Positions 1 to 64,000 of a stretch of 64,000 nucleotides of DNA are shown one piece after another. Within the stretch, counting starts at the first letter, position 1. Every line of letters begins with the position of its first letter. The notes beneath the pieces were generated by a model. The model was given only the letters and a program-made list of their open reading frames with translations, was not told where the DNA came from and did not search any database. The stretch is from IMG/VR virus record IMGVR_UViG_3300037010_002844, positions 62,001 through 126,000 of that record; one strand, 5' to 3'. A program made the translations under genes and the position numbers.

Positions 1-37
1 AAACGGTGAAGGAAGGGTTCTGCATCTCTCTCCTGTG

Positions 38-583
38 TCAGAGGCTCAAAAAGGCGAAGGGTCCTCGAACGCCCGCGCTGTACTCTGCTGCGGCCTCGAG
101 GGCCACGCGGAGACGATCTTGGGGTTGCATGTTGCTGTTCCTCGTAGCGTACAGGGCGCCCAGAGCGATCTGGGCGCCGCAGCCCACGGCCGCGTAGTTC
201 TCACGGGGTCGACCCACCTGGTAGTCCTCTTCAACCACGTAAATCTTACCCTTGAAGCCAACGATGAAGGACGACTCATGCTCTTCCAGCTCGTTCTCCT
301 TCTTCGCCGCGCCCTTCTCATTCAGGAGTTCTCTGACAGCATCAACAAAGTCATTGACCAGGTACTCCATGTCGTCGGTCTGCTTCACCGATTGCTCGGG
401 GACCTCGAGCGAGTAGCGTAGCAACTGACCGATGCGGAAGGACCCGCAGAACCCCATGATGAGGTTCTCGTTGATAAAGACCTTCTCATCGGCCCGGTTG
501 CAGATGCTCAAACCATCGATGCCTGCAGAGTCACCACCGACCCAGACAGTACCCTCGTGTTCCAGTGCGACAATGCAGGTCAT
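38..583 (-). CDS. HslV/ClpQ-like Ntn-hydrolase protease (proteasome beta-type subunit), paralog 1
   Basis: N-terminal M-T-C-I (Thr1 nucleophile after Met removal), GGDS, EKVF lysine, MGFCGS, AVGCG, ALGAL and closing AAxE..AGVRGPF match the HslV fold pattern. Confidence 0.8.
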   Translation of the reverse strand: MTCIVALEHEGTVWVGGDSAGIDGLSICNRADEKVFINENLIMGFCGSFRIGQLLRYSLEVPEQSVKQTDDMEYLVNDFVDAVRELLNEKGAAKKENELEEHESSFIVGFKGKIYVVEEDYQVGRPRENYAAVGCGAQIALGALYATRNSNMQPQDRLRVALEAAAEYSAGVRGPFAFLSL

Positions 584-586
584 GGT

Positions 587-1132
587 TCAACCTTTCACCA
601 TCAGGGTGTCAAACGGTGGTGCGACGCCGGCATTGTTTTCTGCAGAAACCTTGAGCGCCTCGAGGATCCTCTTCTTCGGCCCCTCATTTCGCGTGGCACG
701 GAGGCTACCCAGTGCTGGCTCGGCGCCGCTGCCGATCGCGTCAAACTCCCGTGCACTCTCAATGAGCTGGAAGTTGCCCTCGACCATGTGCAGTTCGCCT
801 CTGTACCCGATCAACAAGGCACCGTGAAAATACCACTGCCCGTGGTGTTCAACGAGGCAGTCGAGCTTCTTCAGACCCTCGCGGAAGGCCGGGATCAGAT
901 CATTAACGAGGAACGTCTTAGTCGCCACGCCTTCCTCGTGCTTCGGGAACTCGATGGCGTGTTGGATGGCATCCATGACCTTGGACGAGCCGCTGACGCC
1001 GATGCCAATACCGCTCTTCGTGAAGATCTTGGGATGCTTGATGAGGGTGCGACCTAGATTGCCGCCCGTCGCGGCACGATCGCCGCCGAGCCACACGTTC
1101 TTACCGTCCACCAAACCAATGATACAGGTCAT
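587..1132 (-). CDS. HslV/ClpQ-like Ntn-hydrolase protease, paralog 2
   Basis: Start reassigned to the ATG at 1132 (MTCIIG) with AGGAG just upstream. Motifs GGDR, PKIF, GVSGS, AIGSG and AENNAGVAPPF. Confidence 0.8.
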   Translation of the reverse strand: MTCIIGLVDGKNVWLGGDRAATGGNLGRTLIKHPKIFTKSGIGIGVSGSSKVMDAIQHAIEFPKHEEGVATKTFLVNDLIPAFREGLKKLDCLVEHHGQWYFHGALLIGYRGELHMVEGNFQLIESAREFDAIGSGAEPALGSLRATRNEGPKKRILEALKVSAENNAGVAPPFDTLMVKG

Positions 1133-1134
1133 TG

Positions 1135-1314
1135 CTATTTCTCCTTGCCTTCTTGGGTTTCTTTCGACATACGTTCCGCATCGACCTGCCAAGCACCTTC
1201 CACAAGGGCCATGAACTGGTCGTGCGACAACTTGAGGAGGTGCGCTGCCTCAAGCGACGATTGAATCGCCGCCACGAAGAGGTCCTCAATGTTAGGTACG
1301 GGCTTGCGCTTCAT
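1135..1314 (-). CDS. Small hypothetical protein (59 aa, MKRKPVPNIEDLF...)
   Basis: Manually translated ATG-to-TAG ORF directly upstream of paralog 2; below the ORF-track length cutoff. Confidence 0.45.
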   Translation of the reverse strand: MKRKPVPNIEDLFVAAIQSSLEAAHLLKLSHDQFMALVEGAWQVDAERMSKETQEGKEK

Positions 1315-1339
1315 TTGCCGTATGTAGAATCCTGGTAGA

Positions 1340-1560
1340 GTTCACGGTACTTTTGCAATTTATCAAGTGGTATCGCAACATCGTAGGTCCTCTTCACGTT
1401 AATGAGCAATGTGGACATACAATGTTATGTGCACATCGTGTACGATGATTCTTGAAGCGAAACGATGCTTGTATGCAATGCCGACGTAACCATCGTCACC
1501 CTGATGCATGCACAAGTCATCATAGATTCAATAAATGGCTGCCAAGCGATGATTATCGCT
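1340..1560 (-). pseudogene. Degenerate GIY-YIG homing endonuclease remnant
   Basis: Minus-strand translation AIY*IYDDLCMHQGDDGYVGIAYKHRF resembles the IYWI...GYVGI GIY-YIG signature, with TGA at the Trp position. AT-richer than its neighbours. Confidence 0.4.
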
Positions 1561-1594
1561 TGAAGGCAAGACGTATCGTACTAATCGATCGTGA

Positions 1595-2254
1595 TCAATC
1601 AATGAGATTCCAATGTCGTTCATAGACATGAAGTGACCCAGCGTGCCAGATCATTGGACCCACGGGTAGACCCAAATCTGCCGCCAACTGCTGGTGAACA
1701 TAATCCTGCCAGGCTTTGTCGTTCTTGTATCCAAAGACGACGTCGTTCGACCTCATGCGAACGTCAGCAATGACTTGACCGTTGCGAATGAAATACTGAA
1801 CTGAGTCCGTGCAGATGAAATCACTCATCCCATCGCGGTTATATTCCTTCCAGATTGAGGGCCGCGTATAGATCATCTCGGCACGCCGGCTCTCCGGAGC
1901 ACGCTTCAGCTCTGCTAGCACGTGGTCATATTGCTTGTAGTTGTCCTCGCTCCAGATGAGGTAACCATAATTGGAGTTGATCTCGCCTCTCTTCGATGAA
2001 CAAGCCTTCCAGACCGCTGGTGCTCCACCGGGGATGTCATTGACGTTCCGTGACATGGAGCGATACCATTCAATCTCACGAGCCACGTAGTCCTGATTGA
2101 CCGTTCCGAAGATCGATGTTTCGTTAGCGATGAACGTAGCACCGACGACCTCGATCATCTTGCAACCAGACTTGTCAGTAACGTGTTCCTGGCGTTCCTT
2201 GAGGTCCTTAAACAAGGAGCGAACATCGGCAACCTTGTATTGAATTTGAATCAA
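1595..2254 (-). CDS. gp42: dCMP hydroxymethylase (T4 gp42-like, thymidylate synthase fold)
   Basis: Near-colinear with T4 gp42 as recalled: DKSG, REIEWY (Glu60), GEINSNYG, SRR, YTRPS, GMSDFICT (Cys148), MRSNDVVFGYKND (Asp179, cytosine specificity) and GSLHVYERH. Confidence 0.92.
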   Translation of the reverse strand: MIQIQYKVADVRSLFKDLKERQEHVTDKSGCKMIEVVGATFIANETSIFGTVNQDYVAREIEWYRSMSRNVNDIPGGAPAVWKACSSKRGEINSNYGYLIWSEDNYKQYDHVLAELKRAPESRRAEMIYTRPSIWKEYNRDGMSDFICTDSVQYFIRNGQVIADVRMRSNDVVFGYKNDKAWQDYVHQQLAADLGLPVGPMIWHAGSLHVYERHWNLID

Positions 2255-2443
2255 CTATTCCTCCACGCTTCTCGATGTTTTGATTACCAGCGATCCATTC
2301 TTTAGACTCACAAGCTCCAAGAGCACCGGTTCTTGTTGGGAAGGTAGAAACCCAGCAAACTTCGCAGTGTCGACATGTTCTCTTAGAGCAGTGCGTAGAT
2401 CATTACTGCTTGTAACAGCGTGTGTTGTTTCGATGATTTTCAT
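2255..2443 (-). CDS. Small hypothetical protein (MKIIETTH...)
   Basis: ATG at 2443 overlaps the epimerase stop (ATGA), and the ORF abuts gp42. Confidence 0.5.
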   Translation of the reverse strand: MKIIETTHAVTSSNDLRTALREHVDTAKFAGFLPSQQEPVLLELVSLKNGSLVIKTSRSVEE

Positions 2444-3399
2444 GTGTGCAGCTTCAATACCTTGGTCCACGACCAGTTGTCCTCGTACCACTTGATGGTG
2501 CGGTCCAAGCCGTCCCAGAATCGTACCACGGGGATGTACCCGAGTACACGCTCAGCTTTCGAAACGTCGGCCTGCGTGTGCATCACATCACCCGGGCGCC
2601 AAGGGGCATCGACATAGGAAGCGCCCGGATAACGACGCTTGAGCTCCTCAAGGATCTCTTTGTTCGTCGTTCGATCACCGCACGCCACGTTGAATGTTTC
2701 GGCTCCAAGCTTTCCAGAATACGTGGCTGCCTTCATGCAGGCTGACACCACGTTGTCCACGTAACACATGTCACGGGACTGTGAGCCGTCACCGTCGGAG
2801 CGCATAGGCACGCCTTTCTTGATCGCCGTCAACCACGCAGAAACCGCAGTAGCGTACGGTGAATCGCCGAGTTGATTGGGTCCGAAGACGTTGAAGAACC
2901 GCATGCAGGCTGAGTCGAGACCGTAAAGCTCGCTGTACAACCGCAGATAGTCCTCAATGATCGCCTTCTGCAGAGCATAAGGCGACTTGGGATTCCGTGG
3001 AAAAGTCTCAGGGGTCGGCAGCACATCAGCGCCTCCGTACACAGATGAGCTGGAGGCGAAGACGACGTGATTGACATTGCCCTTGCAAGCCTCCAGGAGG
3101 AGCAATGTCTTGTCGACGTTGACCTCATGCGTTCTCAAGGGATAGAGGACTGAGTAAGAGACCCGCGGGACCGCCGCCAGGTGAATGACCGTGTCAAACT
3201 CCTGACGCCTGATCCGATCGAGGACCGTGGAGTTCGCAAAGTCGTTGGGTTGAAAGCGCACTGCGATGGGCGATGGCAAGAATTCGCGGTGACCGTTGCT
3301 CAGGTCATCGACGCAGGTGACGTGCCACCCAGCATCTAGACACGCCTTCGTCAGGTTCGAACCTATAAAACCCGCGGCACCCGTAATCAAAACTCTCAT
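2440..3399 (-). CDS. NAD-dependent NDP-sugar epimerase/dehydratase (extended SDR, GalE/WbpP-like)
   Basis: GAAGFIGSNL Rossmann motif, HLAA, ASSSSVYG, YALQK (YxxxK), RFFNVFGP and RDMCYVDNVV. Confidence 0.9.
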   Translation of the reverse strand: MRVLITGAAGFIGSNLTKACLDAGWHVTCVDDLSNGHREFLPSPIAVRFQPNDFANSTVLDRIRRQEFDTVIHLAAVPRVSYSVLYPLRTHEVNVDKTLLLLEACKGNVNHVVFASSSSVYGGADVLPTPETFPRNPKSPYALQKAIIEDYLRLYSELYGLDSACMRFFNVFGPNQLGDSPYATAVSAWLTAIKKGVPMRSDGDGSQSRDMCYVDNVVSACMKAATYSGKLGAETFNVACGDRTTNKEILEELKRRYPGASYVDAPWRPGDVMHTQADVSKAERVLGYIPVVRFWDGLDRTIKWYEDNWSWTKVLKLHT

Positions 3400-3411
3400 G
3401 AGGTCATTATA
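3400..3411 (-). promoter_or_regulatory. Representative -10 box (TATAAT) 6 nt before ATG, leaderless-type promoter
   Basis: Same TAnnnT-N6-start geometry at starts 27585, 33098, 36526, 57209 and 58452. Confidence 0.55.
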
Positions 3412-3431
3412 TGCCTCACAGAGTCCTTAGT

Positions 3432-4226
3432 TCAACGGGTCGTGTTTAGCGACAAAAAGATGGTACCCCGGACAGGGTCAGCATCCAAGACACCACGAAT
3501 TGACGGGCTGGTGTAGTCGGCAAACAAACCCTCATCGGAAGTGTCTGCTAGGATCGCAGCAGGATCCTCGATCGAGGACTCAAATCCAAGCTTTATCATG
3601 ACCTCATCAAGATATATTGACACTTTCATGCACTGCTCGGGCGGAACCATCATACTGCACTTCGTCTTCAACGTCTTTGCATCCGGCATGGGCGAACAGG
3701 TGACCTTCGTCCCCTTGAGGCGTATGGCCTCACGCACAGCATTGACGACCTCAGTCAGCGTCTTCGGAGCCTTCTTGATGAGAGCAGTTGTCTTCGAACC
3801 CGACATCACGGAAACGACGGCCGTTGCCAGTGCCTTCGGATCGAACTTTGCGGGCCTGTGACCTGGGGCATAGTTCATGGCGTTGAAGTAACTGTCCGCC
3901 ATGTCAAGAACTGCATCGTGAACGTAGAACTCGACCATATCGAGCCACGTATCATGGCGTTCTGCAGGATCACGGATGCCAGACATCTCGGCCTCGATAT
4001 TGGTCCACGCCTCGTAAATCGCGCCGAAGATGGGCCCACCTTCGTAATCCTCATCGAGGGCCTCGTCGACGAGATCATCCGGCGCACCGGCCTGTTCGAG
4101 CGCCATGGCAAATGCCTTGCGAAACTCGGAAAATGACTTCGGAGGCGCTGCAGCGGCCTCCATGAGGTTGGCTACGACGGCGAGTACCTCTTCACGGATC
4201 ATTTGAACAAGCTCTGACTTCTTCAT
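3432..4226 (-). CDS. Hypothetical protein with an N-terminal LxxxIREE leader (probable virion-internal protein)
   Basis: 264-aa ORF starting MKKSELVQMIREEV, with an ATAATTA box upstream. Confidence 0.6.
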   Translation of the reverse strand: MKKSELVQMIREEVLAVVANLMEAAAAPPKSFSEFRKAFAMALEQAGAPDDLVDEALDEDYEGGPIFGAIYEAWTNIEAEMSGIRDPAERHDTWLDMVEFYVHDAVLDMADSYFNAMNYAPGHRPAKFDPKALATAVVSVMSGSKTTALIKKAPKTLTEVVNAVREAIRLKGTKVTCSPMPDAKTLKTKCSMMVPPEQCMKVSIYLDEVMIKLGFESSIEDPAAILADTSDEGLFADYTSPSIRGVLDADPVRGTIFLSLNTTR

Positions 4227-4269
4227 CGGCGGAGTCTCCCTGGCAGGTAATTATTACCTTAGGCGGAGG

Positions 4270-4557
4270 GGGCCTATAACTAGGCCTACACTTCTCGCAA
4301 GAGTGCCCTTGAAATTGCCAGACGACCACCGAAATTGATGTTTTTGAACTCAGCACTAACGAGTCCCCCACAGAATACGCAAGAATCCGTGGGTCTGACG
4401 GGCACTTTCTTTAGCTCTTCGATGCGCTTCTTTTCTTTCTCACGGGCAGCCTCAGCAACCTCTTTGAAGCGCTTTTCTCTTTATTTGCAGGTAGACTGTC
4501 GAGCCACCTCGCGAAAATGAATTGATCCATGTGATCGGGATCTTTATCGTTCTTCAC
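4270..4557 (-). pseudogene. Frameshifted small zinc-ribbon protein
   Basis: GTG overlaps the glycosyltransferase stop. The reading MKNDKDPDH...NKEK continues as KRFKEVAE...CVFCGG after a 1-nt slip in an A run, and a second slip gives GHSCEKC. Confidence 0.4.
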
Positions 4558-5891
4558 AGCAGGTCCATGCGCTTCATCGCCATCGGCGTCGTGGCCTCGT
4601 ACGAACATCGAGCTCGGACGACCGTCCGCAGACGATCGAGCCAGTCCTTCATGTACGCAGGTCGTTCCTTGATGTTATGAATCAAAGCTGAAGCAATGTG
4701 ATGCAGATCCTTGAAGTCCGGCGACGCCAAGAAGGGCCACTTACTGGCCTCCTGAGCGATGCTCGAATATTCGAAGTTATCGATCCACAGAGGCATACAC
4801 CCGAGCTCAATGCATTCTCGAGCGGCGGTGCCCCCATAGGTGTCCTGATCATAGAGGCTGACAGCGATGTCAGCCTGACGACAGATGACCTTGAACTCGT
4901 CGCGGTTAAAGGCATCCGGGACCAATGAAACGTAGCCATTAGGCCCGCACTCCTTCTCGAGCTCGTGGTTGAAGAACTTCTGGCTGGGGTTGCCCGCTAG
5001 CACAACGAAGTCCTGGCGCAGTTCACGGAGTTTCGGCAAGATGTCAAACATGAACTTGCCACAGTTGGTGTAGTCCGACGAACGACCGCGCCCGCCGACA
5101 CGGTTCGGGACGAAGAGGATGACCTTGCCTTCGGCGTGCCAGCGATTCAACAGGTCGGGATCAAACCTGACGTTGCTCATGTCGGGCTTAGAGTTGATCT
5201 CCTCGGCTGAGTAACCATCGTCCCAGGGATCCGACTTCATCAAGATGTCATTGACAATGTCCCGCTTCAGGACATTGTCAGCCTCGCGCTCGAACTCCTT
5301 CAAGGCCGAGGGACACTGCCAGAAGTTCCAGTCAGCCTTTATGGCTGCCTCAAGCTGGCCGAACCAGAGCGAGGCCTCTTCCGGAAACTTGGGACAAGAA
5401 GGTACGTCGACGAAGTGACTGTGCACGTAAAACCTGGGCCTATAACCACCAGTCACGTGGAACAACGCCTTGAAGTTGCGAAGGTGCATTGGGTCGTTGA
5501 TGTAGACCGCGTCCCACTTGGGCTTTTTGCCGATCTTCTGCATTCCGAGATCAAGGGCACTGGCGAGTGCCGACCAGTTGAAGTCGTACCGTGTCACCAA
5601 CGCGTTGGCGATGATCTCGTGCTCGATGAAATTCAGACGGCGCTCGCCATCCTCACCGTACTTGGCCCACAGGTCAGCATTGACATCCCGGGGATCTGTG
5701 ATAACCTGACGACCAGCGGGATCACCCGTCTTGGGGCACATCACGTCAATGTGAAGGTCAGGATTGAGCTTCAGCATTTCACGGACGCGGCCCATCACCA
5801 TCTGCCATCCTGAGTCACATTCGAGCAGAAACTTACCGTAGGTATTGTAATTGCTCAACTGTGTCTCGATCAAGAGCCTCTTGTGTTCCAT
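4554..5891 (-). CDS. GT-B fold glycosyltransferase, probable DNA (hmC) glycosyltransferase
   Basis: C-terminal LFVPNR...RDEFKVICRQADIAVSLY..DTYGGTAARECIELGCMPL resembles the GT4 donor-binding segment. Located in the gp42 cluster. Confidence 0.72.
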   Translation of the reverse strand: MEHKRLLIETQLSNYNTYGKFLLECDSGWQMVMGRVREMLKLNPDLHIDVMCPKTGDPAGRQVITDPRDVNADLWAKYGEDGERRLNFIEHEIIANALVTRYDFNWSALASALDLGMQKIGKKPKWDAVYINDPMHLRNFKALFHVTGGYRPRFYVHSHFVDVPSCPKFPEEASLWFGQLEAAIKADWNFWQCPSALKEFEREADNVLKRDIVNDILMKSDPWDDGYSAEEINSKPDMSNVRFDPDLLNRWHAEGKVILFVPNRVGGRGRSSDYTNCGKFMFDILPKLRELRQDFVVLAGNPSQKFFNHELEKECGPNGYVSLVPDAFNRDEFKVICRQADIAVSLYDQDTYGGTAARECIELGCMPLWIDNFEYSSIAQEASKWPFLASPDFKDLHHIASALIHNIKERPAYMKDWLDRLRTVVRARCSYEATTPMAMKRMDLL

Positions 5892-6169
5892 GAAGCAGTA
5901 TCTACTACTTGTTTATCAAGTTGTATTGGGTTGAAGGAAAAGGCAAGCGATCAGGCCAAGCGACAAACGTCGATCAATCGCTATGGCGTCAAATGCTATG
6001 CAAGCACCTGAAGCTCTAGAAAAAAGACATGTCTCGAACACAGACTATAGGCAACACATTGGGTGCAATAATCTTGCCTCCACACTTTTTGCTTCCATGA
6101 GAAGACACTCCATACCATAGTGGTTCTTGTAGTCAGAAGTGTCTTTCCCATAGTAGCAACAGGGGTGCA

Positions 6170-6853
6170 TCAGGTCGCCTTCTTGTAGACACGAGTGTTC
6201 TTGCGGTAGAAGCTCGCAAAGGCACACTTCAGGCGATTGCCCTTACCTGGCACCTTGAGGTTGGCAAATGCAGCTGACAACGCGGGATCGACCACGTACC
6301 CGCGGGTCGCCATCTTCTTGATGACCTCGTCGACCGGTTGGCAGTTGACATGGTGACGCCCCCACTGTGGGTGCCAATCTGGCCCTCCCGGCAGGCGCTC
6401 GCCCAACCGATTGACCTTCAACGTCAAGTTGGCATCATAGGTACCCCAGCCCGAGGCCACGCCGAAGACTACGAGCCTCGGATCCGGCGACAACAGGCAG
6501 TCCAAAAAGTTCGACTCTTTGTCATGAGTCACGTGTTCCATCGCCTCGAGCGACATGCAGACATCGCGTGAGCCCACCGTCAGGTTCTGAGGCGACACAG
6601 TCCCAATGTCGATCTTTTGGAAGTTCTTGACATCGATCCTCAGCTGATTGACGTCAGCGAAGCCATCGCAGCCCCAGACCGGGATGCTGCCCTCGAGCGG
6701 CTCCAACCAATCACCTTGACCGCAGCCGAAGTCGGCAATCGACTCAGCCTTCAGAACATTCAAAACGAAATCCTTCCACGCCGGTAGCCCGTGAGCGAAA
6801 TACTGCCGACCATCGTCAAAGAAGCCACTGTCGTAATTGATGGGTTTTGCCAT
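6170..6853 (-). CDS. Class I SAM-dependent methyltransferase (glycan-associated type)
   Basis: IADFGCGQG motif I, WGCDG and SLEAMEH post-II. Start reassigned to MAKPINYD (6853), next to the kinase stop. Confidence 0.8.
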   Translation of the reverse strand: MAKPINYDSGFFDDGRQYFAHGLPAWKDFVLNVLKAESIADFGCGQGDWLEPLEGSIPVWGCDGFADVNQLRIDVKNFQKIDIGTVSPQNLTVGSRDVCMSLEAMEHVTHDKESNFLDCLLSPDPRLVVFGVASGWGTYDANLTLKVNRLGERLPGGPDWHPQWGRHHVNCQPVDEVIKKMATRGYVVDPALSAAFANLKVPGKGNRLKCAFASFYRKNTRVYKKAT

Positions 6854-6854
6854 G

Positions 6855-7394
6855 TCAGTCCTTGTTAAGGAAGTCGATGATTTCCTCGGTCTCGCGGGCG
6901 AGGTTCTCGTCGTCAACGTTCAACCTCAAGATCCTGCACTTCGACCAACTTGCAAATTCCTCATAGGCGCTGTGAAGGCTGGTCAGCAGCTCTTCTCCAA
7001 TGCTAGGGTCGAGGTCGTCCTTGATACCCGCGTAATTGGAGCGTTGCGCAAAGATCACGCGAGCGCCCAATGATGCCCATGCCTCGTCCATGTGTCGCAG
7101 CATCATCAAGTCGGTCTCACGGCCAAATACCTTTGCATATGCATACTCACACGGAAAGCCTCGGTCGAAGATGACACTGTAGCCCGTTTGCTTCAACAGG
7201 TCATATACACGGGGATCTGCGAAACGCAGTTGATTCAAGAATTTGTCGTTCTTGGTGACCCGCGAGCTTAGAAATGAGGTGTATTCTGAGGTCGCCTTGA
7301 AATACGGAATGCCAGTTACCCGCGAAAGCTCGCGGGCCATCTCGGTCTTACCACAACGATCTGGTCCGACAAAAAACGTTAGTGATTGTTTCAT
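6855..7394 (-). CDS. dNMP kinase (thymidylate-kinase-like), probable hm-dCMP kinase
   Basis: P-loop VGPDRCGKT, IFDR motif, context in the gp42 cluster, and GGAAGG upstream. Confidence 0.8.
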   Translation of the reverse strand: MKQSLTFFVGPDRCGKTEMARELSRVTGIPYFKATSEYTSFLSSRVTKNDKFLNQLRFADPRVYDLLKQTGYSVIFDRGFPCEYAYAKVFGRETDLMMLRHMDEAWASLGARVIFAQRSNYAGIKDDLDPSIGEELLTSLHSAYEEFASWSKCRILRLNVDDENLARETEEIIDFLNKD

Positions 7395-7509
7395 TTACTT
7401 CCTTCCAGATTACGTCTGGATCTTGACGGGCAAGATCAAATACAATCTTGGGAAATCAACATCTGTTACTACACGAAACTCTATCCCGCGTTACGCCATG
7501 CCGATTATC

Positions 7510-8079
7510 TTAAACCGTGGGAATCGGCGTGTTCAGCTCGGGCGCATCTTGCACGTTTTCATAGTTCACGTAGAGCCCGTGACTGCCCACGCCCTTGCGC
7601 ACGTGTCCCAGGGACTCGCAGAAGACCACGTACTGCGCCAGCTGTTCCTCAACCTTCGACACCTCACCCACCTGGTCCTTGCCACGGTGCTTAAAGGTCA
7701 CACGTTGGCCCACAGAATATTTGGGAGTAACCCCATGGTGGTTTACCCATTCCGCGATCAGAGAATTGTGAGCCTTGATTCGCATGTAAGCTACATCCTC
7801 CAAGAGGTGGAGGAGCTCGTGATCAACCTCCCAGTAGTGAATGTTGTCCAACATCTTGGCAATGTCGTACGCATCGTCGTCGAACCTGACGGCACTTCTC
7901 AGGTCATCATGGATCTCCTTCAGGTAGGATTTCTCAAACTTGTCGGTGTCATCGCCCGCGGACTTCATCCACTGAATGACGCGTGGCATCAGGGCATCGA
8001 GCAGGCGCTCGAGCACCTCGGGATCCGTGCGATTCGGGCGAGGCGGCCAACCGCAGCCGAAGAGGACCTGCTGCTTCAT
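7510..8079 (-). CDS. Hypothetical protein
   Basis: 189-aa ORF with start/stop overlap to its upstream neighbour. Confidence 0.6.
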   Translation of the reverse strand: MKQQVLFGCGWPPRPNRTDPEVLERLLDALMPRVIQWMKSAGDDTDKFEKSYLKEIHDDLRSAVRFDDDAYDIAKMLDNIHYWEVDHELLHLLEDVAYMRIKAHNSLIAEWVNHHGVTPKYSVGQRVTFKHRGKDQVGEVSKVEEQLAQYVVFCESLGHVRKGVGSHGLYVNYENVQDAPELNTPIPTV

Positions 8080-8267
8080 GGTTTGCTACTGTCGTAGAGT
8101 TCCTGTAGGGAGTTTGTGATCGTTTGGATGATTCCTGGTCGAATTCGGACCCAACACGGACTGCACAGCAACCCACGATTGGTGTGCCACTTTTGTGGGT
8201 CGAACGCCCAGTGAGGTGCCCCGCACTCAGGACAGGTGACCTTGACAATATCATCATTCGACGACAT
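8076..8267 (-). CDS. Small zinc-ribbon protein
   Basis: CPEC and CSPC pairs in a 63-aa ORF; ATGA overlap with the next gene. Confidence 0.55.
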   Translation of the reverse strand: MSSNDDIVKVTCPECGAPHWAFDPQKWHTNRGLLCSPCWVRIRPGIIQTITNSLQELYDSSKP

Positions 8268-8344
8268 GACATGAAAGTACTTTAGTACGCCCTCGGTTTA
8301 CACTTAGGCGTGCACCCGCACGATGGAGGGAATAATTACCATGC

Positions 8345-11300
8345 ATGAAGGTCACCCTGGGCACATTGCGCGAGTCAATCCTAGAAAGCTACGTTGAGAT
8401 TCTCGTCGAAGGCCGCATAGAAGACGCCCGTGAACGGTACCCTGACATTTCCGACGAGGACTTCGATGACCTAGTCGAGAATCAGCCGCAAGGGTCCAAC
8501 AACAAGTACCTGATGTGGTGTGCCAAGCAGGTCGACGATGGCTTTTCAGTCAACGTCGTCGTCCAGAACATGCGATTGTTCGACGGCAACAAGCAGCGAC
8601 TCGAGAAGAAGGACATCAACCAGTATGAAGATCCCAGCGCCATCGAGACCGCTGTCCAGGCCTTGGGTGGCAAGTCGAAGAGCCAGGAGTCCAAGCAGGC
8701 CAAGGCTGATTCTGACGTGATCTACAATGATGATCACTGGTTGGTCATCCGTCCTCACACCATGGGAGCCTCCTGCAAGTACGGCATCGGAACCAAGTGG
8801 TGCATTGCAGCGACCACGAGCCACAACTACTTCTCGACGTATTCAACCAGCAACAACAAGTTCTACTTCGTCATTGACAAGACGCAGTTGCAGACCACAC
8901 CCCCGCCTCCGAGTTCCAAGTACGCCATCGTCATTCGTGACGAGGCGGGCCGCAATAATGAGGCCTACGATGCCTCTGACAAACGAGTCCCGGTATCGAC
9001 AGTTGCTAAACACGTGGGCGTCGAGTGGCCGGCAATCTGGTCAAAGATTGAGGCTCACGTCAAGAAGGTCCCACTGACCCGTGAGGTTGAGGACGAACAA
9101 CGCGCGGTTGAGGAGCATGTCAATGACCTGATGGCGGGCAAAGACGTGTCTTCGCAGGCGCTACAAAAAATCGCCAAGAGTGCCAAGATGACGTTGCGGG
9201 TGGTGCAGAAGGTCTATGATCTCGCGGCGAAGAAGGTCGAGACCGGAGAAGACAAGTACATGCTTTCATTCTTGATGTATGCGCTCAGCGACAACATCGG
9301 CAACTTGACGCCCGATGCGGCGATGTTCTTCATTCAGAAGATCGGCGATGGCGGCAACAGCTACTACATCAAGCGGGCCATCGAACATGCCAACCTGACA
9401 GAAGAGAACTTCACGCAGTTGGTGAAGAGCGGCAACGAGGCCGTCATCGCGGCCATCATGGAGAATCCACGCGCTCCTGACGCATTGAAGGACGAGATCG
9501 TTAAGGTCATTCCGAACTTCAAGAATGACATGGCAAAACACGATGCATGGTGGGCCTTGATCAAAAGCGGGCGCTACACGCTTGAGCAGTTCAAGGAAGC
9601 CGTGGAAAGCAGCTCTGCTTCACATTACCACGTCGTCGCAGGTCAGGTGTTGAGACACATTGACGAACTGAACTTGACGCCCGAGCAGCTCATGTTGATC
9701 CCCGTCACTGACGAATACGACCTGAAGAACATCATGAAGGCACCCAACCTGCCACCGGCTCACCTAGGTGCCTTGATCGTTAAGCTCCGTGACAAGTTGT
9801 CGACGCAGTTCTTGATCAAGTTGTTGAAGCAGTCGAACATCGACTCTGACACTGTCGAGTTGTTGTGGAAGTCGGTCACGCCCGACATCAGGACGGCGCT
9901 ATTGCAGAACCCGTCGATCGGAGCGTCAAATGCCAGCAAGTTCGCCCTCAGCAAGAATCACGCCTACCGCTTTGCGGTGGCCCACAATCCGGTCACGCCC
10001 AAGGAGGACCTAGCTGTCCTCGCAGGTGATGAGTCGACTTCTACGCGGGCCGCGGTGGCTGCTAACCCCAACACGCCCGTTAATGTTCTGAAACAGCTAT
10101 CCCGCGATGAGGCCGTCGCCATCCGCGCGGCTGCCGCGTCAAATGCCGCTGTCGGCAACGATGTCCTGCAGGCCTTGACCAAAGACAGCGACAACTTCGT
10201 CAGGAGGGTCGCTCGCAAGACTCTGAAGTCCCTAAAGGTCGCTGAGGCCTATGTCAAGGCTGCGATGGGCATGCGTAGGATCTTGTTGGAAGAGCTCAGC
10301 GACGAAAACGAGAACCAGGACATCATGAATCCCTCCTGGCGCGACATCTCGACAAAGTCTCTCAAGTCTGACGAGTTCATTGTCATCTTCTTGCTGCAGA
10401 ACAACGGCCACGCCACCCGCGAAGAAATCGAGTCAGCATGGTTTGACTGGATGGGTCGCCTGGTTCGACGCCACGATTTGTGGAAGAGCACTCAACACGG
10501 CAAGGAACCCGTGCGAGGCATCAATGCCAGCGGCTCAGCTTGGTACTGGGCACCGCCGGGTATCGACAAGGGCGCGCTGTTCCAGCTGACGCCCGCGGGC
10601 GCGGCTGCTGCCATGCATGCCCTGAACAAGGTTCGTGGCAGCGTTGAGCCAAGGCGCTCTGAGGTCGGCTCGGCCGGCGCACGCCCGGGCAGGACGTACT
10701 ACATCAGCAATGATGTCTCGGCTTTTGACATCACCGGCCGCGAAAATGACGAGATCGAAAGTGAAGAGATCGAGGTCAATCGTTACTCTTCCGAGCCCGT
10801 CATCCGCGGTGGCAAGTACACGAAGTTGTCACCGAATCGCAGCCGTGCGTCCAGGATGCGCACCAAGGGCGCGGTCTACTGGAAGTTCACGAGCCCGAAT
10901 GGCCGTGAGACGTACACCAAGAACCTACCTCAGGTTGCCTTGAAGCGCGGTGCCGAGGTCACATACGTCAAGGCTGTCCATGCTCCGGGTAGCGGTGGTC
11001 ACCCGTACAACATGGCGATGGTCAAGTATGGCGACAGGTACCTGTTGACCGCATTCCCGTTGATGACGACGGCCTCGGGCGCCCGTGAGGAAAATGCACC
11101 AGAAAACGTGGCGCCGCCGATTAAGAAGTCGCCGCCGTCGAAGGCAACAGCTGCCGCGCCCGCCGCAGCTGCAGCGATTGAGCCCACGGCAGCCAAGGGT
11201 CCGAAGACGACCTACAAAATCTACGGCCGATTCAAAGGTCACCCGGCCGCGACGCGATTGAAAGGTCAAGCCTACGTGGCCGGACAAGACACGCAGTTCT

Positions 11301-11404
11301 CGGCCGGTGAGCAGGCAGTCATTTCCAAGACGGACGACGGCAAGCTCAAGGTCAAGAAGGCTGACTCGGATCACAGCCAGATCTGGGAGCCGATTGACGG
11401 CTAA
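8345..11404 (+). CDS. Large multidomain protein: LxxxILE leader, PcfJ-like N-terminal domain, HEAT/LRV-type repeats, Ala/Pro/Lys linker and small C-terminal domain
   Basis: 1019 aa. YLMW, KKDINQY, ASCKYGIGTKWCIAA and FYFVIDK; repeats like AVAHNPVTPKEDLAVLAGDESTSTRAAVAANPNTP. ATAATTA box 6 nt upstream. Confidence 0.75.
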   Translation: MKVTLGTLRESILESYVEILVEGRIEDARERYPDISDEDFDDLVENQPQGSNNKYLMWCAKQVDDGFSVNVVVQNMRLFDGNKQRLEKKDINQYEDPSAIETAVQALGGKSKSQESKQAKADSDVIYNDDHWLVIRPHTMGASCKYGIGTKWCIAATTSHNYFSTYSTSNNKFYFVIDKTQLQTTPPPPSSKYAIVIRDEAGRNNEAYDASDKRVPVSTVAKHVGVEWPAIWSKIEAHVKKVPLTREVEDEQRAVEEHVNDLMAGKDVSSQALQKIAKSAKMTLRVVQKVYDLAAKKVETGEDKYMLSFLMYALSDNIGNLTPDAAMFFIQKIGDGGNSYYIKRAIEHANLTEENFTQLVKSGNEAVIAAIMENPRAPDALKDEIVKVIPNFKNDMAKHDAWWALIKSGRYTLEQFKEAVESSSASHYHVVAGQVLRHIDELNLTPEQLMLIPVTDEYDLKNIMKAPNLPPAHLGALIVKLRDKLSTQFLIKLLKQSNIDSDTVELLWKSVTPDIRTALLQNPSIGASNASKFALSKNHAYRFAVAHNPVTPKEDLAVLAGDESTSTRAAVAANPNTPVNVLKQLSRDEAVAIRAAAASNAAVGNDVLQALTKDSDNFVRRVARKTLKSLKVAEAYVKAAMGMRRILLEELSDENENQDIMNPSWRDISTKSLKSDEFIVIFLLQNNGHATREEIESAWFDWMGRLVRRHDLWKSTQHGKEPVRGINASGSAWYWAPPGIDKGALFQLTPAGAAAAMHALNKVRGSVEPRRSEVGSAGARPGRTYYISNDVSAFDITGRENDEIESEEIEVNRYSSEPVIRGGKYTKLSPNRSRASRMRTKGAVYWKFTSPNGRETYTKNLPQVALKRGAEVTYVKAVHAPGSGGHPYNMAMVKYGDRYLLTAFPLMTTASGAREENAPENVAPPIKKSPPSKATAAAPAAAAAIEPTAAKGPKTTYKIYGRFKGHPAATRLKGQAYVAGQDTQFSAGEQAVISKTDDGKLKVKKADSDHSQIWEPIDG

Positions 11405-11739
11405 ACGTCGTCCTTGCGGTTGCCGATGCCCGGGGAGATGTTGCTAAATCTAGCACGTCGCTCGTGACCCTCGCGATCATAGTCACGAACTCGCTCGATG
11501 ATCCCGCGGAAAAATCCACTCCACTCATCAAGCGTGACTTCTTTCTTGAAGTCCTCAGCTAGCTGGACGGCATACGCCTCGATCTCTTCCTCCGAGGCTT
11601 CTGTCATGTCATTGCTGAGGGCCATGCGTAGCTTCCGCGCCAGCTTAACGCTGGGAGGAGGCAACATCCACTGGTTCTTTTCTTTATCCCAAGTTGGGAG
11701 AGAGACCTGTAGCGTTATCACGATGCCGCGTCGACTCAT
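11401..11739 (-). CDS. Hypothetical protein (MSRRGIVIT...)
   Basis: ATG at 11739 inside the track ORF 11401..11874; stop overlaps the convergent gene. Confidence 0.45.
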   Translation of the reverse strand: MSRRGIVITLQVSLPTWDKEKNQWMLPPPSVKLARKLRMALSNDMTEASEEEIEAYAVQLAEDFKKEVTLDEWSGFFRGIIERVRDYDREGHERRARFSNISPGIGNRKDDV

Positions 11740-11878
11740 CTGCGATCCTTTCTTCCTCGAGGCACCTGTTGTCGCGCTCCGTCCTCTCCATCGTCTCTTC
11801 CCACTGTTGTTCAGCGGCTTCCCAAGCCTCGGCCCACTGTCGGAGTGCGTCCGCGTTGGGCACGCCCTCGTCATTCAT
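11684..11878 (-). CDS. Small acidic hypothetical protein
   Basis: MNDEGVPNAD..., 64 aa, helical composition. Confidence 0.35.
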   Translation of the reverse strand: MNDEGVPNADALRQWAEAWEAAEQQWEETMERTERDNRCLEEERIADESTRHRDNATGLSPNLG

Positions 11879-11882
11879 AGCT

Positions 11883-12056
11883 TCAGGTCCTCCAAAGACG
11901 CAGAGATATGACTGTTGTGTGCCGTGGCCCCACAGTTGCACGGAGCGTAGCCCTCGTGATCGCATTCAGCTGGGCACGAGTCCGAGTGCCCGCGGTGGTT
12001 GCCAGCGAGACCTTGGCACGGACTATCTTCTCGATCAACTGTTCGTAGGTGTACAT
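11883..12056 (-). CDS. Small hypothetical protein
   Basis: MYTYEQLIEKI..., directly downstream of dnaE fragment 8. Confidence 0.35.
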   Translation of the reverse strand: MYTYEQLIEKIVRAKVSLATTAGTRTRAQLNAITRATLRATVGPRHTTVISLRLWRT

Positions 12057-12067
12057 GGGTTTTATGT

Positions 12068-13198
12068 TTACGTGATTTCCCTCAACTTCCAGACCGTCGT
12101 CGACGCGCCAAAGTCGTCCCTCTTGACCTCGGCACAACACAGGATGAAGGGGTCAGGAAGCTCCTTGCCGCCCCAGACAGAAATCTTCGTGGCCTTGCCA
12201 GTGGGTCCAACCGCAAAGATTTGCACATATTCCTTGCCATTGCGGGTCTTCTTCTTGATGCCCGTCACCGGCTTGCCACCCTTCTTTGCAGCAACAGGGG
12301 CCGTGACAAACCAGACGACCGCCGTGTCACCGTGCTCCAGGTCGTCAATGCTATTGACGCCCTTCTTCTCCAAGGCAGCCAAGATTTCGATGTCAATCAT
12401 GGCGGTGACGTCCAAAGCACCGAAGACGTCGACCATATTTTGAGCACGTTCAGAAGACGACCAGTCCTCGATGTCAGCGTAGTCCCTGACCAACTGGTAG
12501 AAGTTCTTAAGGCCCTCGTGCGGGTCAGACTTCGGGTGTCGCTTGATCAACGCCCCGTGATCGATGTCGACCTCTTCGGTGACCTCGACGCCCTTGCGCT
12601 TCTTGGTCACGGTCTCCACGTGAGAACCGAAGAGGACCTCGTGCATGTGATGATAGTTGTTGAAGACCTTGCCTTCGCCCACGATGTCCATACTGCCGAA
12701 GGCACCGATCTTGACCAGGGCCTCCATCGCCTTCTTGTTGAACTTGCTGTGTTTCCACTCGAAGTTGTCATCCCACAGCAACTCCTCGATAGTGTTGTAG
12801 GGACGGTTGGCCATGATCTCTTCGACCGCCGAGTCGCCGACACCCTTGCAGGACGTCATCGACGGCATCAACTTCTTGCCGGGCAGCGCGGTCCACCCGA
12901 GCCCCGCCAGGTTGATGTCGATCGGGACGATCTGATAGCCCAAGGCCTTTACCTCGCTGAACGCCTTAGCACGTTGAGCAGGAGTGTGCGACATGCTTTC
13001 GAGATAGGCACACAGCCATTCCTCCTCGTGATATGTCATCAGCCAGGCGCACCAGAAGCTGTCAATGGCGTATGCCACTGCATGGCTGTTAGACGTCAGT
13101 ATCCCGTTAGCGAGATAGAACTGGTGATCCGGGTGATCGACTTCGAGGTCATAGGTCTGGTGTCGACCCACGGGTGTGATAGACTTGATGTTACTCAT
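12068..13198 (-). CDS. dnaE: DNA polymerase III alpha fragment 8: split-intein C-part 6 (37 aa, 13088-13198) plus C-terminal extein
   Basis: YDLEV..HQFYLANGILTSN|SHAVAYA. The extein completes the DnaE motif GYGFNK|SHA and includes VPIDIN, KGVGDSAV (HhH) and an OB-like tail. Confidence 0.92.
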   Translation of the reverse strand: MSNIKSITPVGRHQTYDLEVDHPDHQFYLANGILTSNSHAVAYAIDSFWCAWLMTYHEEEWLCAYLESMSHTPAQRAKAFSEVKALGYQIVPIDINLAGLGWTALPGKKLMPSMTSCKGVGDSAVEEIMANRPYNTIEELLWDDNFEWKHSKFNKKAMEALVKIGAFGSMDIVGEGKVFNNYHHMHEVLFGSHVETVTKKRKGVEVTEEVDIDHGALIKRHPKSDPHEGLKNFYQLVRDYADIEDWSSSERAQNMVDVFGALDVTAMIDIEILAALEKKGVNSIDDLEHGDTAVVWFVTAPVAAKKGGKPVTGIKKKTRNGKEYVQIFAVGPTGKATKISVWGGKELPDPFILCCAEVKRDDFGASTTVWKLREIT

Positions 13199-13419
13199 GT
13201 GAGCAGGTCCTTCAACAGGTCTTCGATCGCTCCTGCGTTCGGTTCATCAAGCATTGCTTTAGCATACTCTTCTTCAATGTACTCGTCAGTCGGCTGGAGT
13301 TCAACCTTCGTTTCGCTTTTGCGTCGGTAACGTGCCGCGGCCCGTAACAGTTCGATCGGACTCAGACCCATGCGTTGGGCAATGTCATTCAGTGCGATTT
13401 CAAACGGCGGTCTTTTCAT
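13195..13419 (-). CDS. Small hypothetical passenger gene between the halves of intein 6
   Basis: 74-aa ORF; ATGA overlap with the start of dnaE fragment 8. Confidence 0.55.
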   Translation of the reverse strand: MKRPPFEIALNDIAQRMGLSPIELLRAAARYRRKSETKVELQPTDEYIEEEYAKAMLDEPNAGAIEDLLKDLLT

Positions 13420-14449
13420 ACGCTTTTCCTATCCGATGAACGCCAGGTCGAGGATCTTTCAGGATCTCAAAAAGCTTTTTCAAGCAATCAGGTTCGAAGC
13501 GACCGCCATCCTTGTATGAGAACTGATCGTAAGAAATTCGAATGAGTGTCCAATCATGTTTAGTGATGTAATCATCAAGCATTGCATCCATGCACTTCAC
13601 TCGTTCAAAATTATCCTCGCCTTTAATACGTGCATTAAAATGGATGATTCCATCAAATTCAACATAAATGTGTCTTGATCGATCGGCAATGTCAACTTGC
13701 TTTCTTTTAGATTTGTTTGGAAAAGCAACTGACTTGACGACCTGATTATGAACAAAATCATAACCTTCAACGTTTTTCAACAAATCAAACAACGCTAATT
13801 CCGGAATGCTATGCCAAATAGCATGTGCAGCTTTTGTGCACTTTTCGTAGAACTCATCGGGGTTCAACTCACGCCAACGGGCCAGGCGCTCAGCACGTGC
13901 CTTGAGTATCTCAGGCCGGGTTGACGTTAGTCTTGCAACGTCTGATGAACGTTTACGGGCTTCAGGTCGTCGATTAAGTTCTCCCATTAGTTCAGAGCGA
14001 CGTTTCCTCTCGCCCGGATTGCTCGTGATGGCCTCACTGACCGCACGGCCCATCTTTTCCTTGTAGGCAGTCAAATCATCACCGCGTGCCTTCGCTCGTT
14101 TGAGCCAGGCGAAATTCTGCCCACGATGCTTGAAACGCGCTGTCGAGACTTTCGATGTGATTGCGGCAGTCGGGTACGCTTTCAGGTATTCTTCTTTGCT
14201 CATACCATGCGTCCCCGACAAGTGCTTTGCCAGTGCCTTACCCGTGAAGCCACAGACTTGGCATGTGACACTCTCACTGTCACCGAGTATGAATCCTTGG
14301 CACCTAGCTTGGTGTTTTTCGTAGGCCTTCAGGTAGACGAAGAGCCTGCTACATCGGTCACAACGATGCTGAGGCCCCGTTCGGCAATCATCCACAGGGG
14401 CAACATCTCGTTTGTCTCCTTCGTCCTGAACTTGTGATCCCACGTGCAC
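13400..14449 (-). mobile_element. Free-standing homing endonuclease (C2H2 zinc fingers plus Vsr/DUF559-like nuclease); true start uncertain
   Basis: CDRC, CQVCG..HLSGTH and VDIADRSRHIYVEFDGIIHF...WTLIRI. AT-richer, and sits between IntN6 and IntC6. Confidence 0.8.
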
Positions 14450-15030
14450 TTTACCTTCTCTCCGGTCACCAACTCCACTTCTACCAAGTCTAGCTCACCG
14501 TGGTCGTGTTTTGCAACAACAGGGACGAGGATGTTTTTACCTGAATTCTCATCACGAGACATGACCAGGTCGCCGGGTTCGATGTGTTGAAGCTGCTTTG
14601 TCTCTTTGAACGTGCCGTCTGAAAAAAAGGTATTTACTGGTTCCGAAAAGTACAAACTTTTATTGAAGCCGTAGCCCGCGAAGTACAGAATCTTGTCGTA
14701 GAGGTTGTTGGCCACCTTCTCGGTATAACCGTTGGCGATGCAACCCTTGACGAACCCGTCACGGGTCTCTTGGGCTGCCTTCTTTGCCGCCTCACCGCCC
14801 GAGATGCTGCGCTTCATGATTGCGCGACGGACCTCGTCACACTTGTCCTTCGGGAAGCCGGCAGCCTTCTCGGCGAGTTCCATCACCTGTTCCTGAAAAA
14901 TTATGCAGTTATGCACGAGAAGGCCATTTGCGAAGAAGTTGTTGTTCTTCTTGACCTGGATGTCGTACACAGGCTGTGCAGGAACACGCTTGATCGCACG
15001 GATCTTGACGGGAACTACGTCAGGCATCAC
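14329..15030 (-). CDS. dnaE: DNA polymerase III alpha fragment 7: IntC5 (14908-15030) + 83-aa extein + IntN6 (14332-14658)
   Basis: VYDIQV..NNFFANGLLVHN|CIIFQEQVM...FAGYGFNK|SLYFSEPV...CTWDHKF. Confidence 0.93.
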   Translation of the reverse strand: MMPDVVPVKIRAIKRVPAQPVYDIQVKKNNNFFANGLLVHNCIIFQEQVMELAEKAAGFPKDKCDEVRRAIMKRSISGGEAAKKAAQETRDGFVKGCIANGYTEKVANNLYDKILYFAGYGFNKSLYFSEPVNTFFSDGTFKETKQLQHIEPGDLVMSRDENSGKNILVPVVAKHDHGELDLVEVELVTGEKVKCTWDHKFRTKETNEMLPLWMIAERGLSIVVTDVAGSSST

Positions 15031-15344
15031 TTACGCTCCGTTTCACGATGAGTCTGACAAACAATGTGTAATGACATTGAGCGCGACAAAGCATCACTGC
15101 CTAGAACGACTCGGCAAGGGTTGAGATTTTCCCCCACATGACGCATCCATTCTTGCAAAGCGTTGATCAATCGTTGGGCTTCGTTGAAACCCTCATGCGA
15201 GGGTGGAAACTGACAGCAACCTACCAAATCTCTAGTCCCAGGATCATATGCAATGATTCGCAAATTCCCATGAACGTTCATCTCTAGCGTTAGAGATCCA
15301 TAAACATCGTCATCGATCTCGCTAGTGTAAAGATCTGCGCTCAT
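15027..15344 (-). CDS. Hypothetical passenger gene between the halves of intein 5
   Basis: 105-aa ORF; stop overlaps the fragment 7 start. Confidence 0.55.
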   Translation of the reverse strand: MSADLYTSEIDDDVYGSLTLEMNVHGNLRIIAYDPGTRDLVGCCQFPPSHEGFNEAQRLINALQEWMRHVGENLNPCRVVLGSDALSRSMSLHIVCQTHRETERK

Positions 15345-15345
15345 A

Positions 15346-15591
15346 TCATTTTTCTTTCATGTTCAATGATGATGCGCAGAGTTGGCACACTGGTCCATCA
15401 ACACTCAAAACACGTTGACCATGGTATTCGAGCTCCATATCATTTCCGACCTCTTCATAAGCTCGAAATGTGTCGAACCAGTCGGCATACGTGAGATCAT
15501 CACGCTTTCCAAATGCCGTATGTGACTTCATCGTGTTGATAAAGTTCTTGAACGACGTAAGCAACTCCTCTTCAAAATCATCAATCTTCAT
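15346..15591 (-). CDS. Hypothetical passenger gene between the halves of intein 5
   Basis: 81-aa ORF, tightly packed with its neighbour. Confidence 0.55.
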   Translation of the reverse strand: MKIDDFEEELLTSFKNFINTMKSHTAFGKRDDLTYADWFDTFRAYEEVGNDMELEYHGQRVLSVDGPVCQLCASSLNMKEK

Positions 15592-15595
15592 GTCT

Positions 15596-15810
15596 AAATT
15601 GTCCTCAATTTGAGGTGATAGTTCAAGGCATCAGACTCCCAGACGCGGTACACCGTGAAGCCTCAAGTTCTTGTGGCAAGCGTCCATAATTGATCAAGCC
15701 TAAATTGCTTCTTCATCGCAGGTGTTAGTTCATGCTTCGCTGGGTTACTGTGCCAATAGTCGCCGTCGTACTCGATGATGAGGTTGAGTGATGGCACGAC
15801 GAAGTAGCCT
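15596..15810 (-). pseudogene. Truncated Vsr/DUF559-like homing endonuclease remnant
   Basis: Translation FVVPSLNLIIEYDGDYWHSNP...TRT*GFTVYRVWESD; N-terminus missing, in-frame TGA. Confidence 0.65.
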
Positions 15811-15814
15811 GGTT

Positions 15815-16414
15815 TCAGTACTTCATTCCCAAAATCTCGTCTTCAGACGTCAGTTCACCTGCTTGCACCCAACCACGAGGCGTCATGACAAGGTGATCTT
15901 CAGTCAAAGACAAAGTTTCTCCACCCTCCAGCTCAACCTCGATGATGTCACGTACGCCGTTTGAGGCGACAGCGACAACTTCGTCCATCTCGACGGTCTT
16001 CGTCATTTCATTGTATGACGGAAGCTTAGTTCCCACCATTCCTTGTTCAACGATTTGTCTAATGGGAACCTCACCTTGCTCAGTAAGGATATGTGTGTCA
16101 CCCGTCAAACACGAGTATGTCTTCTTCAGGATGTCGTTGACGCGGTGATCGCCCCACTCCAACTCCTTGCCGTCATTCTTCGCCTCCAAGTACAGTCGAT
16201 CGACTTTGGCGGCCAAGGGACCCGGGCGATAGATGCTGGTCAGCGTCGCGATGTCGATGATGCTCTTGGGCTTGCCTTTGACAAAGAGTCGCTGAGCGCC
16301 CTGGCCCGTGCAATTGTGAACAACGACGTCGTTAGCGACGAAATTATGATGATTTCGCACCTCGATGTCGTAGACGTGGCGCTTACCCACGCTGCGTGAT
16401 GACACAAGCTTCAA
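15815..16414 (-). CDS. dnaE: DNA polymerase III alpha fragment 6: IntC4 (16313-16414) + 67-aa extein + IntN5 (15818-16111)
   Basis: VYDIEV.NHHNFVANDVVVHN|CTGQGAQ...SIYRPGP...KKTYS|CLTGDT...LTEDHLVMTPRGW. Confidence 0.93.
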   Translation of the reverse strand: MKLVSSRSVGKRHVYDIEVRNHHNFVANDVVVHNCTGQGAQRLFVKGKPKSIIDIATLTSIYRPGPLAAKVDRLYLEAKNDGKELEWGDHRVNDILKKTYSCLTGDTHILTEQGEVPIRQIVEQGMVGTKLPSYNEMTKTVEMDEVVAVASNGVRDIIEVELEGGETLSLTEDHLVMTPRGWVQAGELTSEDEILGMKY

Positions 16415-16800
16415 GCGTCGTCTCCTTCTTTTCTAGCAACTGTAGGTCATATCCACTGACAAGTGCACACTTGAGCGTCGGATGCAACGTTACGAATGCG
16501 TCAAACTTCTCCCTAGCATCATCACGCCACCAGCCCTTGACTTCCACGTACACCCGCTTAAAGAGCTCCAACGTCGGTCATTGACGATGGAAGATCATGT
16601 ACGCCTCTCTTGTGAGCTGGATCCTGATCTCCTCCTCGCTGAAGCCCTCGTCCATGCAATGACGCCAGTTGTCATACAGGTCGACGACGCCATTCTTTCC
16701 GTTCCCGTTGCCCGCTGAGTGCAGAAAGTACAAAGGGGCGCTACGATGAGCGGAGCGCGTCCGTACAATCACATGTTGCGGAGTCGTGGGCCTGTTGCGT
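16383..16800 (-). pseudogene. Fragmented PD-(D/E)xK homing endonuclease remnant between IntN4 and IntC4
   Basis: Two short ORFs (16578..16772 and 16383..16571). The second reads VYVEVKGWWRDDAREKF, a nuclease motif III segment. Confidence 0.55.
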
Positions 16801-16856
16801 CTCTGTAAGGCGACATGGCCACGGTCGCGGCGAAACCTGCGACCAAAACGCCCGCC

Positions 16857-17333
16857 TCACGTCAATCCACGAGCTTCGTAACCACTGCTAGACCCAATCA
16901 ACTCGTCGTCTTCGGTTAGGTGCTGTGCCTCAACCCACCCGCGATTCTTCGTCAAGATGGGATGATCAGCGGTGCAGACAAGCTTCTTGCCGTCGTCGAA
17001 CACGAGCTCGATGCACTCCTTGGGTCCTTGGTCGTAAACGACGTCGACGACTGATGTGGTGAACTGCTGCTTGACTTCATCGAAGACCGTCACCTCGTCA
17101 CCGACATGGACGTCCTTGATCAACTTGTACGAGTCATCGCCCATCAGCACTGCCGTGTCCTGGTCGACGCACTGGAAGATGCCTGCCCACTTGCCTTTCT
17201 CGTAGACCTCGTAAGGTTTGGGATCGGTGAAATCAATGACGGCCGGGTGCATGTGCTGCTCGAACCAGGTCTTGATGTCATTGAATGATACCGCATTTGT
17301 ATGTGCGTCAACGTTAGCAACGACTTTTGCCAT
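16857..17333 (-). CDS. dnaE: DNA polymerase III alpha fragment 5: 54-aa extein (no IntC) + IntN4 (16860-17171)
   Basis: IDFTDPKPYEVYEKGKWAGIFQ (DnaE DDxxVY...GVFQ)|CVDQDT...CTADHPILTKNRGW. Confidence 0.9.
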   Translation of the reverse strand: MAKVVANVDAHTNAVSFNDIKTWFEQHMHPAVIDFTDPKPYEVYEKGKWAGIFQCVDQDTAVLMGDDSYKLIKDVHVGDEVTVFDEVKQQFTTSVVDVVYDQGPKECIELVFDDGKKLVCTADHPILTKNRGWVEAQHLTEDDELIGSSSGYEARGLT

Positions 17334-17351
17334 GTCTTTGTAAAGGTACTT

Positions 17352-19031
17352 TCACAGGTCCATAACGTACACCGCGTTGGAGCAACCAAAGATCTTAAAA
17401 AGCCTGTGTTCCATCGCCATCTCTTCTTGTGATGCGATCCCCGGAATCGCCCTGACAGCAAATCTATCGATACGATTTTGTCCGTCCGTCCACCAAAACC
17501 TAGGCTGCGTCATGTGATCAAATCTAAAACCAGATAGTTCATACGCCCGGCCAGTGCCACCCAACCTCATGTCACGGTATGTGATCATTTTTTGGTAACC
17601 ATGCTCACGTGACCAATCCCTGGCAGCGTTGATCAACCGCGACATGCCTCCAACGACGATGGTATCGCGGGCCGTTGAAACCCGCGCCAATTCAATTGTC
17701 TTAGATCCCCACTTAGTCTGCTGGTGCGGTTTTCGCAATGTCAATGCACAAATAATGTTTCCAGCAATGTCCTCTAGCCAGAACGAATGCGACGAAGGAG
17801 TGTTTCCATCGAGGTGATTGTTCGCCATGAACTGAGCGGTGATGGCTGGACGACCGCTGCGAAGATGTAGCTTTCGTGCCATCACGCGAGTAGCAAGACC
17901 AAGCTTTACCCTGATCATGCTTTTGATGATGTTTTTCTTTACATCATGGTGCCATTCATCGTCGAAGATATGTAGCAACGACACACCACGCTCAAGAGCG
18001 CGAGTCGACTTGTCTTGGTGATACGATGGTGGAGTACCGGTCGCCTCACTGTGCCAATAGACACCGTTGCACTCGATGGCAATCCTTCCGTTACCTGACA
18101 CGATGTCCAGCTCATAAGGCGCGATTGACTGTCTGTCGTTGGCGATGGCGTTCGAATCGAGCTTGACGAAGAAATCGAACACCTCACGATGCCAGCGAGA
18201 GAAATTAGCCGGGTAGCACGTTGAACACACCTTTCCCTTGTAAAGGACGTTAAAGGGAACAATATCAGGTACGTTACAACTGACGCATGTCACATGCACC
18301 GGTGTTGAGTATCCAGCAAACTCAAATTTTTCGATGTTCCACCTCGACCGCAGTGCATCAACTCGCCGTTCGACCTCTTCGAGAGACAACCGAAAAGGAG
18401 AGTTAGTGCCGTTCTCGATAAGGCGTTTTCTAGTCTCGATGATCGAACGTTTGATATCTTCAGAATTAGCGTTCCGAGACCAATGATTCAAGCGAACGCC
18501 TTCGCCGATCCGTTCTGATCGCCGTTTGATCCTATCGTCAGTTTCTGACGTCTGACCGTGCTGCGTCCAGTGTTTTTCTACTTGCCATTTTTCAGTCAAT
18601 GCTCGAGAGATGTTATGCGCAGCTCTTGTGATAGATTCATTATTTTCTTTAGTTTGTCCTGTTCTCCAGTGCCCGTGTTTTTTGATGAAATCACGACAAC
18701 CTTGTGCGGCCCTTCGAACCGATTCAGACGTTGTTTCTGACAGCCCCTTGTTCCATGCAGGCAATGATTTTGATTTCCGGCTAAGCGCACCTCTTACTTG
18801 AGAGTTCTTCTTGCTACAAACTCCACAGAGACGTTCATATCCCGTTTGAAAGGTCATGAACTTGACCGGCCCTGAACACTGAACGCACGGTCCAGGGTGC
18901 TCTCGAAAAAGAAGGTACGCAGCCTCCGCATTGAGCCCGTGCTTTTTAAGGAGATGTGCGCGGAGCGAATTTAGGCTAGCTTTTCGCAATGGATCATTGC
19001 ACTGTGGGCACCTCGAAGGACACGATGTCAT
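17352..19031 (-). mobile_element. Homing endonuclease: zinc finger, NUMOD3-like repeats, Vsr-like nuclease and C-terminal GNAT-like domain
   Basis: CPQC..HLLKKH, WNKGL, ELDI..IAIECNGVYWHSE, HIFDDEWH, ELARVS..VVGGMSRL..TYRD and YELSGF. Start placed at ATG 19031 (track ORF begins at 19151). Confidence 0.8.
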
Positions 19032-19851
19032 CGCCGGGCCCGAGCTCCCTCGCAAGGATGGTGCCCCTGTTGCTGGTGACGATTCGTTGGTCGCCGTAGA
19101 CGCCTCGTGTCGTTCCATCGTCGAGTTGGATCTCAAACCACCCTCTTTCATGTCGTTCCTTTTTGATGATGAGCTCGATGGCGCGCTCGATGAGCCGCAT
19201 CGTTTCTAGACCTAGGAGGTCGTACTTGATGAACTCTCCGATCTTCTCAAGGTGTTTATAATTTACGCCCTCGACCCAAGGTGACTGTGGCTCGCGGACG
19301 CCGGCCTTGCCTTTGGACGTCACCAAAGGCATCTTGTTGGGCAAATCGTCTGCAATCAGCACACCACCCGCGTGACGACCGAGACTACGATTCTGCTTGA
19401 AGAGGATCTTGATCGACTCGGCGACGACCGGGTACTTCTCAATGAAGCCGCGAAACGACGGGCTGACCGGCTGCTTACACTCTGGGCTACAGCCCTGGCA
19501 GATGGACTTCGACTCCGGGCCCTTAGGAGCCCTGCAGTGGAAGGCCATGGCCTCATCGTAGGTCAAGACGAACAGATTCTTGTCGTCGCCTTCCTTCATC
19601 GTCGCCTTACGGACCTCGTCCTCGACGGTCCGCGTGGCAGCGTTGGTCTCCTCGAATGGGATGCCGTAGAACTTGCCGATATCCTTTACAAGCGTTTTTA
19701 GTTTGAAACAGTTATAATTGCTGATGGGAACGACGTTTTCCCACCCAAAAAAGTTTCGAAGTTCATCAAGAACCTCATCTCGCCTGGCAAGATCGGTGTT
19801 GTGAACAACGACGCTCTTGTTGGACGCCAAAAATGAATGAACGACCATCAC
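18994..19851 (-). CDS. dnaE: DNA polymerase III alpha fragment 4: very short IntC3 (19798-19851) + palm extein + truncated Hint-like tail
   Basis: HSFLASNKSVVVHN|TDLARRDEV, RSLGRHAGGV and IKYDLLGL (third catalytic Asp). Ends in EIQLDDG..GDQRIVTSNRG..ARELGPGDDI. Confidence 0.9.
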   Translation of the reverse strand: MMVVHSFLASNKSVVVHNTDLARRDEVLDELRNFFGWENVVPISNYNCFKLKTLVKDIGKFYGIPFEETNAATRTVEDEVRKATMKEGDDKNLFVLTYDEAMAFHCRAPKGPESKSICQGCSPECKQPVSPSFRGFIEKYPVVAESIKILFKQNRSLGRHAGGVLIADDLPNKMPLVTSKGKAGVREPQSPWVEGVNYKHLEKIGEFIKYDLLGLETMRLIERAIELIIKKERHERGWFEIQLDDGTTRGVYGDQRIVTSNRGTILARELGPGDDIVSFEVPTVQ

Positions 19852-21570
19852 ATGAATCCTAACTCAACTACAGTTGAATTTACATGCGCTCGTTGTGGTC
19901 GAAACCACGAAACGCTACGAGCATTGAAGATCCACGAGGCACGACACAGGCGAGAAGACGCCAGGCCTCCCAAACAGGTGTCAACTTACGCGTGTCCGTG
20001 GTGTGAGGCGTCATATGACAGCGGGCGTAAGTTGACATTGCACTGCACAAAAACGCACCAAAAATCACCCGTCGTTGTGTATGAAACAAGGTACCCAGGG
20101 TGCAGGAAGACGTGCATCGATTGTTGCGACTGGGTCAGGTTCATCGATCAAGAAAAAGGATACCCCGAACGGTGTCCACGTTGTAGCCGAAAACACGCAT
20201 ACGCGTCCAAGGGCACCTCGTCATGGAACAAAGGCCTGACGAAAGACAATGACGAACGCATGTCAGCCAGTGCTGCAAACATGCGAGCTCACTACAAGGA
20301 ACACGGTCACCACAACTCCGACAAGACAAAGGAAAACAACGAAAGCCTTAAACAAAAGGCGGCAAAAATCAGCGACAGCCTGCGGAGGTATTATGCAACG
20401 CACAGCGGCTGGTCACTTGGCCTGACAAAGGATACGTCTAGCATCATTGAATCTCGCAGTAAGAAGATCAGCGCTTCGTTGAAAGGACGATTCTTTAGCG
20501 ACGTAACGCTTGAAAAAATGCGCAAGGCAAAGTTGCTGACGCACGACGAGGTACAAAAACGCCTCAAAGAAAAGCAGCTTAAACTCATTGACGAATATGT
20601 CGATACTGTCACCAAAGCGCGCATCGAATGCACGATATGTTCAACAATATTTGAGCGTTGCGTTGGCGCAGTGTTCAACAACGAGGCCAAGTGTCCCACC
20701 TGCTTTCCGCCTTGGTCAGACAAAACGAGCAGGTGGCAACAGGACGTCTACGCATTTATCCAGACGCTGGCACCTGACGCAGTCCTTAGCGATCGTAAGA
20801 CGCTCGGCGGAATGGAGCTCGACATACTCATTCCATCGCGCATGTTTGCCATCGAGTGCAATGGCCTATACTGGCACAGCGAGGCCGCCAATAGATTTGA
20901 GCACGATCACGCGGAAAAGAAGAGATTGCTGTCCCTCAAAGCCGGCGTATCGCTTTTCACGTTATTTGAGGATGAGTGGCGCGACAAACGACCGATAATC
21001 GAAAGCATGTTGCGCCATCGCCTTGGGTTTTCTACCAAAGTCGATGCGCGTAAGTTGAAAGCAGAACGCTGCGAGCCCGAAGAAGTTCGAGAATTCATCA
21101 ATCAGTGCCACCTCGACGGTCACGTGAGGGCCCAATTTGCCGTGCGATTGGTAACCTCATCGGGCGAAATCGTAGGCGCCTGCAGCCTTAGGTGGGCACG
21201 AAATGGGGCAGACAGAACGACGATTGAGATCGCTCGCCTGTGCTTCAAGCTTGGCACACATGTACGAGGCGGGGTGTCAAAATTGCTATCAAAGGCAAAA
21301 GCTATAGCAAGAGAAAACAATGCAGCGAGGTTGATGTCTTACTCAGACAATCGCTTGGGAGGAAACGGTTATGCCACCTCAGGCATGAAGTTCAACGGTA
21401 CCACAGTCGCTCGCTTCTGGTGGACTGACTTCATGCATCGTTACGACAGGTTCAAGTACCGAGCCAACAAGAAGCAAGGTCTAACAGAAAAACAGGTAGC
21501 GGAGGCTGCCGGCGTTTATCGCATCTATGGCTGTAGCAACTCTCGCTACGTCTTAGACGTCACAGCGTGA
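19837..21570 (+). mobile_element. Homing endonuclease paralogous to 17352-19031, on the opposite strand
   Basis: Two C2H2 fingers, WNKGLTK, ELDILIP..AIECNGLYWHSE, FEDEW, EIARLC..GGVSKLL and SYSDNR. Confidence 0.82.
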
Positions 21571-21872
21571 CGCTAATGTCATCGTCAAACTTTGAGGACG
21601 CATTTTCTTTGAGCCAGAAGATGGCGTCAATTGTGCGCTCGTCGGCGTCGGCGTCATCGCACGACGTAGCCCCATAGTATGGGGGCCAAATCGTGCTCAA
21701 ACCCTTTAACGCGCAGTTTGACCTGACAATCTTGAAATTCAGGATTTTCTGCAGCTCTCGTCTGAGCTATTCTTTCCAGGCCAGACACTATCACATCATC
21801 TGCTCGGCAGAATCGCCGTTGTCTGTAAGCTGCACCGCATCAACGTTGCTCGGACACGGTCCCAACTCCAGC

Positions 21873-22610
21873 TCAAATTTCATAGTTGCGCTCGCTGTGG
21901 TCTGTTCTTCTCTTAGACGCGCACCAATCGCTGCAAAAATTGTCTCCTTCGCCACACGCAAGGAACGTGCCAGGAATGACGCCCATGCAATAACCGACGT
22001 CATGTGATGGATCACCTCCACTTAGAATGGACGTATTGAACGGTACCACGTGGAATCTGTGATCGTCTTCAACAGTCAGGTCGACGTATCTAGCGTTGGA
22101 AGAGCCCCAACCACCGTGCTCGATCGATACGACCTCAACGCTGCCGCATGATGCCATCAATTCATCTCCGACCTTAAGGTCGCGGCAGTACACGATGACG
22201 CCGTCAGCTCTGACAAATTTGTGACCGGGCACCACCAAAATGTGGCCCAACGTACCATCATTGGCCCTAACTCTGACCCAGACAGCGTCCTCGAATGGCC
22301 GCAAATTTCTAGCATAGGTCGCAGTTACTGCGTGTGGCATTCCATCGCCTCCCAGGACGACGTCGCCGACAATGATGTCAACAGCTCGCTTATGAGTGCC
22401 GTCTGTCATGACGACAAGATGGTCCTCGTGGACGCAGTCGATATCAGGAGCACCAGAGTTATGTGTCAGCACCCAATCGCTATCGTTGTTGGACACCCAA
22501 AACGTATGCTGGCCTTCGACCTCGATGTCGATGAGTTCTACACTTTCATCGACAACCTCGATAGCTTCAATTTTGGCCGTGCTTGCTGATGAGATGTTGG
22601 GTTCCTGCAT
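21873..22610 (-). CDS. dnaE: DNA polymerase III alpha fragment 3: IntC2 (22458-22610) + 7-aa extein SGAPDID (22437-22457) + long IntN3
   Basis: LIDIEVEGQHTFWV..VLTHN|SGAPDID|CVHEDH...VPGHKF...DLKVGD...YVDLTVEDDHRF. Confidence 0.9.
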   Translation of the reverse strand: MQEPNISSASTAKIEAIEVVDESVELIDIEVEGQHTFWVSNNDSDWVLTHNSGAPDIDCVHEDHLVVMTDGTHKRAVDIIVGDVVLGGDGMPHAVTATYARNLRPFEDAVWVRVRANDGTLGHILVVPGHKFVRADGVIVYCRDLKVGDELMASCGSVEVVSIEHGGWGSSNARYVDLTVEDDHRFHVVPFNTSILSGGDPSHDVGYCMGVIPGTFLACGEGDNFCSDWCASKRRTDHSERNYEI

Positions 22611-23508
22611 AGTCCCTGTGCTCTAGATTGGCAATCGTATGGTACAAACCTTGTCGACGAAGTTCACCATAGAAGTCATTCATGTACACGACGTCGATGC
22701 GCTGACCAGACGCCACAACGACTTCCCGTGAACGTGCGTTTGAGTTAAGCAACTTTGAGAAACGCGATTTGCCTTCTCGCACACCTTTCAACTCCACGTA
22801 TCGGTCCTCATCACTGAACCAAAAGTCTGGAGTGTAACACTTCTCTTTGCCATCGATGACAACATGGAAAGACCTATGTTCATAGAATGGCATCTTACCG
22901 AGGTGCAAGCAATATCTGTAGTAGTCGGCTTCGAACGAGCTCTTGAAGTACGGGCTGTTTAGGATGTCGGAACGAAAACACGAGCGTCCGTTCACATGTG
23001 AAGCAACCATATCACGTGACTGTGCCTCGCGGGTGCACCGTTTGGAACAGAACCGCGGCACGTAGCTCTTCTTGGTGACGATCGGTTCGCTACAAACTTC
23101 GCATACCAACGTGTGGCGGTCAAACCTCGATGCAGCGAAACATTTGGGTGAACAGAACCTGCGATTGACGTTCTTCGTTGAGAAAGTGCCTAGACACTGT
23201 ACACATGTCAGTGTACGGAGCTCATTCTTTGTCAGCGCTTTCGCAGTGTACTTGTGCCTGCACGCATTCGAACATAGTTTTCTGTTGTTGTGACACTTTG
23301 GAACGTAGAACTCATCGCCGTACTCGACGCACGTCTTCACAAGCCTCGAGGGCATGGGAGCGTGTGACATCAGCTTCCTGTGAGCGACGGCACACTCATC
23401 AGTGCAGTACGGGCGATGGAGCCTACTACCAGAACCCTTGCAGTTGGGCTCATAGTTGAACTGAAACATAATACCACAGTGTTTACACTGTTTCTCAATG
23501 ATGCTCAT
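22567..23508 (-). mobile_element. Homing endonuclease with tandem CxxC...CSxxC zinc repeats and a PD-(D/E)xK nuclease
   Basis: At least four CxxC...CSxxC units, SSFEADY and YTPDF..RYVELKG. ATG at 23508 overlaps the fragment 2 tail. Confidence 0.82.
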
Positions 23509-23992
23509 AGTGGTACGTGTACAGCTCGTCACTCGTCGACAGCTCAGATGTATACTTCTTCACAGGTTGTCCATCAGGACCCACTGTCAACCACACATGA
23601 TTTTCAGAACACGTGAACGTAGTACCATTCACCTTCACGCGGTACGTCTTCTCATGTTTTGTGGTCATGGTGAACGTAACTTTACGGTGTGAGCCATCCT
23701 GTGAGACAACGCTGTCACCGACTTTCACGTCTCGAAGCGCGGACGACGAACCATCTGACATCAATACCTTTGTGTCTGGCGACAGACACCTGTGAACGCT
23801 AAGGAATCGCGCGAAAGGCAGGTCCCAGAACAACGGGTCCAAGTCGGTGATGTATAGGACGTAGGCGACCAGAGAGCCACCGCCCGAATTGTGGACTGCA
23901 ATACCTTCCACGTTGTAAGTGTGGCTGTTTTCCACACACAGGTCTACGACCTCACCCTTATACGGTACGACAGTCTTACTTCTGAGCTTCAT
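23495..23992 (-). CDS. dnaE: DNA polymerase III alpha fragment 2: IntC1 (23888-23992) + 33-aa extein + IntN2 (23498-23788)
   Basis: [21 protein letters not shown]|[27 protein letters not shown]|CLSPDT...CSENHVW. Confidence 0.93.
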
Positions 23993-24076
23993 GATATGCG
24001 TTCGCTCTCTTCATGTAAGCCTTGAGATCCCTGTCTAATAGACATTTGACGAGGATCAGGTAAACTTAGTTGAGTT

Positions 24077-25762
24077 TCATTCAACCTCGATTAGGTCATC
24101 ATCTTCAGTCAAGTGTTGTGCTTCAATCCACCCACGATTCTTCGTCAGAAACTTATGCTCCTTGGTGCACCTGATCTTCTTACCGTCATCAAACTCGAGT
24201 TCTAGCAGCTCCTCATCAACCTGATACCTGAAGATCTGAGTCACCATCTGATCAACACCATATGCATCCTTGATAACGTCGCCCACCTTGATGGTGCCAA
24301 TGGGAGCATGCATGCCGTCAGCCATTAGAACCCGCGTCTCAGGAACGAAACAACCGCGGGCTGGGCCGGTAAGGCACACATTGCGTGCCAGCTCCATGAT
24401 CTTCTGGTAGGAAATGAAGTAGTCAGAGTTTTTCATCACCTTAATGACGCCGAGTTCCTCCTTGAGGCGCGCGATATACTCTGGCTTGTCTTGAAGACCA
24501 CGCTTCACCATGCCCACCTTACAAAGCGAGATGAGGTGATTGAACGAGGTCGTGCCTTCGGGCACCAACAACCTCGTCGGAAACTTGGGCGAACGATCGG
24601 GTGGAATCTCCCCGATGACACTGTGTGCGATATCGTGAGTCCGCTCAATGGCGTCACAGACGACTTCATCGTCATACCAGTCGGTGCCTTCCTTGGAGCG
24701 CTGGTACTCATCCCACATCTGTTGGGCGTTCTTCGGATAGAGCTCACACTTCAGCTCATCCTTCGACTTCGGAATCGCGTCAGGATTGATCTCCTGGTAG
24801 TTCATCCAACCCAGGCGCTTGTAGAGCTCACGGTCCTTCCAACGATCGGGATTATAGTAGTGAGCATCGCCGGTGACGATCAGCTGCTTGTTGAGCCCAT
24901 TGCGACGAGCGAACTCCAGGATCGCGCGGTTGACGAGGTTCTGCGCCGGTAGGCGATTGAACTGCAGCTCGAGGAAGTAGTTTCCTTCGCCGACTGCATC
25001 GACCATGTGCTGGTAGGTATTGCCCACCGCGACAACGCATTTCTCGAGCAGCACAGGGTCACTGAGCAACCGTGCGTCGAGCTCGTCAAACTTGTACTGT
25101 TGGATTTCCTGGAATATGGAGTACGCCGGCATGCCGCCGATACAAGCGCTGCTGACGATGATGTCGCCGCCTTTGGCTGCCTCTTTGAGGACAGCATGGT
25201 CAATGCGCGGGAACTTGTAGAAGCCCTTCAAGAATCCCTTCGAACATGCTGCGAAGATCGCCAACAGGCCCTTCTGGTTCTTGGGCAGAATGACTAGGTG
25301 ATGCCGTCGGTTGACGGGATTGAAGTGTTTGGTCGATTTGGACTCTTCCTCGTTTTCGACAGTCAAGGCGTTGGACATCTCAATGTCCTCAGTCTCATCA
25401 TTTTCATCGATGGTGGCGATGATCTTGGTCTGCAGCTTTTCCTGCTCCTTAGCAAGCTTGGCCGCAACCCTCCTGTCTCCCTTCGCCTGCTCTGCGAGTT
25501 CGACGTCCTTCTTCCATTGCTCCAGGTCGGGATGGTAGTACGCCTCGACGCCGGGAATGTACTTGAACGACTTTCCCTTATTGGCCTTGGCCCACTCCTC
25601 GACCCACAGTTGAGCGTGGGCATAGGAGTTCATGTTCCCGTGCTCGGTGATGGCATGGCCATCGAGCCCGTTCTCCATGCACCACTTGAAGTGTTCATCG
25701 GGATAGCCCAAACCATCGAAGGGCGCATTACGAGAAGCCCGTGTGGTTGTGCAAACCGACAA
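24077..25762 (-). CDS. dnaE: DNA polymerase III alpha fragment 1: PHP domain to GPARG + IntN1 (24080-24352)
   Basis: PFDG, AITEHGNM, PGVEAY, HLVILPKN, SACIGG, YFLELQ, TGDAHY, RLKEEL..I, DYF and TGPARG|CFVPET...CTKEHKFLTKNRGW. The first 13 aa of the track ORF are probably off-frame. Confidence 0.92.
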   Translation of the reverse strand: MSVCTTTRASRNAPFDGLGYPDEHFKWCMENGLDGHAITEHGNMNSYAHAQLWVEEWAKANKGKSFKYIPGVEAYYHPDLEQWKKDVELAEQAKGDRRVAAKLAKEQEKLQTKIIATIDENDETEDIEMSNALTVENEEESKSTKHFNPVNRRHHLVILPKNQKGLLAIFAACSKGFLKGFYKFPRIDHAVLKEAAKGGDIIVSSACIGGMPAYSIFQEIQQYKFDELDARLLSDPVLLEKCVVAVGNTYQHMVDAVGEGNYFLELQFNRLPAQNLVNRAILEFARRNGLNKQLIVTGDAHYYNPDRWKDRELYKRLGWMNYQEINPDAIPKSKDELKCELYPKNAQQMWDEYQRSKEGTDWYDDEVVCDAIERTHDIAHSVIGEIPPDRSPKFPTRLLVPEGTTSFNHLISLCKVGMVKRGLQDKPEYIARLKEELGVIKVMKNSDYFISYQKIMELARNVCLTGPARGCFVPETRVLMADGMHAPIGTIKVGDVIKDAYGVDQMVTQIFRYQVDEELLELEFDDGKKIRCTKEHKFLTKNRGWIEAQHLTEDDDLIEVE

Positions 25763-25820
25763 ATCGTCGGGGCACTCGCACCGAGCTTCCCTTGGCGTCC
25801 TCCTTTCCTTGCTGCGTCAT
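25728..25820 (-). CDS. dnaE: True N-terminal 30 aa of DnaE (FVGLHNHTGFS), cut off from fragment 1 by a 7-nt insertion containing TAA
   Basis: ATG 25820 overlaps the upstream stop. Removing TAATGCG (25724-25730) restores the canonical PHP motif HxHTxFSxxDG. Confidence 0.8.
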   Translation of the reverse strand: MTQQGKEDAKGSSVRVPRRFVGLHNHTGFS

Positions 25821-26175
25821 TTACCTTCCCACCTTACCTTGTCACGGTACTGTAGACCCAATTGACGGTACTGGACACCGTCAATGACCACGATAGTCAC
25901 TTCAGGAAACTTGATTCGCATCAGTGCAAGCTGATAGCACGCCTTGTCAGACCACCTTCCCTTAATTTCGTAGTACACGCTTTCATCGTGAACGAAAATC
26001 TGGTGTGTACCAAGCCGGCCATGTCGGCGATCTGCGGCAACGTGGCCATACCAATGGGTATCAGCACGCGGAGCCACTTGGGCAGCTTGTTCCAGGTGGG
26101 CTTCAGCTGGGTGACGAGCTATGAAACAACGATGCAACCAGCGGCAACCTCGGCAGCAATGTCTGCAAGAACCAT
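25817..26175 (-). pseudogene. Decayed segment: membrane-protein remnant followed by a frameshifted PD-(D/E)xK endonuclease remnant
   Basis: MVLADIAAEVAAGCIVVS*LVTQLKPTWNKLPKWLRVL, and YTPDF slipping in a T run into VHDESVYYEIKG. Confidence 0.5.
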
Positions 26176-26211
26176 GTCGTCATGGTAAACCGGAAGCGAT
26201 CAGTTTTACAT

Positions 26212-27234
26212 CTAGGCGATGACCTTCCGGAAGTAATCGATGGAACGTTTGAGGCCTTCTGCGAGCTGCACCTTGGGCTCCCACCCTAGACGATTCTGGG
26301 CTTGGGTGATGTCGGGCCGACGCTGCGTCGGGTCATCGACAGGCAGCGGTTTGTAGTCAAACCAACGGGCCACATCGCGGTGAGGTGCCTCGCGCCCACC
26401 GTAGATTTGGTGAATGACCTCCTTCGCCAACTGATTCATCGTGAACTCGTGCGGGTTGCCGAGGTTGATGGGCATCCGCGGGTTGTTGCCCAGATCGCCC
26501 AAGGTCACAATGCCTTTGATCAGGTCGTCCACGTAACAAAAGCTACGTGTCTGTTGACCGTCACCGTAGATCGTCAACTTCTCGCCCTTCAAGGCCTGGA
26601 CGATGAAATTGCTGACGACCCGGCCATCGTATGGGTCCATGTGCGGACCGTAGGTGTTGAAGATCCGGACCATGCGAGCGTCGACACCGTGGGTATGTAG
26701 GTAGTCATAGCACAGGGCCTCTGCCGCACGTTTTCCCTCGTCGTAACAGGCTCTGGGCCCGTAGGAGTTGACGCGACCTCGGTATGACTCGACCTGCGGC
26801 GAACTCTCGGGATCACCATAGACCTCAGAAGTCGAAGCGTGGACCACGATCGATCCATGCGATGCCGCCAGTTCCAGGACGTTCTGGACGCCTAGCGTAC
26901 AGGTCATCATGGTCTCCACGGGCATGCGCTGGTAGATGGGCGGCGATGCTGGGCAGGCGAAGTTGTAGATGATGTCGAAGCGTACCGAGTGCATCGACCC
27001 GGTGTCGTAATCGTGAATCACGCGACTAAAGCGACTGTCTCCATGGACGTCAGCGATATCGCAGTACATCAACGTCGCCAGCGGAAACTTCTTGATCTCA
27101 TCGACCTGAATCGACTCCGGCTTCGACGAACAGAAATTGTCGAGGCCGAGGACCTTGTCACCCGCCCTCAAGTGATGTAGCATCAAGTGCGAACCCAGAA
27201 AACCAGCGGCTCCCGTGACGAGGACAGTCTTCAT
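26212..27234 (-). CDS. uxs: UDP-glucuronate decarboxylase (UDP-xylose synthase, UXS-like SDR)
   Basis: GAAGFLGSHL, NFACPASP, ASTSEVYGDP, VNSYGPRACYDEGKRAAE, RIFNTYGP, DGRVVSNFIVQAL, QTRSFCYVDDL and DDPTQRRPDI. Confidence 0.9.
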   Translation of the reverse strand: MKTVLVTGAAGFLGSHLMLHHLRAGDKVLGLDNFCSSKPESIQVDEIKKFPLATLMYCDIADVHGDSRFSRVIHDYDTGSMHSVRFDIIYNFACPASPPIYQRMPVETMMTCTLGVQNVLELAASHGSIVVHASTSEVYGDPESSPQVESYRGRVNSYGPRACYDEGKRAAEALCYDYLHTHGVDARMVRIFNTYGPHMDPYDGRVVSNFIVQALKGEKLTIYGDGQQTRSFCYVDDLIKGIVTLGDLGNNPRMPINLGNPHEFTMNQLAKEVIHQIYGGREAPHRDVARWFDYKPLPVDDPTQRRPDITQAQNRLGWEPKVQLAEGLKRSIDYFRKVIA

Positions 27235-27243
27235 GCGTCCATT

Positions 27244-27585
27244 CTATCCAATCGTCACGTGCTCTACACTGCCTTTACGCGGGTAGCTTTCGAGATACGC
27301 AATCAACAAGCGTCTTGACACGGGCTCCCAATCAATGCCGGCGCTTCCGCGAGACATTTCGTCGAACCAAAACTGAAAGACGTCGGAGACCATTTGAACC
27401 GCAATGGGCGTTGCTTCCTCGGCATCTGCGAGTTGAAAACCCGCCTCGTTGAAGCGCGCCAGGATTGACAACGCCTCACTCTCGTACTCGTCATCGTGCG
27501 GAGAGTGAAGACCCATCGGATCGACCTCGTAGAGGATTGTAGCCATCTCAATGAGGAGTTCTGCTTTGCTCTTCGCCTTGTCCAT
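27244..27585 (-). CDS. Hypothetical protein
   Basis: 113-aa ORF with DPMGL..DDEYESEA; -10-like TACATT 6 nt upstream. Confidence 0.6.
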   Translation of the reverse strand: MDKAKSKAELLIEMATILYEVDPMGLHSPHDDEYESEALSILARFNEAGFQLADAEEATPIAVQMVSDVFQFWFDEMSRGSAGIDWEPVSRRLLIAYLESYPRKGSVEHVTIG

Positions 27586-27621
27586 GCCCTCAATGTAACA
27601 CAGGAAGCGATATTTAGTTCA

Positions 27622-28038
27622 ATGAAGAAGCAACAGTTCGATGAGACAGCGCGCCGCATGTTCAAAATCCTAGTTGAACGCTTCGGCGAGCCCATCGGTG
27701 ATGCGCCCGCAGTCCCAGGCGTCCCAGACGAGAGAAACGAGGCGCTCGAGGCCGGCGGTTTCCCGACCTGTCCTGAGTGTGGAGGTCAGTACGCAATTGA
27801 GACCGACGTGCCGGGCGAGTTGCTGTGCCACGATTGCGGCGCAACTTATACGCCTGATGTGAACGAGGCCAAGAAGCGCAATGGCCCATCAAAGAAGGCC
27901 GCAAAGTCTTGGATCAATGGAACCAAGAAGTTCAAGGACAAGGTCACCAAGGCGAAGAAGGCTGGCGCCAAAAATCCTGAGGGACTCGCGGCCTGGATGC
28001 AACACAAGGCAACCGGCAAATGGCCTTCGGCCAAGTGA
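27622..28038 (+). CDS. Zinc-ribbon protein with a Lys-rich C-terminus
   Basis: Start MKKQQF after an ATATTTA box; CPECGG, CHDCG and AKNPEGLAAWM. Confidence 0.6.
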   Translation: MKKQQFDETARRMFKILVERFGEPIGDAPAVPGVPDERNEALEAGGFPTCPECGGQYAIETDVPGELLCHDCGATYTPDVNEAKKRNGPSKKAAKSWINGTKKFKDKVTKAKKAGAKNPEGLAAWMQHKATGKWPSAK

Positions 28039-28091
28039 TGGCCACAGCCACGACATTCTTTTGAATATTCTACGGGCCTTTGAATGACCGC

Positions 28092-28319
28092 TCAGTGACG
28101 GCGGAAGCCACTGTGAGGATGTCCATACCCAGGATGCGGGTACCAGCGCCTGTAACCCGAATGCCAAGTGTAGTAGACGCCCATATGATAGTAGACGCCA
28201 GGACTCACGTAAATCGCGCCGGGCGGATAATCGTAGTACGCAACTGGATAGCCACCGTGGCCCACCACGCAACCGCTGAGTCCGAGCGCCAGGATCAGCG
28301 CTGCCAACAACTTCTTCAT
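28092..28319 (-). CDS. Small lipoprotein (Tyr/Gly/His/Pro-rich)
   Basis: MKK, hydrophobic stretch and lipobox LSG-C. Confidence 0.7.
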   Translation of the reverse strand: MKKLLAALILALGLSGCVVGHGGYPVAYYDYPPGAIYVSPGVYYHMGVYYTWHSGYRRWYPHPGYGHPHSGFRRH

Positions 28320-28320
28320 G

Positions 28321-28875
28321 TTAGACTCCGGTGGCGATTCGCTGTTTCAGCAGGTAAACGTGGCCCTCGTGCTTGTCCTCGATGCCAGCGATCAAATTGT
28401 CGAGGCCACGCGTCAAGGTGCCAGCCTCCTTCATGGAGTCGACCAGATTCTTGACGACAACGAGAAAGTTCATTTCAGCCAGTAGGCTGCGCTTGGCCAG
28501 CTCCGTCGGCTGTGGGATCATTTGCGACATCCCGTAACCCTGCACGAGTCGCATGATCTGCGACGTCTGCAACGCCAAGTTGACATTCTCCGTCGTGCCC
28601 AGGCCAACTGCCTTTTCAGCGATCGAGTCGACCTCTTCAACGACGGCAGTGTACAGCCTGTCGAACAACAGATGATCACCGTAGAACAAATCACCCTTCG
28701 AGGTCCAGTGATGATTCTGGTGAACCATCGCTAGAAACTTCAGGTGGACCAGCAACACCGAAAGCTGCGGGTAGGGCAGCGCGCCCCACTCTGAACACAT
28801 GTTGTCGAGGACGATTGAGACGTTCGGGTCTGAGACGACCACCTGCACCTCAAGTGTTTCTGCGAGGCGCCTCAT
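28321..28875 (-). CDS. Dps/ferritin-like four-helix protein
   Basis: HQNHHW..KG..FYGDHLLFDRLY..EEVDSIAEK ferroxidase-type motif, and DNLIAGIEDKHEGHVYLL. Confidence 0.8.
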   Translation of the reverse strand: MRRLAETLEVQVVVSDPNVSIVLDNMCSEWGALPYPQLSVLLVHLKFLAMVHQNHHWTSKGDLFYGDHLLFDRLYTAVVEEVDSIAEKAVGLGTTENVNLALQTSQIMRLVQGYGMSQMIPQPTELAKRSLLAEMNFLVVVKNLVDSMKEAGTLTRGLDNLIAGIEDKHEGHVYLLKQRIATGV

Positions 28876-28879
28876 CGTC

Positions 28880-30031
28880 TCACCTCAACTCAGCGTTGAA
28901 CGAAATCATTCCTGCCTTAGTAGGATTTGTCGACCAGTTGATCCTGACGGGCTCGCCGTTCATCGCTTGAAGCATGTTCCAGTTCTTGACGTAGAGGTCG
29001 AGGGCACGTTCCGCCAACCGCGAGACGTTGCCGTTGCCAGGCACTCGGGCCAAGCATGGGATCTTGATATCACCCGAGAGTCCTTCCGTAACGCGAAACT
29101 TGCGTAGCGACTTGGGCATCACTGACTCGCGGACATTGAACAGCTTGTTGGCCTGCTTGACGTACTCTGCGGCCGAGACGTCTGAGTGCAGCAGCGTTTC
29201 CAACGGGTCAACCGCTTCTGAGAAGAGCTGCGGCAGCTCAGGCTCGAGGCCTTCACGAAGTGACTGGGCGATCTCCTTCAACGCATAGCGTTCCAGAGTC
29301 CGATCGTCCTTCTCCTTAAGCTGCTTCATGATCTCTTTGTAGAGCTTCTTCTCGTCGATTTCCACGCCTGACGTGGCTTTCGACGAAGCACAGAACCTGT
29401 GAACGACAGGCTCTTCCCATTGTCCTTCGATATTGCCGCCATAGTCCTGAATGAACTTGTGTGCCGTTGTCTCGTACCAGGCGTCGCTCAGGCCCTCGTC
29501 AGTGGCCGCGCCGTCCTGTTTGACGGTGTCGCCCAACGGTTCTTCGCCGTACATGTCAAACGGTTCGTCTTTCTTGTCGGGAGTGGCCAGGCCGGCCTCT
29601 GTCAACTTCTTGTCGTGGAAGATGACACGAAGTGCATCGTCATTGGGCGTGCGCTTCAGCATCTCCTTGACCAGGCTCGCAGGCAACCGGCGAGCGACTG
29701 CGTGACGAACAGCGGCGCTCTTGTCACCGCGCATCCGAGCAACGTACCGCTCCGGCAGCGTCCTGGCCGCAAGCACGCGGGCCTCGACTGACGCGCTATC
29801 AGCGAACTTCAACATCACAGCAGGTTTGAAGTTGATCTGTGACTCACGGCCAGTTCGCTCCAGCACGCTGATCCGATCGTTGGCGCCCTCGGCCAGCTGG
29901 TCCAACTTGACGTTCGTCAGAACGGATGGACCTAGCACCCGGGACACTTCCTGACGGAGGGCATCGACAGCCTTTTCTTCGGCCAAGGTCCGATCGACGA
30001 CCCTCTGTAGCTCTTGCAGCCTCAATCGCAT
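28880..30031 (-). CDS. Protein with an LxxxV..EE leader and HEAT/LRV-like repeats (probable virion protein)
   Basis: MRLRLQELQRVV; repeat DKSAAVRHAVARRLP; ATACTTA box upstream. Confidence 0.6.
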   Translation of the reverse strand: MRLRLQELQRVVDRTLAEEKAVDALRQEVSRVLGPSVLTNVKLDQLAEGANDRISVLERTGRESQINFKPAVMLKFADSASVEARVLAARTLPERYVARMRGDKSAAVRHAVARRLPASLVKEMLKRTPNDDALRVIFHDKKLTEAGLATPDKKDEPFDMYGEEPLGDTVKQDGAATDEGLSDAWYETTAHKFIQDYGGNIEGQWEEPVVHRFCASSKATSGVEIDEKKLYKEIMKQLKEKDDRTLERYALKEIAQSLREGLEPELPQLFSEAVDPLETLLHSDVSAAEYVKQANKLFNVRESVMPKSLRKFRVTEGLSGDIKIPCLARVPGNGNVSRLAERALDLYVKNWNMLQAMNGEPVRINWSTNPTKAGMISFNAELR

Positions 30032-30067
30032 GAAGTGACTCCTACGCTCTAAGTATTGTACACAATC

Positions 30068-30319
30068 TCAACGCGAGCGTTTGCGGCCATCGAGCCCCAT
30101 GGCCACCATCCACTTTTTGATGGCGTCCTTGATATCATCAGGCACGTATACGCTGCGCTCGGCGTAAACAGGATCGTCGACCAGCAACTGGTCGTACGTC
30201 TCCTCAGGCTGCGAGCCTCCCCAACAGTCACGTGCTTCGCACAACCGCTTAAACTCCTCGCGGATCGACCGCCGGAGTTGTCCGACAGTGATCCGCGAGA
30301 TTCGCTTGTCGTTACTCAC
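30068..30319 (-). CDS. Small protein with a QLRRSIREE leader
   Basis: 83 aa, GTG start, ATAGTTA box upstream. Confidence 0.55.
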   Translation of the reverse strand: MSNDKRISRITVGQLRRSIREEFKRLCEARDCWGGSQPEETYDQLLVDDPVYAERSVYVPDDIKDAIKKWMVAMGLDGRKRSR

Positions 30320-30332
30320 GAAGAGTAACTAT

Positions 30333-30860
30333 TCAGCCTTGAGGAAGGAACATCTCCCAATCGGGATGCCAATCATTGCCCTTTGCGACGTCCCAGAAGT
30401 GCAATGGAGACGGCTCCATTGGAGCCTTTCGCAAAGGCATGCCGGCCTCGACGGGCGTCTTGTTGGCCTTCTTCTTGTTGCATGGTTTACAAGAAGCCAC
30501 GCAATTCTTCCAACTCGTCCCGCCGCCACGCGACTTGGGCTGCACGTGGTCGATCGTCACATTGCTCCAGTGAAGCGGCGCATGACAGTACTGACACTGC
30601 CAATTGTCGCGGTTGAAGAGGACCTTCTTCCGGAAACGCGGAACCTTCCAGCGCTTGTGAACGCGCTCAAGAACGCGGATCGTGGCAGGCACGTCCCAAG
30701 TACGTCCAGGACTCGTCAGCTGTTCACCTTCCCAGATGGAAGGCTTACCACTGAGATCGACGATCTCGGCGATGCCCTTGTAGACCATGATAAATGCTTC
30801 CACGTCCGATAGGAAATGGAGCGGCGAGTAGTCGGCGTTGAGTAGAAGGGCTCTCTTCAT
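30333..30860 (-). CDS. HNH endonuclease (McrA-like HNH)
   Basis: RDNWQCQYC, TIDHVQPKSRGG, SWKNCVASCKPCNKKK. Start MKRALLL at 30860. Confidence 0.88.
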   Translation of the reverse strand: MKRALLLNADYSPLHFLSDVEAFIMVYKGIAEIVDLSGKPSIWEGEQLTSPGRTWDVPATIRVLERVHKRWKVPRFRKKVLFNRDNWQCQYCHAPLHWSNVTIDHVQPKSRGGGTSWKNCVASCKPCNKKKANKTPVEAGMPLRKAPMEPSPLHFWDVAKGNDWHPDWEMFLPQG

Positions 30861-30961
30861 GAGAAACCTCGTAGGACCACTATAACTAGTCGTGACCAAG
30901 AATTGCATCGTCCGTGCTCTTTGTTGAGCACTGAACGATTCAACAGCGATTTACGCAGGCC

Positions 30962-31915
30962 TTAGCGCGCCATCGCAAAGTCGAAGCTGACGTGTCCAAC
31001 GTCAGCATCAATCTCACACTGCGCGCCGATCGGTACCGGCCCGGTCAGCGGCCCATGTGAGAATGGGTAACCATACGTGCAGGGAGGACCATTTCGAAAG
31101 TACTCCTCGATCGAGTTTTCAATGGACGGTTCACGTTCCTCAGTCCGCTTAGGGACCTCGGCAAATTCTCCGATGACGATGCCATTGACCATGTTCAACA
31201 TGCCCGAAAGACGCATGTGAAGGAACTCGCGGCCGAGAATCTCACCGCTCTTGTGGACGTCTTCGATGAAAAGGATCGTGCCCGTAAGTTCAGGCATGTA
31301 CGGCGTCCCGAGCAGGTGCACGAAGGTGTCAGCGTTTCCACCAATCACGTTACCAGTGGCCTTGCCAGGGCACACGGTCCTCGGAAAATATTCAGAAAAA
31401 TCAAAGGGTTGAGTTCCCCAAGGCTCGTCAGACATCATCAGGCGCAACGTCAATCGAAACGAGTCGGAATCGGCTCGGCGAATGGCCTCGCCCTTATCGA
31501 GACGAATCGACGGCGATTGACCGTTGATAGAGATGAGCCCGGCACGGGCCAGGATGCCCGCATTCAACGCCGTGATGTCAGACATGCCCAACAGGGCCTT
31601 TCTCGAGGCTCGAATCATTCGATAGTCGAGATAGGGAAGGATTGCAGCTGAACCCATGCCGCCGCAAACGGCGAGCACGCCGTTGATGCTTGGGTCCGAA
31701 AATGCCCAATTGAGCTCTGCGGCGCGATCTGCAAGACTGCCCGCGTGGATGTTGTCGCTGCGTAGGTTGCGAACGCAGGGACCCAAGACAGGAACGAGTC
31801 CCATCTCACGCATGATATCCATGCCCTCCGTCACCTCATCCGTCTTGAACGGCGAGGCCGGAGCCACTAGCGCGATCTTGGCGCCTCTACGCAGTTTCCG
31901 GGGCGTCAGGTACAT
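30962..31915 (-). CDS. LD-carboxypeptidase, peptidase S66 family (LdcA/MccF-like)
   Basis: IALVAPAS, RAAELNWAF.DP, GMSDITAL (Ser), ILFIEDV (Glu) and FSHG (His). Start reassigned to ATG 31915. Confidence 0.88.
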   Translation of the reverse strand: MYLTPRKLRRGAKIALVAPASPFKTDEVTEGMDIMREMGLVPVLGPCVRNLRSDNIHAGSLADRAAELNWAFSDPSINGVLAVCGGMGSAAILPYLDYRMIRASRKALLGMSDITALNAGILARAGLISINGQSPSIRLDKGEAIRRADSDSFRLTLRLMMSDEPWGTQPFDFSEYFPRTVCPGKATGNVIGGNADTFVHLLGTPYMPELTGTILFIEDVHKSGEILGREFLHMRLSGMLNMVNGIVIGEFAEVPKRTEEREPSIENSIEEYFRNGPPCTYGYPFSHGPLTGPVPIGAQCEIDADVGHVSFDFAMAR

Positions 31916-31937
31916 CGACTTTAAGTATGTCAAAACA

Positions 31938-33098
31938 TCAATTCAAATCCGTCTCGACCTGTGACTTGGGATTCGTAAGCTTCTCAATTGTCGGCTGCAG
32001 CGACGCCGAGGTCCGCCTGTACAATTCCTTCATCGGGTAATTGTAGGCCTCAGGCGGGTAGTACATGCTGAGTTTCATCAGGTTTTCAGACGAGAAGCAT
32101 CGCATGATCGGATGCAGGTAGTTGAAGATGAAATCGTATGGCTTCCGCGGCGGTGCATTCTCACGGTAAACCGGAGCATAACCGCCGGCCTCGATATCCT
32201 GGATCACCTGATCGATGTTGTCGTTCAACATCTGCAGGCTAGCGGGCGTCAGGCCGTTGTCGTACCCGTGCTTCTTGACCCACTTGGCCAACCGTGACAT
32301 CATGTAGTTTTGCTTCCAGGTGTGAATGTGAATCATCTTGTTCTGGAAGAGCCACTCCCACCCCTCGGGAATGAAAAGTTGGTCATTGACGATGTAACAG
32401 GCGGCGTTGTAAATGTCAAAGCCGTCCACGATCTCTTCTGGAGATCCGAGGAACTTGGTAATCGTCTGCACCAACTGCCCATCCAATCCGCCCTGAGCAA
32501 AGCAGATGAACTCTTCACCAAAGCCGGCTGGGGTGATGTTGTTGACGATGCGTGCAGGCTCGAGGTATTGCGGCGACTGCTTGACCTCGAACAGGAATGT
32601 CTCCAGGCAGTAGCGATTCCGGAACCAGACATCGATGTCACCCATGTTCTTCTTCCAGAAGTGCCTTGTCTGGTGAATGTTGTTGAAGTCGAGCCCGGCT
32701 GAGCCCATCCCGATGCCCATGTAACGCTTCAACTCATTGATGACTGGTCGCTCGGACATCTCGTATGTCTCGATGGGTCGATCGTACCATTGGCACGAAG
32801 ACACTAGGGACTTCTCGCTTGCCGCGACCTTGAGGTAACTGAACGGATCATCTGTACCAAGGTGGACTGCGGCCCGCTTAATGCCCGCCGCGATCAACTC
32901 TTTGTTGGTCTTCAACCAGTGCTCTGGTCCACCATGAACCAGCTGCATCGAGGCGATCTTAGTCGCAAATCCACCAGCAATGAAGCCACCGTGCTCGTGC
33001 ACCTTGCCCAACAGCCAACTCGTGCGTTCATTCAGAACGCCTGCGTTATAGAGCAGTTCGACGATCGGCGCTTTGAACGTCAAGGCATGGTGTTGCAT
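31938..33098 (-). CDS. Hypothetical protein, possible nucleotidyltransferase-fold domain
   Basis: GGFIAGGF...GDIDVWF...FDI pattern resembles the CCA/PAP head DxD; otherwise unrecognised. Confidence 0.45.
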   Translation of the reverse strand: MQHHALTFKAPIVELLYNAGVLNERTSWLLGKVHEHGGFIAGGFATKIASMQLVHGGPEHWLKTNKELIAAGIKRAAVHLGTDDPFSYLKVAASEKSLVSSCQWYDRPIETYEMSERPVINELKRYMGIGMGSAGLDFNNIHQTRHFWKKNMGDIDVWFRNRYCLETFLFEVKQSPQYLEPARIVNNITPAGFGEEFICFAQGGLDGQLVQTITKFLGSPEEIVDGFDIYNAACYIVNDQLFIPEGWEWLFQNKMIHIHTWKQNYMMSRLAKWVKKHGYDNGLTPASLQMLNDNIDQVIQDIEAGGYAPVYRENAPPRKPYDFIFNYLHPIMRCFSSENLMKLSMYYPPEAYNYPMKELYRRTSASLQPTIEKLTNPKSQVETDLN

Positions 33099-33124
33099 GC
33101 CTACATACTACCAAGCTTTATACT

Positions 33125-33907
33125 TTAAGTACAAATATAGTGGACACTCAACGCATCTAGCCGAGCCTTTGTTATTGCGATTGCCTGCGGGTTGGCATCA
33201 CCTACTACGAACTGACGACCAAGACCCGCGCTCGCCACGGCAGTTGTTCCCGATCCGCAGAAAGGATCGAGGACTGTTCCTTCCGGCGGTGAAGACGCCA
33301 GAATCGCTCGCTCGATCAACTTGACGGGTTTCTGATTTGGATAACCCGTGCGTTCCTTGGACGCGGTTCCCACGATCGACATCCACCACACGTCGGTCGG
33401 CACCTTTCCAGCAGCGGCCCGTGCCGGGTCCTTCTGAAGCCCCGGTGCCATGTACGGAATGCGATCGATGTCGTTCCAATTGAAGACGTGCTTGCCACGT
33501 TCCTTGGCATAGACCAGGATCGTATCATGTTTAGCGGGCCAGCGATCCTTGCCGCGGCCTCCGAAATCATAGGCCCAGATGACCTCGTTCAGGAAGTTAT
33601 CCCGCGTGAAGATCTTATCGAGCTCCACCTTGGCATAATGAACCCAACGAGGGTCCAGGTGCAAGTAGAGAGTTCCTGTCGGTTTCAAGACCCTGTGTAG
33701 GGCCGCCAGATGAGGCACGAGAAAACCCACGTAATCCTCAAACCTGTCACTATAGCCCATTTCCGGGAATACTTGATCGCCCACGCGTCTTTGAGCCCGC
33801 TGGACGGTGCCGGTTCCAAAAGGTGGATCGGTATAGACCAGATCGATGCTCTCCTCGGGCAGCGACTGGATCACAGAAAAGGCATCGGCCAGATGAACAC
33901 TGTTCAC
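33125..33907 (-). CDS. DNA methyltransferase, N4-C/N6-A beta class
   Basis: DLVYTDPPF, HDTILVYAK, PTDVW, YPNQKP and VLDPFCGSGTT. Confidence 0.9.
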   Translation of the reverse strand: MNSVHLADAFSVIQSLPEESIDLVYTDPPFGTGTVQRAQRRVGDQVFPEMGYSDRFEDYVGFLVPHLAALHRVLKPTGTLYLHLDPRWVHYAKVELDKIFTRDNFLNEVIWAYDFGGRGKDRWPAKHDTILVYAKERGKHVFNWNDIDRIPYMAPGLQKDPARAAAGKVPTDVWWMSIVGTASKERTGYPNQKPVKLIERAILASSPPEGTVLDPFCGSGTTAVASAGLGRQFVVGDANPQAIAITKARLDALSVHYICT

Positions 33908-33909
33908 TG

Positions 33910-34340
33910 GCCGATCTTACTACGATGACGTCGCCATGATAGGTCGCATTGAGAGTAGCATCACCCTCTATCGTAGCCCCAGCGACTTTGGTCTTTGCCA
34001 TCGAGAGCATCGAGCAGCATGTCGACCTTTTCAGTTCGGCCTCAAGGACCCGCAATGGCTTCAGTCGCTCGAGCAGATCCTTCTTTTGGCGAGGAGGAAG
34101 TCCCTGGTTGATATTGGATCCACGTTGGCATCAGCGATATTGATCGCCTTCGCGGTCGTAGGGTTGACCGGCGGCTTCCGGGAAGGTGACGGTGATCTGT
34201 TTAGCTTCGTACACCTGGTTGGGGTTTGACTTGATGATCACCGTCACCTCAACTTCGCATGTGACCTCTAGCTTGTGATGGTTGGCGGCCCACTCTCAGT
34301 GGGCCTCGACCACCTCATCGCGAGTCAGCTTCACGATCAC
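33910..34340 (-). pseudogene. Two decayed small genes
   Basis: MIVKLTRDEVVEAH*EWAANH...QYR* has an in-frame TGA. The downstream MPTWIQ... gene needs two frameshifts to reach a stop. Confidence 0.4.
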
Positions 34341-34623
34341 TGCGCCCCAGCTGCTCCAGGCGGTGCTTGATGTGATCAATGGCGTTCACGGCCTGCTCAT
34401 CATCGCGGCCAGCTGCGATCAAACGTCTGACCATCTTCGCCGTCTTCTCGGGCTTCCACTTGCGAGTGATCTTGCGCTTCATCAGCGCCTCCAATCGAGC
34501 TCGACGTGGGCCAGCGTAGGCGTGCTGGTTCTCGAACGTCTTGAGAACCTTCTTGAGGTGCTCAGCATTCTCTTCGATTTCCTTGACTTCTTCTTCCGTG
34601 ACGGGTGCTGTCTTGGTATCCAT
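34315..34623 (-). CDS. Hypothetical protein
   Basis: 102-aa basic ORF with GAGG upstream. Confidence 0.55.
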   Translation of the reverse strand: MDTKTAPVTEEEVKEIEENAEHLKKVLKTFENQHAYAGPRRARLEALMKRKITRKWKPEKTAKMVRRLIAAGRDDEQAVNAIDHIKHRLEQLGRSDREADSR

Positions 34624-34635
34624 GTGTCCTCTGCT

Positions 34636-35427
34636 TCAGGATACAACGGGCGGTGGCTCGTTTACACGGAGGCGTTTCACCATGTCATCAAAGATCGTTG
34701 GGTCACTTTCGACCAACGCGAACCTACGACCGAGCTTTCGCGCCGCGAAGCCCGTGACGCCTGAGCCCGCGAAGGGATCGATGATCCACTCGCCTGGGTC
34801 TGTGTGAACCTCAATCATGACCTCGTGAAGGCGTTGAACCTTCTCCGTCGGGTGGACCTTGCCCCGCATCAATTCTGTGATGTCAGTCCAGACGTTGGAG
34901 CGTCGATAGAACTCGCTTTTGGCCGGATACTTCGCATTGTAGCCCGCATAACCACGCTTCTCATCCAAGAGAGGCACATGGAACTTTCTAGGCTTCTTCA
35001 TGGGACCCTTGACGAAGTAAGCAAGCTCCTCGCGAGTAAAAAGGTAGTTCCACTGCACGCCGTAGGCACGGCGCTTCTTCCAGGTGATCAGGTTCGCCAG
35101 CTCAAATTGGTCCTTGATCTCCACGTCGCACAGGTAGCGCATGAACGGCCTGAAGCTCGGCTGCCCAATGCCACCCCAGACGTAGAACGCGCCCCCATCG
35201 TGAAGTGCGTGGGTCGTCCAACGCAGCGTCCAATCGATCATCCACGATGCAAATGCCTTATCGGATTGTTGAACGCGGTCCCACTTTTCACGGACCACGT
35301 TTCCGTATGGCGGATCCGCAATGATCAAACCGACCTTCCCGGTGGCCTCGACCGTCGCCAGGACGGTCACGAGGTCGGTACAGTCGGCTTGAATTGCTAG
35401 GCCGTCCGTGAACTTTTCGATTTTCAT
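34636..35427 (-). CDS. DNA methyltransferase, N4-C/N6-A beta class
   Basis: LIIADPPY, ITWKK, REELAYF, SNVWTDI, HPTEK and IIDPFAGSG. Confidence 0.9.
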   Translation of the reverse strand: MKIEKFTDGLAIQADCTDLVTVLATVEATGKVGLIIADPPYGNVVREKWDRVQQSDKAFASWMIDWTLRWTTHALHDGGAFYVWGGIGQPSFRPFMRYLCDVEIKDQFELANLITWKKRRAYGVQWNYLFTREELAYFVKGPMKKPRKFHVPLLDEKRGYAGYNAKYPAKSEFYRRSNVWTDITELMRGKVHPTEKVQRLHEVMIEVHTDPGEWIIDPFAGSGVTGFAARKLGRRFALVESDPTIFDDMVKRLRVNEPPPVVS

Positions 35428-35681
35428 TTCATGATCCTCAATGTCTCTCTAATCTCGAACCGGGCCACCTCACGGCCGGCCTCGTAAGCATGGTCCAACA
35501 TGTGACAGATGACGTCCGCCGCAAGATCATGACGATCCTTATCGTCGTTCAGGCACTTGATAGCCCATTCGTTGTTGTGTTGTTGCAGATGAACGCTCGA
35601 ACCGTGCTGACTCAGTCCTGGGCCTTGGAAGACGTGCTGCTTCCCCGAGGCCGTGTGACTGTGCCTGAAGGTGTAGCTCAC
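35424..35681 (-). CDS. Hypothetical protein
   Basis: 85 aa, start/stop overlaps on both sides. Confidence 0.55.
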   Translation of the reverse strand: MSYTFRHSHTASGKQHVFQGPGLSQHGSSVHLQQHNNEWAIKCLNDDKDRHDLAADVICHMLDHAYEAGREVARFEIRETLRIMK

Positions 35682-36526
35682 GGGACGTTGATGACCGTCT
35701 GAAGCTGCGGTTGGTAGTATTCAGCGCCGCCCACGTGAACAAACATGTTGTTCGTAATCTGCAGATCTGCTTTCCCGTGGGTGTGACCCGCGAAGACCTC
35801 AAAGCGAACCTTCGGGTAGGCCTGCGCGGCCTGCCTCAACATGTCGCCCATCATCTTCGACGTGTACCAAGGCTGGTGCGCCGCGTCGCCCTTCTGCCCC
35901 TCGAAGATATGCGATTCCTCGAAAGGTGGGAAGTGCGTTGCCACCAGGATGACCGTGTGGTAGCGAGCAGCTGCCTTGATGCCGTTCATCACGTGGGTCA
36001 CCCCCTCGTGAGCCAACTTCCGCGAGACCGAGATGATCTTGCTATAGTTGGGTGAACGGCCGCCGTACATCGACGCTGCGCCCATCGCGCCCTCGCTGAC
36101 GAAGTCACCGATCCGGTGCCAGTCCATCATGATGAACCGCGAGTTTCGAGCATCGCCGTAGAGGGCATCGTACCATCCATCGTGGCCCACCAATGCCGTC
36201 GCCGGCGAGAGCGCCACGTAAGGCGTGGTCGGCAGGTATCGCAGAAACTGCGACATATTGCTGACATCCTTCATCTCCTTGCGGACTGTCTCGGTAGTGC
36301 CACCGTAGTAATCGTGATTGCCCAAAACGTAGTAAACCGGACGGCCGACGACCTTCTCCACGGCCGACAAGTGATACGTCAGATCACGAGCGATCGAGAT
36401 GTCACCCGTCAGGAGGACGGCGTCAGGATTGTCCTTGATCAGCGCCTGGCCAAAAGCCACAAGAGCCCCCGGTCTTTCAGCGATGAAATCAAGGTGAACG
36501 TCAGTGGCCCATGCAAGCTTCGGCAT
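35678..36526 (-). CDS. Calcineurin-like metallophosphoesterase (CpdA/Icc-like)
   Basis: TDVHL, LTGDI, GNHDYY, THFPP and AGHTH. Confidence 0.88.
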   Translation of the reverse strand: MPKLAWATDVHLDFIAERPGALVAFGQALIKDNPDAVLLTGDISIARDLTYHLSAVEKVVGRPVYYVLGNHDYYGGTTETVRKEMKDVSNMSQFLRYLPTTPYVALSPATALVGHDGWYDALYGDARNSRFIMMDWHRIGDFVSEGAMGAASMYGGRSPNYSKIISVSRKLAHEGVTHVMNGIKAAARYHTVILVATHFPPFEESHIFEGQKGDAAHQPWYTSKMMGDMLRQAAQAYPKVRFEVFAGHTHGKADLQITNNMFVHVGGAEYYQPQLQTVINVP

Positions 36527-36558
36527 GATCTTATTTTACTTCAAAGTGGGTTGTTGGA

Positions 36559-37104
36559 TCAGAGCTTGAAGCGACAGACATTGGCCACGTACTGTCGCAC
36601 GTCGTCGAACGTCTTTCCGTTCCCGTAACGTCTGCACAGGTGCGTCAGATACTGCGGGTACTTGCCGTTCTCCCACTTCTCCGCGTTCCAGGCGATGGCC
36701 CGATCAAGTTCCTCGAGGTCAGCCACGAGCAACAGCGAATAGTCAGCCGACTCGCAGACGTACTGCGCGACGGGGCCGGGGAGCAGTGCAAGCATCGACA
36801 GGTAGCAATCGCGGTAGTGCCGCGCATCGAACATGTAACACTCGTCGATGAATTGTTGGTCAGGGTCGCCAGTGTGCCCCGTCTTCAACCAACGTTCTGT
36901 GACGAGAGCTTGATCAGCCAACGTGCAGTAGATTCGAATGTCTGCGAACTTGACCTTGTGCTGGTAGACCATAATGGTCGACGTCCACGGTTGCGTCCCG
37001 TCAGTGTACCACGAGCCATTGCACCGCGGCACGGGATACCGCAGCGCGGCTCCGATGAACCGGGCCACATCGTTGAGGTTGGGTTCCTGCTTGTTCTTCA
37101 TCAC
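36559..37104 (-). CDS. Hypothetical protein
   Basis: 181-aa ORF coupled to the RNA ligase stop. Confidence 0.6.
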   Translation of the reverse strand: MMKNKQEPNLNDVARFIGAALRYPVPRCNGSWYTDGTQPWTSTIMVYQHKVKFADIRIYCTLADQALVTERWLKTGHTGDPDQQFIDECYMFDARHYRDCYLSMLALLPGPVAQYVCESADYSLLLVADLEELDRAIAWNAEKWENGKYPQYLTHLCRRYGNGKTFDDVRQYVANVCRFKL

Positions 37105-37988
37105 GTGTCGCTCCTGAACATGTGCTCCAGCGCACCTGGAATCAGGCCGTTCTGCAAGATGGGTCTGTCGTGCCAGTGTTCGTCTTGCCCCGCGATGTGG
37201 CTGACGAAGTCGTCACGCACGAACTTGTAGCGGCCCTTCACGATACCGTCCTTCTCCCACTTGACGTAGAGGCCCTCCATCGTGGGACCGACGTAGTACT
37301 TCTTTCGCAGCTCTTCACATCTGGCGATCCACTCGTCCTGCTGGAACACGTAGTGTCCCCTCTTACCCAGGACGTTACACACAACAACAGCATCGTACCA
37401 CGAAGACTCGCACGACAGCAACGAGTCGTTGTGACGTGACTTTCCCTCGCTCACAAACGCAGACGGGCCGATCATAGACTTCAGCTCTTCGACGCCCGAC
37501 ACAAGGCCAGTTGCGATCACCCGCACAGGCACGATCCTGACGGGTGCAGACGTGCGTCTCAGCAACTCGTCACGGGCGGGTGTCGACAGGAACGTGTCGG
37601 TCTCCCTGTCGAAGACGTCGAACTCCATGAAGTAGTGTGGTAGCCTGTCGTACCAGATCGTGTGACAGGCGAACATCCACTCACCGTACATCACGTAGCG
37701 TTCGCCAAGCATCTCGTACAAACCCATCTCATGTGTCGCTGCCCACTGTTTCAACAGTTCGAACTGCTTTTCACGGGGACCTCCATGAAGGTAGTGCCCA
37801 CGCGACTGTAGCTTCATCTCACCGTCGACGAAGGAAATGCCGACGTTAGCACCGTCGATCTTCTCCTCGATGAGGAGGTGTTTGCCGGCGAGCTCCTCCC
37901 ACGGGACGGCCTCGAGGTCGTCGTCCCCATGTTGGAACCGCGAACCACGAATGTGTCTTGTGCGCGGGAACTTTTTCATCTCGCTCAT
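37101..37988 (-). CDS. ATP-dependent RNA ligase family protein
   Basis: EEKIDGAN (motif I Lys), LQSRGH, MYGEW, EFDVFD, EGLYVK and RYKFVR. Confidence 0.85.
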   Translation of the reverse strand: MSEMKKFPRTRHIRGSRFQHGDDDLEAVPWEELAGKHLLIEEKIDGANVGISFVDGEMKLQSRGHYLHGGPREKQFELLKQWAATHEMGLYEMLGERYVMYGEWMFACHTIWYDRLPHYFMEFDVFDRETDTFLSTPARDELLRRTSAPVRIVPVRVIATGLVSGVEELKSMIGPSAFVSEGKSRHNDSLLSCESSWYDAVVVCNVLGKRGHYVFQQDEWIARCEELRKKYYVGPTMEGLYVKWEKDGIVKGRYKFVRDDFVSHIAGQDEHWHDRPILQNGLIPGALEHMFRSDT

Positions 37989-38269
37989 AGCTTCACCAGA
38001 TGTTTCTGTTCGTATCCGTAGCGCAGGCCGCTGGATTGCAAGCGAACGTCAACGAAGTCTTTCGCATCCTCATACGTAAAGTCACCGACGATGCCAAGAC
38101 ACTCGCCGAACTCATCTACGCGTGAGGTCGAGCAGGAAATGCAGCCCTCGTCGGGCAGCTCTGAATCGGCAGGACCTCGAAGTCCCTTGTGATTTCACGG
38201 AGTGCACTGCCCACGAAGAATCACCTTGAACTCCTCGGTCATCTTGACCTGGTCACCGCACTTCAACAT
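37985..38269 (-). pseudogene. 94-codon gene with one in-frame TGA (38195-38197)
   Basis: MLKCGDQVKM...CTP*NHKG...HLVKL*, with an ATGA overlap onto the RNA ligase start. Confidence 0.55.
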
Positions 38270-38295
38270 GTTACAATTCTATTCCACTGAATCGT

Positions 38296-38600
38296 GAAGT
38301 TACATACCCGCGCACTCTTTTGCCCAACGTAGTTCATCCTCGAGGAATGCCACGCGTTGAGCATCCTCAAACTGCCGGAGCTTCTGCCGATAGGCATTGC
38401 GTGTCGCCTCGGCATTTCGATAGCGAAAGCGATTCTTTGCCAGCCTCTCGGAGACGTCGATCGTCTGGACGTGGGTGATCTCGAACTCGTGGATCTCCGG
38501 CCAGGGTCCCTAGTCGTCACAGGTGCTCGCAGCCATTCCAAGGTGACGCTTGTATTCTTGCTCTGTCGTATAGAGCCAAGCGCGCTTGTGATCAGACATC
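38296..38600 (-). pseudogene. About 100-codon gene with one in-frame TAG
   Basis: MSDHKRAWLY...TCDD*GPWPEIHEFE...ECAGM*. Confidence 0.5.
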
Positions 38601-38727
38601 CACGCGAGGCCGCCACCCGACCAGGAACTGCGTGCTTCCTACACGTATTGTCCCTAGCAGAAGATCGCGAAGAGCCTCATCCTCGATTTCACTTGTAGGG
38701 ATCGTAGCCGCTGCCGTAGCACGTGGT

Positions 38728-39057
38728 CTACGAGCTACCGAGACCCAGGTCGACGCTGACCTGCAGTTGTGCATTACCCAACTGTCTGACCTCGAAAAAG
38801 AAAAAGTTCTTCTTGTCCCTGGCCGCACGTAGGACCCACTCACCGAGCGTTTCCTTGTCAGGGAAGGCAAAGTAGTGAATGTCAGGCACCGTCGACGATG
38901 AATCGCTATCGTGAGAATCGTAGGCCGGCATCCACTCCGTCCGGGTGTCGAACAGGACGGCAGCGAAATGCGGACCCTTGGGCTTCTTCTCAGGACGATC
39001 GACCATGAACTGCGTCCAGTCGTGGTAGTTGTAATCGTCCATGTACTTCTTCGGCAT
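38728..39057 (-). CDS. Hypothetical protein
   Basis: 109-aa ORF with GAGG upstream. Confidence 0.55.
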   Translation of the reverse strand: MPKKYMDDYNYHDWTQFMVDRPEKKPKGPHFAAVLFDTRTEWMPAYDSHDSDSSSTVPDIHYFAFPDKETLGEWVLRAARDKKNFFFFEVRQLGNAQLQVSVDLGLGSS

Positions 39058-39064
39058 GGCATCC

Positions 39065-39289
39065 TCAGCAGGGGTTGTCGCGGTAATGCTTCACAATGGT
39101 GAGGATCTCATCGACCTCATCGTCTCCGCAGTCCTTGTAGCTCTTCCCCTTCGTTGACTTGATGCGTTCCCAGAGGTGAGCATAAGAGTTACGCTTCGCG
39201 AGTCCGGGATGAAGCGGAAGCTTCCCGTCGAGGTGGGCTCCCGCCTCCTTCACGGCTTCCTGGATGCGCTTGCAGTTTTCAGGACTCAT
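39065..39289 (-). CDS. Hypothetical protein
   Basis: 74-aa ORF with RNSYAHLW..IK. Confidence 0.55.
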   Translation of the reverse strand: MSPENCKRIQEAVKEAGAHLDGKLPLHPGLAKRNSYAHLWERIKSTKGKSYKDCGDDEVDEILTIVKHYRDNPC

Positions 39290-39409
39290 CGATGTCGCCA
39301 GTCTTCAAGCGAAGCAAGTCGTTCTTCGAGATCTCGAACTTTTGCCGCCAACAATTTGGTGCAAGTTGATCCACAGTGACCGGCGCCGGTTTCGTGATCA
39401 GCGTGAAGG

Positions 39410-39670
39410 TTGTCAGTGTAGCGAGGAAACCCGCAAAATCAGTGAGAGTCGGAAAGGAAAGACTCAGTGGAACAAAGGCATGCGCGGTCTGACATACAAT
39501 TTTAGCGAAGAAGATCGACAGAAAGCACGTGAACAACGCATTACTTTCAGCAAGTTACGGCCCATGTTAGGAAAACGACACAGCGATAAAACTCGCGCAA
39601 AGATGCGAAAATCTCATCGCTGTTCGAAGTACGGTGAACCCAGCCACCAGAAGATGACCCGTAAATCCTC
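39410..39670 (+). pseudogene. NUMOD3-type DNA-binding repeat remnant of a lost homing endonuclease
   Basis: SEETRKISESRKGKTQWNKG and PMLGKRHSDKTRAKM, antisense to neighbouring genes, no nuclease domain. Confidence 0.55.
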
Positions 39671-40675
39671 CTAGAACGCACCTGGGGCTACTTGAAAACA
39701 GGTCAGGCCGATGCTGCGCCAGAAGTCGACGACCTGATTGCGATCATCGAGGACGAAGTCCACGTGGTACTTACCGGCCACGAACTTGTCGAACAGCTCC
39801 TGCTTGATGACGGCGTCCTTGCGCTGGTCGAGCTTTCCCGGATCGGGCGCAGTCTCGCCACGCATGTGCAGCTCGTACGGGATAGGCATGGTCGCAGATG
39901 TCTCCACCATGTCCTGCGTGAATGCTGGGTTGGCGACGCGGCAGTACTTCTCAATGAAGCGCTGCGTCTCGGGACGGTACTTCTGGTCGCGGCCCGACAT
40001 GAACATGATCTTGTAGCCCTGAGCGTGCATCGCCAGGACTGTTCGGATCACCGGCCAATTGGGCTTGTCGATCTCGTCGCAGTTCGACGCATCGTATGGC
40101 GTGCGGTTGCCGATGATGGCCAACGTCCCATCGAGGTCACACATGATCGCCTTCGGCAGGCTCTCGTCCTGGATGATGACTCGGAACGAGTCCGGCCGCG
40201 GTTCGTAGTAGCACTCCTTGTCGGAGAGCTTGCGCCCCTTGTCGAGGCCAGCGCCACGGGCCATGTCAAGGATGATCTTCTCACCCACATGAGCGAACCC
40301 GGTGCGCTGTGCATCGCGAGCGATGCAGGTCTTGACATCAACATTGACACCCTTCTCGATGACCTTGACGTCGCCATAGCTCGCAGCCGCAGCGTGCAGC
40401 TTCTTGACGGTCATCGGCACCAGGTGCGTGTCATCCAGGATGACATCGTAACCCGCGTCGAAGGCCTGACGCATCAGCGCTTCCTTCATTGAGCGAACAA
40501 GGTCCTCACGAGAGTTGTCACGAGCGTGTGGGTTGTTGCCAGGGCCCACGCACATGCCGCGCAAATCATCGCGGTTGATGCGCACCCAACGCTTGGGCTC
40601 GCGCTTCACCAGCGCCGCGGCTTCGGTCGACTTACCGGAACCCGGCAGGCCCTTGAAAATCACGAGAGTACGCAT
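39671..40675 (-). CDS. pseT: Polynucleotide 5'-kinase/3'-phosphatase (T4 PseT-like)
   Basis: GLPGSGKST, RINRDDLR, ILDDT, CDLDGTL (HAD DxD), FMSGR and LDDRNQVVDFWRSIGLTCFQV. Confidence 0.92.
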   Translation of the reverse strand: MRTLVIFKGLPGSGKSTEAAALVKREPKRWVRINRDDLRGMCVGPGNNPHARDNSREDLVRSMKEALMRQAFDAGYDVILDDTHLVPMTVKKLHAAAASYGDVKVIEKGVNVDVKTCIARDAQRTGFAHVGEKIILDMARGAGLDKGRKLSDKECYYEPRPDSFRVIIQDESLPKAIMCDLDGTLAIIGNRTPYDASNCDEIDKPNWPVIRTVLAMHAQGYKIMFMSGRDQKYRPETQRFIEKYCRVANPAFTQDMVETSATMPIPYELHMRGETAPDPGKLDQRKDAVIKQELFDKFVAGKYHVDFVLDDRNQVVDFWRSIGLTCFQVAPGAF

Positions 40676-40714
40676 ACCTTGACTCTATTCTCTGTGATGG
40701 TTGTTTTGCACAAC

Positions 40715-40746
40715 ATCAATGCGGGCCGTCTCTGACCCGCATTGAT
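40715..40746. terminator. Intergenic inverted repeat (11-bp stem, 10-nt loop), possible terminator or RNA hairpin
   Basis: ATCAATGCGGG ... CCCGCATTGAT between the nucleotidyltransferase and pseT; no clear U tract. Confidence 0.4.
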
Positions 40747-40761
40747 TCGCTGCGTTTGTTG

Positions 40762-41718
40762 TCAGCCGTGGAGCGTCAGGTACCGCTCCGTCATCGACAC
40801 CACGAATTTGTCGATGAGCTTACGGTCGGGCTCTCGACGCAGGGTTGAGGTCTCATAGAGCTCGTTGGCACGTTTCTCCAGTGCATCGGCACGCTCAATC
40901 AGGGCATCGTAGTCGTGCTCGCCCCGGCGATACGCCAGGATCTCTTCGCGGTCGCCACGTTCCTGACGGTCCACGTAGACCTTATGGTCTTCGAGGATTT
41001 CAACGGCCATGGTCTTGAGGCGAATCAGGTGCATGCCATGTTTCACGTCAAAACCCCACTTGGCCTCAAGCTCGGCACGAGCTGGGTTCCGAGTCTTGAG
41101 CCAGTTGACGTACTGGTCGTAGTGCGTCTTCGCAGCCTGATACTGCTTCTCCCGCGTGAACAGGGTCAGCACGTCCTTGGGCAGGTCCAGCTCAATCCCG
41201 TCGGCGACTGCCGCATCGTAGGCACCCAACTCCGACTTCGAGACCTTGCTCGTCTCGGAAAGTCCGAATGACTTCCTCGAAGGAGCTTCCTTGGGCGGGT
41301 TGAGCAACCACGAGCGATGCGTCTTGATGCGCTGCAGCTGGGCATGGGCATAGCCCGAGAAGGTGAACTTCGCCTTCTTGGACAAGAACTCGTCCTTGAT
41401 GCTGCGCAACTCTTCGCCGAACTCGTCGATCTTCAACACGTGCCTGTCGGCCACGTGGAGGATCTCGATGATGTTCGGGTTGCAGTCGGCAGCGAGCCTA
41501 GCAAACTTGTTGAGGGCATAGGTTACCGAGTCGACGCCGTCGCTCTTGGAACCCATGTGTTCCGCCTGCTCGAACGTCTTCATGAAGCCCAAGTAGTACT
41601 CCTTGGGAGCGATGGCAACGCCCTTGAAGTCCTCGTCAGAGGTGGCGACGTTCAGGCCATAGGCGTGAGAACCGTGCCGAACGTAGAGGATTGTGCGCTT
41701 TTTGACGTCAAAGTCCAT
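40762..41718 (-). CDS. Nucleotidyltransferase (Pol beta superfamily, T4 NrdC.11/YcgL-like)
   Basis: HGSHAYGLNVATSDEDFKG, NPNIIEIL, FSGYA and KHGMHLIRL. Confidence 0.85.
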   Translation of the reverse strand: MDFDVKKRTILYVRHGSHAYGLNVATSDEDFKGVAIAPKEYYLGFMKTFEQAEHMGSKSDGVDSVTYALNKFARLAADCNPNIIEILHVADRHVLKIDEFGEELRSIKDEFLSKKAKFTFSGYAHAQLQRIKTHRSWLLNPPKEAPSRKSFGLSETSKVSKSELGAYDAAVADGIELDLPKDVLTLFTREKQYQAAKTHYDQYVNWLKTRNPARAELEAKWGFDVKHGMHLIRLKTMAVEILEDHKVYVDRQERGDREEILAYRRGEHDYDALIERADALEKRANELYETSTLRREPDRKLIDKFVVSMTERYLTLHG

Positions 41719-41810
41719 GTCTTCACCTCCCGTAAGGGTACTTTCATCCTACCCCAACGAGTAACGATTGTGCACAGGCACTCGCGGGCCCGAAAGGCCT
41801 ACTTATAGTC

Positions 41811-42080
41811 ATGTCGAAATCCACCCTCGCGCTACTTCGTGAGTTCATCAGCGAAATCATGCTGAGCGAGGCGCCTGTCAACCTGCAGGTCCCCAAGGAC
41901 AAGAAGCAGGCCGACGCATTCATCGACATGTTGCTATGGGCAGGCGAGAAGATGCAGGCCACTCAGGAAGAGGTCGACACTGCCGTCGAAAAGGCCAAAG
42001 ACAAAAACGACTGGTCTGACGCGCTTGACTTGATCTCAACCTACTTTGTGATGAAGGGCATCAAGTTCAAGCGTCAGTGA
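41811..42080 (+). CDS. Small protein with an LLREFISE leader
   Basis: 89 aa; CTACTTA box upstream. Confidence 0.55.
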   Translation: MSKSTLALLREFISEIMLSEAPVNLQVPKDKKQADAFIDMLLWAGEKMQATQEEVDTAVEKAKDKNDWSDALDLISTYFVMKGIKFKRQ

Positions 42081-42528
42081 CTTCGACGCGAATGTTCTCG
42101 ACCTGCATCACCACCTCAGTGATAACGGGAGACGGGTCGCCGTAGTCAAGAAACTGCGGTGTGGCGTGCAGTGGCTTGACTGTCATGGTCCATACTTCAG
42201 TCGCGCTGCCGGCGGCATTGATGAACTTGAAGACGGCTTGGCGCGACTTCTTCTCTTGACACCACTCCTGAAACTGTGAGTAGATCGATTGCCCTTCGAT
42301 CTCGTAAAACTGCGCTGTCAAGAATGACTGGCGGTCTGCTGCGGCCCAAAGCATCGGCAGCTGAGCGCTCTTAACGAGGAACGTGTCCAGACCTTCGATT
42401 GCAAGGACCCATCGATTTCTGCGCTGCGGGCGAAACTTCTCATCCTCTGGCTTGACTTCGATGACTCGAGCCTGAGGTTTGGGTGACCAGAAGGTCCGCT
42501 TGAAAAATTCGAGAAATTGAGAGAGCAT
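42067..42528 (-). CDS. Tail-tube (T4 gp19)-like protein
   Basis: RNRWVLAIEGLDTFLVKSAQLP...EW...EVWTM..LDY pattern typical of tube-fold proteins. Confidence 0.5.
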   Translation of the reverse strand: MLSQFLEFFKRTFWSPKPQARVIEVKPEDEKFRPQRRNRWVLAIEGLDTFLVKSAQLPMLWAAADRQSFLTAQFYEIEGQSIYSQFQEWCQEKKSRQAVFKFINAAGSATEVWTMTVKPLHATPQFLDYGDPSPVITEVVMQVENIRVEVTDA

Positions 42529-42543
42529 GATAAACCGTATCAG

Positions 42544-42912
42544 TCAATAGCCATTTTCGATGCGCTCCACGTTGGTGCGACCCTTTTCGAGGTAAGCCTC
42601 GAACAGTTCATCCAATGTGATACCTGAGGCGATGACGAGCTCGAGGTAGAGATGCAGAGCATCGACTAGCTCTTCTTTGTATTCCTCGCGGTCCACGTGA
42701 GGAAGTTCAGTCGCCCGGTGTGACTTTGCATTCTTGAGATGCTGCCCGGCCTCAAACAGTTCCTCCATGATGTGATTGCGAATGTCCTTCAGGAACTTCT
42801 GCCCTTGCTTCGACGTAATGTCAGTCGGGAAGTCCGGGAAACCGCGCTTCTTCTGCAGGAGCCTCATGAACGACTCCTGTTGGTCCCAAAGCATCTGCAA
42901 ACGATCGGTCAT
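42544..42912 (-). CDS. All-alpha NTP pyrophosphatase (dimeric dUTPase/dCTPase, MazG-like)
   Basis: IMEELFEA...YKEELVDALHL ExxE/EExxD metal motifs, and AYLEK..N..R..NGY terminus. Confidence 0.8.
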   Translation of the reverse strand: MTDRLQMLWDQQESFMRLLQKKRGFPDFPTDITSKQGQKFLKDIRNHIMEELFEAGQHLKNAKSHRATELPHVDREEYKEELVDALHLYLELVIASGITLDELFEAYLEKGRTNVERIENGY

Positions 42913-43307
42913 CCGTACACCCTCACGCATTCGCGCATCGTGTTATCGTGTTATCGTGTTATCGTGGATCTCGAGCACCTTTGGGATGCTACCATCCTTC
43001 TCAGTCTGATAGCCGCCTGCGAGGTCCAGGCCACTGGAGTGCGACTTTTGGCTAGGTCATCGAAGACCATTGCGTCTCGGAGTCGCAACTGTTCCGTTGT
43101 CATCCACCCGCCATACGGGTCATTGATGTGTGGATCAGCGCCGGCCTGGAACAGGACGATGTCAGTGTAACTCATCCAGTCGAGGACGTCACTGAGCTCT
43201 CGGAAGAGATCATTGACCTGACTGTGATGCATGTAGCGTTGGCCGGCCGTGAAGTGTTGAATCCAAGAACCGGCGTTGAGGCGCTTGATGATCTCGGGAT
43301 CACTCAT
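42909..43307 (-). pseudogene. Histone deacetylase-family (HDAC/AcuC-like) C-terminal remnant
   Basis: DIVLFQAGADPHINDPYGG..TEQLRLRD, then W(N)LAGGYQ after a 1-nt deletion; N-terminal part absent. Confidence 0.75.
42937..42966. repeat. Tandem 8-mer repeat (TTATCGTG x3.75) inside the HDAC remnant
   Basis: atcgtg ttatcgtg ttatcgtg ttatcgtg. Removing two units restores IHDNTMRECVRVYG*. Confidence 0.85.
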
Positions 43308-43394
43308 CGGGTAGGTCATCCTCTCTGAACATCATGCACGGGAAGAGCATCACTCCGATGAACAGGATCTGCCACCAAGACAACTCTTCCACGA

Positions 43395-43643
43395 TCAACT
43401 CTTGAAGATGACGCTCGAACCCTGACGGGCCTGCTGATGCTCCTGCGCTTCCGCGAGCAACTTCTCGTGCATCTGCTTGATGGATGCCACGTAGGCGGGG
43501 GTCAAGGTCAACGTCTCGCCATCGCCGGCAGGTTCAACCTCGATCTGGCGCATCAGATCGACGACGTCAATGCCAAGGATCATGCCCTCCTGGACGATCT
43601 GGGCAATACGCGCGATAACGGTGTCATTCAGTTTGTGGCTCAT
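43395..43643 (-). CDS. Hypothetical protein
   Basis: MSHKLNDTVIARIAQIVQE..., TATGAT 7 nt upstream. Confidence 0.55.
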   Translation of the reverse strand: MSHKLNDTVIARIAQIVQEGMILGIDVVDLMRQIEVEPAGDGETLTLTPAYVASIKQMHEKLLAEAQEHQQARQGSSVIFKS

Positions 43644-43676
43644 GGTTCGTATCATACTCCTTCATCTGACGGGTGA

Positions 43677-44258
43677 TCAAAGAAGGCCGTGCTTCTTGAC
43701 CTGTTCAATGACTCGCTCATGAACATTGACGCGAGTGCCCTCACAAGACACTAGCACCGTGTCGGGATCATGCTTCCCGTGATCTGCGTAAAGGACTCGA
43801 ACACGAGCCTGGAGGGTGTCATCCTTCTCATAGACGTCATCCTTGCGATCGATGTGAGATCGACCGTGCAATACGATTGTCAGGTCGGGCTTACGGAGGC
43901 GTGAACACAGTTCACGGGTCCATTGGGGATTTGCCCCGCCTGCACAACCGTAGACGATGGCCGACAGCGCCCAACGATCGAGCACGACAAAGTCATTGTC
44001 GGCCTCGAGTTCGGGCAGCTGATAGGTTTGAAAGATTCGCTTGTTGATGTACTGCGTCCACTGAAAGAGATTGGGCATCGACTTGGCAATACCTTTTCTC
44101 AACATCCAGTAGATGGCCTTGTGCGTAAAGTTGTCGTTGAATGGTACTTCAACGAGAGTTGCGCGGTGACCATTGTGCTTCAAATATGCAGTCAACAGCT
44201 TTGACTGCGTCTCCTTGCCCACCTTGTCAGGGCCCTCAATGACGATCAACTTGGCCAT
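43677..44258 (-). CDS. tmk: Thymidylate kinase
   Basis: IEGPDKVGKETQ, LDRWALS..YG and PDLTIVL. Confidence 0.88.
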   Translation of the reverse strand: MAKLIVIEGPDKVGKETQSKLLTAYLKHNGHRATLVEVPFNDNFTHKAIYWMLRKGIAKSMPNLFQWTQYINKRIFQTYQLPELEADNDFVVLDRWALSAIVYGCAGGANPQWTRELCSRLRKPDLTIVLHGRSHIDRKDDVYEKDDTLQARVRVLYADHGKHDPDTVLVSCEGTRVNVHERVIEQVKKHGLL

Positions 44259-44266
44259 GTGTTTCC

Positions 44267-45031
44267 TCAGACGTACAGTGCGCGGAGATTGCCGTCAGGC
44301 ATCACCAGCTCGAACGCCTCGAGGCTGGCCTGAAATTGTCCGGTCATCTGGGCGAGCTTCAGCATCGCTTCCGCGATGTGCCGCACTTCGACCTGAGCGT
44401 GCTTCGAGTAGCGCAGCCTCAGGAAGTGGACGAAGCTTCGAAAGTTGAACATCACGTCAGCCGTGATCTGATTGCCGTAAGGTAGATAGAACCTCGCGGT
44501 CTCCTTGGCGCGCTTGCGTGGCACTCCCTTGGTCACGAGTCGCTCCAACGTTTCATGGTAGCGTTCCATCGCCTGTTCCATGTGATCGATGTAACGAGCA
44601 CGTTCTTCATCGTCCCAATCGAATGGCACGTAGTACTTGTCGTCCTTCAGCTCCTTATATCGAGCCGATTCTGCATTGACAGAAACGCCGATGCGGTGCT
44701 TGATCAGGTGGATGTGCGTGGCAATGTCAGTCGTCACCAGGAAGTGCAGAGACGACTTCTCGAAAGGCGTCTCGTGACCAGCAGAAGCGAGGTCCTTCAA
44801 CAACTTCGGAAGTCGGGCACGCTTCTCGTCGGTCAGATCCCGCGAGGTACTGGTCCAGGCTGACATGGCATGGCTCTGATCGCCACCGTAGATGCCGACC
44901 AGCTCGACGGTGTTGGGACCAGCGCCTTTGCCCTTGATCTTGATGGGCTCCGGAGGAGGCGAAGAAATAGTCGGCACCTCAACTTGGGGCTGAGAACCTT
45001 TGCTGGTTTTTGCGGATTTCTTCTGCTTCAT
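44267..45031 (-). CDS. thyX: FAD-dependent thymidylate synthase
   Basis: GHETPFE, HLIKHR, SVNAESARY, AKETARFYLP, NFRSFVHF..LR and AQVEVR. Confidence 0.92.
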   Translation of the reverse strand: MKQKKSAKTSKGSQPQVEVPTISSPPPEPIKIKGKGAGPNTVELVGIYGGDQSHAMSAWTSTSRDLTDEKRARLPKLLKDLASAGHETPFEKSSLHFLVTTDIATHIHLIKHRIGVSVNAESARYKELKDDKYYVPFDWDDEERARYIDHMEQAMERYHETLERLVTKGVPRKRAKETARFYLPYGNQITADVMFNFRSFVHFLRLRYSKHAQVEVRHIAEAMLKLAQMTGQFQASLEAFELVMPDGNLRALYV

Positions 45032-45069
45032 TCTGTGTCCTCTTTCTTGGCATCGATGATGGCCTCAGA

Positions 45070-45309
45070 TCACTCGAACAGATTGTGGAGACATGGGTAA
45101 TCCACGGGCTGCAGCAGAACGGCGCCAAAGGCGCCCGACTTGCTCTGAAAGCCGAAAACATACTTCACCGCAATCCAAAGGCAACGATACCACGGATGAT
45201 AGTGCGACAGAAAGACCTCGGTCGTCACGAGGCCGTCTTCAGTGTCAACTGCAATACATAACGTGTGTTCAGCACAACCGCACTGGCACTCGTAGTATTC
45301 CCTCTCCAC
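45070..45309 (-). CDS. Small hypothetical protein
   Basis: CQCGCAEH and W.R.W.AVKYVFG. Confidence 0.5.
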   Translation of the reverse strand: MEREYYECQCGCAEHTLCIAVDTEDGLVTTEVFLSHYHPWYRCLWIAVKYVFGFQSKSGAFGAVLLQPVDYPCLHNLFE

Positions 45310-45349
45310 GAGAAAGAAGTATAACCTACGTTAGGTCGACTGTTTCAAC

Positions 45350-45613
45350 TCACGTCTGCTGGATGAATTGCCAGAGGGCGTCTTCAGCCACAGCGTACAT
45401 CTTCTCGTCGAGCTCAGCCAGTGTCTTGTTGGCGATCTGCATCAACTCACGGGCCTGTGACGGATTCTCAGCGCGAAGCTGGATGAACCGCTTGACGTGC
45501 TGGCGGATCCGATCAGTGCAGTCGTCCGTCGCCTGACGCACCATGAACTCTGGGACGCCGCGCATGAACTCCTCGCAGATGATCTGCCTCAGATCTCCCA
45601 GACGAACCTTCAT
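45350..45613 (-). CDS. Small protein with a DLRQIICEE leader
   Basis: 87 aa, third gene of a coupled triplet. Confidence 0.6.
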   Translation of the reverse strand: MKVRLGDLRQIICEEFMRGVPEFMVRQATDDCTDRIRQHVKRFIQLRAENPSQARELMQIANKTLAELDEKMYAVAEDALWQFIQQT

Positions 45614-45972
45614 CAGGACTCCGACTTGCCCTTCAGAGCACGAGCCCAGGCGCCCTTGACCGCGCTACCGACCTGCGACATCATGGTCTCAGTCGCGCCC
45701 TCGGCGGCCTGCTTCAACTGCTCGTAGGTCGCATCGTCAAATTCACGTGAGCCCTCGTCGTACTTGTCGGCGTGTGCCAACAGCAGTGCATGCATCACAG
45801 AATTACTGAAGTGGCGCTCGAGGTTGCCCAAGGCCTGCGAAATGTTCTGCGACTCGAGAGGATCCTTGACGGCAGTGTTGCCGGCACGAAAGAGCGCCGG
45901 CGACAGTCCGACTTCGGAGATGACACTTTCGCGGATCAGGCGACGTAGGGTTCCCAACTTGATCTTCATCAC
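45613..45972 (-). CDS. Small protein with a TLRRLIRES leader
   Basis: 119 aa, coupled start/stop. Confidence 0.6.
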   Translation of the reverse strand: MMKIKLGTLRRLIRESVISEVGLSPALFRAGNTAVKDPLESQNISQALGNLERHFSNSVMHALLLAHADKYDEGSREFDDATYEQLKQAAEGATETMMSQVGSAVKGAWARALKGKSES

Positions 45973-46391
45973 AGTTCCTCTGAATCGTTGTGGTCAATGA
46001 CAGAAGCCACGGCCTCGTAGATGCCGTCTGACAGGTCGTTCAACCGCGAGCTGATCTCAACGGTAATATTTGCGCGGAGATCTTCGAGATCATCAACGTA
46101 CTCCAGCGATTCCTTGAGGGTCCGAGGAGTGATGCGGTTCAACCCATCAGACTTCCGGTAGGTCTCCTCCGCGATGATTGCGTAGGCCTTCTTTTGGAAA
46201 TTCTCGACCGCCGAGGTCGCCTCTTCGAAGACAAGCTGCGAAAGACGTTCCTGGATGACCAACTGCGTGTCGGTGTCAAATCCACTGACCATTTCCTTGA
46301 ACGAGGGCTCACGGCGCTTTTCCAGCGCCGTTTGCACTTCTTCCTGAATGATCTCGTTGATTCGGACGGCCTGCCGAGGCGTGATTCTCAT
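45969..46391 (-). CDS. Protein with an INEIIQEE leader
   Basis: 140 aa; ATACTTA box upstream. Confidence 0.6.
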   Translation of the reverse strand: MRITPRQAVRINEIIQEEVQTALEKRREPSFKEMVSGFDTDTQLVIQERLSQLVFEEATSAVENFQKKAYAIIAEETYRKSDGLNRITPRTLKESLEYVDDLEDLRANITVEISSRLNDLSDGIYEAVASVIDHNDSEEL

Positions 46392-46396
46392 GCAGG

Positions 46397-46403
46397 TAAG
46401 TAT
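46397..46403 (-). promoter_or_regulatory. Representative ATAnTTA box, candidate late promoter
   Basis: Also at 4248, 8332, 27610, 30050, 30326, 31922 and 56568 (CTACTTA at 41799), each just upstream of a start codon. Confidence 0.6.
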
Positions 46404-46404
46404 C

Positions 46405-49400
46405 TCACCCGCATTTGCTGTTTCCGCAGTTCATGCAAGTAACGCATCCCTGCTGATAGGCGAGCGACGTCGAGGCACAGATCGGGCAACACTTTTCCTG
46501 CGTTGCCTTGGTCCCATCCACGATGTAGTGCTTGCTCAACGTTCGCGCGATAACCGTCGAGAACGAGAACAGATCGCTGTGCTTGTCCTTGCGGAGCTGC
46601 TCGACGACAAGGTGAACTGGTACTCCATGTCGAAGTGTCATCGACAAGGTTCGAGTGTGCGCTCCGTACAACGGATTGTCGAAGAGGTTGACAATGTCCT
46701 TATAGAGAAGGAAATTGTCGTCCAGGTCGACGCGGAGGTTGTACGTGGACACCCCGTCAGCGTTCTTGCCGTTCTTGATGAGGACGCCCTTCTTGGCCTT
46801 CCTCGGGACTTCAACCTGTTCTGACAGTCCGGCGAACAGCTCGTAAGGCTTGCCGTTCATGAGGCCCACGAAGACCAGGTACTTCTCACCCTTGATCGAA
46901 ACGTGGTGAATGTCACACTCCAGCTCCTTCGGACGCTTCAGAGAGTGAGACTCGGCGATATTCTTGGGTTGGTCCGCCGCTGTCTTCTTCTCGTCCTTGA
47001 TGAGGACGCCATCACGAGAACCATCTCGATAGATGGTGACGCCCTTGCAACCAGTCTCCCAACCGCGCATGTAGATCTGCTTCACCACATCGACCGGCGT
47101 GTCACTCGGAATGTTGGTGGTGTTCGAGATGGAGTGACAGACCCACTTCTGAGCTGCGGCCTGGACGTCGATCTTCTTGACCCAGTCGATGTCATTCGAC
47201 GTGGCACCGAAGTAAGGCGACTTTTCCACGTCGGTCTCACCAGTGACGTCCATCCACTTCTTGAATCCGTGGTGATAGACCGTGTACTCCTGCCACTTGT
47301 CGCCCATGGCGTCAACGAAGTCGACACGAGCATCCAAGTCATTCGGATTGATCTTCTTCCTTCGCTTGTAGCTCAGGAGGAAGGCGGGCTCGCAGCCAGA
47401 TGTAGTCTGGGTCAAGATGGAGACAGAGCCAGCTGGCGCTGTCGTCGTCAAGGCGATGTTGCGACGTCCATAGAGACGATACTGATCACGGAGCTCATGA
47501 TCAGCGTCCATCACTTGTTCAATGAAAGGATGTCCCTCTTCCACCTTGTGGGAAAAAATCGGGAAGGGACCACGATCACGTGCCATCTCAACAGTCGAGC
47601 GGTAGGCACCCAACGCGAGGCCCTTATAGATCTGCTCAGTGACGTTGATAGACTCGTCCGAACCGTACTTGATGTTGAGGTAGGCCAAGGCATCGCCCAA
47701 GGCAGTGATGCCCAAGCCGGTGCGACGACCATTGATTGCAGTGTTGCGGATCTTGGTCCATAGCTCGATTTCGGGCCGCTTCACGTCAGCGGGCTCAGGG
47801 TCATTCTCGATCTTCTGCATGATTCGATCAATGGCCTCGAGCTCCAGGTCGACGAGATCGTCCATCAACTTCTGCGCCTTCTTAACAACATCGTTGAAGC
47901 GCACGAAGTCAAAACTGGCGTGAGGAGTAAATGGATCTCTGACGAAGCGAGCGAGGTTGACGAGAAGCAAACGACATGAATCGTAAGGCGACAGCGTAAT
48001 CTCACCGCATTGTTCGCTAGCGATTATTACGTTTGCTTGATTTTGGAACTGTACAAGCTTTTCGTCACCAACATACATGCACAGTGTGTGCTCTCCGTCG
48101 ACAGTGCCGTTGTACACGTCTTCGACACCCGCGGGTTCAACGCTGATCACGCGGTGATTGTGCAATGCCGCGGCCTCTTTCAGGGCAGACCAGGACGCAA
48201 AACCGTTTTTGGTACCGATTCGTGCCGGCACATCCAAGCGTCGACATTCGGCAACCCACTCTCTTCCCAAGGGCTCTCTACCCAACGTAAACCTAAGTGA
48301 GGTAAAGGCGTCAAGTTGCTGTTTTCGCGTTACTTCTGCACGATCAGCGTGAAGCTTCTTCAGGTTCTCTGCCCGTGCAACGTTCTTATTGGCCTTCCTG
48401 TTTGCGTAGAGGTTGGAACACGAATGTGAGCAGAATGCCTGTTCACGTCGGCAGTACGGCAGCGCGAACATTTCGTTGCACCACTCACACGTCCGGTTGA
48501 CGTACAGCTCACCGTCGATCACATCGACATCATAACCTTCTTCAAGGGCCTGAACGTACGTACGTTGAATCCTCGTGTCGAGTTCTGGTGTTGAGATGTC
48601 GACCTCTCGAGCCGCCCAGCACGACAGGTCGTAGAAGCTTCCCAGCTCGCTGCGACGCCAGGCCGAAAACGACATCGGCAGCGACCGTTGTTTAGCGTAA
48701 GCGTACCACTCGTTCAGTGAAACGCGGCGGCCGAGCGACCGGGTCAACCCCAGCACGTGTTGGCGGATGTCATCATTGGTGACGTTGTCATAGGCACGCG
48801 GATTGTTGGCCCCACCGACGCTCTCGCTCATCTTCGCCGAATATTCAGCAAACTTGCCAGCGACTTTATGAGCAACCCAAAGTTGATCGCCATTCAACAG
48901 CTCGTCGACTCGCTTCCGGGATCCGTCACGCATGATCATCGTGTGGTTTCCGGTGGCCTTAAAAGTGTGACCTCCCTCAATGGTCACCTTGAACACAGGA
49001 ACTCCCTTACCGGTAAGCCTAGGATTCCTCATCAGGCGGATGCCAATTTTTCCTGTGGCCTCCTGGTAACAATAGACCGGCAAGTCCTTGCCTTCGTCAG
49101 CTAGCTGCTTGATGGGCACGTAACCCCTTCCGTCAGCGACGGCGATAAGAGTTTCTCCCGTAATGCACGGGTTGGTGCTCGTCGAGCCGTAACCAAACGC
49201 AGCGTAGGCATCTGCTGGCCCGCGGCGCAGGACAGTGTCCCAGAACAGCAAACCGGGTTCAGCAGATTCCCATGCTGCCTGGATGATCTCATGCCACAGT
49301 TGGCGAGCGTCTACCTGTTCCTCGACGATGTGAGGAACGTCTTTGTCAACTGGAAACCGCAGTTGAACCTGCGTACCCGCCTTAACGGCGTTCATGAACT

Positions 49401-50046
49401 CGTCTGTCAAACGAATCGATATGTTGGCGCCCGTGACCTTCTTCTTGTTCTTCTTGATGTTGATGAAGGTGCGAATCTCCGGGTGGTGCACCGACACTGT
49501 CAACATCAGCGCGCCTCGGCGGCCGCCTTGGGCCACCTCGCGACAGGTATTACTGTAGCGCTCCATGAAGATGCCCAGGCCATCGGTGGTGCGGGCAGCG
49601 TTGGCAGTCTCGATACCCTTCGGGCGAATCGTCGAGATGTCAAAACCCACGCCGCCGCGACGCTTCATGATCTGCGCCTGTTCCTGGTCAGTCTTTAGGA
49701 TGCCGCCATAGGAATCATAAGGGCTCTCGATAACGAAGCAGTTGCTCAACGACTGAAACTGGTACGGATTGCCAACTGCCGACATGGGTGATCCCTGTGG
49801 GACCACGTCCCATGAAGAGAAGAGCTCATAGATCTCTTGCTCTGACATGGCGTTCGGATACCGTGTCTCGATGCGAGCAAACTCCCGCGCCTCGCGCCGG
49901 TGCATGTCGTCAGGGGTAGCCTCGTAAATGTTTCCCTTAAGATCCTGCAGCGCATACTTGCCTGCAAAGACCTCACCCGCCAGCTCATCTCCACGAAAAT
50001 ACTCGATCGACGCATCGCGAACGTGCTGATACGTGAAAGTCCTCAT
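46405..50046 (-). CDS. nrdJ: Class II (B12-dependent) ribonucleotide reductase with a cis-intein
   Basis: SNCFVI, GGVGFD, RRGALM, EPGLLFWD, STNP|intein|CGE, RRTGLG, TTAPAGS, SNTTN, KGVTIYRDGSR and C-terminal CPIC..GCVTCMNCG. Confidence 0.92.
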   Translation of the reverse strand: MRTFTYQHVRDASIEYFRGDELAGEVFAGKYALQDLKGNIYEATPDDMHRREAREFARIETRYPNAMSEQEIYELFSSWDVVPQGSPMSAVGNPYQFQSLSNCFVIESPYDSYGGILKTDQEQAQIMKRRGGVGFDISTIRPKGIETANAARTTDGLGIFMERYSNTCREVAQGGRRGALMLTVSVHHPEIRTFINIKKNKKKVTGANISIRLTDEFMNAVKAGTQVQLRFPVDKDVPHIVEEQVDARQLWHEIIQAAWESAEPGLLFWDTVLRRGPADAYAAFGYGSTSTNPCITGETLIAVADGRGYVPIKQLADEGKDLPVYCYQEATGKIGIRLMRNPRLTGKGVPVFKVTIEGGHTFKATGNHTMIMRDGSRKRVDELLNGDQLWVAHKVAGKFAEYSAKMSESVGGANNPRAYDNVTNDDIRQHVLGLTRSLGRRVSLNEWYAYAKQRSLPMSFSAWRRSELGSFYDLSCWAAREVDISTPELDTRIQRTYVQALEEGYDVDVIDGELYVNRTCEWCNEMFALPYCRREQAFCSHSCSNLYANRKANKNVARAENLKKLHADRAEVTRKQQLDAFTSLRFTLGREPLGREWVAECRRLDVPARIGTKNGFASWSALKEAAALHNHRVISVEPAGVEDVYNGTVDGEHTLCMYVGDEKLVQFQNQANVIIASEQCGEITLSPYDSCRLLLVNLARFVRDPFTPHASFDFVRFNDVVKKAQKLMDDLVDLELEAIDRIMQKIENDPEPADVKRPEIELWTKIRNTAINGRRTGLGITALGDALAYLNIKYGSDESINVTEQIYKGLALGAYRSTVEMARDRGPFPIFSHKVEEGHPFIEQVMDADHELRDQYRLYGRRNIALTTTAPAGSVSILTQTTSGCEPAFLLSYKRRKKINPNDLDARVDFVDAMGDKWQEYTVYHHGFKKWMDVTGETDVEKSPYFGATSNDIDWVKKIDVQAAAQKWVCHSISNTTNIPSDTPVDVVKQIYMRGWETGCKGVTIYRDGSRDGVLIKDEKKTAADQPKNIAESHSLKRPKELECDIHHVSIKGEKYLVFVGLMNGKPYELFAGLSEQVEVPRKAKKGVLIKNGKNADGVSTYNLRVDLDDNFLLYKDIVNLFDNPLYGAHTRTLSMTLRHGVPVHLVVEQLRKDKHSDLFSFSTVIARTLSKHYIVDGTKATQEKCCPICASTSLAYQQGCVTCMNCGNSKCG
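48010..49167 (-). mobile_element. Cis-intein (386 aa) in NrdJ ending in Gln
   Basis: CITGETLIAV, KATGNH (block B), VYNGTVDGEHTL (block F) and terminal ASEQ|C; internal CEWC/CSHSC zinc motif. Confidence 0.88.
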
Positions 50047-50128
50047 TCAGTTATTCTCCATGGCATTGAAGATGGTTTTCGCCGGCCAAGCGAAGCAGCC
50101 CATTGAGCAGACATAACTATACCGAGAT

Positions 50129-51592
50129 TCAGCTCAGCCCTGAACTGCCCGAACCTTCGCTCCCTCCGTCGCCAAAGCCGGACTTTTTCATCTTGTCGCC
50201 GAGCAGGGGGTCATTGCGAAGCTCCTTCCACTTCACGCGAAGGGCGCGCTTCACTTCATCCTCGTCTTCCTTGACGGCTGCGTCCAACGAACCGGCGTTG
50301 CCAACGATCTCGAACTTGCTTTTCGAGGTATCGATTTTTACCGAATAGACGAGGCCATCACGGCCCGCACGGTTCTTGGCGACGTAGAGGCGACCAAATC
50401 CCGTAGCCTTCTCGTGAGCGCGTCTCGAGATGCTCAACACCACGTCAGCGACCATCGCCTTGCCATAGGCCTCACTCATGTTGCCAAGGTCAACAATGTC
50501 GCTGTTGGAGCCTTCCTTGTTGGACTGCGATGCGGTCCAGATTGGGATGCTCTTCTCCGCTGAGAAACCGCGAAGTTCCTCGTAGATCAGCTTCAACTCA
50601 TGACGCAGCGAATCGTACTGCCGCGTCGATCGCATGATGTCAGCGTAGTCGATGATGATGAGGCCAGGCCTGAAGCCCTTGACGTCCAACCGCTCGATGT
50701 GATTGCGAAGGGTGTAGATACTGGCCGTGTTGGTCGGGAACTCCTTGATGATGAGGCGACCCAACTTCATGCCTTTGTAGTTGTCGAGGACTTTCTCTTT
50801 GTTGTCAATGACGTGGTTAGAGTCGATGTCACAGAGGTTTGAATCATAGCGGCGGCCGACGGCCGCCTCAGAGAGCTCAAACGTGTAGTGAAGAACGTCG
50901 ACCTGATTGCGCAGTGCGTTGGCGCCCAGGAACGTCAACATGTGGCTCTTGCCCACGCCGGTGGGAGCAACGATGACGCCGATCTCGCCGCTACCCAGGC
51001 CACCGTTGAGAATGTCCTTCTTGTCGAGCTCGTCTAGTCCCGTGGCCACGCAGTTGCGTTGAAGTTGGGTGAAGCGCGCCTCGAAGTCATTAAAGAAATC
51101 ATGGCCCAATTGTGGGGCAGTGCCCACCATCACTGCCTTCTTGATGCCTTCGACAATTGACTCGTATTTCTCGGCCTGCATGTCATCGACCGCACTCTCC
51201 AGCGCGGCCTTGAGGGCCTGCTTGCGACAGAAGTCCAGCGACTTTTCCTTGACGTACTGGAGGTCACCCGGGTCAGGGTTAGCCCGCATACGCTGCAGGT
51301 AGTCGATGATCTGATCACGGAGCACCGTGTCTGTGCCCACCTTCAACTCATCACGGATGATGGTGATGAGTAGTTGCAGGGTCGGAAAGACCTTGTATTT
51401 CTTTGCGTAACCGAAATAACGATCAGCCAAGAAGGCGAGGTACTTCAGTTCTAGATACCCATTGTCAAAAACCTCGAGCATCTGCTCGGCAAACTGCCTG
51501 TCGACCAACAAGGCCTGGACGAACTTCTCCTGAAATGACTTTCCGTACGTTCCGAATGTTGCCTTGGTGGTGATCCTGTCGTCGCTCATCAT
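50129..51592 (-). CDS. dnaB: Replicative DnaB/gp41-like helicase
   Basis: APTGVGKS, YTFELSE, IIIDYAD, PIWTASQ and KNRAG. Confidence 0.92.
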   Translation of the reverse strand: MMSDDRITTKATFGTYGKSFQEKFVQALLVDRQFAEQMLEVFDNGYLELKYLAFLADRYFGYAKKYKVFPTLQLLITIIRDELKVGTDTVLRDQIIDYLQRMRANPDPGDLQYVKEKSLDFCRKQALKAALESAVDDMQAEKYESIVEGIKKAVMVGTAPQLGHDFFNDFEARFTQLQRNCVATGLDELDKKDILNGGLGSGEIGVIVAPTGVGKSHMLTFLGANALRNQVDVLHYTFELSEAAVGRRYDSNLCDIDSNHVIDNKEKVLDNYKGMKLGRLIIKEFPTNTASIYTLRNHIERLDVKGFRPGLIIIDYADIMRSTRQYDSLRHELKLIYEELRGFSAEKSIPIWTASQSNKEGSNSDIVDLGNMSEAYGKAMVADVVLSISRRAHEKATGFGRLYVAKNRAGRDGLVYSVKIDTSKSKFEIVGNAGSLDAAVKEDEDEVKRALRVKWKELRNDPLLGDKMKKSGFGDGGSEGSGSSGLS

Positions 51593-52566
51593 TCCTCTGA
51601 TTTGTTGCCTAGGTTGTCGATGCCGTTGAACGCGTAGAAGAAACCTTCTGCATCAAAGTCATTGACGCCCTCTTTGATAAGGGCCTTGATCAGCCCCATC
51701 CTATCGATGCGGGGTCTAAATGTACTGATCAGGTGGTCAACCTTCGAAGCCTGGTGCGCTGATAGCATTGAACCATCGAGGAACACCAACTTCCAGTTAC
51801 GCTTGACCTCTTCCTCATGATCAACGATACGTTGATAGAGCACGCTCTCGTCAGCATGAGAGTGACAAAACTTGAGCACGTCCTCGAGCAACACTTCCTC
51901 TTCTAGAGACAAGAAAGGCAGCACGCGAGCGACAGTCTTGAAGCCTAAACCTTTGACGCCCGGAATGTTGTCGCTCGGGTCACCACACAGTGCCTTGGCC
52001 AAGGCGAAGTTGTGAGGCTGCACTCGGAAGTCCTTGACAACGTCTTCCGGGACGATGTAGGTCTTCTTGTGCAAATTGTAGACTCGAGTGTTCTCGTCTA
52101 GCAACTGGTACATGTCCTTGTCGCTGGAAGCGATGACCTTGGGGACAGCCTTGAAGGGACCACGAGCTAGGTAGGCGATGACATCGTCACCCTCACAGTC
52201 CGAAACGTAGATCTGACAAACCGGGCAACACTTCAGCATGCCGAGCAACGCGATGATCTGGTGCTGACGATTCTCTTCTGTGTCTGGGATGTCGTCCTCA
52301 TAGAAGCGGTTTAGCTTCCCGGGTTTTCGGTTGAGCTTGTACTCGGAATAGAGGGCTCGACGCCTCTGTGAGCCTCCGCCCTCCCAAGCGATGTAGACCG
52401 CCGAAGGTCCGATCTCGTTGACGAGACGTTGAAGCGTCTTCAGGAATCCGATGCAACCGCCCATTTGGTAGCCATGGGCGCTCATCGAGGGGTACGCACT
52501 GTAGCTACGTACGAAGAGGTTCATACTATCCACAATAAGGACAGGTCTTTGTACGTTATTTTGCAT
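51589..52566 (-). CDS. 5'-3' exonuclease/flap nuclease (T4 RNase H or PolA N-terminal-like)
   Basis: LIVDSMN, EGDDVIA, SSDKDMYQL and GDPSDNIPGVKGLG. Confidence 0.92.
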   Translation of the reverse strand: MQNNVQRPVLIVDSMNLFVRSYSAYPSMSAHGYQMGGCIGFLKTLQRLVNEIGPSAVYIAWEGGGSQRRRALYSEYKLNRKPGKLNRFYEDDIPDTEENRQHQIIALLGMLKCCPVCQIYVSDCEGDDVIAYLARGPFKAVPKVIASSDKDMYQLLDENTRVYNLHKKTYIVPEDVVKDFRVQPHNFALAKALCGDPSDNIPGVKGLGFKTVARVLPFLSLEEEVLLEDVLKFCHSHADESVLYQRIVDHEEEVKRNWKLVFLDGSMLSAHQASKVDHLISTFRPRIDRMGLIKALIKEGVNDFDAEGFFYAFNGIDNLGNKSEE

Positions 52567-52600
52567 TTCAATACCGCCTACCCAATACAGGATCTATACC

Positions 52601-53520
52601 ATGCCTACCAAGATCGTCATACCGCCAGAGAACATCAATGAGATGCGTAATTTGTTCTGTTCTGGCGCCAGCATCCCAGAGCTCATGCTAAAGTACGGTC
52701 TCTCACGGAACAAGGTCACTGCTACCCTTCAAAACGCTCTGGGCGAGGAATACACGACATATGCTCAGAAGATCATCGCCGGTTGTGCTGTAAAATCTGC
52801 TGACAAACGGCGTGGGCGCAAACAAAACCGAACTCCGAAGTGGAACGCTAAAATCGCTGATGCAAATCGAGGAAAGAAACGATTAGAAGAGACAAAAGCT
52901 AAGATCAGCGAAGCATCACGCACACGCTTCGAGCGTGGCACCTGGTCGAAAGAAAAACACATTGAGGCTATGAAGAAGGCCGTACAAACCAAGCGTAAGA
53001 ACGGCTACTTTCAGTTTCATTCACAGCGTCATTCTGAGTAGACGAAGGAACACACACCGATGCGTGGTAAGAAAATGTCAGATGAGGCGTGGCAAAAGAT
53101 GCGTAAAGCAAAAACGCTTTTTTGAACTGGGTGGTGAGCCCTCGCACTTAGATCGCATCATTCCTGCACATGAATGTCAAAAACATAGTGAAAATACCAA
53201 GCGCATGTGTGCAAATGGCAAATTTTCATACGGCGACGGTTCTGTAATGCGTAGTAAGCTCGAAAAACGTATCTACGATCAAGCGCTCACCGTCTTTCCA
53301 GACGCTCAACACTCACGTTGGCTCACTGTCAATGACACCACGTACGTCTTCGACATCTTCATCCCATCGATCAAGACGTTCATCGAAGTCAATGGGAACT
53401 ATTGGCACCTTAACTCACGGATCTACGAGGCCACACACACCACGACGCATACCGTGATGTGATGGCTTCAGAGATCTGGGAACGAGACGCTGTAAAACGT
53501 CACGTCGCTGAATCTCAAGG
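52601..53520 (+). pseudogene. Disrupted homing endonuclease (HTH + NUMOD3-like + Vsr/DUF559)
   Basis: TAG at 53039-41, then PMRGKKMS and a slip in an A run; downstream SKLEKR, FDIFIP..FIEVNGNYWH and a further frameshift before RD..K..GY. Confidence 0.7.
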
Positions 53521-53563
53521 CTATCGTGTCATCAATCTTCCACTGCAGCCTGACGTCCATCCG

Positions 53564-54013
53564 TCACTGCCTCCCCGTGCTACCGAAGCCGCCCTGTCCG
53601 CGATCAGTCAACGATAGCTCTTCCGAGCCCTCGAAGACCGCCTGAATAACTGGCGCAATCACCAATTGGGCAATCCTGTCGCCTTTTCGAACATAGAAGT
53701 GAGTGTTCGAAGAATTGCGCAGGATGACCTTCACCTCGCCTCGGTAGTCAGAATCAATGGTTCCTGGTGAGTTCAACACGGAGATTCCATGCTTTGCAGC
53801 CAGACCTGACCGCGATCGAACCTGTCCCTCGTACCCAGGCGGAATTTCGAGGAACAATCCCGTCGAGATCAGTGCCTGGCCATGCGCCCTGACTTCCTTG
53901 TCCTCGTCAGCAATGATGTCACAGCCCGCCGCGCCGGCCGTTTGATAGGCCGGCGCATTGGGACCGCGAAACTTGATGGTGACCTTGGTGACGAAGTAGT
54001 CCTTGTCAGTCAT
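53564..54013 (-). CDS. dut: Trimeric dUTPase
   Basis: AGCDI, RSRSGLA, GTIDSDYRGE, RIAQLV and RGQGGFGSTG. Start at MTDKD overlapping the recA end. Confidence 0.93.
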   Translation of the reverse strand: MTDKDYFVTKVTIKFRGPNAPAYQTAGAAGCDIIADEDKEVRAHGQALISTGLFLEIPPGYEGQVRSRSGLAAKHGISVLNSPGTIDSDYRGEVKVILRNSSNTHFYVRKGDRIAQLVIAPVIQAVFEGSEELSLTDRGQGGFGSTGRQ

Positions 54014-55250
54014 CGCCCACGACCTCATCGTCATCAGAGTCAGGCGTTTCGCCTTCTCCCGCCACCTCGCCACCGTGAACGGTCAATGCTGCGTCAATGA
54101 CCTTGTCGATGAAAGGCTTGAAGACCTCGTCCTTCATCAAATCACCGAAGTCGTCCTTGTAGAACTTCTTCTCGATCAGGACTTCACCCGTCTCAGCATC
54201 GCTGACGAGCAGTTCCTTCCAGGCCTGGGTACCTGAAATCTTGATCTCCACCTTCTTCACGTTCCCCTTGGAGTCCGTGTAATCGGCAAAGACCTTGTTC
54301 TTATCGCACCATGAGCGACACTCATCGAAGATGAAGGTGTGTTCCACAATGCCTTTGCCGAAGTGAATGTCGAACTCACACTTTCGGAAAGGCGCCGCGA
54401 CCTTGTTCTTCTTGATAGAGACGGTCACGTGAATGCCGATGATGTTGCCTGCCTTGTCCTTGATGGGGCTGCCTGAGCCCAATCGAATCCGCAGCGAGGC
54501 GTGGAACGGAATGGCCTTGCCACCCGGGGTCGTCATCGGATCACCGTGCATCACCCCGATCTTTTCGCGGAGCTGGTTGATGCAGATGAACGTCACGTTA
54601 TTCTGACCGATGACGCCAGTGATCTTGCGCATACCCTTGCTGATGACGCGGGCCTGCAGACCGACCGTGTTCTGGTCGTAGTCGCCGTCGAGCTCTGCCT
54701 TCGGCGAGGTGGCAGCGACGGAGTCCCAAATCACGAGGATCGGGATGTTTTTGTCGACGATCTGCTTCGCCTTGTTGATCGTGGACTCCACGATGGCGAA
54801 GACCTCCTCGGTGCAGTGGGTATCGCAATAGACGAATTTCTTCGCCACGTTGATGCCCATGTGCCGCAGCTTATCAAGCGGCGTCGCGTTCTCAGTGTCT
54901 ACGTAAACAACGAGACCGCCCATCGACTGGACGACTGCTGCTGCATGGTATGCAAGGTGTGACTTGCCCGATGAAGGCAGGCCAGAGATCTCGATGATGC
55001 GTCCCTCGGGATAACCGCCCCCGAGAGCATTTCGAATCGCGTAGTTCAGTTGGATCGACCCTGTGTCGATCCACCGCTTAACAACCGTCGGTGCTTCGTC
55101 CTCACTCAGATTGTACGCCACCCGGACGCCGAACTCCTTGTTGAGCGCCTTGATGAGGTCGGAGGTGAGATCATCGATCTCATCCCCCGGCTTCTTCTTA
55201 GACGTCTTCTCGGAATCGACGTTGGGGGCTGCCTTAGCTGCCCTCGCCAT
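54006..55250 (-). CDS. recA: RecA/UvsX recombinase
   Basis: TGSIQL, EISGLPSSGKS, YVDTENA, IWDSVAA, INQLR, TPGGKA.PFHASLRI and KNKVAAPF. Confidence 0.93.
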   Translation of the reverse strand: MARAAKAAPNVDSEKTSKKKPGDEIDDLTSDLIKALNKEFGVRVAYNLSEDEAPTVVKRWIDTGSIQLNYAIRNALGGGYPEGRIIEISGLPSSGKSHLAYHAAAVVQSMGGLVVYVDTENATPLDKLRHMGINVAKKFVYCDTHCTEEVFAIVESTINKAKQIVDKNIPILVIWDSVAATSPKAELDGDYDQNTVGLQARVISKGMRKITGVIGQNNVTFICINQLREKIGVMHGDPMTTPGGKAIPFHASLRIRLGSGSPIKDKAGNIIGIHVTVSIKKNKVAAPFRKCEFDIHFGKGIVEHTFIFDECRSWCDKNKVFADYTDSKGNVKKVEIKISGTQAWKELLVSDAETGEVLIEKKFYKDDFGDLMKDEVFKPFIDKVIDAALTVHGGEVAGEGETPDSDDDEVVGDD

Positions 55251-55260
55251 GTCGCCTCAC

Positions 55261-56163
55261 TTATTCGTTGTCCATCAACTCGTCGAACGCCTCGTCAAGC
55301 GTCTGCTTCTTCACCGGTGCGGCCGAAGCATCGTCATCATCAACCTTGGGCTTGCGAGGCGAAGCCTTCGCCGGCTTCACTGCCTCAGCCTTGGGAGCCG
55401 CAGGTTCATCATGGGCTTTGGCGCCGCGCACGTCCTTCACCAGCTCGTCGAGCTGGTCCTTAGGAGCGGCAGAACCACGCTGAGTGCCCTCGTCACCCGA
55501 GGAGCTCTCGCCGCCCGAGAGCCAGGTGCTAAGGATCGACTCGATCTCTTCCTTGGACTTCAGGCGATACATGTCATCAAGGTTGGGGACTGCGTCGAGC
55601 CAGGACTGCGCCTGCTTCGAATCATCATGCAGCTTGCTGGCCTTCGGCTTGCAAGAGACGGCGGTGTCCTGGAACTGCTTGCCAGGCGCCTGGGAGATAA
55701 CGACCTTGAGGTCGAACCCTTCGTTCGGGTCCAGGATGTCGCCATAGTCCTCATCGAGGAAAAAACCCAGTAGCTGCTGATAGACGATCTTGCCGAAGCT
55801 CCAAACCATCACGCCCTTGTCTTCCTGACCGCGAACGATGACCGGAGCATAGGCACGCATCTTTGGGAGCAACTTCTTTGCCAAGAGCCTGTCGTCAGGC
55901 TTACCGCTGCTGAAGAGCTTCTTGATCAGATCGTCAATCGGATCGGGCTTGTTGAACTGCTTGGGAGACAGAATGCCGGCGTTGGTGCCGATGTAGTAGA
56001 ACCAACGCTCCATGAACGGATTCTCTGAAGAGTTGTTCTTCCATGGAAGACAACGGATCCTGTACTCACCGACGCCCGGCTTCCAGAGTTGGACCGACGA
56101 CGTCTTCTTCGTGCCATTGAGTTCTGCCATGCGGCGACGAATCGCCTCGAGATCTACTGCCAT
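55261..56163 (-). CDS. Single-stranded DNA-binding protein (T4 gp32-like)
   Basis: LWKP..RIRCLP, DPID, PKMRAY..VIVRG, WSFGK.VY, DYGDILDP..GFD and an acidic C-terminal tail. Confidence 0.85.
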   Translation of the reverse strand: MAVDLEAIRRRMAELNGTKKTSSVQLWKPGVGEYRIRCLPWKNNSSENPFMERWFYYIGTNAGILSPKQFNKPDPIDDLIKKLFSSGKPDDRLLAKKLLPKMRAYAPVIVRGQEDKGVMVWSFGKIVYQQLLGFFLDEDYGDILDPNEGFDLKVVISQAPGKQFQDTAVSCKPKASKLHDDSKQAQSWLDAVPNLDDMYRLKSKEEIESILSTWLSGGESSSGDEGTQRGSAAPKDQLDELVKDVRGAKAHDEPAAPKAEAVKPAKASPRKPKVDDDDASAAPVKKQTLDEAFDELMDNE

Positions 56164-56319
56164 GATTTCCTCTACCTTTTCCGTATTCCATGAATCGACG
56201 GAATGGACCGCACCATGCGGCTCATACCATCTTACAGATCAAGCTTTCACAAGTTCAAGAGACAAAACGTCCTACCATCACAATCGATGTGGTGGCCAGA
56301 TTTCGTCGGTGGAGCGCTG

Positions 56320-56562
56320 TCACTTCCGGCGCTTTTTGCCGGCGTTCTTCCTGCGACCCATGGCGTCAGGGTTCGCACCCAGCGGCGCGGTGTACCCAGC
56401 GACGGCTCCAACACCCGAAAACTCATTGACGTCTTCAACCTCATCACGCTTCTTTCCGTCTTCCGATCCCGTGTCCGGTTCAATGAGCTGGTTTGGAACG
56501 CGAGCATCCCTGGCCGACTCGAGGACCATCCTAACATACCGCACGAGCAATGTCTTGCCCAT
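56320..56562 (-). CDS. Small protein with an LVRYVRMVLE leader
   Basis: ATACTTA box upstream of ATG 56562; GAVAGYTAPLG. Confidence 0.55.
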   Translation of the reverse strand: MGKTLLVRYVRMVLESARDARVPNQLIEPDTGSEDGKKRDEVEDVNEFSGVGAVAGYTAPLGANPDAMGRRKNAGKKRRK

Positions 56563-56621
56563 ACTAATAAGTATGACCACGAGCCGGATTTGTTGAACTC
56601 AGCGACGCAGCGGGTCACTTT

Positions 56622-57209
56622 TCAGGGAAAGCGACCCTTCTCCTGCATCGTCGAGACGTAGTCTGCGGTCATGACAACGTGAGCCAGCAACGGTTCCTTG
56701 AGGCAGTACTGTTTGTTCTCTTCGACGACCCAACCGTCGTTCAAGAGGATGGCCAGCGTCTCATCCCGCGTCAACTTCAGACCGTAGTGATTGCAGAGGA
56801 AGACGCCGCGATGAGGCACCGACATGTGATCGATCTCGCGGTTGTACGAATAGAGCTCACCGCGCTTCGCCTGCCAGTCTTCGGCAAGGACGTAGTAGTC
56901 CTTCTCATGGTCGCCGACCTTGCCCAGATCGTGGAAAAGGCAGCTGATGATGAGCGAGTCCTTCGGGACCGTCCACCCCATCGACTTCACATACGTCATG
57001 GCATTGCCAAGGACGCGCAACGAATGGTCCACCAACCCGCCCGGAAAGGCGTTGTGATAATCCTTCTTACCCGAGGCAGGACACAGTGCTAGGCGCTCAC
57101 CCAGGCCGTCAACCAAGGCTAGGGCATCAGTGGAGCGCGGGCCGAGCTTTTCGCACAATGCGCGGTACTTGTTGAAGCTCTTCTCAATCTCTTCTGCTGT
57201 CAGCGACAT
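56622..57209 (-). CDS. HD-domain phosphohydrolase
   Basis: YHNAFPGGLVDHSL, LFHDLGK and ADY. Confidence 0.85.
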   Translation of the reverse strand: MSLTAEEIEKSFNKYRALCEKLGPRSTDALALVDGLGERLALCPASGKKDYHNAFPGGLVDHSLRVLGNAMTYVKSMGWTVPKDSLIISCLFHDLGKVGDHEKDYYVLAEDWQAKRGELYSYNREIDHMSVPHRGVFLCNHYGLKLTRDETLAILLNDGWVVEENKQYCLKEPLLAHVVMTADYVSTMQEKGRFP

Positions 57210-57231
57210 GTAAGAATCGTACCCTTCACGT

Positions 57232-58452
57232 TCACCGTGTACAAGTAATGAACTCGCACTTCAATGGAAAATAATTGACGTAGCCCGGAACTCGCACCTT
57301 GTCAATTGATTTGACGATGTCAATGCAATCAGGCGCCACATCGAGCAGTAGCGCATCGTGCAGCACAAAGATGGGCCTGACGCCGGGCAATCCCGAGAAC
57401 TGGTTGACGAGCTCTGAAAACCCGAGGAGGCTAACGTCAACACCGGTCGACTGGGCATACGTATTGATGAGGATGTGATCAAGCGGTTCCTCGATCAACA
57501 GCGACCTGCCATAGCGATTGGTGACGTGGCCTGTCTTGATGAACTCGTCCTTGACACGCTTCAACAGTTCCTTGGTACGAAAGAATCGCTTGACCTTGCC
57601 AACGAAGTCGTTGAGTTCCTTGCCTTCGATCCCGAGCACCTCACCCAATGAATGCTTGCCAGATCCGTAGAGCTCAGAGATAACGGCCTGCTTGATGGCG
57701 TTCCGTGAGGCGGTCCCAGCAAACAACTCACGGGAAATGAACGTGTACATGTCAGCGTCTTCGCAACGACCACCGGCCTCGTACAGCAGGACACGGGCCT
57801 CCAATGCCGCGAAGTCAACGTAGGCAATGGCACCACCTTCCTCGACGGGTACTACCATGTCGCGGAACTCTCGCTTCAAGCTAAGGATCGCGGGCCCGCT
57901 TGCGGTCGTCAAGCGCCCAGTGCGTGTTCCGAAGCGATCATAGTCAACGATGGTTGCCATGCCGTCGCTGTCAGGTTGAAAGCTCTCAATCACCTTAGCA
58001 TTGTTTCCCGCGGACGCCCGCAGCTCTAGGTACCGAGCCTTGTCAACACGTGCAGGTTGCAACGACCTGAGGACGGCCGATTGGGGAACCCACGTGTTCA
58101 CGTAATAATCTCGTGATAGGGTGTCCAAGGCAACAGTGGCCTCATTTATGAGGCTTTTTACGAGGCCGCGGTGTTCCCTTTCTGGCATCACCTGTGACCA
58201 CGGCGGCTGCACGTTAGAACCCGACATCAACAGGTTCATTGCATTGATGAATCTCTCGGGTGGTCGAGAGGAAATCTCCTTGCCCGCTAGACGCATCACA
58301 GTGTCCAGGCACCTGTCAGAACGCAGCTTCACCTGGCCCGACAGGTGCCAGACGCCCAAAGGCACATCGTCGACCCAGCGGTAACCCGTGTCGACGTACA
58401 GGTGACGTTCCGTGCCCATCAACCGCGAGTCAATGCAAAAAGGTTCTGTCAC
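57232..58452 (-). CDS. Family A DNA polymerase-like protein (polymerase domain only)
   Basis: RTGRLT, DFAALEARV (motif A), RNAIK..LYG (motif B), NTYAQST and LHDA (motif C). GTG start inferred. Confidence 0.78.
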   Translation of the reverse strand: MTEPFCIDSRLMGTERHLYVDTGYRWVDDVPLGVWHLSGQVKLRSDRCLDTVMRLAGKEISSRPPERFINAMNLLMSGSNVQPPWSQVMPEREHRGLVKSLINEATVALDTLSRDYYVNTWVPQSAVLRSLQPARVDKARYLELRASAGNNAKVIESFQPDSDGMATIVDYDRFGTRTGRLTTASGPAILSLKREFRDMVVPVEEGGAIAYVDFAALEARVLLYEAGGRCEDADMYTFISRELFAGTASRNAIKQAVISELYGSGKHSLGEVLGIEGKELNDFVGKVKRFFRTKELLKRVKDEFIKTGHVTNRYGRSLLIEEPLDHILINTYAQSTGVDVSLLGFSELVNQFSGLPGVRPIFVLHDALLLDVAPDCIDIVKSIDKVRVPGYVNYFPLKCEFITCTR

Positions 58453-58490
58453 GAGCAAATCGTAACTCGCAAAAGGCCACGATTACACGG

Positions 58491-61400
58491 TCACTTATCG
58501 AGGACCAAGGGATGTGACTTAATCTTGTCAACGAGCTGCGGCGCGCCTTCATATTTGCCATAGGCATCATAGAAGGCCATTGTTAGGCTCGATTCGAACT
58601 TGCCCGGTGCCAGAGTGTGCGTCAAACCAGAGATGCCGTAGATGTTGTCCAACGTGGTGCCGGTGTTGAAGTCAATAAAGAACAGTTGCGAGTAGTTCAA
58701 CAACGGACAACCTATCGTCCGCAGCGTCAATGCTGCAGGAATCACCTTCAAAGGCAGTCCACCCATGCCGCCGCCCTGTGGAGTCGCCTGGACCTTCTTG
58801 CCCGAATTGAGGCCCAACAGCTGCGCTGCGGTCAGGTTAGCATCGTGCTTCGTCTGAACCGATGCATCGATGATTCCCGAGGCATTCATGCCATAGACGA
58901 GGCTGGGCACCATCTTGGAGACCAGGTGCTTGATGCTCTGGTTGCTAGAGACCTCAGTGACCTCGATCAGCTTCACGTGAATCGGGCTGTCATTTGAGTC
59001 GCTCGCTGTCGCAGTCTTAGATGCAATCTTGGTCTTCAGCGGTCCCGCCGTGGTGACCGTCTTCTCGTCATCCCCGTGGTATGCCTTAACCCAGGAATTT
59101 GCATCGACTTCATAGATCGACGAGGCAGAGCCCAAAGGCGTGTCGGCCCGCAGCAGCGCGCCGGCAGCGCGGTACGGGTTAACGGTCTTGTCATAGATGT
59201 GAACGCGGACGATCTTCTTGATCTTTGAGAAACCCGCTGAGCCCGGCTTTGACGGTGAACCCTCGTAGTAACGCAGTAGGTCAGTCGGCACGTCCTTGGT
59301 GGCATCACTAGATGACGCCTTGGCGTGCGTCGTCTCAATGTAGACCTCGATCTGTGGCATCTGAAATGCGCCGCGCTGGCCGTTGACCGACCAGATCAAC
59401 TGGTCGTACTGTGATGCCGTTGCATTGTCCTTGAATGCTGGATCGCGGCCTTTAGGATCCCAAGGTTTGAAGACCTGCGCTGACTTGAATCCATACCCGA
59501 TGGCGCGAGGATCCTGCAGCTGAGCGTCGATGGCCAACTTGACAAACTGTTCAATCGTCATCGTCGTGGTGCCACGGGATTCGATAACTTCCTTGTACTG
59601 TCGCAAAAAGACGGGAAGGTCGATTGGAAACTCGGCGATGCTGATGGCTGAGGCCGGACCGCACTTGTCGTTCAAGGTGTAGAACAACAGTTGAAATTCG
59701 TCGACGCTCTTGACGGTGAACAAGGCCGGGCCCATAAAGACGCTGAAGAGCTTGCCGAACGAGCAGTAGCCTTTCTTCAGGCCGTCCTTCTTCAGATCGT
59801 CGCTCAAGGGATCTGATTTCAGGTACGTCTCCATCTCCTTCAGCAGCGGATGCGAATCATCGGGTCCCGCCTCAGCCTTACGCTTGTCATCCTTGACCCT
59901 GAAAGGCAAGAATGGATCTGGCCCCCTCGACAGTTCCTCAAACTTCCGCGCTACGTATGAAGACGCAATGTTCTTGTACTGCTGCTGGTAATCAAAGACG
60001 TCCTTATTGGCACCGCCCGCTGAAGCGTACAGTTGCTTCAGCTTGGCGATCAATGGATCTGATGTACCTGCGCCAATCTTGCCTGAGTTTCGCAGTGCCG
60101 TCTCGAGCGCAGTGATCGCGTCCAACACCTCGTTGGGCTTCAGATTTGGAAATCCGCCTTGTTCAGCGGTATCGAGGACCATGAACCCGCGGATCTCCTT
60201 GTTGAGACCAGTAGGTGGATTGAGGTTGTAGGCACGGCGAAGTTCACCGATCTGTCGAGCAAGGTCCTCAATCTTCTGCGAGATCTGCTTGAAACCTTCC
60301 TCTGGATCATCAGTGACCTTGATGTCGCGCATCTCAGAGACTGACTTGGTGAACAACTCCAAGGTGATCGTCACTTGACCGACCTGGTCGAACGCAAAGC
60401 CTGCGTTCATGACGCCGTACGCCTCGCGGATCAACATGTTGTTGTTGATGAAGTCAGCGTACGTCTGCGTCGACTTTGTGTCAGATGCTGGCTCGTATGG
60501 ATGTCGCCAGCCGTACGTCAGCCACACTGTGGTGCGTGTGTAGGTCGTGGGCTGAATCAGGTCGGCCAACTCAGCTAGCCTAGAGCGATCGTGCAGCTTG
60601 ATGACCGCCGTGGCCTTCTTGTAGGACATGATGCCCACGGTGGGTGCCACGTTGATGGTGACGTTCTCCAGGGACGCAAAAGGCCGTGTTGGATCGATGA
60701 CGTCAACGTAGCGCTTGCCTTGCTTGGCGGTCACCGGGTCCATGTTGATCAACGTCTGAGGAGCTGTGAACAGTTCCATTCCCGCCGTCGACTTCATGCG
60801 CTGTGAGTCTTTGTCCTCGCCGACCGTCGTCCTAGCGCCGAACATTGCCGCGTTAGGCGTGTCAGCCTGTAGCTTGTCGCCGCCCAATAGGAACTTGAGC
60901 ATGCCAGCGGTGGTCAACGTCAAGGCCTTGTCGTCGCCTTTACTGATACCGCGGTCGAACTCAAACTCGAGCTCTAGGTACGGAACGCACCGCGAGATCA
61001 CCGTCGTCGGCAGGAAATTCAAGAACAGTTCGACCTTCTGCGCATCACGGGCCATTGGCGTGATGAAGGGCGACCGCGAGACGAAGATGCTCAAATCGCG
61101 ATCACCGCGAATCTTGTCGGGATCTTTAAATCCGACGATCTTGTCAACGCTGATGTCATCCTTGACCGTCTTACCGTCAGCGTCTTGATAGATGTACGGA
61201 TATGTCACGTCCGACAGCTTGCCAGCGCCTGCAGTCGTGTAAAAGTTGATCAACCGATTGAACAACTTAAGGTCTTCCGCACCCGTCGACTTGGTCGACA
61301 GTTCTTGCATTTTGGCCAACATCGTGGCAGCATCATAGACGCCACCATTGCCACCTTCGAGCATCAGCCTTTGCAGCTGACGTAGGACAGAATTACGGTT

Positions 61401-61499
61401 CGTGGCATCACTACCTAGACTGACCTTCTGCGCAGCCAACAGATCTGCGGGCTGCAGCATTTGAAAGATACTCTCGAGGCTACCAAAATCACCTGTCAT
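58491..61499 (-). CDS. Large structural protein, probable baseplate hub/tail-associated
   Basis: 1002 aa, downstream of the LysM and tube-like genes; terminal IY.ISGLTHTL.PGKFES resembles hub beta-barrel ends. Confidence 0.55.
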   Translation of the reverse strand: MTGDFGSLESIFQMLQPADLLAAQKVSLGSDATNRNSVLRQLQRLMLEGGNGGVYDAATMLAKMQELSTKSTGAEDLKLFNRLINFYTTAGAGKLSDVTYPYIYQDADGKTVKDDISVDKIVGFKDPDKIRGDRDLSIFVSRSPFITPMARDAQKVELFLNFLPTTVISRCVPYLELEFEFDRGISKGDDKALTLTTAGMLKFLLGGDKLQADTPNAAMFGARTTVGEDKDSQRMKSTAGMELFTAPQTLINMDPVTAKQGKRYVDVIDPTRPFASLENVTINVAPTVGIMSYKKATAVIKLHDRSRLAELADLIQPTTYTRTTVWLTYGWRHPYEPASDTKSTQTYADFINNNMLIREAYGVMNAGFAFDQVGQVTITLELFTKSVSEMRDIKVTDDPEEGFKQISQKIEDLARQIGELRRAYNLNPPTGLNKEIRGFMVLDTAEQGGFPNLKPNEVLDAITALETALRNSGKIGAGTSDPLIAKLKQLYASAGGANKDVFDYQQQYKNIASSYVARKFEELSRGPDPFLPFRVKDDKRKAEAGPDDSHPLLKEMETYLKSDPLSDDLKKDGLKKGYCSFGKLFSVFMGPALFTVKSVDEFQLLFYTLNDKCGPASAISIAEFPIDLPVFLRQYKEVIESRGTTTMTIEQFVKLAIDAQLQDPRAIGYGFKSAQVFKPWDPKGRDPAFKDNATASQYDQLIWSVNGQRGAFQMPQIEVYIETTHAKASSSDATKDVPTDLLRYYEGSPSKPGSAGFSKIKKIVRVHIYDKTVNPYRAAGALLRADTPLGSASSIYEVDANSWVKAYHGDDEKTVTTAGPLKTKIASKTATASDSNDSPIHVKLIEVTEVSSNQSIKHLVSKMVPSLVYGMNASGIIDASVQTKHDANLTAAQLLGLNSGKKVQATPQGGGMGGLPLKVIPAALTLRTIGCPLLNYSQLFFIDFNTGTTLDNIYGISGLTHTLAPGKFESSLTMAFYDAYGKYEGAPQLVDKIKSHPLVLDK

Positions 61500-61502
61500 G
61501 CA

Positions 61503-61796
61503 TCACCCCGTGATTCCTACGACAGCGCCTAGATCCGGGATCCGGATGACGGTCCCAGCGGGAACCTGCATTCCCCAGCCAATGTCGCTGGCAGCAGCCA
61601 AGACCCACCAGTACCGTGAGTCGCCGTAGATAGTTCCGGCCAGCGTATCAAGTCGCTCGACACCGCGTAGCAACAGGGTCTTGGTCGGCACCGTGCCTGC
61701 CTTGATCGCAGCACGCAGGTTATTGATCGACTCAGTCGTACCGTACTGTCGACCAAAATCAAGGATGGGTGTGCGAGCGTATCGAGATGCTGCCAT
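61503..61796 (-). CDS. LysM/tail-X-like baseplate protein
   Basis: ERLDTLAGTIYGDSRYWWVLAAAS..VPAGTVIRIP. Confidence 0.85.
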   Translation of the reverse strand: MAASRYARTPILDFGRQYGTTESINNLRAAIKAGTVPTKTLLLRGVERLDTLAGTIYGDSRYWWVLAAASDIGWGMQVPAGTVIRIPDLGAVVGITG

Positions 61797-61799
61797 GGC

Positions 61800-63986
61800 T
61801 CACTTCTTGTCGTCAGTATCAGTCGATGGAGCAAAGTAACCCACCGGATAAATGGGAGCCCGATTGTACCCCTGCGAATCGAGACCAGGCGAGATGTCGT
61901 GGATGGGCGTGAATGAGATGGTGACCTTGCACATCATCGGTGCCTTGTGACCAGGCCTGTCGTCCCAATTGACCTTGTCGTACCAGTCAAAGTTCATGGA
62001 ATCGATGAAACCCGCCAAGCCCCGGCCGCCTGCTGACTTGAACGACTTGACAAGTGCGTTCTTCTCAGGATCAAGGAAGTTGCTCAACGAATCGAGCGAT
62101 GTGACCTTGGCGCCTGAAGCCTGGTTGATTGCCTTCAATGTGCTCTGCGTCGGACGCAATTCCGAAGACTTGACGAGGAACTTCTGATTGATGATCTTGT
62201 TCAGAGGATCTTTGTCATTATTGTACAAATTTGTGATGGCCCGAGTAAGCGCGGCCTGTCGAGCAGGATCAGTGATTCCTTGCGAGTTGAAGAACGCAGC
62301 GTCGGGCATCTTGACCTGGACTGCTACAACATCTGCATCGTCTGTCGTTGAGACAACATTGACAGGAATCATGTCAGCATAGGCATCGACCTTCCACCGA
62401 GGGGCCGACGGCACCTGATTGCTAGGCAGCGGATTGCTCTTGCCTGCGTCGGACGCGGAATCGTAGATCTGACCCGGAGTCACGAACCAAGTCTTTTCTG
62501 ACGGCGTGGTTCGTGACTTGATGATCTCCGGCGGTACCTTAAACTGGTTACCTGCATCAAAGTCAAGGCCAGAACTATCACCGAACTGTGCCACCGAATC
62601 ACCACCCAACGTGGCTCCAAAGAGCCTGGCCAACGCGAATCGTGAGTAGTTGGTCGACAACAGGTTGCCCAGCCTCAATCGAACCAACGGTGATGCTGCA
62701 ATCATCTGGCTAAACGGTTGGGTGAAGGCGTAGTTGTTGTCCTTGTCTGACAACCAACGACCTTCGCTGTACTGTGGATAGATGAGAGTCGTCAGCTTGT
62801 TGATTTTGACCCACATGTCCTTGAAATCAGCCGGGCTCGTGGCGGCCACGTAGAAGCTGAGGCCGATCTTGCGGACGGTGCTCTTGTAGATCTTGACGGG
62901 CTCTACACGCCCGAAGCCATCAGATGATTCATAGTTGGCCGTGTAATCGTCAGACAATGACGACAGGAAGGCGTGGAAGGCAATAATCTCGTTGGTCCTC
63001 ACATCGTGAAAATAGAACGGGATGTACTCAGCATCGAGAGCACGTTCCATGTTCCGCAACGTGACATCGTTGTCGTTATCAGAGCCCTTGCCGACCGGGA
63101 TACGATTGCCGTTCTTCTTGCTGGCATCGTTCGACAACAGGTAGTACTGCGCTCGAGTGTCTGCGTCTTCTGAGGCAATGCCTGATTGGAAGCTACCCAA
63201 GTTATCAGTCGTGGCCTGCAGCGCTAGCGTGGCATTCGGCAGCAGGTACAACGCAGGTGCTCTGTTAGAGCTCCACGCCAGCTTGAGATTCTTGCCATCG
63301 CCCATTCGGTTCTTGCCGATGACATTTGACGGAACGTCATCGGGCAGCTTGTCGATGCTCGAGCGCCTGACGGGCTCACCCGGGGCGCTGATGTTGTCAA
63401 AGTCACTGTCGGTCAAGATCTTGTCGCCCAACGTTGAAAACACGTTCAAGGCTGAGACCAACTTTGAATGCCTCAACACATCGAGCATCGACAGCAGGTT
63501 CTTAACGCCAGACACCAGGTTGTTGCTCTGAAAGATCTTCTTGATTGACTCGATGATGCTAGAGATTGAACGGATGACAGCACGTGCAACGACAGAGTTG
63601 TAGCCCGGCGCAGACGTGATGGCTGTGGCATCGATCGTGACCAGGGCACCAGCGGTGCCATCACTAGAAATGCCAAAGAATGCCAGCGTCCCGACCTTGA
63701 GGCAGTCCGAAAACCTATGCAATGTGGGCCTGATTCCCAAGAGGGCGCCGATGTCCAACGGAAAGTTCGGTGGGAATGCATTGGGATCAGCCAGCTTAGC
63801 CTTTGTTGAAGATCCCAAGATGAAGCGACCGTCTCTCGTCTTCTTGTCTTCTGGCGTTCCTTTGATCAATGACAACAATGAGGCCAGGCCCTCGAACAGC
63901 AACTGAACTCCTGCTGTCAAGGCAGTCGACAGGGCGATCATGCCCAATGACGTGATTCCTGAGTAGGTATCGTATGTGTTGTTCAT
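61800..63986 (-). CDS. Baseplate/tube-initiator-like structural protein (may extend beyond the window)
   Basis: YIPFYFHD..AFLSSLSDDY...GRVEPV.IYKST.RKIGLSF...SPLVRLRLG...PM.C.VTISFTPIH tube-like domain. Confidence 0.6.
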   Translation of the reverse strand: MNNTYDTYSGITSLGMIALSTALTAGVQLLFEGLASLLSLIKGTPEDKKTRDGRFILGSSTKAKLADPNAFPPNFPLDIGALLGIRPTLHRFSDCLKVGTLAFFGISSDGTAGALVTIDATAITSAPGYNSVVARAVIRSISSIIESIKKIFQSNNLVSGVKNLLSMLDVLRHSKLVSALNVFSTLGDKILTDSDFDNISAPGEPVRRSSIDKLPDDVPSNVIGKNRMGDGKNLKLAWSSNRAPALYLLPNATLALQATTDNLGSFQSGIASEDADTRAQYYLLSNDASKKNGNRIPVGKGSDNDNDVTLRNMERALDAEYIPFYFHDVRTNEIIAFHAFLSSLSDDYTANYESSDGFGRVEPVKIYKSTVRKIGLSFYVAATSPADFKDMWVKINKLTTLIYPQYSEGRWLSDKDNNYAFTQPFSQMIAASPLVRLRLGNLLSTNYSRFALARLFGATLGGDSVAQFGDSSGLDFDAGNQFKVPPEIIKSRTTPSEKTWFVTPGQIYDSASDAGKSNPLPSNQVPSAPRWKVDAYADMIPVNVVSTTDDADVVAVQVKMPDAAFFNSQGITDPARQAALTRAITNLYNNDKDPLNKIINQKFLVKSSELRPTQSTLKAINQASGAKVTSLDSLSNFLDPEKNALVKSFKSAGGRGLAGFIDSMNFDWYDKVNWDDRPGHKAPMMCKVTISFTPIHDISPGLDSQGYNRAPIYPVGYFAPSTDTDDKK

Positions 63987-64000
63987 AGATCCCCACGAGC

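What the first reader, a model, noticed from the sequence alone, without database searches (positions are those of the whole stretch)
1595..7394. hmC hypermodification cluster with a non-T4 sugar module
Seen: a gp42-like hydroxymethylase (Cys148, Glu60 and Asp179 equivalents intact), an NDP-sugar epimerase, a GT-B glycosyltransferase, a SAM methyltransferase and a dNMP kinase, all on one strand within 6 kb. Established: T4 makes hmC with gp42, gp1 and gp56 and glucosylates it using host UDP-glucose, with no sugar-synthesis genes of its own. Inference: this phage builds its own donor sugar and attaches it to hmC in DNA, giving a probably undescribed base modification that blocks restriction and CRISPR.
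Basis: partly seen in the sequence, partly recalled or inferred. Interest (0 to 1): 0.82.

Follow-up and report, generated by a model that had tools for sequence, protein, structure and literature searches.

The report
Jumbo-phage hydroxymethylcytosine glycosylation gene cassette
An uncultured 309-kb phage carries a conserved gene set that very probably replaces cytosine in its DNA with hydroxymethylcytosine and then attaches a sugar it prepares itself; this kind of anti-restriction DNA disguise is known, but the transferase family and sugar enzymes here are untested.

Summary
On the minus strand of 1595-7394 lie a T4 gp42-like dCMP hydroxymethylase, an SDR UDP-sugar 4-epimerase, a 445-aa GT-B glycosyltransferase, a class I SAM methyltransferase, a small nucleotide kinase and one unexplained 264-aa ORF.

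The hydroxymethylase call is strong: about 55% identity to T4 gp42, with every diagnostic residue of a hydroxymethylase rather than a 5-hydroxycytosine synthase.

The transferase belongs to a phage-only family of more than 400 unnamed clusters with no Pfam match. It is not T4 AGT/BGT-like.

In more than 40 related metagenomic phage contigs, kinase, GT-B, epimerase and a cytosine-type TS homolog stay together. The TS homolog has been swapped among four clades, and the GT has been replaced by an unrelated GT-B family.

The kinase is homologous to RB69 gp45. The kinase + GT-B + TS-homolog triad matches the characterised cytosine-glycosylation clusters of RB69, DLP3 and RL38J1.

The window also holds a UDP-xylose synthase, a MazG-like NTPase and ThyX.

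Glycosylated hmC is therefore the best reading. The acceptor and the sugar remain inferred. Epimerase-dependent hmC glycosylation was already shown in 2024, so this is a new variant of a known kind.

The parts
1595..2254 (-). dCMP hydroxymethylase (T4 gp42-like thymidylate-synthase homolog), TTG start
   Evidence: PDB 1b49 matches at E 8e-76. It is 52-56% identical to Tevenvirinae gp42. The catalytic Cys is present. Asp stands at the ThyA N177 position, Asp at the L143 position, and Asp169 is retained. RB69 gp48, a 5hoC synthase, has Asn at position 169 (criteria from PMC13326640). The start is orthologous to the Met of L004, L010 and L016.
2440..3399 (-). SDR UDP-sugar 4-epimerase, closest to UDP-HexNAc(A) 4-epimerases
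   Evidence: Pfam Epimerase 6e-51. Best PDB relatives are 10ke, 6dnt, WbgU, WbpP and 6wjb, at 1e-44 to 9e-54. The GxxGxxG, Ser and YxxxK motifs are visible, and no dehydratase TDE motif is present. Thr stands at the 'gatekeeper' position (HTQAD). It scores below all NCBIfam equivalog cut-offs. It is adjacent or near-adjacent to the GT and TS homolog in most related loci.
3432..4226 (-). 264-aa acidic ORF of unknown function in a variable slot of the cassette
   Evidence: No Pfam, PHROG, NCBIfam or PDB hit. The Atlas model is poor. It is found at about 41% identity in L002 and L010, and ORFs clustered with it also appear in L007. Probably not a core part.
4554..5891 (-). GT-B glycosyltransferase of an unnamed, phage-only family ('GT445'); proposed DNA hmC glycosyltransferase
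   Evidence: AF2 model pLDDT 90.9. Foldseek against the PDB gives MshA, BshA, GlgM, glycogen synthase and OtsA at E 1e-12 to 1e-9, TM 0.6-0.7. Atlas features score 0.98-0.99 to GT1/GT4 clusters. There are 415 homolog clusters at 57-67% identity, none named. It is absent from GenBank phages and from 185,579 species genomes.
6170..6853 (-). class I SAM-dependent methyltransferase, accessory, substrate unknown
   Evidence: Motif I is DFGCGQGDW. Some homologs carry a precomputed PF13489. AF2 model pLDDT 88.6. Foldseek hits are generic small-molecule, NDP-aminosugar and RNA methyltransferases, TM about 0.5. It is present next to the kinase in only part of the lineage.
6855..7394 (-). P-loop nucleotide kinase (dNK/Tmk-like), homolog of RB69 gp45; proposed hm-dCMP kinase
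   Evidence: phrog_761 1e-9. Atlas TM 0.8-0.9 to viral Tmk/dNK-like clusters. The family profile matches deoxyguanosine kinase 2jas at 6e-5 and YorR at 5e-3. hhalign against RB69 gp45 gives probability 94.8%, E 5e-8. It is present in essentially all related loci.
26212..27234 (-). UDP-glucuronate decarboxylase (UDP-xylose synthase); possible second donor-sugar enzyme
   Evidence: PDB UXS1 structures 4gll and 2b69 match at E 4.5e-83 over residues 69-338. Homologs at 54-62% identity lie on at least 17 of the 33 GT445 contigs. Where the polymerase gene has no inteins they sit just upstream of it.
42544..42930 (-). MazG/dimeric-dUTPase-type NTP pyrophosphohydrolase; candidate dCTPase (gp56 analog)
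   Evidence: Pfam dUTPase_2 1e-5 and PRA-PH. phrog_12184 'nucleotide pyrophosphohydrolase' 2e-16. No PDB sequence match. Homologs lie directly upstream of the PolIII-kinase-GT cassette in L017, L026 and L033.
44267..45031 (-). ThyX flavin-dependent thymidylate synthase (context: dTMP supply does not need the ThyA homolog)
   Evidence: Pfam Thy1 6.9e-37. A thymidylate kinase is next to it at 43677-44258.

Best explanation
The cluster is a cytosine hypermodification cassette of an uncultured jumbo phage.

Shown by sequence:
- The gp42-like enzyme has every feature of a dCMP to 5-hydroxymethyl-dCMP synthase.
- The phage makes dTMP separately with ThyX.

Inferred steps:
1. The adjacent RB69-gp45-type kinase helps carry hm-dCMP towards hm-dCTP.
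2. A MazG-like NTPase in the window and a dCMP deaminase just outside it deplete dCTP.
3. The phage PolIII-type replicase, encoded right next to the cassette, then builds hmC into DNA.
4. After replication, the 445-aa GT-B enzyme transfers a sugar from a UDP-sugar onto the 5-hydroxymethyl group of hmC in DNA.
5. The neighbouring SDR 4-epimerase makes that donor by inverting C4 of a host UDP-sugar. By similarity this is most likely UDP-GlcNAc to UDP-GalNAc. UDP-Gal, UDP-GalA or, together with the phage UDP-xylose synthase, UDP-L-arabinose remain open.
6. The SAM methyltransferase is an optional tailoring or unrelated accessory gene.
7. The product would protect the DNA from host nucleases, as glucosyl-hmC does in T4.
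For: Hydroxymethylase:
-, using the residue criteria of PMC13326640.

GT-B fold of the 445-aa protein:
-.
- The same top structural neighbours (MshA, BshA) are reported for validated phage DNA glycosyltransferases.

Cassette conservation:
- Kinase, GT, epimerase and TS homolog lie close together in 30 or more IMG/VR contigs.
- L005, L009, L017 and L026/L033 carry bare four-gene versions. L017, L026 and L033 have a rearranged but still contiguous order.

Swapping with kept function:
- TS homologs at this slot fall into four clades: two gp42-like, one intermediate, one MilA-like (PDB 5jnh 1e-42).
- Every one of the 37 examined keeps Cys, Asp(N177), Asp(L143) and Asp169.
- On the GT tree the TS type changes at least 8 times. 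The sister pair L002/L003 (support 100/98) carries different types.
- Relatives lacking GT445 (L156, L160, L164, L165) carry a sequence-unrelated GT-B-like gene of about 350 aa (Pfam Glyco_trans_1_2; L164 scores 30.6 bits against a cut-off of 25) next to the same kinase and TS homolog.

Link to characterised systems:
- The kinase family is homologous to RB69 gp45.
- RB69 gp45-46:47-48, DLP3 gp78-79-80 and RL38J1 gp214-215-216 are each nucleotide kinase + GT-B + TS homolog (RB69 and eight other Straboviridae loci checked).
- T4 gene 42 itself is followed directly by beta-gt.

Donor synthesis:
- Epimerase and UXS.
- Partner epimerases were shown to be required for several phage 5hmC glycosyltransferases.

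Supporting nucleotide genes:
- ThyX, Tmk, MazG-like NTPase and dUTPase.
- dCMP deaminase and thymidine kinase just beyond the window.
Against: - No direct evidence that DNA is the acceptor. The family has no characterised member.
- There is no detectable sequence homology to T4 AGT/BGT: no PDB sequence hit and neither in the top 50 fold hits. There is none to the Straboviridae GT1 family either.
- Part of the co-occurrence reflects shared ancestry of one phage lineage. The region is a general replication and nucleotide-metabolism block (PolIII, HslV-like genes, exonuclease, helicase and homing endonucleases are interspersed).
- The kinase is often separated from the GT by several unrelated ORFs.
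- The role of the RB69 gp45-type kinase is itself not demonstrated. In RB69 the gp1-type kinase was the one tested.
- L027 and L029 lack the epimerase, and L165 lacks both GT445 and the epimerase. The epimerase is therefore not obligatory.
- The identity of the sugar rests on similarity only. All NCBIfam equivalog cut-offs are missed.
Confidence: 0.6

Rival explanations
1. The phage does make hmC DNA, but the GT-B enzyme and the epimerase (and UXS) glycosylate something other than DNA, such as a virion protein, a host envelope glycan or another small acceptor. They sit beside the hydroxymethylase only because the whole early region is inherited as a block.
For: - The structural neighbours of GT445 are enzymes acting on small molecules, lipids and glycans.
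- Jumbo phages are known to carry GT clusters assigned to surface polysaccharide modification, and phage GTs can glycosylate virions.
- UXS homologs occur in many viral contigs that are not among the 33 GT445 contigs.
- Unrelated genes are interspersed in the region.
Against: - The GT slot next to the kinase and TS homolog is refilled by an unrelated GT-B family when GT445 is absent.
- The TS homolog is replaced repeatedly, but always by a cytosine hydroxymethylase type.
- Compact four-gene cassettes exist, and they keep together on rearrangement.
- The same triad is found in three experimentally characterised DNA-glycosylating phages, with a homologous kinase.
- No membrane or secretion features were noticed, and no polysaccharide genes (flippase, polymerase) are nearby.
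Confidence: 0.22
2. The TS homolog is a 5-hydroxycytosine (5hoC) synthase like RB69 gp48, and the sugar is ether-linked directly to C5-OH rather than to a hydroxymethyl group.
For: - gp42-like annotations proved wrong for RB69, DLP3 and RL38J1.
- The cluster architecture and the kinase are shared with those phages.
Against: - The diagnostic D169N substitution of all tested 5hoC synthases is absent. The window protein and all 37 relatives read RSxD, whereas RB69 gp48 reads RSQN in the same alignment.
- The window protein is about 55% identical to T4 gp42 itself across the whole active site.
Confidence: 0.05
3. The cassette makes a soluble modified nucleotide or nucleoside (a mildiomycin-like hydroxymethyl-cytosine glycoside, or a signalling or toxic molecule) rather than modifying the genome.
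For: - Many relatives carry MilA-like TS homologs.
- In mildiomycin synthesis, from my own knowledge, MilA is followed by a glycosyltransferase that uses UDP-glucuronate, and UDP-glucuronate is the substrate of the phage UXS.
Against: - No MilB-type nucleotide hydrolase was seen in the cluster.
- RB69 and DLP3 TS homologs are also 'MilA-like' by structure yet act in DNA modification.
- The window enzyme is a close gp42 relative.
- The cassette sits with the replicase and the dNTP-pool genes.
Confidence: 0.03

Closest known systems
T4 hmC pathway (gp42, gp1, gp56, alpha-gt/beta-gt)
   Same: - The hydroxymethylase is a true gp42 homolog (about 55% identity, all catalytic residues).
- As in T4, a GT-B transferase gene lies close to it. 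T4 beta-gt directly follows gene 42.
- A MazG-type NTPase and a dCMP deaminase are present as gp56/cd analogs.
   Different: - The GT is not related in sequence to AGT or BGT, and neither is among its top 50 structural matches.
- The kinase is dNK/Tmk-like, not gp1-like.
- The phage encodes donor-sugar enzymes (a 4-epimerase and UXS), which T4 lacks.
- dTMP comes from ThyX, and the replicase is PolIII-alpha type.
5-hydroxycytosine glycosylation clusters of RB69, DLP3 and Rhizobium phage RL38J1 (Lee et al., NAR 2026, PMC13326640)
   Same: - The same triad is present: Tmk-like nucleotide kinase + GT-B (MshA/BshA-like by fold) + cytosine-specific TS homolog, together with phage-encoded UDP-sugar synthesis genes.
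- The kinase families are homologous (hhalign 94.8%).
   Different: - The TS homolog here keeps Asp169 (hydroxymethylase signature) instead of Asn (hydroxylase).
- The GT shows no sequence homology to the Straboviridae GT1 family.
- The sugar genes are an SDR 4-epimerase and UXS, not the arabinose-5-P isomerase/kinase/uridylyltransferase set or UDP-galactopyranose mutase.
- The gene order relative to transcription is kinase, GT, TS here, and TS, GT, kinase in RB69.
Phage C5-MT/TET-dependent 5hmC glycosylation clusters, subclass II (epimerase + GT) (Pyle et al., bioRxiv 10.1101/2023.12.21.572611; Cell Rep 2024)
   Same: - A GT is paired with a sugar epimerase that supplies the donor.
- Those clusters gave Hex-, HexNAc- and HexA-5hmC experimentally.
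- The GT-B members likewise resemble BshA and MshA.
- Their survey noted GT-B genes next to TS homologs and epimerases.
   Different: - There hmC is made after replication, by a C5-methyltransferase plus a TET-like dioxygenase. Here it is made before replication by a gp42-type enzyme.
- No C5-MTase or Tet_JBP domain was found among the window ORFs scanned.
- Subclass II GTs are mostly GT-A.
- Whether GT445 was in their survey is unknown.
GT4-type retaining glycosyltransferases MshA / BshA
   Same: Best structural matches: TM up to 0.63 normalised by query length and 0.73 by target length, E about 1e-12 to 1e-10. The fold is two-Rossmann GT-B, with a conserved Glu359, a Gly-rich YGGT segment and Lys305 in the C-terminal domain.
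   Different: - Sequence identity is 11-14%.
- There is no Pfam Glycos_transf_1 match.
- Only the second Glu of the EX7E motif is conserved.
- The protein has about 60-80 extra residues.
- MshA and BshA act on small-molecule acceptors.

Membership tests
dCMP hydroxymethylase (T4 gp42 type, TS superfamily) | Thymidylate-synthase fold and significant similarity to gp42 | tested here: met
   PF00303 1.9e-16. PDB 1b49 8e-76 over residues 16-219.
dCMP hydroxymethylase (T4 gp42 type, TS superfamily) | Catalytic Cys (T4 C148), Asp at ThyA N177 (T4 D179, cytosine specificity), Glu60 | tested here: met
   DFICT, KND and REIEWY align with T4 DFMCT, RND and RELEWY.
dCMP hydroxymethylase (T4 gp42 type, TS superfamily) | Acidic residue at ThyA L143 (hydroxymethyl rather than methyl product) and Asp169 retained (not a 5hoC synthase) | tested here: met
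   Asp stands three residues before the Cys. RSND is present, against RSQN in RB69 gp48. Criteria are from PMC13326640.
dCMP hydroxymethylase (T4 gp42 type, TS superfamily) | Enzymatic conversion of dCMP to 5hm-dCMP | not testable with these tools
   Needs expression and LC-MS.
Kinase + GT-B + TS-homolog cytosine glycosylation cluster (RB69/DLP3/RL38J1 type) | Tmk/dNK-like nucleotide kinase homologous to RB69 gp45 in the cluster | tested here: met
   hhalign of A3 against RB69 gp45 gives 94.8%, E 5e-8. YorR and dGK hits match those reported for DLP3 gp78.
Kinase + GT-B + TS-homolog cytosine glycosylation cluster (RB69/DLP3/RL38J1 type) | GT-B glycosyltransferase between or next to the kinase and the TS homolog | tested here: met
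   Fold. Position.
Kinase + GT-B + TS-homolog cytosine glycosylation cluster (RB69/DLP3/RL38J1 type) | GT homologous in sequence to the Straboviridae arabinosyltransferase-1 family | tested here: not met
   hhalign of A1 against RB69 gp46 and gp47, and against a nine-phage alignment: probability below 1%.
Kinase + GT-B + TS-homolog cytosine glycosylation cluster (RB69/DLP3/RL38J1 type) | TS homolog with D169N (5-hydroxycytosine synthase) | tested here: not met
   Asp is retained. This is the hydroxymethyl variant of the architecture.
Kinase + GT-B + TS-homolog cytosine glycosylation cluster (RB69/DLP3/RL38J1 type) | Glycosylated cytosine in virion DNA | not testable with these tools
   The phage is uncultured.
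T4 alpha-/beta-glucosyltransferase (GT72 / GT63) | Sequence or closest-fold similarity to AGT or BGT | tested here: not met
   No PDB sequence hit at E<=1. Neither is in the top 50 Foldseek matches. Only the general GT-B fold is shared.
CAZy GT4-like retaining GT-B enzymes | Glycos_transf_1-type C-terminal domain detectable by profile, and the EX7E motif | tested here: inconclusive
   No Pfam hit at E<=0.01. The fold and Atlas features agree. Only the second Glu (E359) is invariant.
Extended-SDR UDP-hexose 4-epimerase | GxxGxxG NAD site and Ser...YxxxK triad, with no dehydratase Asp-Glu pair | tested here: met
   TGAAGFIGS, SSSSVYG and YALQK are seen in the alignment to 10ke and 6dnt. Pfam 6e-51.
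Extended-SDR UDP-hexose 4-epimerase | Assignment to one substrate class (NCBIfam equivalog cut-off) | tested here: not met
   The best matches are TviC (153.9 bits against a cut-off of 760) and GalE (153.4 against 262.3). The substrate is inferred only from nearest structures (WbgU, WbpP) and the small gatekeeper residue.
C5-MT/TET-dependent 5hmC glycosylation clusters (Pyle et al.) | C5-cytosine methyltransferase plus 5mYOX/TET dioxygenase next to the GT | tested here: not met
   No such domains were found in the cluster or in the other window ORFs scanned. Only two N6/N4-type DNA methylases were found, 27 kb away.
UDP-glucuronate decarboxylase (UXS) | High similarity to UXS1 with the TSEVYG and YDEGKR motifs | tested here: met
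   PDB 4gll 4.5e-83. The motifs are visible in the alignment.

The most novel reading that the evidence does not exclude
A whole lineage of uncultured jumbo phages with PolIII-type replicases carries a modular cassette next to the replicase gene. Parts of the cassette are swapped freely: four hydroxymethylase clades and at least two unrelated GT-B families. In this phage it may produce an hmC glycan not yet seen in any DNA. One candidate is a pentose (xylose or L-arabinose) made from UDP-glucuronate by the phage's own UXS plus 4-epimerase. Another is GalNAc further methylated by the accessory SAM methyltransferase. The unnamed family of more than 400 clusters would then be a new class of DNA glycosyltransferase.
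Probability: 0.25. Interest if true: 0.65.

Novelty: new variant of a known kind. Interest (0 to 1): 0.5.

Why it matters
If the prediction holds, it adds a large, wholly uncharacterised, phage-only glycosyltransferase family to the known DNA-modifying enzymes. The family has more than 400 sequence clusters and no Pfam model.

It would also show that the kinase + GT-B + TS-homolog architecture, just described for 5-hydroxycytosine phages, is used for hydroxymethylcytosine as well, and in jumbo phages far from T4.

The repeated replacement of both the hydroxymethylase and the transferase within one conserved slot is a clear example of arms-race-driven module shuffling. It also gives a practical rule for mining new DNA hypermodifications: anchor on the gp45-type kinase.

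New sugar-hmC adducts and their transferases are useful for epigenetic sequencing chemistry. They also help in judging which restriction, CRISPR or type IV systems a phage can evade.

The concept itself is not new.

Tried and rejected
- Megablast of the cluster against GenBank phages found nothing.
- tblastn of GT445 and of the kinase against GenBank phages found nothing.
- Sequence searches of the PDB with the GT, the 264-aa ORF, the MTase, the kinase and the MazG-like protein gave only chance-level hits.
- hhalign of the GT445 family against RB69 gp46 and gp47, the Straboviridae GT1 alignment and the alternative GT-B family all failed.
- Read-through of the stop at 2255-2257 was rejected. 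Such read-through would have given a longer hydroxymethylase. The TTG start is orthologous to Met in close relatives, gene callers do not call the 78-aa ORF, and it has no family hits.
- The inserted ORFs of related loci were checked as possible extra sugar genes. They are an exonuclease, a helicase, an amidase and GIY-YIG or other homing endonucleases, or have no family match.
- Isoelectric point was tried as a sign of DNA binding and is uninformative. The GT1 family of the characterised Straboviridae clusters is acidic too.
- Promoter and terminator scans were at chance level.
- Rfam and tRNA scans of the window were empty.
- The GT445 family was not found in 185,579 bacterial and archaeal species genomes, so there is no host clue.
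- ORFs 28880-30031 and 31938-33098 near the UXS were checked as possible second GTs. They have no family hits and no GT-like sequence features.

Full report
**What is in the window**

The region 1595-8079 carries a row of minus-strand ORFs. The window matches IMG/VR contig IMGVR_UViG_3300037010_002844 (309,433 bp), and the same genes occur on several JGI and Logan assemblies. There is no nucleotide-level relative among 50,697 GenBank phage records.

The rest of the window is a replication and nucleotide-metabolism region:
- a ribonucleotide reductase large subunit
- a DnaB-type helicase
- UvsX
- an SSB
- a 5'-3' exonuclease
- a PolA-like protein
- ThyX, thymidylate kinase, dUTPase and a MazG-like NTPase
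- an RNA-repair set
- two N6/N4 DNA methylases
- a PolIII-alpha gene broken up by inteins and homing endonucleases

**The hydroxymethylase**

ORF 1595-2254 (219 aa) matches T4 deoxycytidylate hydroxymethylase structures at E 8e-76. It is 52-56% identical to gp42 of many Tevenvirinae.

A 2026 paper showed that several 'gp42-like' proteins (RB69 gp48, DLP3 gp80, RL38J1 gp216) are in fact flavin-dependent 5-hydroxy-dCMP synthases. It gave these residue criteria (PMC13326640):
- Asp at ThyA N177 means a cytosine substrate.
- An acidic residue at L143 means the product is not a methyl group.
- Asn at D169 means a hydroxylase.

I fetched RB69 gp48 and T4 gp42 and aligned them with the window protein.
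- The window protein has the Cys, Asp(N177), Asp(L143) and Asp169 (RSND), exactly as T4 does.
- RB69 gp48 reads RSQN.

It is therefore a hydroxymethylase by the best current criteria.

The TTG start directly follows an in-frame stop (2255-2257). It aligns with the initiator Met of the closest orthologs, so the 78-aa upstream ORF is not part of the gene.

The phage has ThyX for dTMP. This fits a non-thymidylate role for this ThyA homolog. In jumbo phages, ThyA and ThyX are otherwise anticorrelated.

**The other genes of the cluster**

*Epimerase (2440-3399).*
- It is an extended SDR (Pfam 6e-51).
- It carries the NAD motif and the Ser/YxxxK triad of epimerases rather than dehydratases.
- Its nearest structures are UDP-GlcNAc(A) 4-epimerases (10ke, 6dnt, WbgU, WbpP, 6wjb).
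- It has a small residue (Thr) where E. coli GalE has the bulky gatekeeper Tyr299. The gatekeeper rule is from my own knowledge.
- It misses every NCBIfam equivalog cut-off, so the substrate is not settled.

*The 445-aa protein.*
- It has no Pfam, NCBIfam, PHROG or PDB sequence match.
- It has 415 homolog clusters at 57-67% identity. All are unnamed, and they sit on contigs of up to 351 kb.
- With an alignment of 30 of these, AlphaFold gives pLDDT 90.9.
- The model is a GT-B fold whose best PDB matches are MshA, BshA, GlgM, glycogen synthases and OtsA. T4 AGT and BGT are not in the top 50.
- Among viral models the best matches are Arthrobacter phage glycosyltransferases. Lower down come T4-like phage proteins, a cyanophage 'DNA alpha-GT' and SP-15 GTs.
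- The family is absent from GenBank phages and from one genome each of 185,579 prokaryotic species.

*Methyltransferase.*
- The gene is really 6170-6853 (227 aa).
- It has a class I SAM-MTase fold with only generic structural neighbours.

*Kinase (6855-7394).*
- It is a dNK/Tmk-like P-loop kinase.

*The 264-aa ORF (3432-4226).*
- It remains unexplained and is poorly conserved.

**Is it one functional unit?**

I fetched 33 IMG/VR loci through the GT and 43 through the kinase.

*Conservation of the set.*
- In nearly all GT-anchored loci the order is kinase ... GT - epimerase - TS homolog, followed by two HslV-like genes.
- Some contigs have the bare four-gene set (L005, L009, L017, L026/L033). 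In L031/L032 only two short ORFs intervene.
- In L017, L026 and L033 the last two genes are inverted in order but remain contiguous.
- Inserted ORFs in other loci are unrelated: an exonuclease, a helicase, an amidase and a homing endonuclease.

*The TS homologs.*
- TS homologs at this slot belong to four clades. One is MilA-like (PDB 5jnh 1e-42).
- All 37 sequences examined keep the hydroxymethylase signature.
- On a maximum-likelihood tree of the GT, the TS clade label needs 8 changes against a minimum of 3.
- The strongly supported sister pair L002/L003 carries a gp42-like and a MilA-like enzyme respectively.
- The hydroxymethylase has therefore been replaced repeatedly, always by the same functional type.

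*Relatives without GT445.*
- L156, L160, L164 and L165 have the kinase and the TS homolog but no GT445.
- They carry instead a protein of about 350 aa with a Pfam Glyco_trans_1_2 match. In L164 the match is above the cut-off.
- That gene sits right beside the kinase.
- Its family shows no hhalign similarity to GT445 or to the Straboviridae GT1 family.

A slot that is refilled by unrelated enzymes of the same fold class is hard to explain by inherited gene order alone.

**Link to characterised systems**

Table 1 of PMC13326640 lists the following:

| Phage | Nucleotide kinase | GT-B transferase | TS homolog |
|---|---|---|---|
| RB69 | gp45 | gp46:47 | gp48 |
| DLP3 | gp78 | gp79 | gp80 |
| RL38J1 | gp214 | gp215 | gp216 |

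- I confirmed the TS homolog-GT pair in RB69 and eight other Straboviridae; the Tmk-like kinase gene is annotated beside it in five of those eight and in RB69, and a similar-sized unnamed ORF follows in two more.
- A profile of the window's kinase family aligns with RB69 gp45 at 94.8% probability, E 5e-8.
- The same profile hits YorR, the structure reported as the top match of DLP3 gp78.
- The GT families are not detectably homologous. A short NAxxTRxxF(x)W motif is shared, which I treat only as a lead.
- Pyle et al. showed that phage GTs paired with an epimerase put hexose, HexNAc or hexuronate on 5hmC. They also showed that the epimerase is usually required, and that GT-B types resemble BshA and MshA and often neighbour TS homologs.

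**Donor sugar**

Beyond the epimerase, ORF 26212-27234 is a UDP-glucuronate decarboxylase, that is a UDP-xylose synthase (E 4.5e-83 to human UXS1).
- Its homologs lie on at least 17 of the 33 GT445 contigs.
- Where the polymerase gene has no inteins, they sit just upstream of it, giving the order UXS - PolIII - kinase - GT - epimerase - TS.
- UXS homologs are also common in other viral contigs, so the link to the cassette is looser.

The donor could be a 4-epimer of a host UDP-hexose or UDP-HexNAc. This is the best guess by similarity. It could also be a pentose made through UXS with or without the epimerase.

**Supporting pool-control genes**

- A MazG/dUTPase_2-type NTP pyrophosphohydrolase lies at 42544-42930. 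Its homologs sit directly upstream of the PolIII-cassette block in three compact loci.
- A dCMP deaminase and a thymidine kinase lie just beyond the window start.

These are the functional analogs of T4 gp56 and cd. Their specificities are not shown.

**Verdict**

The mechanism rests on strong homology for the hydroxymethylase. For the other steps it rests on fold, context, and the parallel with characterised clusters. The proposed sequence is:
1. pre-replicative synthesis of hm-dCMP;
2. phosphorylation;
3. incorporation into DNA;
4. post-replicative glycosylation of hmC by the GT-B enzyme, using a phage-tailored UDP-sugar.

I put 0.6 on the full statement. I put about 0.9 on the hydroxymethylase step alone.

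The kind of system is known (T4; Pyle et al. 2024; Lee et al. 2026). What is new here:
- the GT family;
- the hmC version of the kinase-GT-TS architecture;
- the SDR/UXS donor genes;
- the jumbo-phage setting;
- the evidence for repeated part-swapping.

Noticed in passing
window 12068-25762 (minus strand): The replicative DNA polymerase III alpha gene is spread over about 13.7 kb in many pieces: 24077-25762, 23495-23992, 18994-19851, 15815-16414, 14329-15030 and 12068-13198. Between the pieces lie Hint/intein splicing domains, HNH endonucleases and a ROS/MucR-like ORF. Intein-free homologs in L002, L005 and L009 span about 3.6 kb. Several pieces are in separate ORFs, so both inteins and other insertions (introns or a truly split gene) are possible.
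   Followed up: partly
window 17352-19151 (-) and 19837-21570 (+): Two paralogous ORFs of 577-599 aa lie inside the polymerase region. They match PHROG 'homing endonuclease/HNH' families at 1e-59, and more weakly a 'Mom-like DNA modification protein' family (1e-10 and 2e-6). One lies on the opposite strand.
   Followed up: no
window 26212-27234 (-): A phage-encoded UDP-glucuronate decarboxylase (UDP-xylose synthase), strongly similar to human UXS1 (E 4.5e-83). Homologs were found at 281 places in IMG/VR viral contigs; only the best 80 were kept and compared with the hmC cassette contigs.
   Followed up: partly
window 38-583 and 587-1192 (-): Two tandem HslV/proteasome-beta-like peptidase genes directly downstream of the hydroxymethylase. 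The pair is conserved at this position in most related contigs. No HslU partner was seen in the window.
   Followed up: no
window 46405-50046 (-): The ribonucleotide reductase large subunit is 1213 aa. Matches to the RNR profiles lie in residues 26-229 and 672-1212, with a gap of about 440 residues between them. This suggests an intein or other insertion.
   Followed up: no
window 33125-33907 and 34636-35427 (-): Two N6/N4-type DNA methyltransferase genes (PF01555, 1e-43 and 7e-27). The phage DNA is probably also methylated on adenine or on N4 of cytosine.
   Followed up: no
window 37101-37988, 39671-40675, 40762-41718 (-): An RNA repair set: an RNA ligase, a polynucleotide kinase-phosphatase (PNKP) and an RlaP-type nucleotidyltransferase. 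A CCA-adding enzyme lies just outside the window (L034).
   Followed up: no
window 1359-1373 and 5912-5926 (minus strand): The 15-nt motif ATAC[C/A]ACTTGATAAA occurs only twice in the window, against 0.12 expected. Both copies are in intergenic DNA: one 21-35 nt upstream of the GT start and one upstream of the HslV-like genes. It may be a phage promoter or operator element.
   Followed up: partly
GT445 residues 96-106 (window about 5576-5606) and Straboviridae GT1 alignment A4: The otherwise unrelated GT445 family and the GT1 family of RB69-like phages share a conserved NAxxTRxxF(x)W motif in the N-terminal (acceptor) domain. hhalign aligned the two motifs, but the match is not significant (P 0.09).
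   Followed up: partly
L156, L160, L164, L165 (kinase-anchored loci): A second, unnamed GT-B-like family of about 350 aa (weak to moderate Pfam Glyco_trans_1_2 matches) replaces GT445 next to the kinase and hydroxymethylase in some related phages. L156 and L164 also carry an extra SDR gene beside it.
   Followed up: partly
window 8345-11404 (+): A 1019-aa protein with leucine-rich-repeat-variant (LRV) repeats, encoded on the opposite strand. It interrupts the minus-strand gene row between the polymerase and the cassette. It is present at 41-60% identity, and variably placed, in some relatives.
   Followed up: no
window 3432-4226 (-): An acidic (pI 4.7) 264-aa protein with no relatives of known function sits in a variable slot between the GT and the epimerase. 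Other lineage members have unrelated small ORFs or a GIY-YIG endonuclease there.
   Followed up: partly
window 30962-31933 (-) and 28321-28875 (-): An LD-carboxypeptidase (peptidase S66) gene and a Dps-like ferritin-fold gene. Both are unusual auxiliary genes for a phage replication region.
   Followed up: no

Follow-up and report, generated by a model that had tools for sequence, protein, structure and literature searches.

A dnaE gene of an uncultured jumbo phage, encoding the C-family polymerase alpha subunit, has in all likelihood (a probability of about 0.85) been invaded repeatedly by intein-borne homing-endonuclease cassettes, leaving pieces that six split inteins would rejoin into two chains. 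It is the most fragmented natural case of the fractured-gene arrangement that we could find.

Gene organization and comparison with relatives

The locus occupies positions 12068–25820 on the minus strand of the window (the whole 64,000-nt stretch of IMGVR_UViG_3300037010_002844 that was analysed; all coordinates refer to it, and features are on the minus strand unless stated otherwise). Eight consecutive open reading frames (ORFs) carry DnaE segments, and at six junctions an ORF ends with an intein N-half and a stop codon while the next opens with an intein C-half. Pfam matches follow the order of DnaE: PHP and DNA_pol3_alpha 2–66 (piece A), DNA_pol3_alpha 57–107 (B) and 110–260 (E), DNA_pol3_finger 49–114 (H) and 113–161 (I), and HHH_6 (K), with Hint or intein models matching the ORF ends. 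The initial annotation had placed eight DnaE ORFs here, quoted the junctions GPARG/SGGGS, SVHR/SGAPDID/TDL, GIFQ/CTG, KTYS/CIIFQEQ and GFNK/SHA, and predicted chains of about 790 and 540 aa. All eight ORFs and all of these junctions are present, the profile search and extein alignment it proposed gave ordered domains and complete tiling, and the listed ORFs sum to 777 aa for the N-chain (approximately 782 aa with the leader attached) and 543 aa for the C-chain. Its gene model missed the leader (a stop and a change of frame set the first 17 codons apart from the remainder), and it also overlooked a relic seventh intein, the atypical split of intein 3 and a stop-containing gap at the 5′ end. The gene is a dnaE, as it had proposed; we infer the replicative role that it also assigned. 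An ORF with a family-A polymerase domain lies in the same window (57232–58458), so DnaE need not be the sole polymerase.

The exteins tile residue for residue, without loss, onto the uninterrupted DnaE of the related phage contigs L003 and L005, which places the arrangement far beyond chance. Intein-free alleles display exact empty sites, and two sites are filled elsewhere by contiguous mini-intein alleles (site 2 in L142, site 4 in L110). Other contigs carry each of the six inteins at the corresponding site, in varying combinations: intein 1 in L035, L072, L157 and L158; intein 2, as a split homologue in L051, and in L127, L145, L157 and L158; intein 3 in L072, L076, L111, L157 and L158; intein 4 in L072 and L073; intein 5 in L002, L004, L034, L072 and L073; and intein 6 in L072, L073 and L159. 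Between the window and L072, pN was about 0.005–0.32 versus a pS of 0.37–0.83 across exteins and intein halves (extein K had the highest pN, 0.32; every other extein or intein half had ≤0.25), values that point to purifying selection on both. Empty sites, contiguous alleles, recurrence and selection together support, at the level of sequence, the earlier proposal of six naturally split inteins and two mature chains.

Extein A (24353–25723), comprising the PHP domain and the start of the palm and ending in GPARG, is 69–80% identical to relatives; its ORF as listed (24077–25762) runs from an overlapping TTG. The 91-aa N-half (24080–24352) and 35-aa C-half (23888–23992) of intein 1 separate it from extein B (23789–23887; 33 aa, SGGGS...FLSVHR), which tiles onto L005 residues 476–508. 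Beyond intein 2 (N-half, 23498–23788, 97 aa; C-half, 22458–22610, 51 aa), extein D (22437–22457) consists of the seven residues SGAPDID and carries the polymerase PDxD aspartates. The interval between exteins B and E in uninterrupted homologues is 21 nt, the length of extein D, and a doubly flanked seven-residue piece of this kind also occurs in P0063, P0064, P0066 and P0067. Intein 3 (N-half, 21876–22436, 187 aa; C-half, 19798–19851, 17–18 aa, HSFL...VVVHN) leads into extein E (19159–19797), approximately 213 aa of palm and part of the thumb that are 82% identical to L005.

The C-chain begins with extein G (17172–17285; 38 aa, ending in GIFQ), which is 68% identical to L005 residues 783–820. 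It is followed by intein 4 (N-half, 16860–17171, 104 aa; C-half, 16313–16414, 34 aa, Pfam Intein_splicing 132–155), extein H (16112–16312; 67 aa of the fingers), intein 5 (N-half, 15818–16111, 98 aa; C-half, 14908–15030, 41 aa, Intein_splicing 117–155) and extein I (14659–14907; 83 aa of the fingers, ending in GYGFNK and 99% identical to L072). Intein 6 (N-half, 14332–14658, 109 aa; C-half, 13088–13198, 37 aa, 92% identical in L072 and L073) precedes extein K (12071–13087; 339 aa), which carries HhH and the C-terminal portion of DnaE and tiles onto L005 residues 923–1263. The intein 5 gap also holds two small ORFs of 81 and 105 aa (15030–15591) without family matches, the first being 78–87% identical to its counterparts in L004 and L072, and a 74-aa ORF (13198–13419) has a stop that overlaps the start of piece K.

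Intein chemistry and predicted splicing

Searches with phmmer matched intein N-halves to inteins of solved structure, namely Npu and Ssp DnaE, NrdJ-1, gp41-1 and Spl DnaX. Inteins 1–5 begin with Cys and intein 6 with Ser, and all six retain the block B His (TKEH, SENH, VPGH, TADH, TEDH and TWDH in inteins 1–6). Five of the six end in HN, whereas intein 6 ends in SN and has no penultimate His; the +1 residues of inteins 1–6 are S, S, T, C, C and S, respectively. The TxxH block described previously is literal in inteins 1, 4, 5 and 6 and not in inteins 2 and 3; similarly, the statement that each ORF ends in an intein N-part holds for the six junctions and fails for the fourth ORF (E), which ends in a degenerate half.

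Intein 3 is split at an atypical point: its N-half, with its own block F and a Cys-rich tail, forms almost the whole HINT fold and leaves a C-half of only 17–18 residues. The N-half matches Pfam PT-HINT (35.8 bits), its AlphaFold model has block-mean pLDDT values of 75–93 over approximately residues 1–130, and Foldseek matched this model to complete mini-inteins (target-normalised TM 0.71–0.78). Block B has Val-Pro in place of Thr, and both halves carry the H-x-F portion of block F, as an overlapping duplicate. The short C-half also occurs in L072, L076, L111, L158 and the L157/L159 contig.

We propose that the locus is expressed as eight polypeptides and that each intein N-half pairs with its own C-half to form a HINT domain capable of standard class-1 protein splicing, in which an acyl shift at Cys1 or Ser1, transfer to the +1 Ser, Thr or Cys and Asn cyclisation would end in a peptide bond. 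Three such reactions would join A, B, D and E into an N-chain of approximately 780 aa, assembling the PDxD active site from extein D in the process, and three more would join G, H, I and K into the 543-aa C-chain. Of the ordered and mutually orthogonal reactions invoked by the initial annotation, orthogonality would be required and order would not. The N-halves of inteins 1 and 4 share 48% identity overall and, in their C-terminal docking stretch, about 19 of 21 residues, so cross-reaction between these inteins is possible.

Break between the two chains

The N-chain and C-chain would stay unligated and meet at what appears, from its sequence profile, to be a degenerate seventh split intein devoid of catalytic blocks, which probably still docks the two chains non-covalently. 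The 54-aa C-terminal tail of the N-chain (18997–19158) corresponds to its N-half; Cys1 is absent and block B reads YGDQ. Profile comparison of the tail with intein N-halves (hhalign) gave a probability of 96% (E = 4.7e-9), aligning it to residues 47–88 of the intein 1 N-half. The tail is present in 17 distinct lineages and has a pN/pS of approximately 0.5, a weaker constraint than that on the active inteins. The 16-aa head of the C-chain (17286–17333; MAKVVANV...) is similar to the initial strand of intein C-halves, lacks blocks F and G and may serve as a docking strand.

Stop-containing gap at the 5′ end

The DnaE leader (25731–25781) consists of a GTG start and 16 codons, the last of which is a Ser codon (TCG). 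It encodes the PHP motif HNHT, and its reading frame differs from that used by the remainder of piece A. Its codons are contiguous with the gene in L003–L006, and among gap-bearing alleles it has a pooled pS of 0.76 versus a pN of 0.15. Between leader and gene lies a 7-nt coding gap, TAATGCG (25724–25730), that opens with a stop codon and is a candidate for a ribosomal hop; at least ten distinct alleles have gaps of 7–16 nt at the same codon (codon 18), all beginning with a stop. The landing triplet in the window (GCG) matches the take-off codon (TCG) at two of three positions, and no significant RNA structure was found in the gap region. The gap is probably crossed by a ribosomal hop, which would resemble the bypass in T4 gene 60: there too a stop directly follows the take-off codon, a matching or near-matching landing codon ends the gap, and the gap lies in a replication gene with, in most cases, an endonuclease gene adjacent (10.1101/2022.08.31.505936; PMC7026636). 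T4 gene 60 differs in having a 50-nt gap in a topoisomerase gene, whereas the dnaE gaps are 7–16 nt long with no conserved hairpin detected.

Endonuclease genes in the gaps

Every gap in the locus contains a homing-endonuclease gene or its 3′ remnant. Gene C (22570–23532; 321 aa), free-standing in intein 2, matches PHROG endonuclease families, has a PD...ELK motif and overlaps both adjoining ORFs; L051 and L157 carry homologues in the corresponding position. Gene X in intein 3 (19837–21567, plus strand; 577 aa; phrog_3339 'homing endonuclease', E = 3.5e-59) is on the strand opposite to dnaE, and its L072 homologue (59% identical) is likewise inverted. Gene F in the break between the chains (17355–19151; 599 aa; phrog_3339, E = 1e-59) overlaps the relic tail by 158 nt and is 32% identical to X; its homologues in L073 and L157 occupy the equivalent position. 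Gene J in intein 6 (13403–14449; 349 aa) combines a zinc finger (Pfam ROS_MUCR) with a nuclease matched by PHROG endonuclease families; the top Foldseek matches of its AlphaFold model were to E. coli Vsr (1vsr and 1cw0; probability 0.91–0.93, with weak E-values). Remnants lie in intein 1 (23955–24047; 61% identity to the last 31 aa of the L035 endonuclease), intein 4 (16386–16577; 52% to the last 60 aa of that of L072) and intein 5 (15597–15803; 61% to the last 69 aa of that of L004). Another is found just upstream of dnaE (25820–26008); in L002 the upstream endonuclease is intact (271 aa), and the remnant is 53% identical to its final 64 residues.

Alternative explanations

The non-canonical VPGH and very short C-half of intein 3, the SN terminus of intein 6 and the relic, itself a non-ligated junction tolerated in this lineage, would also fit a locus in which only some of the six inteins splice and others, most plausibly intein 3 or 6, hold their pieces together non-covalently. 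We consider this unlikely, given that all six inteins, and their homologues in diverged genomes, keep Cys1 or Ser1, the His of block B, the terminal Asn and a +1 nucleophile, whereas the relic has lost every one of them; furthermore, with a 187-aa domain still attached beside the catalytic aspartates, the active site would probably be impaired.

With seven interruptions, a stop-containing gap at codon 18 and a family-A polymerase domain encoded elsewhere in the window, dnaE might be a decaying pseudogene riddled with endonuclease insertions in a phage that replicates by another polymerase. This is highly improbable: synonymous sites are near saturation while pN stays low in every extein and intein half, the leader is constrained too, internal stops and frameshifts are absent from every piece, the catalytic motifs are preserved, and several diverged genomes retain these multi-piece layouts. 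Even for a metagenome-assembled contig, it is scarcely conceivable that the stops and gaps arose from errors of sequencing or assembly: an independent assembly from a second sample differs by a single mismatch over 11.2 kb (99.99% identity), the piece H protein is found on five contigs, the inserts are not point errors but 0.5–4 kb long and coding, made up of endonuclease genes and intein halves, and dozens of unrelated assemblies have homologous interruptions.

Relation to known systems

Fractured genes, in which split inteins are combined with a free-standing homing-endonuclease gene lying between the two gene halves, were described from ocean metagenomes in 2009, including three DnaE loci (Dassa et al. 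2009; PMC2677866). As in those loci, the host gene parts in the window are adjacent on one strand, each with an intein half; free-standing Vsr-like endonuclease ORFs lie between parts, often overlapping their neighbours; loss of the endonuclease can leave the two halves side by side; and a DnaE host comes from a viral or metagenomic source. The published loci have one split intein each, with the C-half of a second intein in one DnaE locus, against six and a dead seventh here, and the window differs further in its inverted endonuclease gene, seven-residue extein and intein split near the C-terminus (PMC2677866). The cyanobacterial Ssp and Npu DnaE inteins are likewise naturally split class-1 inteins in a Pol III alpha subunit (PMC2677866; PDB 1zd7, 4kl5), and the N-halves in the window match their structures by sequence, only remotely (E = 1e-6 to 1e-2); each, however, is a single intein at another insertion point, with halves at distant cellular loci and no endonuclease gene. 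Engineered inteins with C-halves of 15 residues (PMC2664965) or 6 residues ('S11'; PMC3620165) do splice, and intein 3 shares their layout of a near-complete HINT N-half and a C-half that supplies the last strand and terminal Asn. Those inteins are laboratory-made, whereas intein 3 is natural, present in six contigs and has the H-x-F overlap in both halves.

Laboratory sets include 15 mutually orthogonal split-intein pairs (PMC7090010) and cysteine-less split inteins (PMC11923092), the latter resembled by intein 6 with Ser at positions 1 and +1. Here too, several split inteins would have to work side by side without cross-reaction, yet this putatively orthogonal set would have been naturally selected for one protein in one cell. 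The earlier view that no gene with six split inteins had been described stands to the extent that six is the maximum observed; the arrangement itself, including in DnaE, has been known since 2009 (PMC2677866). Multi-fractured dnaE is common in this phage clade, where relatives have two to five split inteins, and the six-fold split in one gene is the extreme of a known arrangement and not unique in kind.

DnaE domains in eight ORFs

Stop-to-stop translation of the minus strand delimited eight ORFs with DnaE sequence at positions 12068–25820. An HMM search of these ORFs, which the initial annotation had proposed as a check, placed the DnaE domains in order along the pieces (PHP and DNA_pol3_alpha 2–66, 57–107 and 110–260, DNA_pol3_finger 49–114 and 113–161, and HHH_6; Pfam) and Hint/intein models on the ORF ends. 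The layout of a C-family alpha subunit is present (PHP, palm with the PDxD aspartates, fingers and HhH, in this order), and the description of a split DnaE in eight ORFs with intein halves at their ends proved accurate in ORF translation, Pfam matches and catalytic residues. The exteins, four in an N-terminal chain (pieces A, B, D and E) and four in a C-terminal chain (G, H, I and K), had also been said to join into DnaE; they abut exactly, tiling back to back on the uninterrupted DnaE of two related phage loci (L003 and L005; ~1210–1260 aa). The PDxD motif (PDID) sits within the 7-residue extein of piece D, SGAPDID, and the spacing between exteins B and E in uninterrupted homologues is 21 nt, the length of this extein. 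A search with piece D recovered four further proteins that have a 7-residue extein between two intein halves, and dozens of proteins were found to share the layout of piece H (C-half, 67-aa extein and N-half).

Six split inteins

Cutting the ORFs at the motifs named in the initial annotation yielded six N-halves (91–187 aa) and six C-halves (18–51 aa), which form inteins 1–6 at the A/B, B/D, D/E, G/H, H/I and I/K junctions. At all six, as had been claimed, an N-part runs into a stop and a C-part opens the next ORF. Each intein also has a nucleophile at position 1, His in block B, Asn at its end and Ser, Thr or Cys as the +1 residue. The residue that opens the N-half, immediately following the N-extein, is Cys in inteins 1–5 and Ser in intein 6; the block B Thr is kept in four of the six, with Ser in intein 2 and Val-Pro in intein 3; the C-halves end in HN in five cases and in SN in intein 6; and the +1 residues of inteins 1–6 are S, S, T, C, C and S. 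Models of the HINT fold (Hint, Intein_splicing, Hom_end_hint and PT-HINT) were matched in Pfam, mostly with scores under the gathering cut-off since each half carries only part of the domain, and the halves also match solved inteins (phmmer). The six junctions fit class-1 split inteins, for which trans-splicing activity is predicted.

Intein 3 is split close to its C terminus, such that the N-half carries its own block F and the C-half comprises 17–18 residues (HSFL...VVVHN), a layout that is kept in L072, L076, L111, L158 and the L157/L159 contig. The N-half was modelled with AlphaFold from a six-sequence alignment; the model has block-mean pLDDT values of 75–93 over roughly residues 1–130 and matches the complete mini-inteins Msm DnaB, MchDnaB-1 and gp41-1 with target-normalized TM scores of 0.71–0.78. 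Splicing by such an intein is mechanistically plausible, given that inteins engineered to have a C-half of 15 or 6 residues splice (PMC2664965, PMC3620165). The N-half ends in a Cys-rich tail of ~50 aa (21876–22028, minus strand) with four Cys at zinc-ribbon-like spacing; this tail occurs in some homologues (the proteins P0060 and P0062), not in L072, and is modelled with low confidence. In intein 6, positions 1 and +1 are both Ser and the C-half ends in SN; cysteine-less split inteins are reported to be rare (PMC11923092).

Inteins 1 and 4 are paralogues, with N-halves that are 48% identical overall; in the stretch expected to dock the C-half, ~19 of 21 residues match. These two are the pair predicted from sequence to be most likely to cross-react. 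Recent gene conversion between them is ruled out by the DNA of the docking stretch, which is only 71% identical. In the intein 5 gap lies an 81-aa ORF (15349–15591, minus strand; L004 13535–13771 and L072 10652–10888) that is 78–87% identical in the two diverged relatives and better conserved than the adjoining endonuclease remnant.

Endonuclease genes

Intact endonuclease genes are found in inteins 2 (gene C), 3 (X) and 6 (J) and in the break between the two chains (F). All four match phage homing-endonuclease families (PHROG; F and X at E ~1e-59). F and X also match Pfam MTES_1575 below the cut-off. X is encoded on the opposite strand, an orientation shared by its L072 homologue. The endonucleases of the fractured genes of Dassa et al. 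2009 are of the Vsr-like or GIY-YIG families. In a Foldseek search with the AlphaFold model of J, Escherichia coli Vsr (1vsr/1cw0) came out on top at a probability of 0.91–0.93 and a weak E of 0.03–0.07. Gene C, for which no solved structure was matched by sequence, looks like a PD-(D/E)xK enzyme of a type other than the Vsr-like one. The gaps of inteins 1, 4 and 5 hold no endonuclease gene, only 3′ remnants of genes that are intact at the same place in relatives. At many boundaries of the locus, ORFs overlap by 4–158 nt. Outside dnaE, a short stretch at ~53247–53429 (plus strand) resembles the C-terminal parts of the intein 4 and 5 endonucleases of relatives and may be another endonuclease gene or remnant.

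A probable degenerate intein between the two chains

ORF E, the last piece of the N-terminal chain, does not end in an active intein half; its tail has no Cys1 and reads YGDQ in place of TxxH. The tail comprises 54 β-rich residues after the last DnaE-homologous residues (18997–19158, minus strand), and ORF G, which opens the C-terminal chain, has a 16-aa head before homology resumes (17286–17333, minus strand). Pairs of a tail (44–54 aa) and a head (13–16 aa) occur in 17 distinct lineages (alignment A3), in some cases separated by an endonuclease gene and in others not. The tail profile matches the intein N-half profile with a probability of 96% (E 4.7e-9), the match being limited to the C-terminal half (residues 47–88 of the intein 1 N-half), and block A, with its position-1 nucleophile, is absent. 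The heads, which have neither block F nor block G, are similar to the first strand of an intein C-half. We read this break as a seventh split intein that would have lost catalysis and kept its docking segments. The tails are constrained, albeit less than the active inteins (pN/pS ~0.5), and the relic possibly still holds the two chains together.

A gap at codon 18

The first 17 codons of dnaE, including the PHP HxH motif, form a leader from the GTG start at 25781 to a TCG at 25731 (minus strand), which is followed by the 7-nt gap TAATGCG (25724–25730, minus strand), and the gene then resumes at PFDGLG in a different frame. At least ten distinct alleles, from the window and relatives (L002, L007, L010, L072, L082, L093, L097, L128 and L129), have a gap of 7–16 nt at this exact codon. 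In all of them, a Ser TCN take-off codon is directly followed by a stop (TAA, TAG or TGA), and in 10/10 the last gap triplet matches the take-off codon at no fewer than two of three positions, being itself TCN in six (in the window, the landing triplet is GCG and the take-off codon TCG). The in-frame alleles have no start codon downstream of the stops, and the leader that the gap cuts off is under purifying selection (pS 0.76, pN 0.15). An endonuclease gene lies just upstream in seven of the nine gap alleles with upstream sequence; the window keeps only its 3′ end.

The most economical functional reading of this arrangement is a candidate short ribosomal hop over the gap, which in the window would yield the peptide HNHTGFSPFDGLGYPDEHFK. 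RNA folding around the gap was no better than in shuffled sequences (z-scores of −1.5 to +0.9), so that a gene 60-like stem-loop is not claimed. Bypassing of the gene 60 type involves a 50-nt gap, a take-off stem-loop, a nascent-peptide signal and homology to the topoisomerase cassette, whereas the gaps described here are 7–16 nt long, lie in dnaE and have no folding signal; they therefore do not belong to the gene 60 family and are analogous, not homologous, to the T4 gene 60 cassette (10.1101/2022.08.31.505936).

Recurrence and alternative explanations

Junctions were scored in ~150 related loci using 30-residue anchors on either flank. The same seven positions are interrupted repeatedly, in varying combinations. 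Among loci in which all seven junction classes could be scored (with the adjacent sites of inteins 2 and 3 counted as one class), 25 have no break, 19 have one, four have two, three have three, two have four and one has five; in the window, all seven breaks are present when sites 2 and 3 are taken separately. L072 carries five split inteins in a single chain, the L157/L159 contig four plus the relic, and L073 three plus the relic. Each of the six window inteins has a same-site homologue in other contigs, and contiguous mini-inteins of ~140 aa that are homologous to the window split inteins occupy site 2 in L142 and site 4 in L110.

A gene in this many pieces might be a decaying pseudogene or a product of misassembly. 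In the comparison of the window with L072, divergence at synonymous sites is close to saturation (pS 0.37–0.83) while pN is low (0.05–0.25 in all intein halves and 0.005–0.32 in exteins), indicating that exteins and intein halves alike are under purifying selection, which opposes the first explanation. The second is opposed by a contig from another sample (3300036715) that differs from the locus at a single position over 11.2 kb.

In relatives, blocks of 3–8 kb of unrelated genes (peptide deformylase, a DnaJ-like protein and many small ORFs) lie between dnaE pieces (L073 10569–13302; L158 9109–10852 and 11920–17138; and, in L157/L159, between pieces D and E and after F), and so the pieces need not stay adjacent.

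The source genome

The window lies on a viral contig of 309 kb (IMGVR_UViG_3300037010_002844) that we take to come from an uncultured jumbo phage. Further genes in the window are those for a DnaB-like helicase, a UvsX-like recombinase, a ribonucleotide reductase, a 5′–3′ exonuclease and a protein with a family-A polymerase domain; no tRNAs were found in the window. Given the latter ORF (408 aa; 57232–58458, minus strand), DnaE may not be the sole phage polymerase. The ribonucleotide reductase large subunit (1213 aa; 46405–50046, minus strand) contains a contiguous intein of ~350 aa (~48088–49134; Pfam Intein_splicing spans residues 305–653). Megablast of the locus against phage isolates returned no match and a protein search of phage isolates returned only DnaE at ≤31% identity, indicating that a cultured relative is absent. 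A scan of species-representative bacterial and archaeal genomes turned up no relatives and therefore neither a prophage copy nor a pointer to the host. Predicted promoters and terminators were about as numerous as in shuffled controls, and these scans were thus uninformative on transcription units.

Discussion

The arrangement is a fractured gene as defined by Dassa et al. 2009, who described three DnaE loci that each have a single split intein, accompanied in one locus by the C-half of a second, as well as ORF overlaps between neighbours (PMC2677866). As in those genes, the parts are adjacent and co-oriented, with intein halves at six junctions and free-standing endonuclease genes, or their 3′ remnants, between the halves; unlike in published fractured genes, one endonuclease gene (X) is on the opposite strand. 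The open-access literature yielded no description of a natural gene whose split inteins exceed one or two, although such an absence is no proof. What is new here is the number, six split inteins against a maximum of five elsewhere in the loci sampled, together with the catalytic extein of seven residues, a naturally occurring intein with a short C-half, the dead relic and the 5′ gap.

Taken together, we tentatively propose, at a probability of roughly 0.3, that DnaE would need a ribosomal hop, six orthogonal trans-splicing reactions and a docking relic, each the scar of a homing-endonuclease invasion. A programmed hop would carry ribosomes across the stop-containing gap of 7–16 nt at codon 18. 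Six mutually orthogonal reactions, including those of an intein with a 17-residue C-half, a cysteine-less intein and the 7-residue catalytic extein, would then assemble the chains, and the splicing-dead relic, reduced to its docking segments, would be kept as a non-covalent dimerization module between them. Ribosomal hopping at the gap may add a new case to those known in nature and, if true, would be a new short class of natural bypass; the relic suggests the possible reuse of intein halves as docking modules.

Naturally split inteins are workhorses of protein ligation. Sets without cross-talk take laborious assembly (PMC7090010); the locus described here and related ones provide six pairs, apparently tuned by evolution to act together on one essential protein, including two rare types, one with Ser at positions 1 and +1 and one with a natural C-half short enough to synthesize. 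The locus, whose protein chemistry is predicted from sequence, is of high interest to protein engineers and to the intein field. It shows the extent to which selfish endonuclease cassettes fragment an essential gene, the function of which would be rescued at the protein level. All stages of this cycle are represented in the clade: sites without an intein, contiguous mini-inteins, inteins split around an endonuclease gene, gaps that keep a remnant of such a gene, and the dead relic.

What the first reader, a model, noticed from the sequence alone, without database searches (positions are those of the whole stretch)
17333..19151. One dnaE break has no intein: two-chain polymerase with a half-Hint scar
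Seen: fragment 4 ends with a Hint-like half domain lacking Cys1 and with block B His replaced (GDQ). Fragment 5 starts directly in extein sequence with no IntC. An endonuclease fills the whole gap, leaving no room for a ribozyme. Inference: DnaE works as two non-covalently associated spliced chains, broken in the linker after KYDLLGL...LIIKK, or this break inactivates the gene. The scar may record an intein lost after fracture.
Basis: partly seen in the sequence, partly recalled or inferred. Interest (0 to 1): 0.68.

Follow-up and report, generated by a model that had tools for sequence, protein, structure and literature searches.

The report
Polymerase gene split by non-splicing intein remnant
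In this giant phage the replicative polymerase gene is cut into eight pieces. Six cuts are mended by split inteins, but the seventh carries only a catalytically dead half-intein tail and a short head, so the enzyme most likely works as two chains held together without a covalent join.

Summary
dnaE lies on the minus strand in eight ORFs. Every break has split-intein halves with canonical catalytic residues except F4|F5.

F4 ends in a 49-aa tail that aligns to the second half of an N-intein (hhalign 95%, E 2e-8). An AlphaFold2 model of the tail matches mainly intein structures. It has no Cys1 and no TxxH.

That is not quite right: F5 begins with 16 residues that contiguous homologs lack, and they resemble the first strand of a C-intein.

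A Vsr-like endonuclease gene fills the gap. Rfam finds no ribozyme there.

The new result is comparative. The same break, with a homologous tail and head, occurs in eight other phage lineages. Most of them have no inteins elsewhere in dnaE. Their gaps hold a GIY-YIG-like gene, an unknown ORF, or nothing.

These split lineages are scattered among contiguous relatives (AU test for a single clade, p 8e-7). So tail-endonuclease-head is a mobile cassette, not a local scar.

The tail is acidic and the head mostly basic. Tail dN/dS is 0.15-0.4. Co-folding gives weak support (0.47 against 0.00).

Best reading: a two-chain DnaE clasped by a non-splicing split-intein remnant. It is a new variant of known fractured-gene and Aeh1 NrdA-tail systems.

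The parts
18994..19851 (-). F4: 18-aa C-intein (..VVHN|T), then DnaE palm extein to ..LIIKKERHERG, then the tail
   Evidence: Pfam DNA_pol3_alpha covers aa 21-214, reaching the end of the profile. Translation.
18997..19143 (-). Tail: 49 aa (GWFEIQLDDG..YGDQ..NRGTILARELGPGDDIV..), homologous to the second half of an N-intein. It is catalytically dead and net charge -4.
   Evidence: hhalign, PDB profile search, AF2 model and Foldseek, charge, omega.
17286..19156 (-). The whole inserted cassette (tail, endonuclease gene, head). It replaces about 16-23 nt of loop sequence found in contiguous alleles.
   Evidence: blastn against L001, L036, L012 and L013: homology stops at window 19156/19157 and resumes at 17278-17287.
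17352..19031 (-). Free-standing Vsr/PD-(D/E)xK-like putative homing endonuclease. The ORF is open from 19151, but homology to its paralog starts at aa 48, so the likely start is the ATG at 19031, overlapping the last tail codons.
   Evidence: Weak Pfam MTES_1575 hit. 32% identity, E 1e-83, to the + strand ORF 19837-21570.
17286..17333 (-). Head: the first 16 aa of F5 (MAKVVANVDAHTNAVS). They are absent from contiguous homologs and resemble the first strand of a C-intein.
   Evidence: Alignment A5, heads in relatives, DNA boundary.
16857..17333 (-). F5: head, then the start of the fingers-domain extein (to ..GIFQ), then a canonical N-intein (CVDQDT.., TADH)
   Evidence: Pfam Hint families and a weak DNA_pol3_finger hit. 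Translation.
24077..25762 (-). F1: PHP domain, start of palm, N-intein
23495..23992 (-). F2: C-intein, 33-aa extein, N-intein
21873..22610 (-). F3: C-intein, extein SGAPDID, 187-aa N-intein
15815..16414 (-). F6: C-intein, fingers extein, N-intein
14329..15030 (-). F7: C-intein, fingers extein, N-intein that starts with Ser
12068..13198 (-). F8: C-intein and the C-terminal extein of DnaE

Best explanation
The F4|F5 break is an insertion of a mobile cassette into the loop between the palm and fingers parts of a phage DnaE. The cassette consists of a tail-coding stretch, a stop, a free-standing homing endonuclease gene, a start, and a head-coding stretch.

Tail and head descend from a split intein. 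They are the second half of the N-intein and the first strand of the C-intein, which in split inteins form the charged antiparallel-strand interface. The catalytic parts (block A Cys1, block B TxxH, blocks F and G with Asn and the +1 nucleophile) are gone, so no peptide bond can be made.

The six canonical split inteins first ligate F1-F4 into chain A (about 777 aa: PHP, palm, thumb, tail). They ligate F5-F8 into chain B (about 543 aa: head, fingers, beta-binding region, C-terminal part). The two chains then associate non-covalently. The native palm-fingers interface contributes, and so, I infer, does the acidic tail pairing with the basic head as a small beta-sheet clasp.

Shown here: the anatomy, the Hint homology, the loss of catalytic residues, recurrence in nine lineages, scatter on the tree, and constraint on the tail.
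Inferred: that the chains bind, that the clasp contributes, and that the endonuclease drives spread by homing.
For: 1. Anatomy.
2. Hint homology of the tail: hhalign prob 95.3%, E 2.2e-8, to the second half of the window's N-inteins. NrdJ-1 intein E 0.008. AF2 tail model pLDDT 78 with five strands; 13 of its 14 best Foldseek matches are intein chains, for example 6rix_A prob 0.99, TM 0.64, rmsd 2.1 A over 45 columns, though no E-value is significant.
3. None of the nine tails keeps TxxH. No Cys, Ser or Thr is conserved at the N junction, and there is no Asn plus nucleophile at the end of the head.
4. The same break with homologous tail and head occurs in L002, L005, L008, L024, L037, L039, L045 and L049. 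Both chains are open, and L002, L008 and L049 show no inteins in the dnaE parts held.
5. The gap holds a GIY-YIG/NUMOD-type ORF in six lineages, a Vsr-like ORF here, an unknown ORF in L039 and nothing in L002. The tail-head pair therefore persists while the endonuclease turns over.
6. Split rows are scattered among contiguous ones: 9 changes, at least 7 forced by starred branches. Starred sister pairs are L005/L052, L039/L011, L045/L042 and L049/L006. The AU test rejects a single clade (p 8.4e-7).
7. Tail omega is 0.15-0.38 in the five pairs that could be computed, against 0.06 for the extein.
8. The first tail strand has charge -2 to -3 in all nine. Heads are 0 to +3, positive in 7 of 8. Dassa 2009 describes the same polarity for the NrdJ-1, IMPDH-1 and cyanobacterial DnaE split inteins (PMC2677866).
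9. Co-fold of F4(19-285) with F5(1-54): ipSAE 0.47 (0.42-0.51), best control 0.00. In the tool's calibration the mark was reached by 58 of 80 solved complexes and 2 of 110 mismatched pairs. A score of 0.60 or under, as here, was seen in only 7 of those 80 and in both mismatches, so the verdict is 'weak support'. Runs agree in at least 68% of contacts; partner pLDDT is at least 56.
10. No RNA family was found in the gaps of the window or of eight relatives.
11. Precedent: the Aeh1 NrdA-a/NrdA-b tails are essential for activity. Their authors speculated they could be remnants of a degenerate intein (PMC3045599).
Against:
- The co-fold support is only weak, and no contacts were returned. Tail-head contact is therefore not shown.
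- The head is too short for any statistical test of C-intein homology.
- Tail omega is much higher than extein omega, and dS is near saturation.
- The genome also encodes a PolA-like protein, so DnaE need not be its only polymerase.
- There is no clear Shine-Dalgarno sequence before F5 in the window.
- The direction of change (gain by homing or loss by conversion) is not resolved.
Confidence: 0.6

Rival explanations
1. The polymerase does work as two chains, but tail and head are inert leftovers of a dead split intein. Association rests only on the native palm-fingers interface.
For: In Aeh1 NrdA the tails were not needed for a/b heterodimer formation. The co-fold tool returned no contacts. 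Tail omega (0.15-0.38) is far above extein omega (0.06).
Against: The tail ORF stays open at a similar length (42-49 aa from the conserved Gly) in nine lineages at only 18-53% identity. It keeps a confidently predicted five-strand fold. Omega is below 1, and the charge polarity of tail and head is conserved.
Confidence: 0.2
2. The break inactivates dnaE in this phage. Replication then relies on the PolA-like enzyme or on the host polymerase.
For: A PolA-like ORF lies in the same genome. There is no recognisable RBS before F5.
Against: All eight pieces are open, and the other six breaks keep canonical splice residues. The same break sits in otherwise intact, intein-free dnaE genes of relatives whose chain B is 515-541 aa. 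Extein omega is 0.06.
Confidence: 0.07
3. The two halves are joined after all, either by an unrecognised intron or bypass at RNA level or by unconventional protein splicing.
For: No positive evidence. It rests only on the absence of RNA and protein data.
Against: Rfam finds nothing. The gap is filled by an ORF. The tail is conserved as protein, so it is translated. Tail plus head total about 60 aa, against about 130 aa for the smallest Hint domains (from knowledge), and they lack every nucleophile.
Confidence: 0.04
4. The tail is kept because it binds something other than the head. This could be another replisome part, or it could act in cis on endonuclease expression, since the endonuclease start overlaps the end of the tail.
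For: The endonuclease start overlaps or abuts the tail stop in the window and in relatives. Translational coupling is therefore plausible.
Against: L002 keeps the tail without any endonuclease. Tail and head subtypes co-vary: the window and L002 differ from the other lineages in both.
Confidence: 0.09

Closest known systems
Fractured genes with split inteins and free-standing GIY-YIG or Vsr-like endonucleases (Dassa et al. 2009, PMC2677866)
   Same: The two gene halves are adjacent on one strand with a free-standing endonuclease of the same two kinds between them. DnaE is among the hosts. The other six breaks of this very gene fit the description. The tail's best solved relative is NrdJ-1 from that study.
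   Different: At this break the intein halves are cut down to the second N-intein half plus one C-intein strand and have no catalytic residue, so trans-splicing cannot occur. That paper mentions one endonuclease-fractured intein-less gene. In the passages I read I saw no Hint-derived tails described.
Aeromonas phage Aeh1 nrdA-a / mobE / nrdA-b with assembly tails (Friedrich 2007, cited from memory; Crona et al. 2011, PMC3045599)
   Same: An essential replication-related gene is split by a free-standing endonuclease. There are C- and N-terminal tails absent from unsplit homologs, with opposite charges. The product is assembled non-covalently.
   Different: The host gene (RNR), the endonuclease family (HNH) and the charge polarity all differ. 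In Aeh1 the origin of the tails was unknown and an intein origin was only speculated. Here Hint homology is measurable, and the cassette recurs in nine lineages.
Split gp43 family-B DNA polymerase of T4-like Aeromonas phages (Petrov, Karam; as cited in PMC2677866)
   Same: A replicative polymerase is encoded as two genes, with a GIY-YIG endonuclease between them in one case.
   Different: It is a different polymerase family. I know of no intein-derived tails there; this was not checked here.
Cyanobacterial split DnaE intein (Npu, Ssp)
   Same: DnaE is made from two genes. The halves associate through charged strands with an acidic N-intein and a basic C-intein.
   Different: There the halves splice into one chain, the insertion site differs, and the genes lie far apart.

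Membership tests
Split intein (Hint superfamily, protein trans-splicing) | Block A with Cys1 or Ser1 directly after the N-extein | tested here: not met
   The tail aligns only to N-intein columns 53-95. Junction residues are G|W, G|I, G|L or G|M in the nine lineages.
Split intein (Hint superfamily, protein trans-splicing) | Block B TxxH | tested here: not met
   The position reads YGDQ, YGDE, FPGS, LLAS, LKST, LHGD, LRGM, LTRK and LPGC.
Split intein (Hint superfamily, protein trans-splicing) | Blocks F and G ending in Asn, followed by a +1 Cys, Ser or Thr | tested here: not met
   Heads are 13-16 aa and run straight into the extein motif F.D[IV]K.WY. No conserved Asn plus nucleophile is present.
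Split intein (Hint superfamily, protein trans-splicing) | Hint fold | tested here: inconclusive
   Only about half of the fold is present. The tail model matches inteins over 37-45 columns at rmsd 1.2-2.1 A, but no Foldseek E-value is significant. Pfam gives no Hint hit.
Fractured gene (Dassa 2009) | Two halves of one gene adjacent on one strand with a free-standing endonuclease ORF between them | tested here: met
Fractured gene (Dassa 2009) | Complete split-intein halves on both sides of the break | tested here: not met
   Not met at F4|F5. Met at the other six breaks.
Endonuclease-split gene with assembly tails (Aeh1 NrdA type) | Tails at the break that unsplit homologs lack | tested here: met
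   Alignments A1, A4 and A5, and DNA boundaries.
Endonuclease-split gene with assembly tails (Aeh1 NrdA type) | Tails needed for assembly or activity | not testable with these tools
   Indirect evidence only: omega below 1, charge polarity, weak co-fold.
DNA polymerase III alpha (DnaE) | PHP, palm with PDxD, and fingers domains in order | tested here: met
   Pfam PHP, DNA_pol3_alpha and DNA_pol3_finger hits across F1-F7. PDB matches of the contiguous relative to Pol III alpha at E 1e-36.
Group I / group II intron | Ribozyme core detectable by covariance model | tested here: not met
   No Rfam match in the window at E<=1, nor in eight relatives at gathering score.

The most novel reading that the evidence does not exclude
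The cassette may be a distinct kind of selfish element: a split intein that has given up splicing and kept only its association half. On this reading it spreads by homing into intact dnaE alleles of related giant phages. It stays tolerable because its own tail and head re-clamp the two polymerase halves. This would be a third way, besides RNA and protein splicing, for a mobile element to neutralise the damage of its insertion, and here its evolutionary origin would be traceable.
Probability: 0.4. Interest if true: 0.8.

Novelty: new variant of a known kind. Interest (0 to 1): 0.66.

Why it matters
Crona et al. (2011) showed that tails can rescue a gene split by an endonuclease, and they speculated that such tails might be degenerate inteins. 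This locus offers sequence and fold-model evidence for that link. It recurs in nine lineages and sits next to six intact split inteins in the same gene.

If the clasp works, it is a natural, small (about 45 + 13 aa), non-splicing heterodimerisation pair derived from the part of a split intein that mediates fragment recognition. That would interest people studying intein evolution and protein engineers.

It also shows that a replicative Pol III alpha may tolerate a break at the palm-fingers boundary. And it warns annotators that 'truncated' dnaE ORFs in giant phages may be functional halves.

Tried and rejected
- Megablast of the region against GenBank phages found nothing. tblastn found only distant DnaE genes at 25-31% identity.
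- Pfam gives no Hint hit for the tail and no GIY-YIG hit for the gap ORFs of relatives, only NUMOD and I-TevI DNA-binding modules. The GIY-YIG label therefore rests on the YVY..Y[VC]GKG motif plus those modules.
- Rfam found nothing, so an intron is rejected as far as covariance models can see.
- L002's 290-nt gap shows no remnant of any of the endonucleases.
- DNA comparison of split and contiguous sister pairs (about 75-85% identity) was too diverged to show co-conversion tracts.
- An alternative alignment puts the tail's second part on block A, because the Hint fold has internal pseudo-symmetry (the 8r2c and Sonic hedgehog hits). I rejected it in favour of the block B half, because the preceding hairpin (..IELEIDG..R) also aligns there.
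- A three-piece split intein was considered and rejected: the scissile bonds must flank block A and block G, and both are absent.
- Complex prediction returned only 'weak support' and no contacts.
- The large protein searches were not needed and were not run.
Full report
**Setting**

The window is bases 62001-126000 of a 309-kb virus record that CheckV estimates as 91% complete. Its only dnaE lies on the minus strand in eight ORFs:
- F1 24077-25762
- F2 23495-23992
- F3 21873-22610
- F4 18994-19851
- F5 16857-17333
- F6 15815-16414
- F7 14329-15030
- F8 12068-13198

Pfam places PHP, DNA_pol3_alpha and DNA_pol3_finger along them in the proper order, with Hint-type hits at the ends of the pieces.

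At six breaks the upstream piece ends in an N-intein:
- It starts with Cys, or with Ser in F7.
- It carries a block B motif ending in His (TxxH or SxxH) in five of the six. I did not identify block B in F3's N-intein.

At the same six breaks the downstream piece starts with a C-intein that ends in HN or SN and is followed by Ser, Thr or Cys. Endonuclease-like ORFs lie between several pieces. This is the 'fractured gene' arrangement of Dassa et al. 2009 (PMC2677866), here repeated six times in one gene.

**The observation**

The F4|F5 break is different.
- *The tail.* After the extein ..KYDLLGLETMRLIERAIELIIKKERHERG, F4 continues for 49 residues (GWFEIQLDDGTTRGVYGDQRIVTSNRGTILARELGPGDDIVSFEVPTVQ) and then stops. 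Pfam sees no Hint domain there.
- *Hint homology by sequence.* A profile of the nine homologous tails found later aligns to columns 53-95 of 106 of a profile of the window's own N-inteins. That is the half holding block B (hhalign probability 95.3%, E 2.2e-8). The same profile finds the NrdJ-1 split intein (8ubs, residues 63-106, E 0.008) and, more weakly, other Hint proteins in the PDB.
- *Hint homology by fold model.* AlphaFold2 predicts the tail as five beta strands. Block-mean pLDDT is 75-88 within F4, and mean pLDDT is 78 for the tail alone. Thirteen of the 14 best Foldseek matches of the tail model are intein chains, for example 6rix_A (prob 0.99, TM 0.64, rmsd 2.1 A over 45 columns). 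Because the query is short, no E-value is significant.
- *Loss of catalysis.* The first half of the N-intein, with Cys1, is missing, and TxxH reads YGDQ.
- *F5.* It has no block F or G. It is not pure extein either. DNA homology to contiguous relatives stops at window 19156 and resumes only at about 17285. The first 16 residues of F5 therefore belong to the insertion.
- *The gap.* It holds a 599-aa ORF. Homology to its paralog on the + strand (19837-21570; 32% identity, E 1e-83) begins at residue 48, so the likely start is the ATG at 19031. It has a weak PD-(D/E)xK (MTES_1575) hit and a ..LDI..x(n)..IECNGxYWH.. motif of the Vsr-like kind. Eighteen bases separate its stop from F5's ATG.
- *No ribozyme.* Rfam finds nothing in 11000-27000.

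**Relatives**

Scans of IMG/VR and JGI metagenomes gave about 35 distinct dnaE alleles of this clade.
- *Contiguous alleles.* Most are contiguous at this site and read ..IELILIKEGNPxPTFxDVKxWYE...
- *Split alleles.* Eight further lineages (L002, L005, L008, L024, L037, L039, L045, L049) are broken at exactly this loop. Each has a tail of 42-48 residues from the conserved Gly, with the pattern G-h-h-E-h-E-h-D-G...R...V-K-L-x-D-G...L...DD. In seven of them (L039's start was not resolved) chain B begins with a 13-15-residue head, typically M[AS]KITSIxxVxx[ST].
- *Head resemblance.* The head resembles the first strand of the window's C-inteins (F8: MSNIKSITPVG; F6: MKLVSSRSVG). It is too short for any statistical test.
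- *Inteins elsewhere.* L002, L008 and L049 show no inteins in the dnaE parts held. L002's chains are 782 and 515 aa. L024 and L039 are multiply fractured like the window.
- *What sits in the gap.* Six lineages hold an ORF with a GIY-YIG-like N-terminal motif; NUMOD or I-TevI-type DNA-binding modules were detected in three of them (L008, L024, L037). L039 holds an unknown 217-aa ORF, and L002 holds nothing recognisable in about 290 nt.
- *Tight packing.* ORFs abut or overlap by a few bases, as in an operon.
- *No ribozyme.* No Rfam family reaches its gathering score in any of these eight loci.

**A mobile cassette rather than a local scar**

I built a maximum-likelihood tree from the flanking extein (241 columns, 35 rows).
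- The nine split rows need nine changes of state, of which at least seven are forced by starred branches.
- Five split rows have a contiguous nearest relative: L005/L052, L039/L011, L045/L042, L049/L006 (all starred) and L008/L057 (84/59, not starred). The window sits alone inside a starred clade of eight contiguous alleles.
- Holding the split rows together costs 163 log-likelihood units (AU p 8.4e-7). The group was defined by an independent character but named after the tree was seen.
- Tail dS (1.09 for window-L002, 0.97 for L005-L039) is lower than extein dS for the same pairs (2.97, or saturated). This hints that the cassette is younger than the host-gene divergence. With 49 codons it is only a hint.

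So the tail, endonuclease slot and head have been gained by homing, or lost by conversion, many times. I cannot say which.

**Is it functional?**

- Nine diverged lineages (tails 18-53% identical) keep the tail ORF open at nearly the same length and with the same strand pattern.
- Tail omega is 0.15-0.38 in the five pairs where dS could be estimated, against 0.06 for the extein.
- The first tail strand carries charge -2 to -3 in all nine lineages. Heads carry 0 to +3, positive in 7 of 8. This is the polarity that Dassa et al. report for the interacting long strands of the NrdJ-1, IMPDH-1 and cyanobacterial DnaE split inteins.
- Split-intein halves are reported to recognise each other first through such charged, disordered regions ('capture and collapse', Shah et al. 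2013, as summarised in PMC11766414). From memory of that work, the second N-intein half and the first C-intein part form one lobe of the fold. I could not check this against coordinates here.
- Co-folding F4(19-285) with F5(1-54), using my own alignments, scored ipSAE 0.47 (runs 0.42, 0.47, 0.51) against a best control of 0.00. In the tool's calibration 58 of 80 solved complexes and 2 of 110 mismatched pairs reached the mark. Only 7 of those 80, and both mismatches, scored 0.60 or under, so the verdict is 'weak support'. Runs agree in at least 68% of contacts, partner pLDDT is at least 56, and no contacts were released.
- The break lies where Pfam's DNA_pol3_alpha model ends (F4 aa 214) and DNA_pol3_finger begins (F5 aa 20). 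It corresponds to about residues 636-645 of Thermus aquaticus Pol III alpha. That is a domain boundary and a plausible place for a tolerated split.

**Mechanism proposed**

1. The six split inteins ligate F1-F4 into chain A (about 777 aa) and F5-F8 into chain B (about 543 aa). These sizes match the natural two-chain relatives.
2. No chemistry can join A to B, because every nucleophile and both splice junctions of the former intein are gone (shown).
3. The chains associate non-covalently through the palm-fingers interface and, I infer, through the acidic tail pairing with the basic head.
4. The endonuclease in the slot presumably cuts cassette-free alleles and drives copying of the whole cassette (inferred from family and distribution).

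**Caveats**

- There are no RNA or protein data.
- The genome also has a PolA-like ORF, so DnaE may not be indispensable.
- F5 has no clear Shine-Dalgarno sequence.

**Comparison with what is known**

This is neither a split intein nor, at this break, a fractured gene in Dassa's sense, because defining features were tested and not met. It works most like the Aeh1 nrdA-a/mobE/nrdA-b system. There, tails that came with the endonuclease are essential for activity, and the authors speculated that they might be remnants of a degenerate intein (PMC3045599). A replicative polymerase split by a GIY-YIG gene is also known for family-B gp43 of T4-like Aeromonas phages (cited).

Three things are new here:
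- measurable Hint ancestry of the tail;
- loss of all catalytic parts with retention of the association half;
- recurrence as a mobile cassette across a phage clade, side by side with working split inteins.

My literature searches found no description of this, but the library is incomplete.

**Verdict**

The two-chain interpretation is the best supported. The 'scar' is better described as a conserved, mobile, non-splicing intein derivative. I rate it a new variant of a known kind, with interest 0.66.

Noticed in passing
window 19798-22436 (F3|F4 break) and 19837-21570 (+): The intein at this break sits inside the catalytic PDID|TD motif and is split at an unusual place. The N-part on F3 is 187 aa and already contains a block-F-like RYVDLTVEDDHRFHV, while the C-part on F4 is only 18 aa (MVVHSFLASNKSVVVHN|T). 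The endonuclease paralog between them is on the opposite strand to dnaE. L024 shows no intein at this site.
   Followed up: partly
window 14332-14658 and 13088-13198: F7's N-intein starts with Ser (SLYFSEP) instead of Cys, and F8's C-intein ends in TSN|S. This may be a cysteine-less split intein.
   Followed up: no
window 22567-23532 (-), 13400-14449 (-), 17352-19151 (-), 19837-21570 (+): Four endonuclease-like ORFs of at least three kinds lie in one gene. One is 321 aa with no Pfam hit (69% identical homolog in L024). One is 349 aa with a ROS/MucR zinc finger. Two are 577/599-aa paralogs with weak MTES_1575 nuclease hits; the 577-aa one also has a weak GNAT-like hit.
   Followed up: partly
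window 57304-57945 (-): A family-A DNA polymerase-like ORF (416-aa open frame, Pfam DNA_pol_A E 2e-11) lies in the same phage. No family-B polymerase was found.
   Followed up: no
L039:3088-3738: In this relative the tail-head gap holds a 217-aa ORF that resembles neither the GIY-YIG-type nor the Vsr-like endonucleases.
   Followed up: no
L002:8411-8699: This is the only lineage with an empty gap (about 290 nt, no endonuclease remnant, no Rfam hit). Chain B appears to start at a GTG. It is a natural 'minimal' version of the split.
   Followed up: partly
L011:7692-9092: This relative has an intein-like insertion at a further site inside the PHP/F1 region of dnaE that is not occupied in the window.
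   Followed up: no
window 15027-15591 (-) and 16415-16856: The F6|F7 gap holds two small ORFs (105 and 81 aa) rather than an endonuclease. The F5|F6 gap (about 440 nt) holds no long ORF.
   Followed up: no
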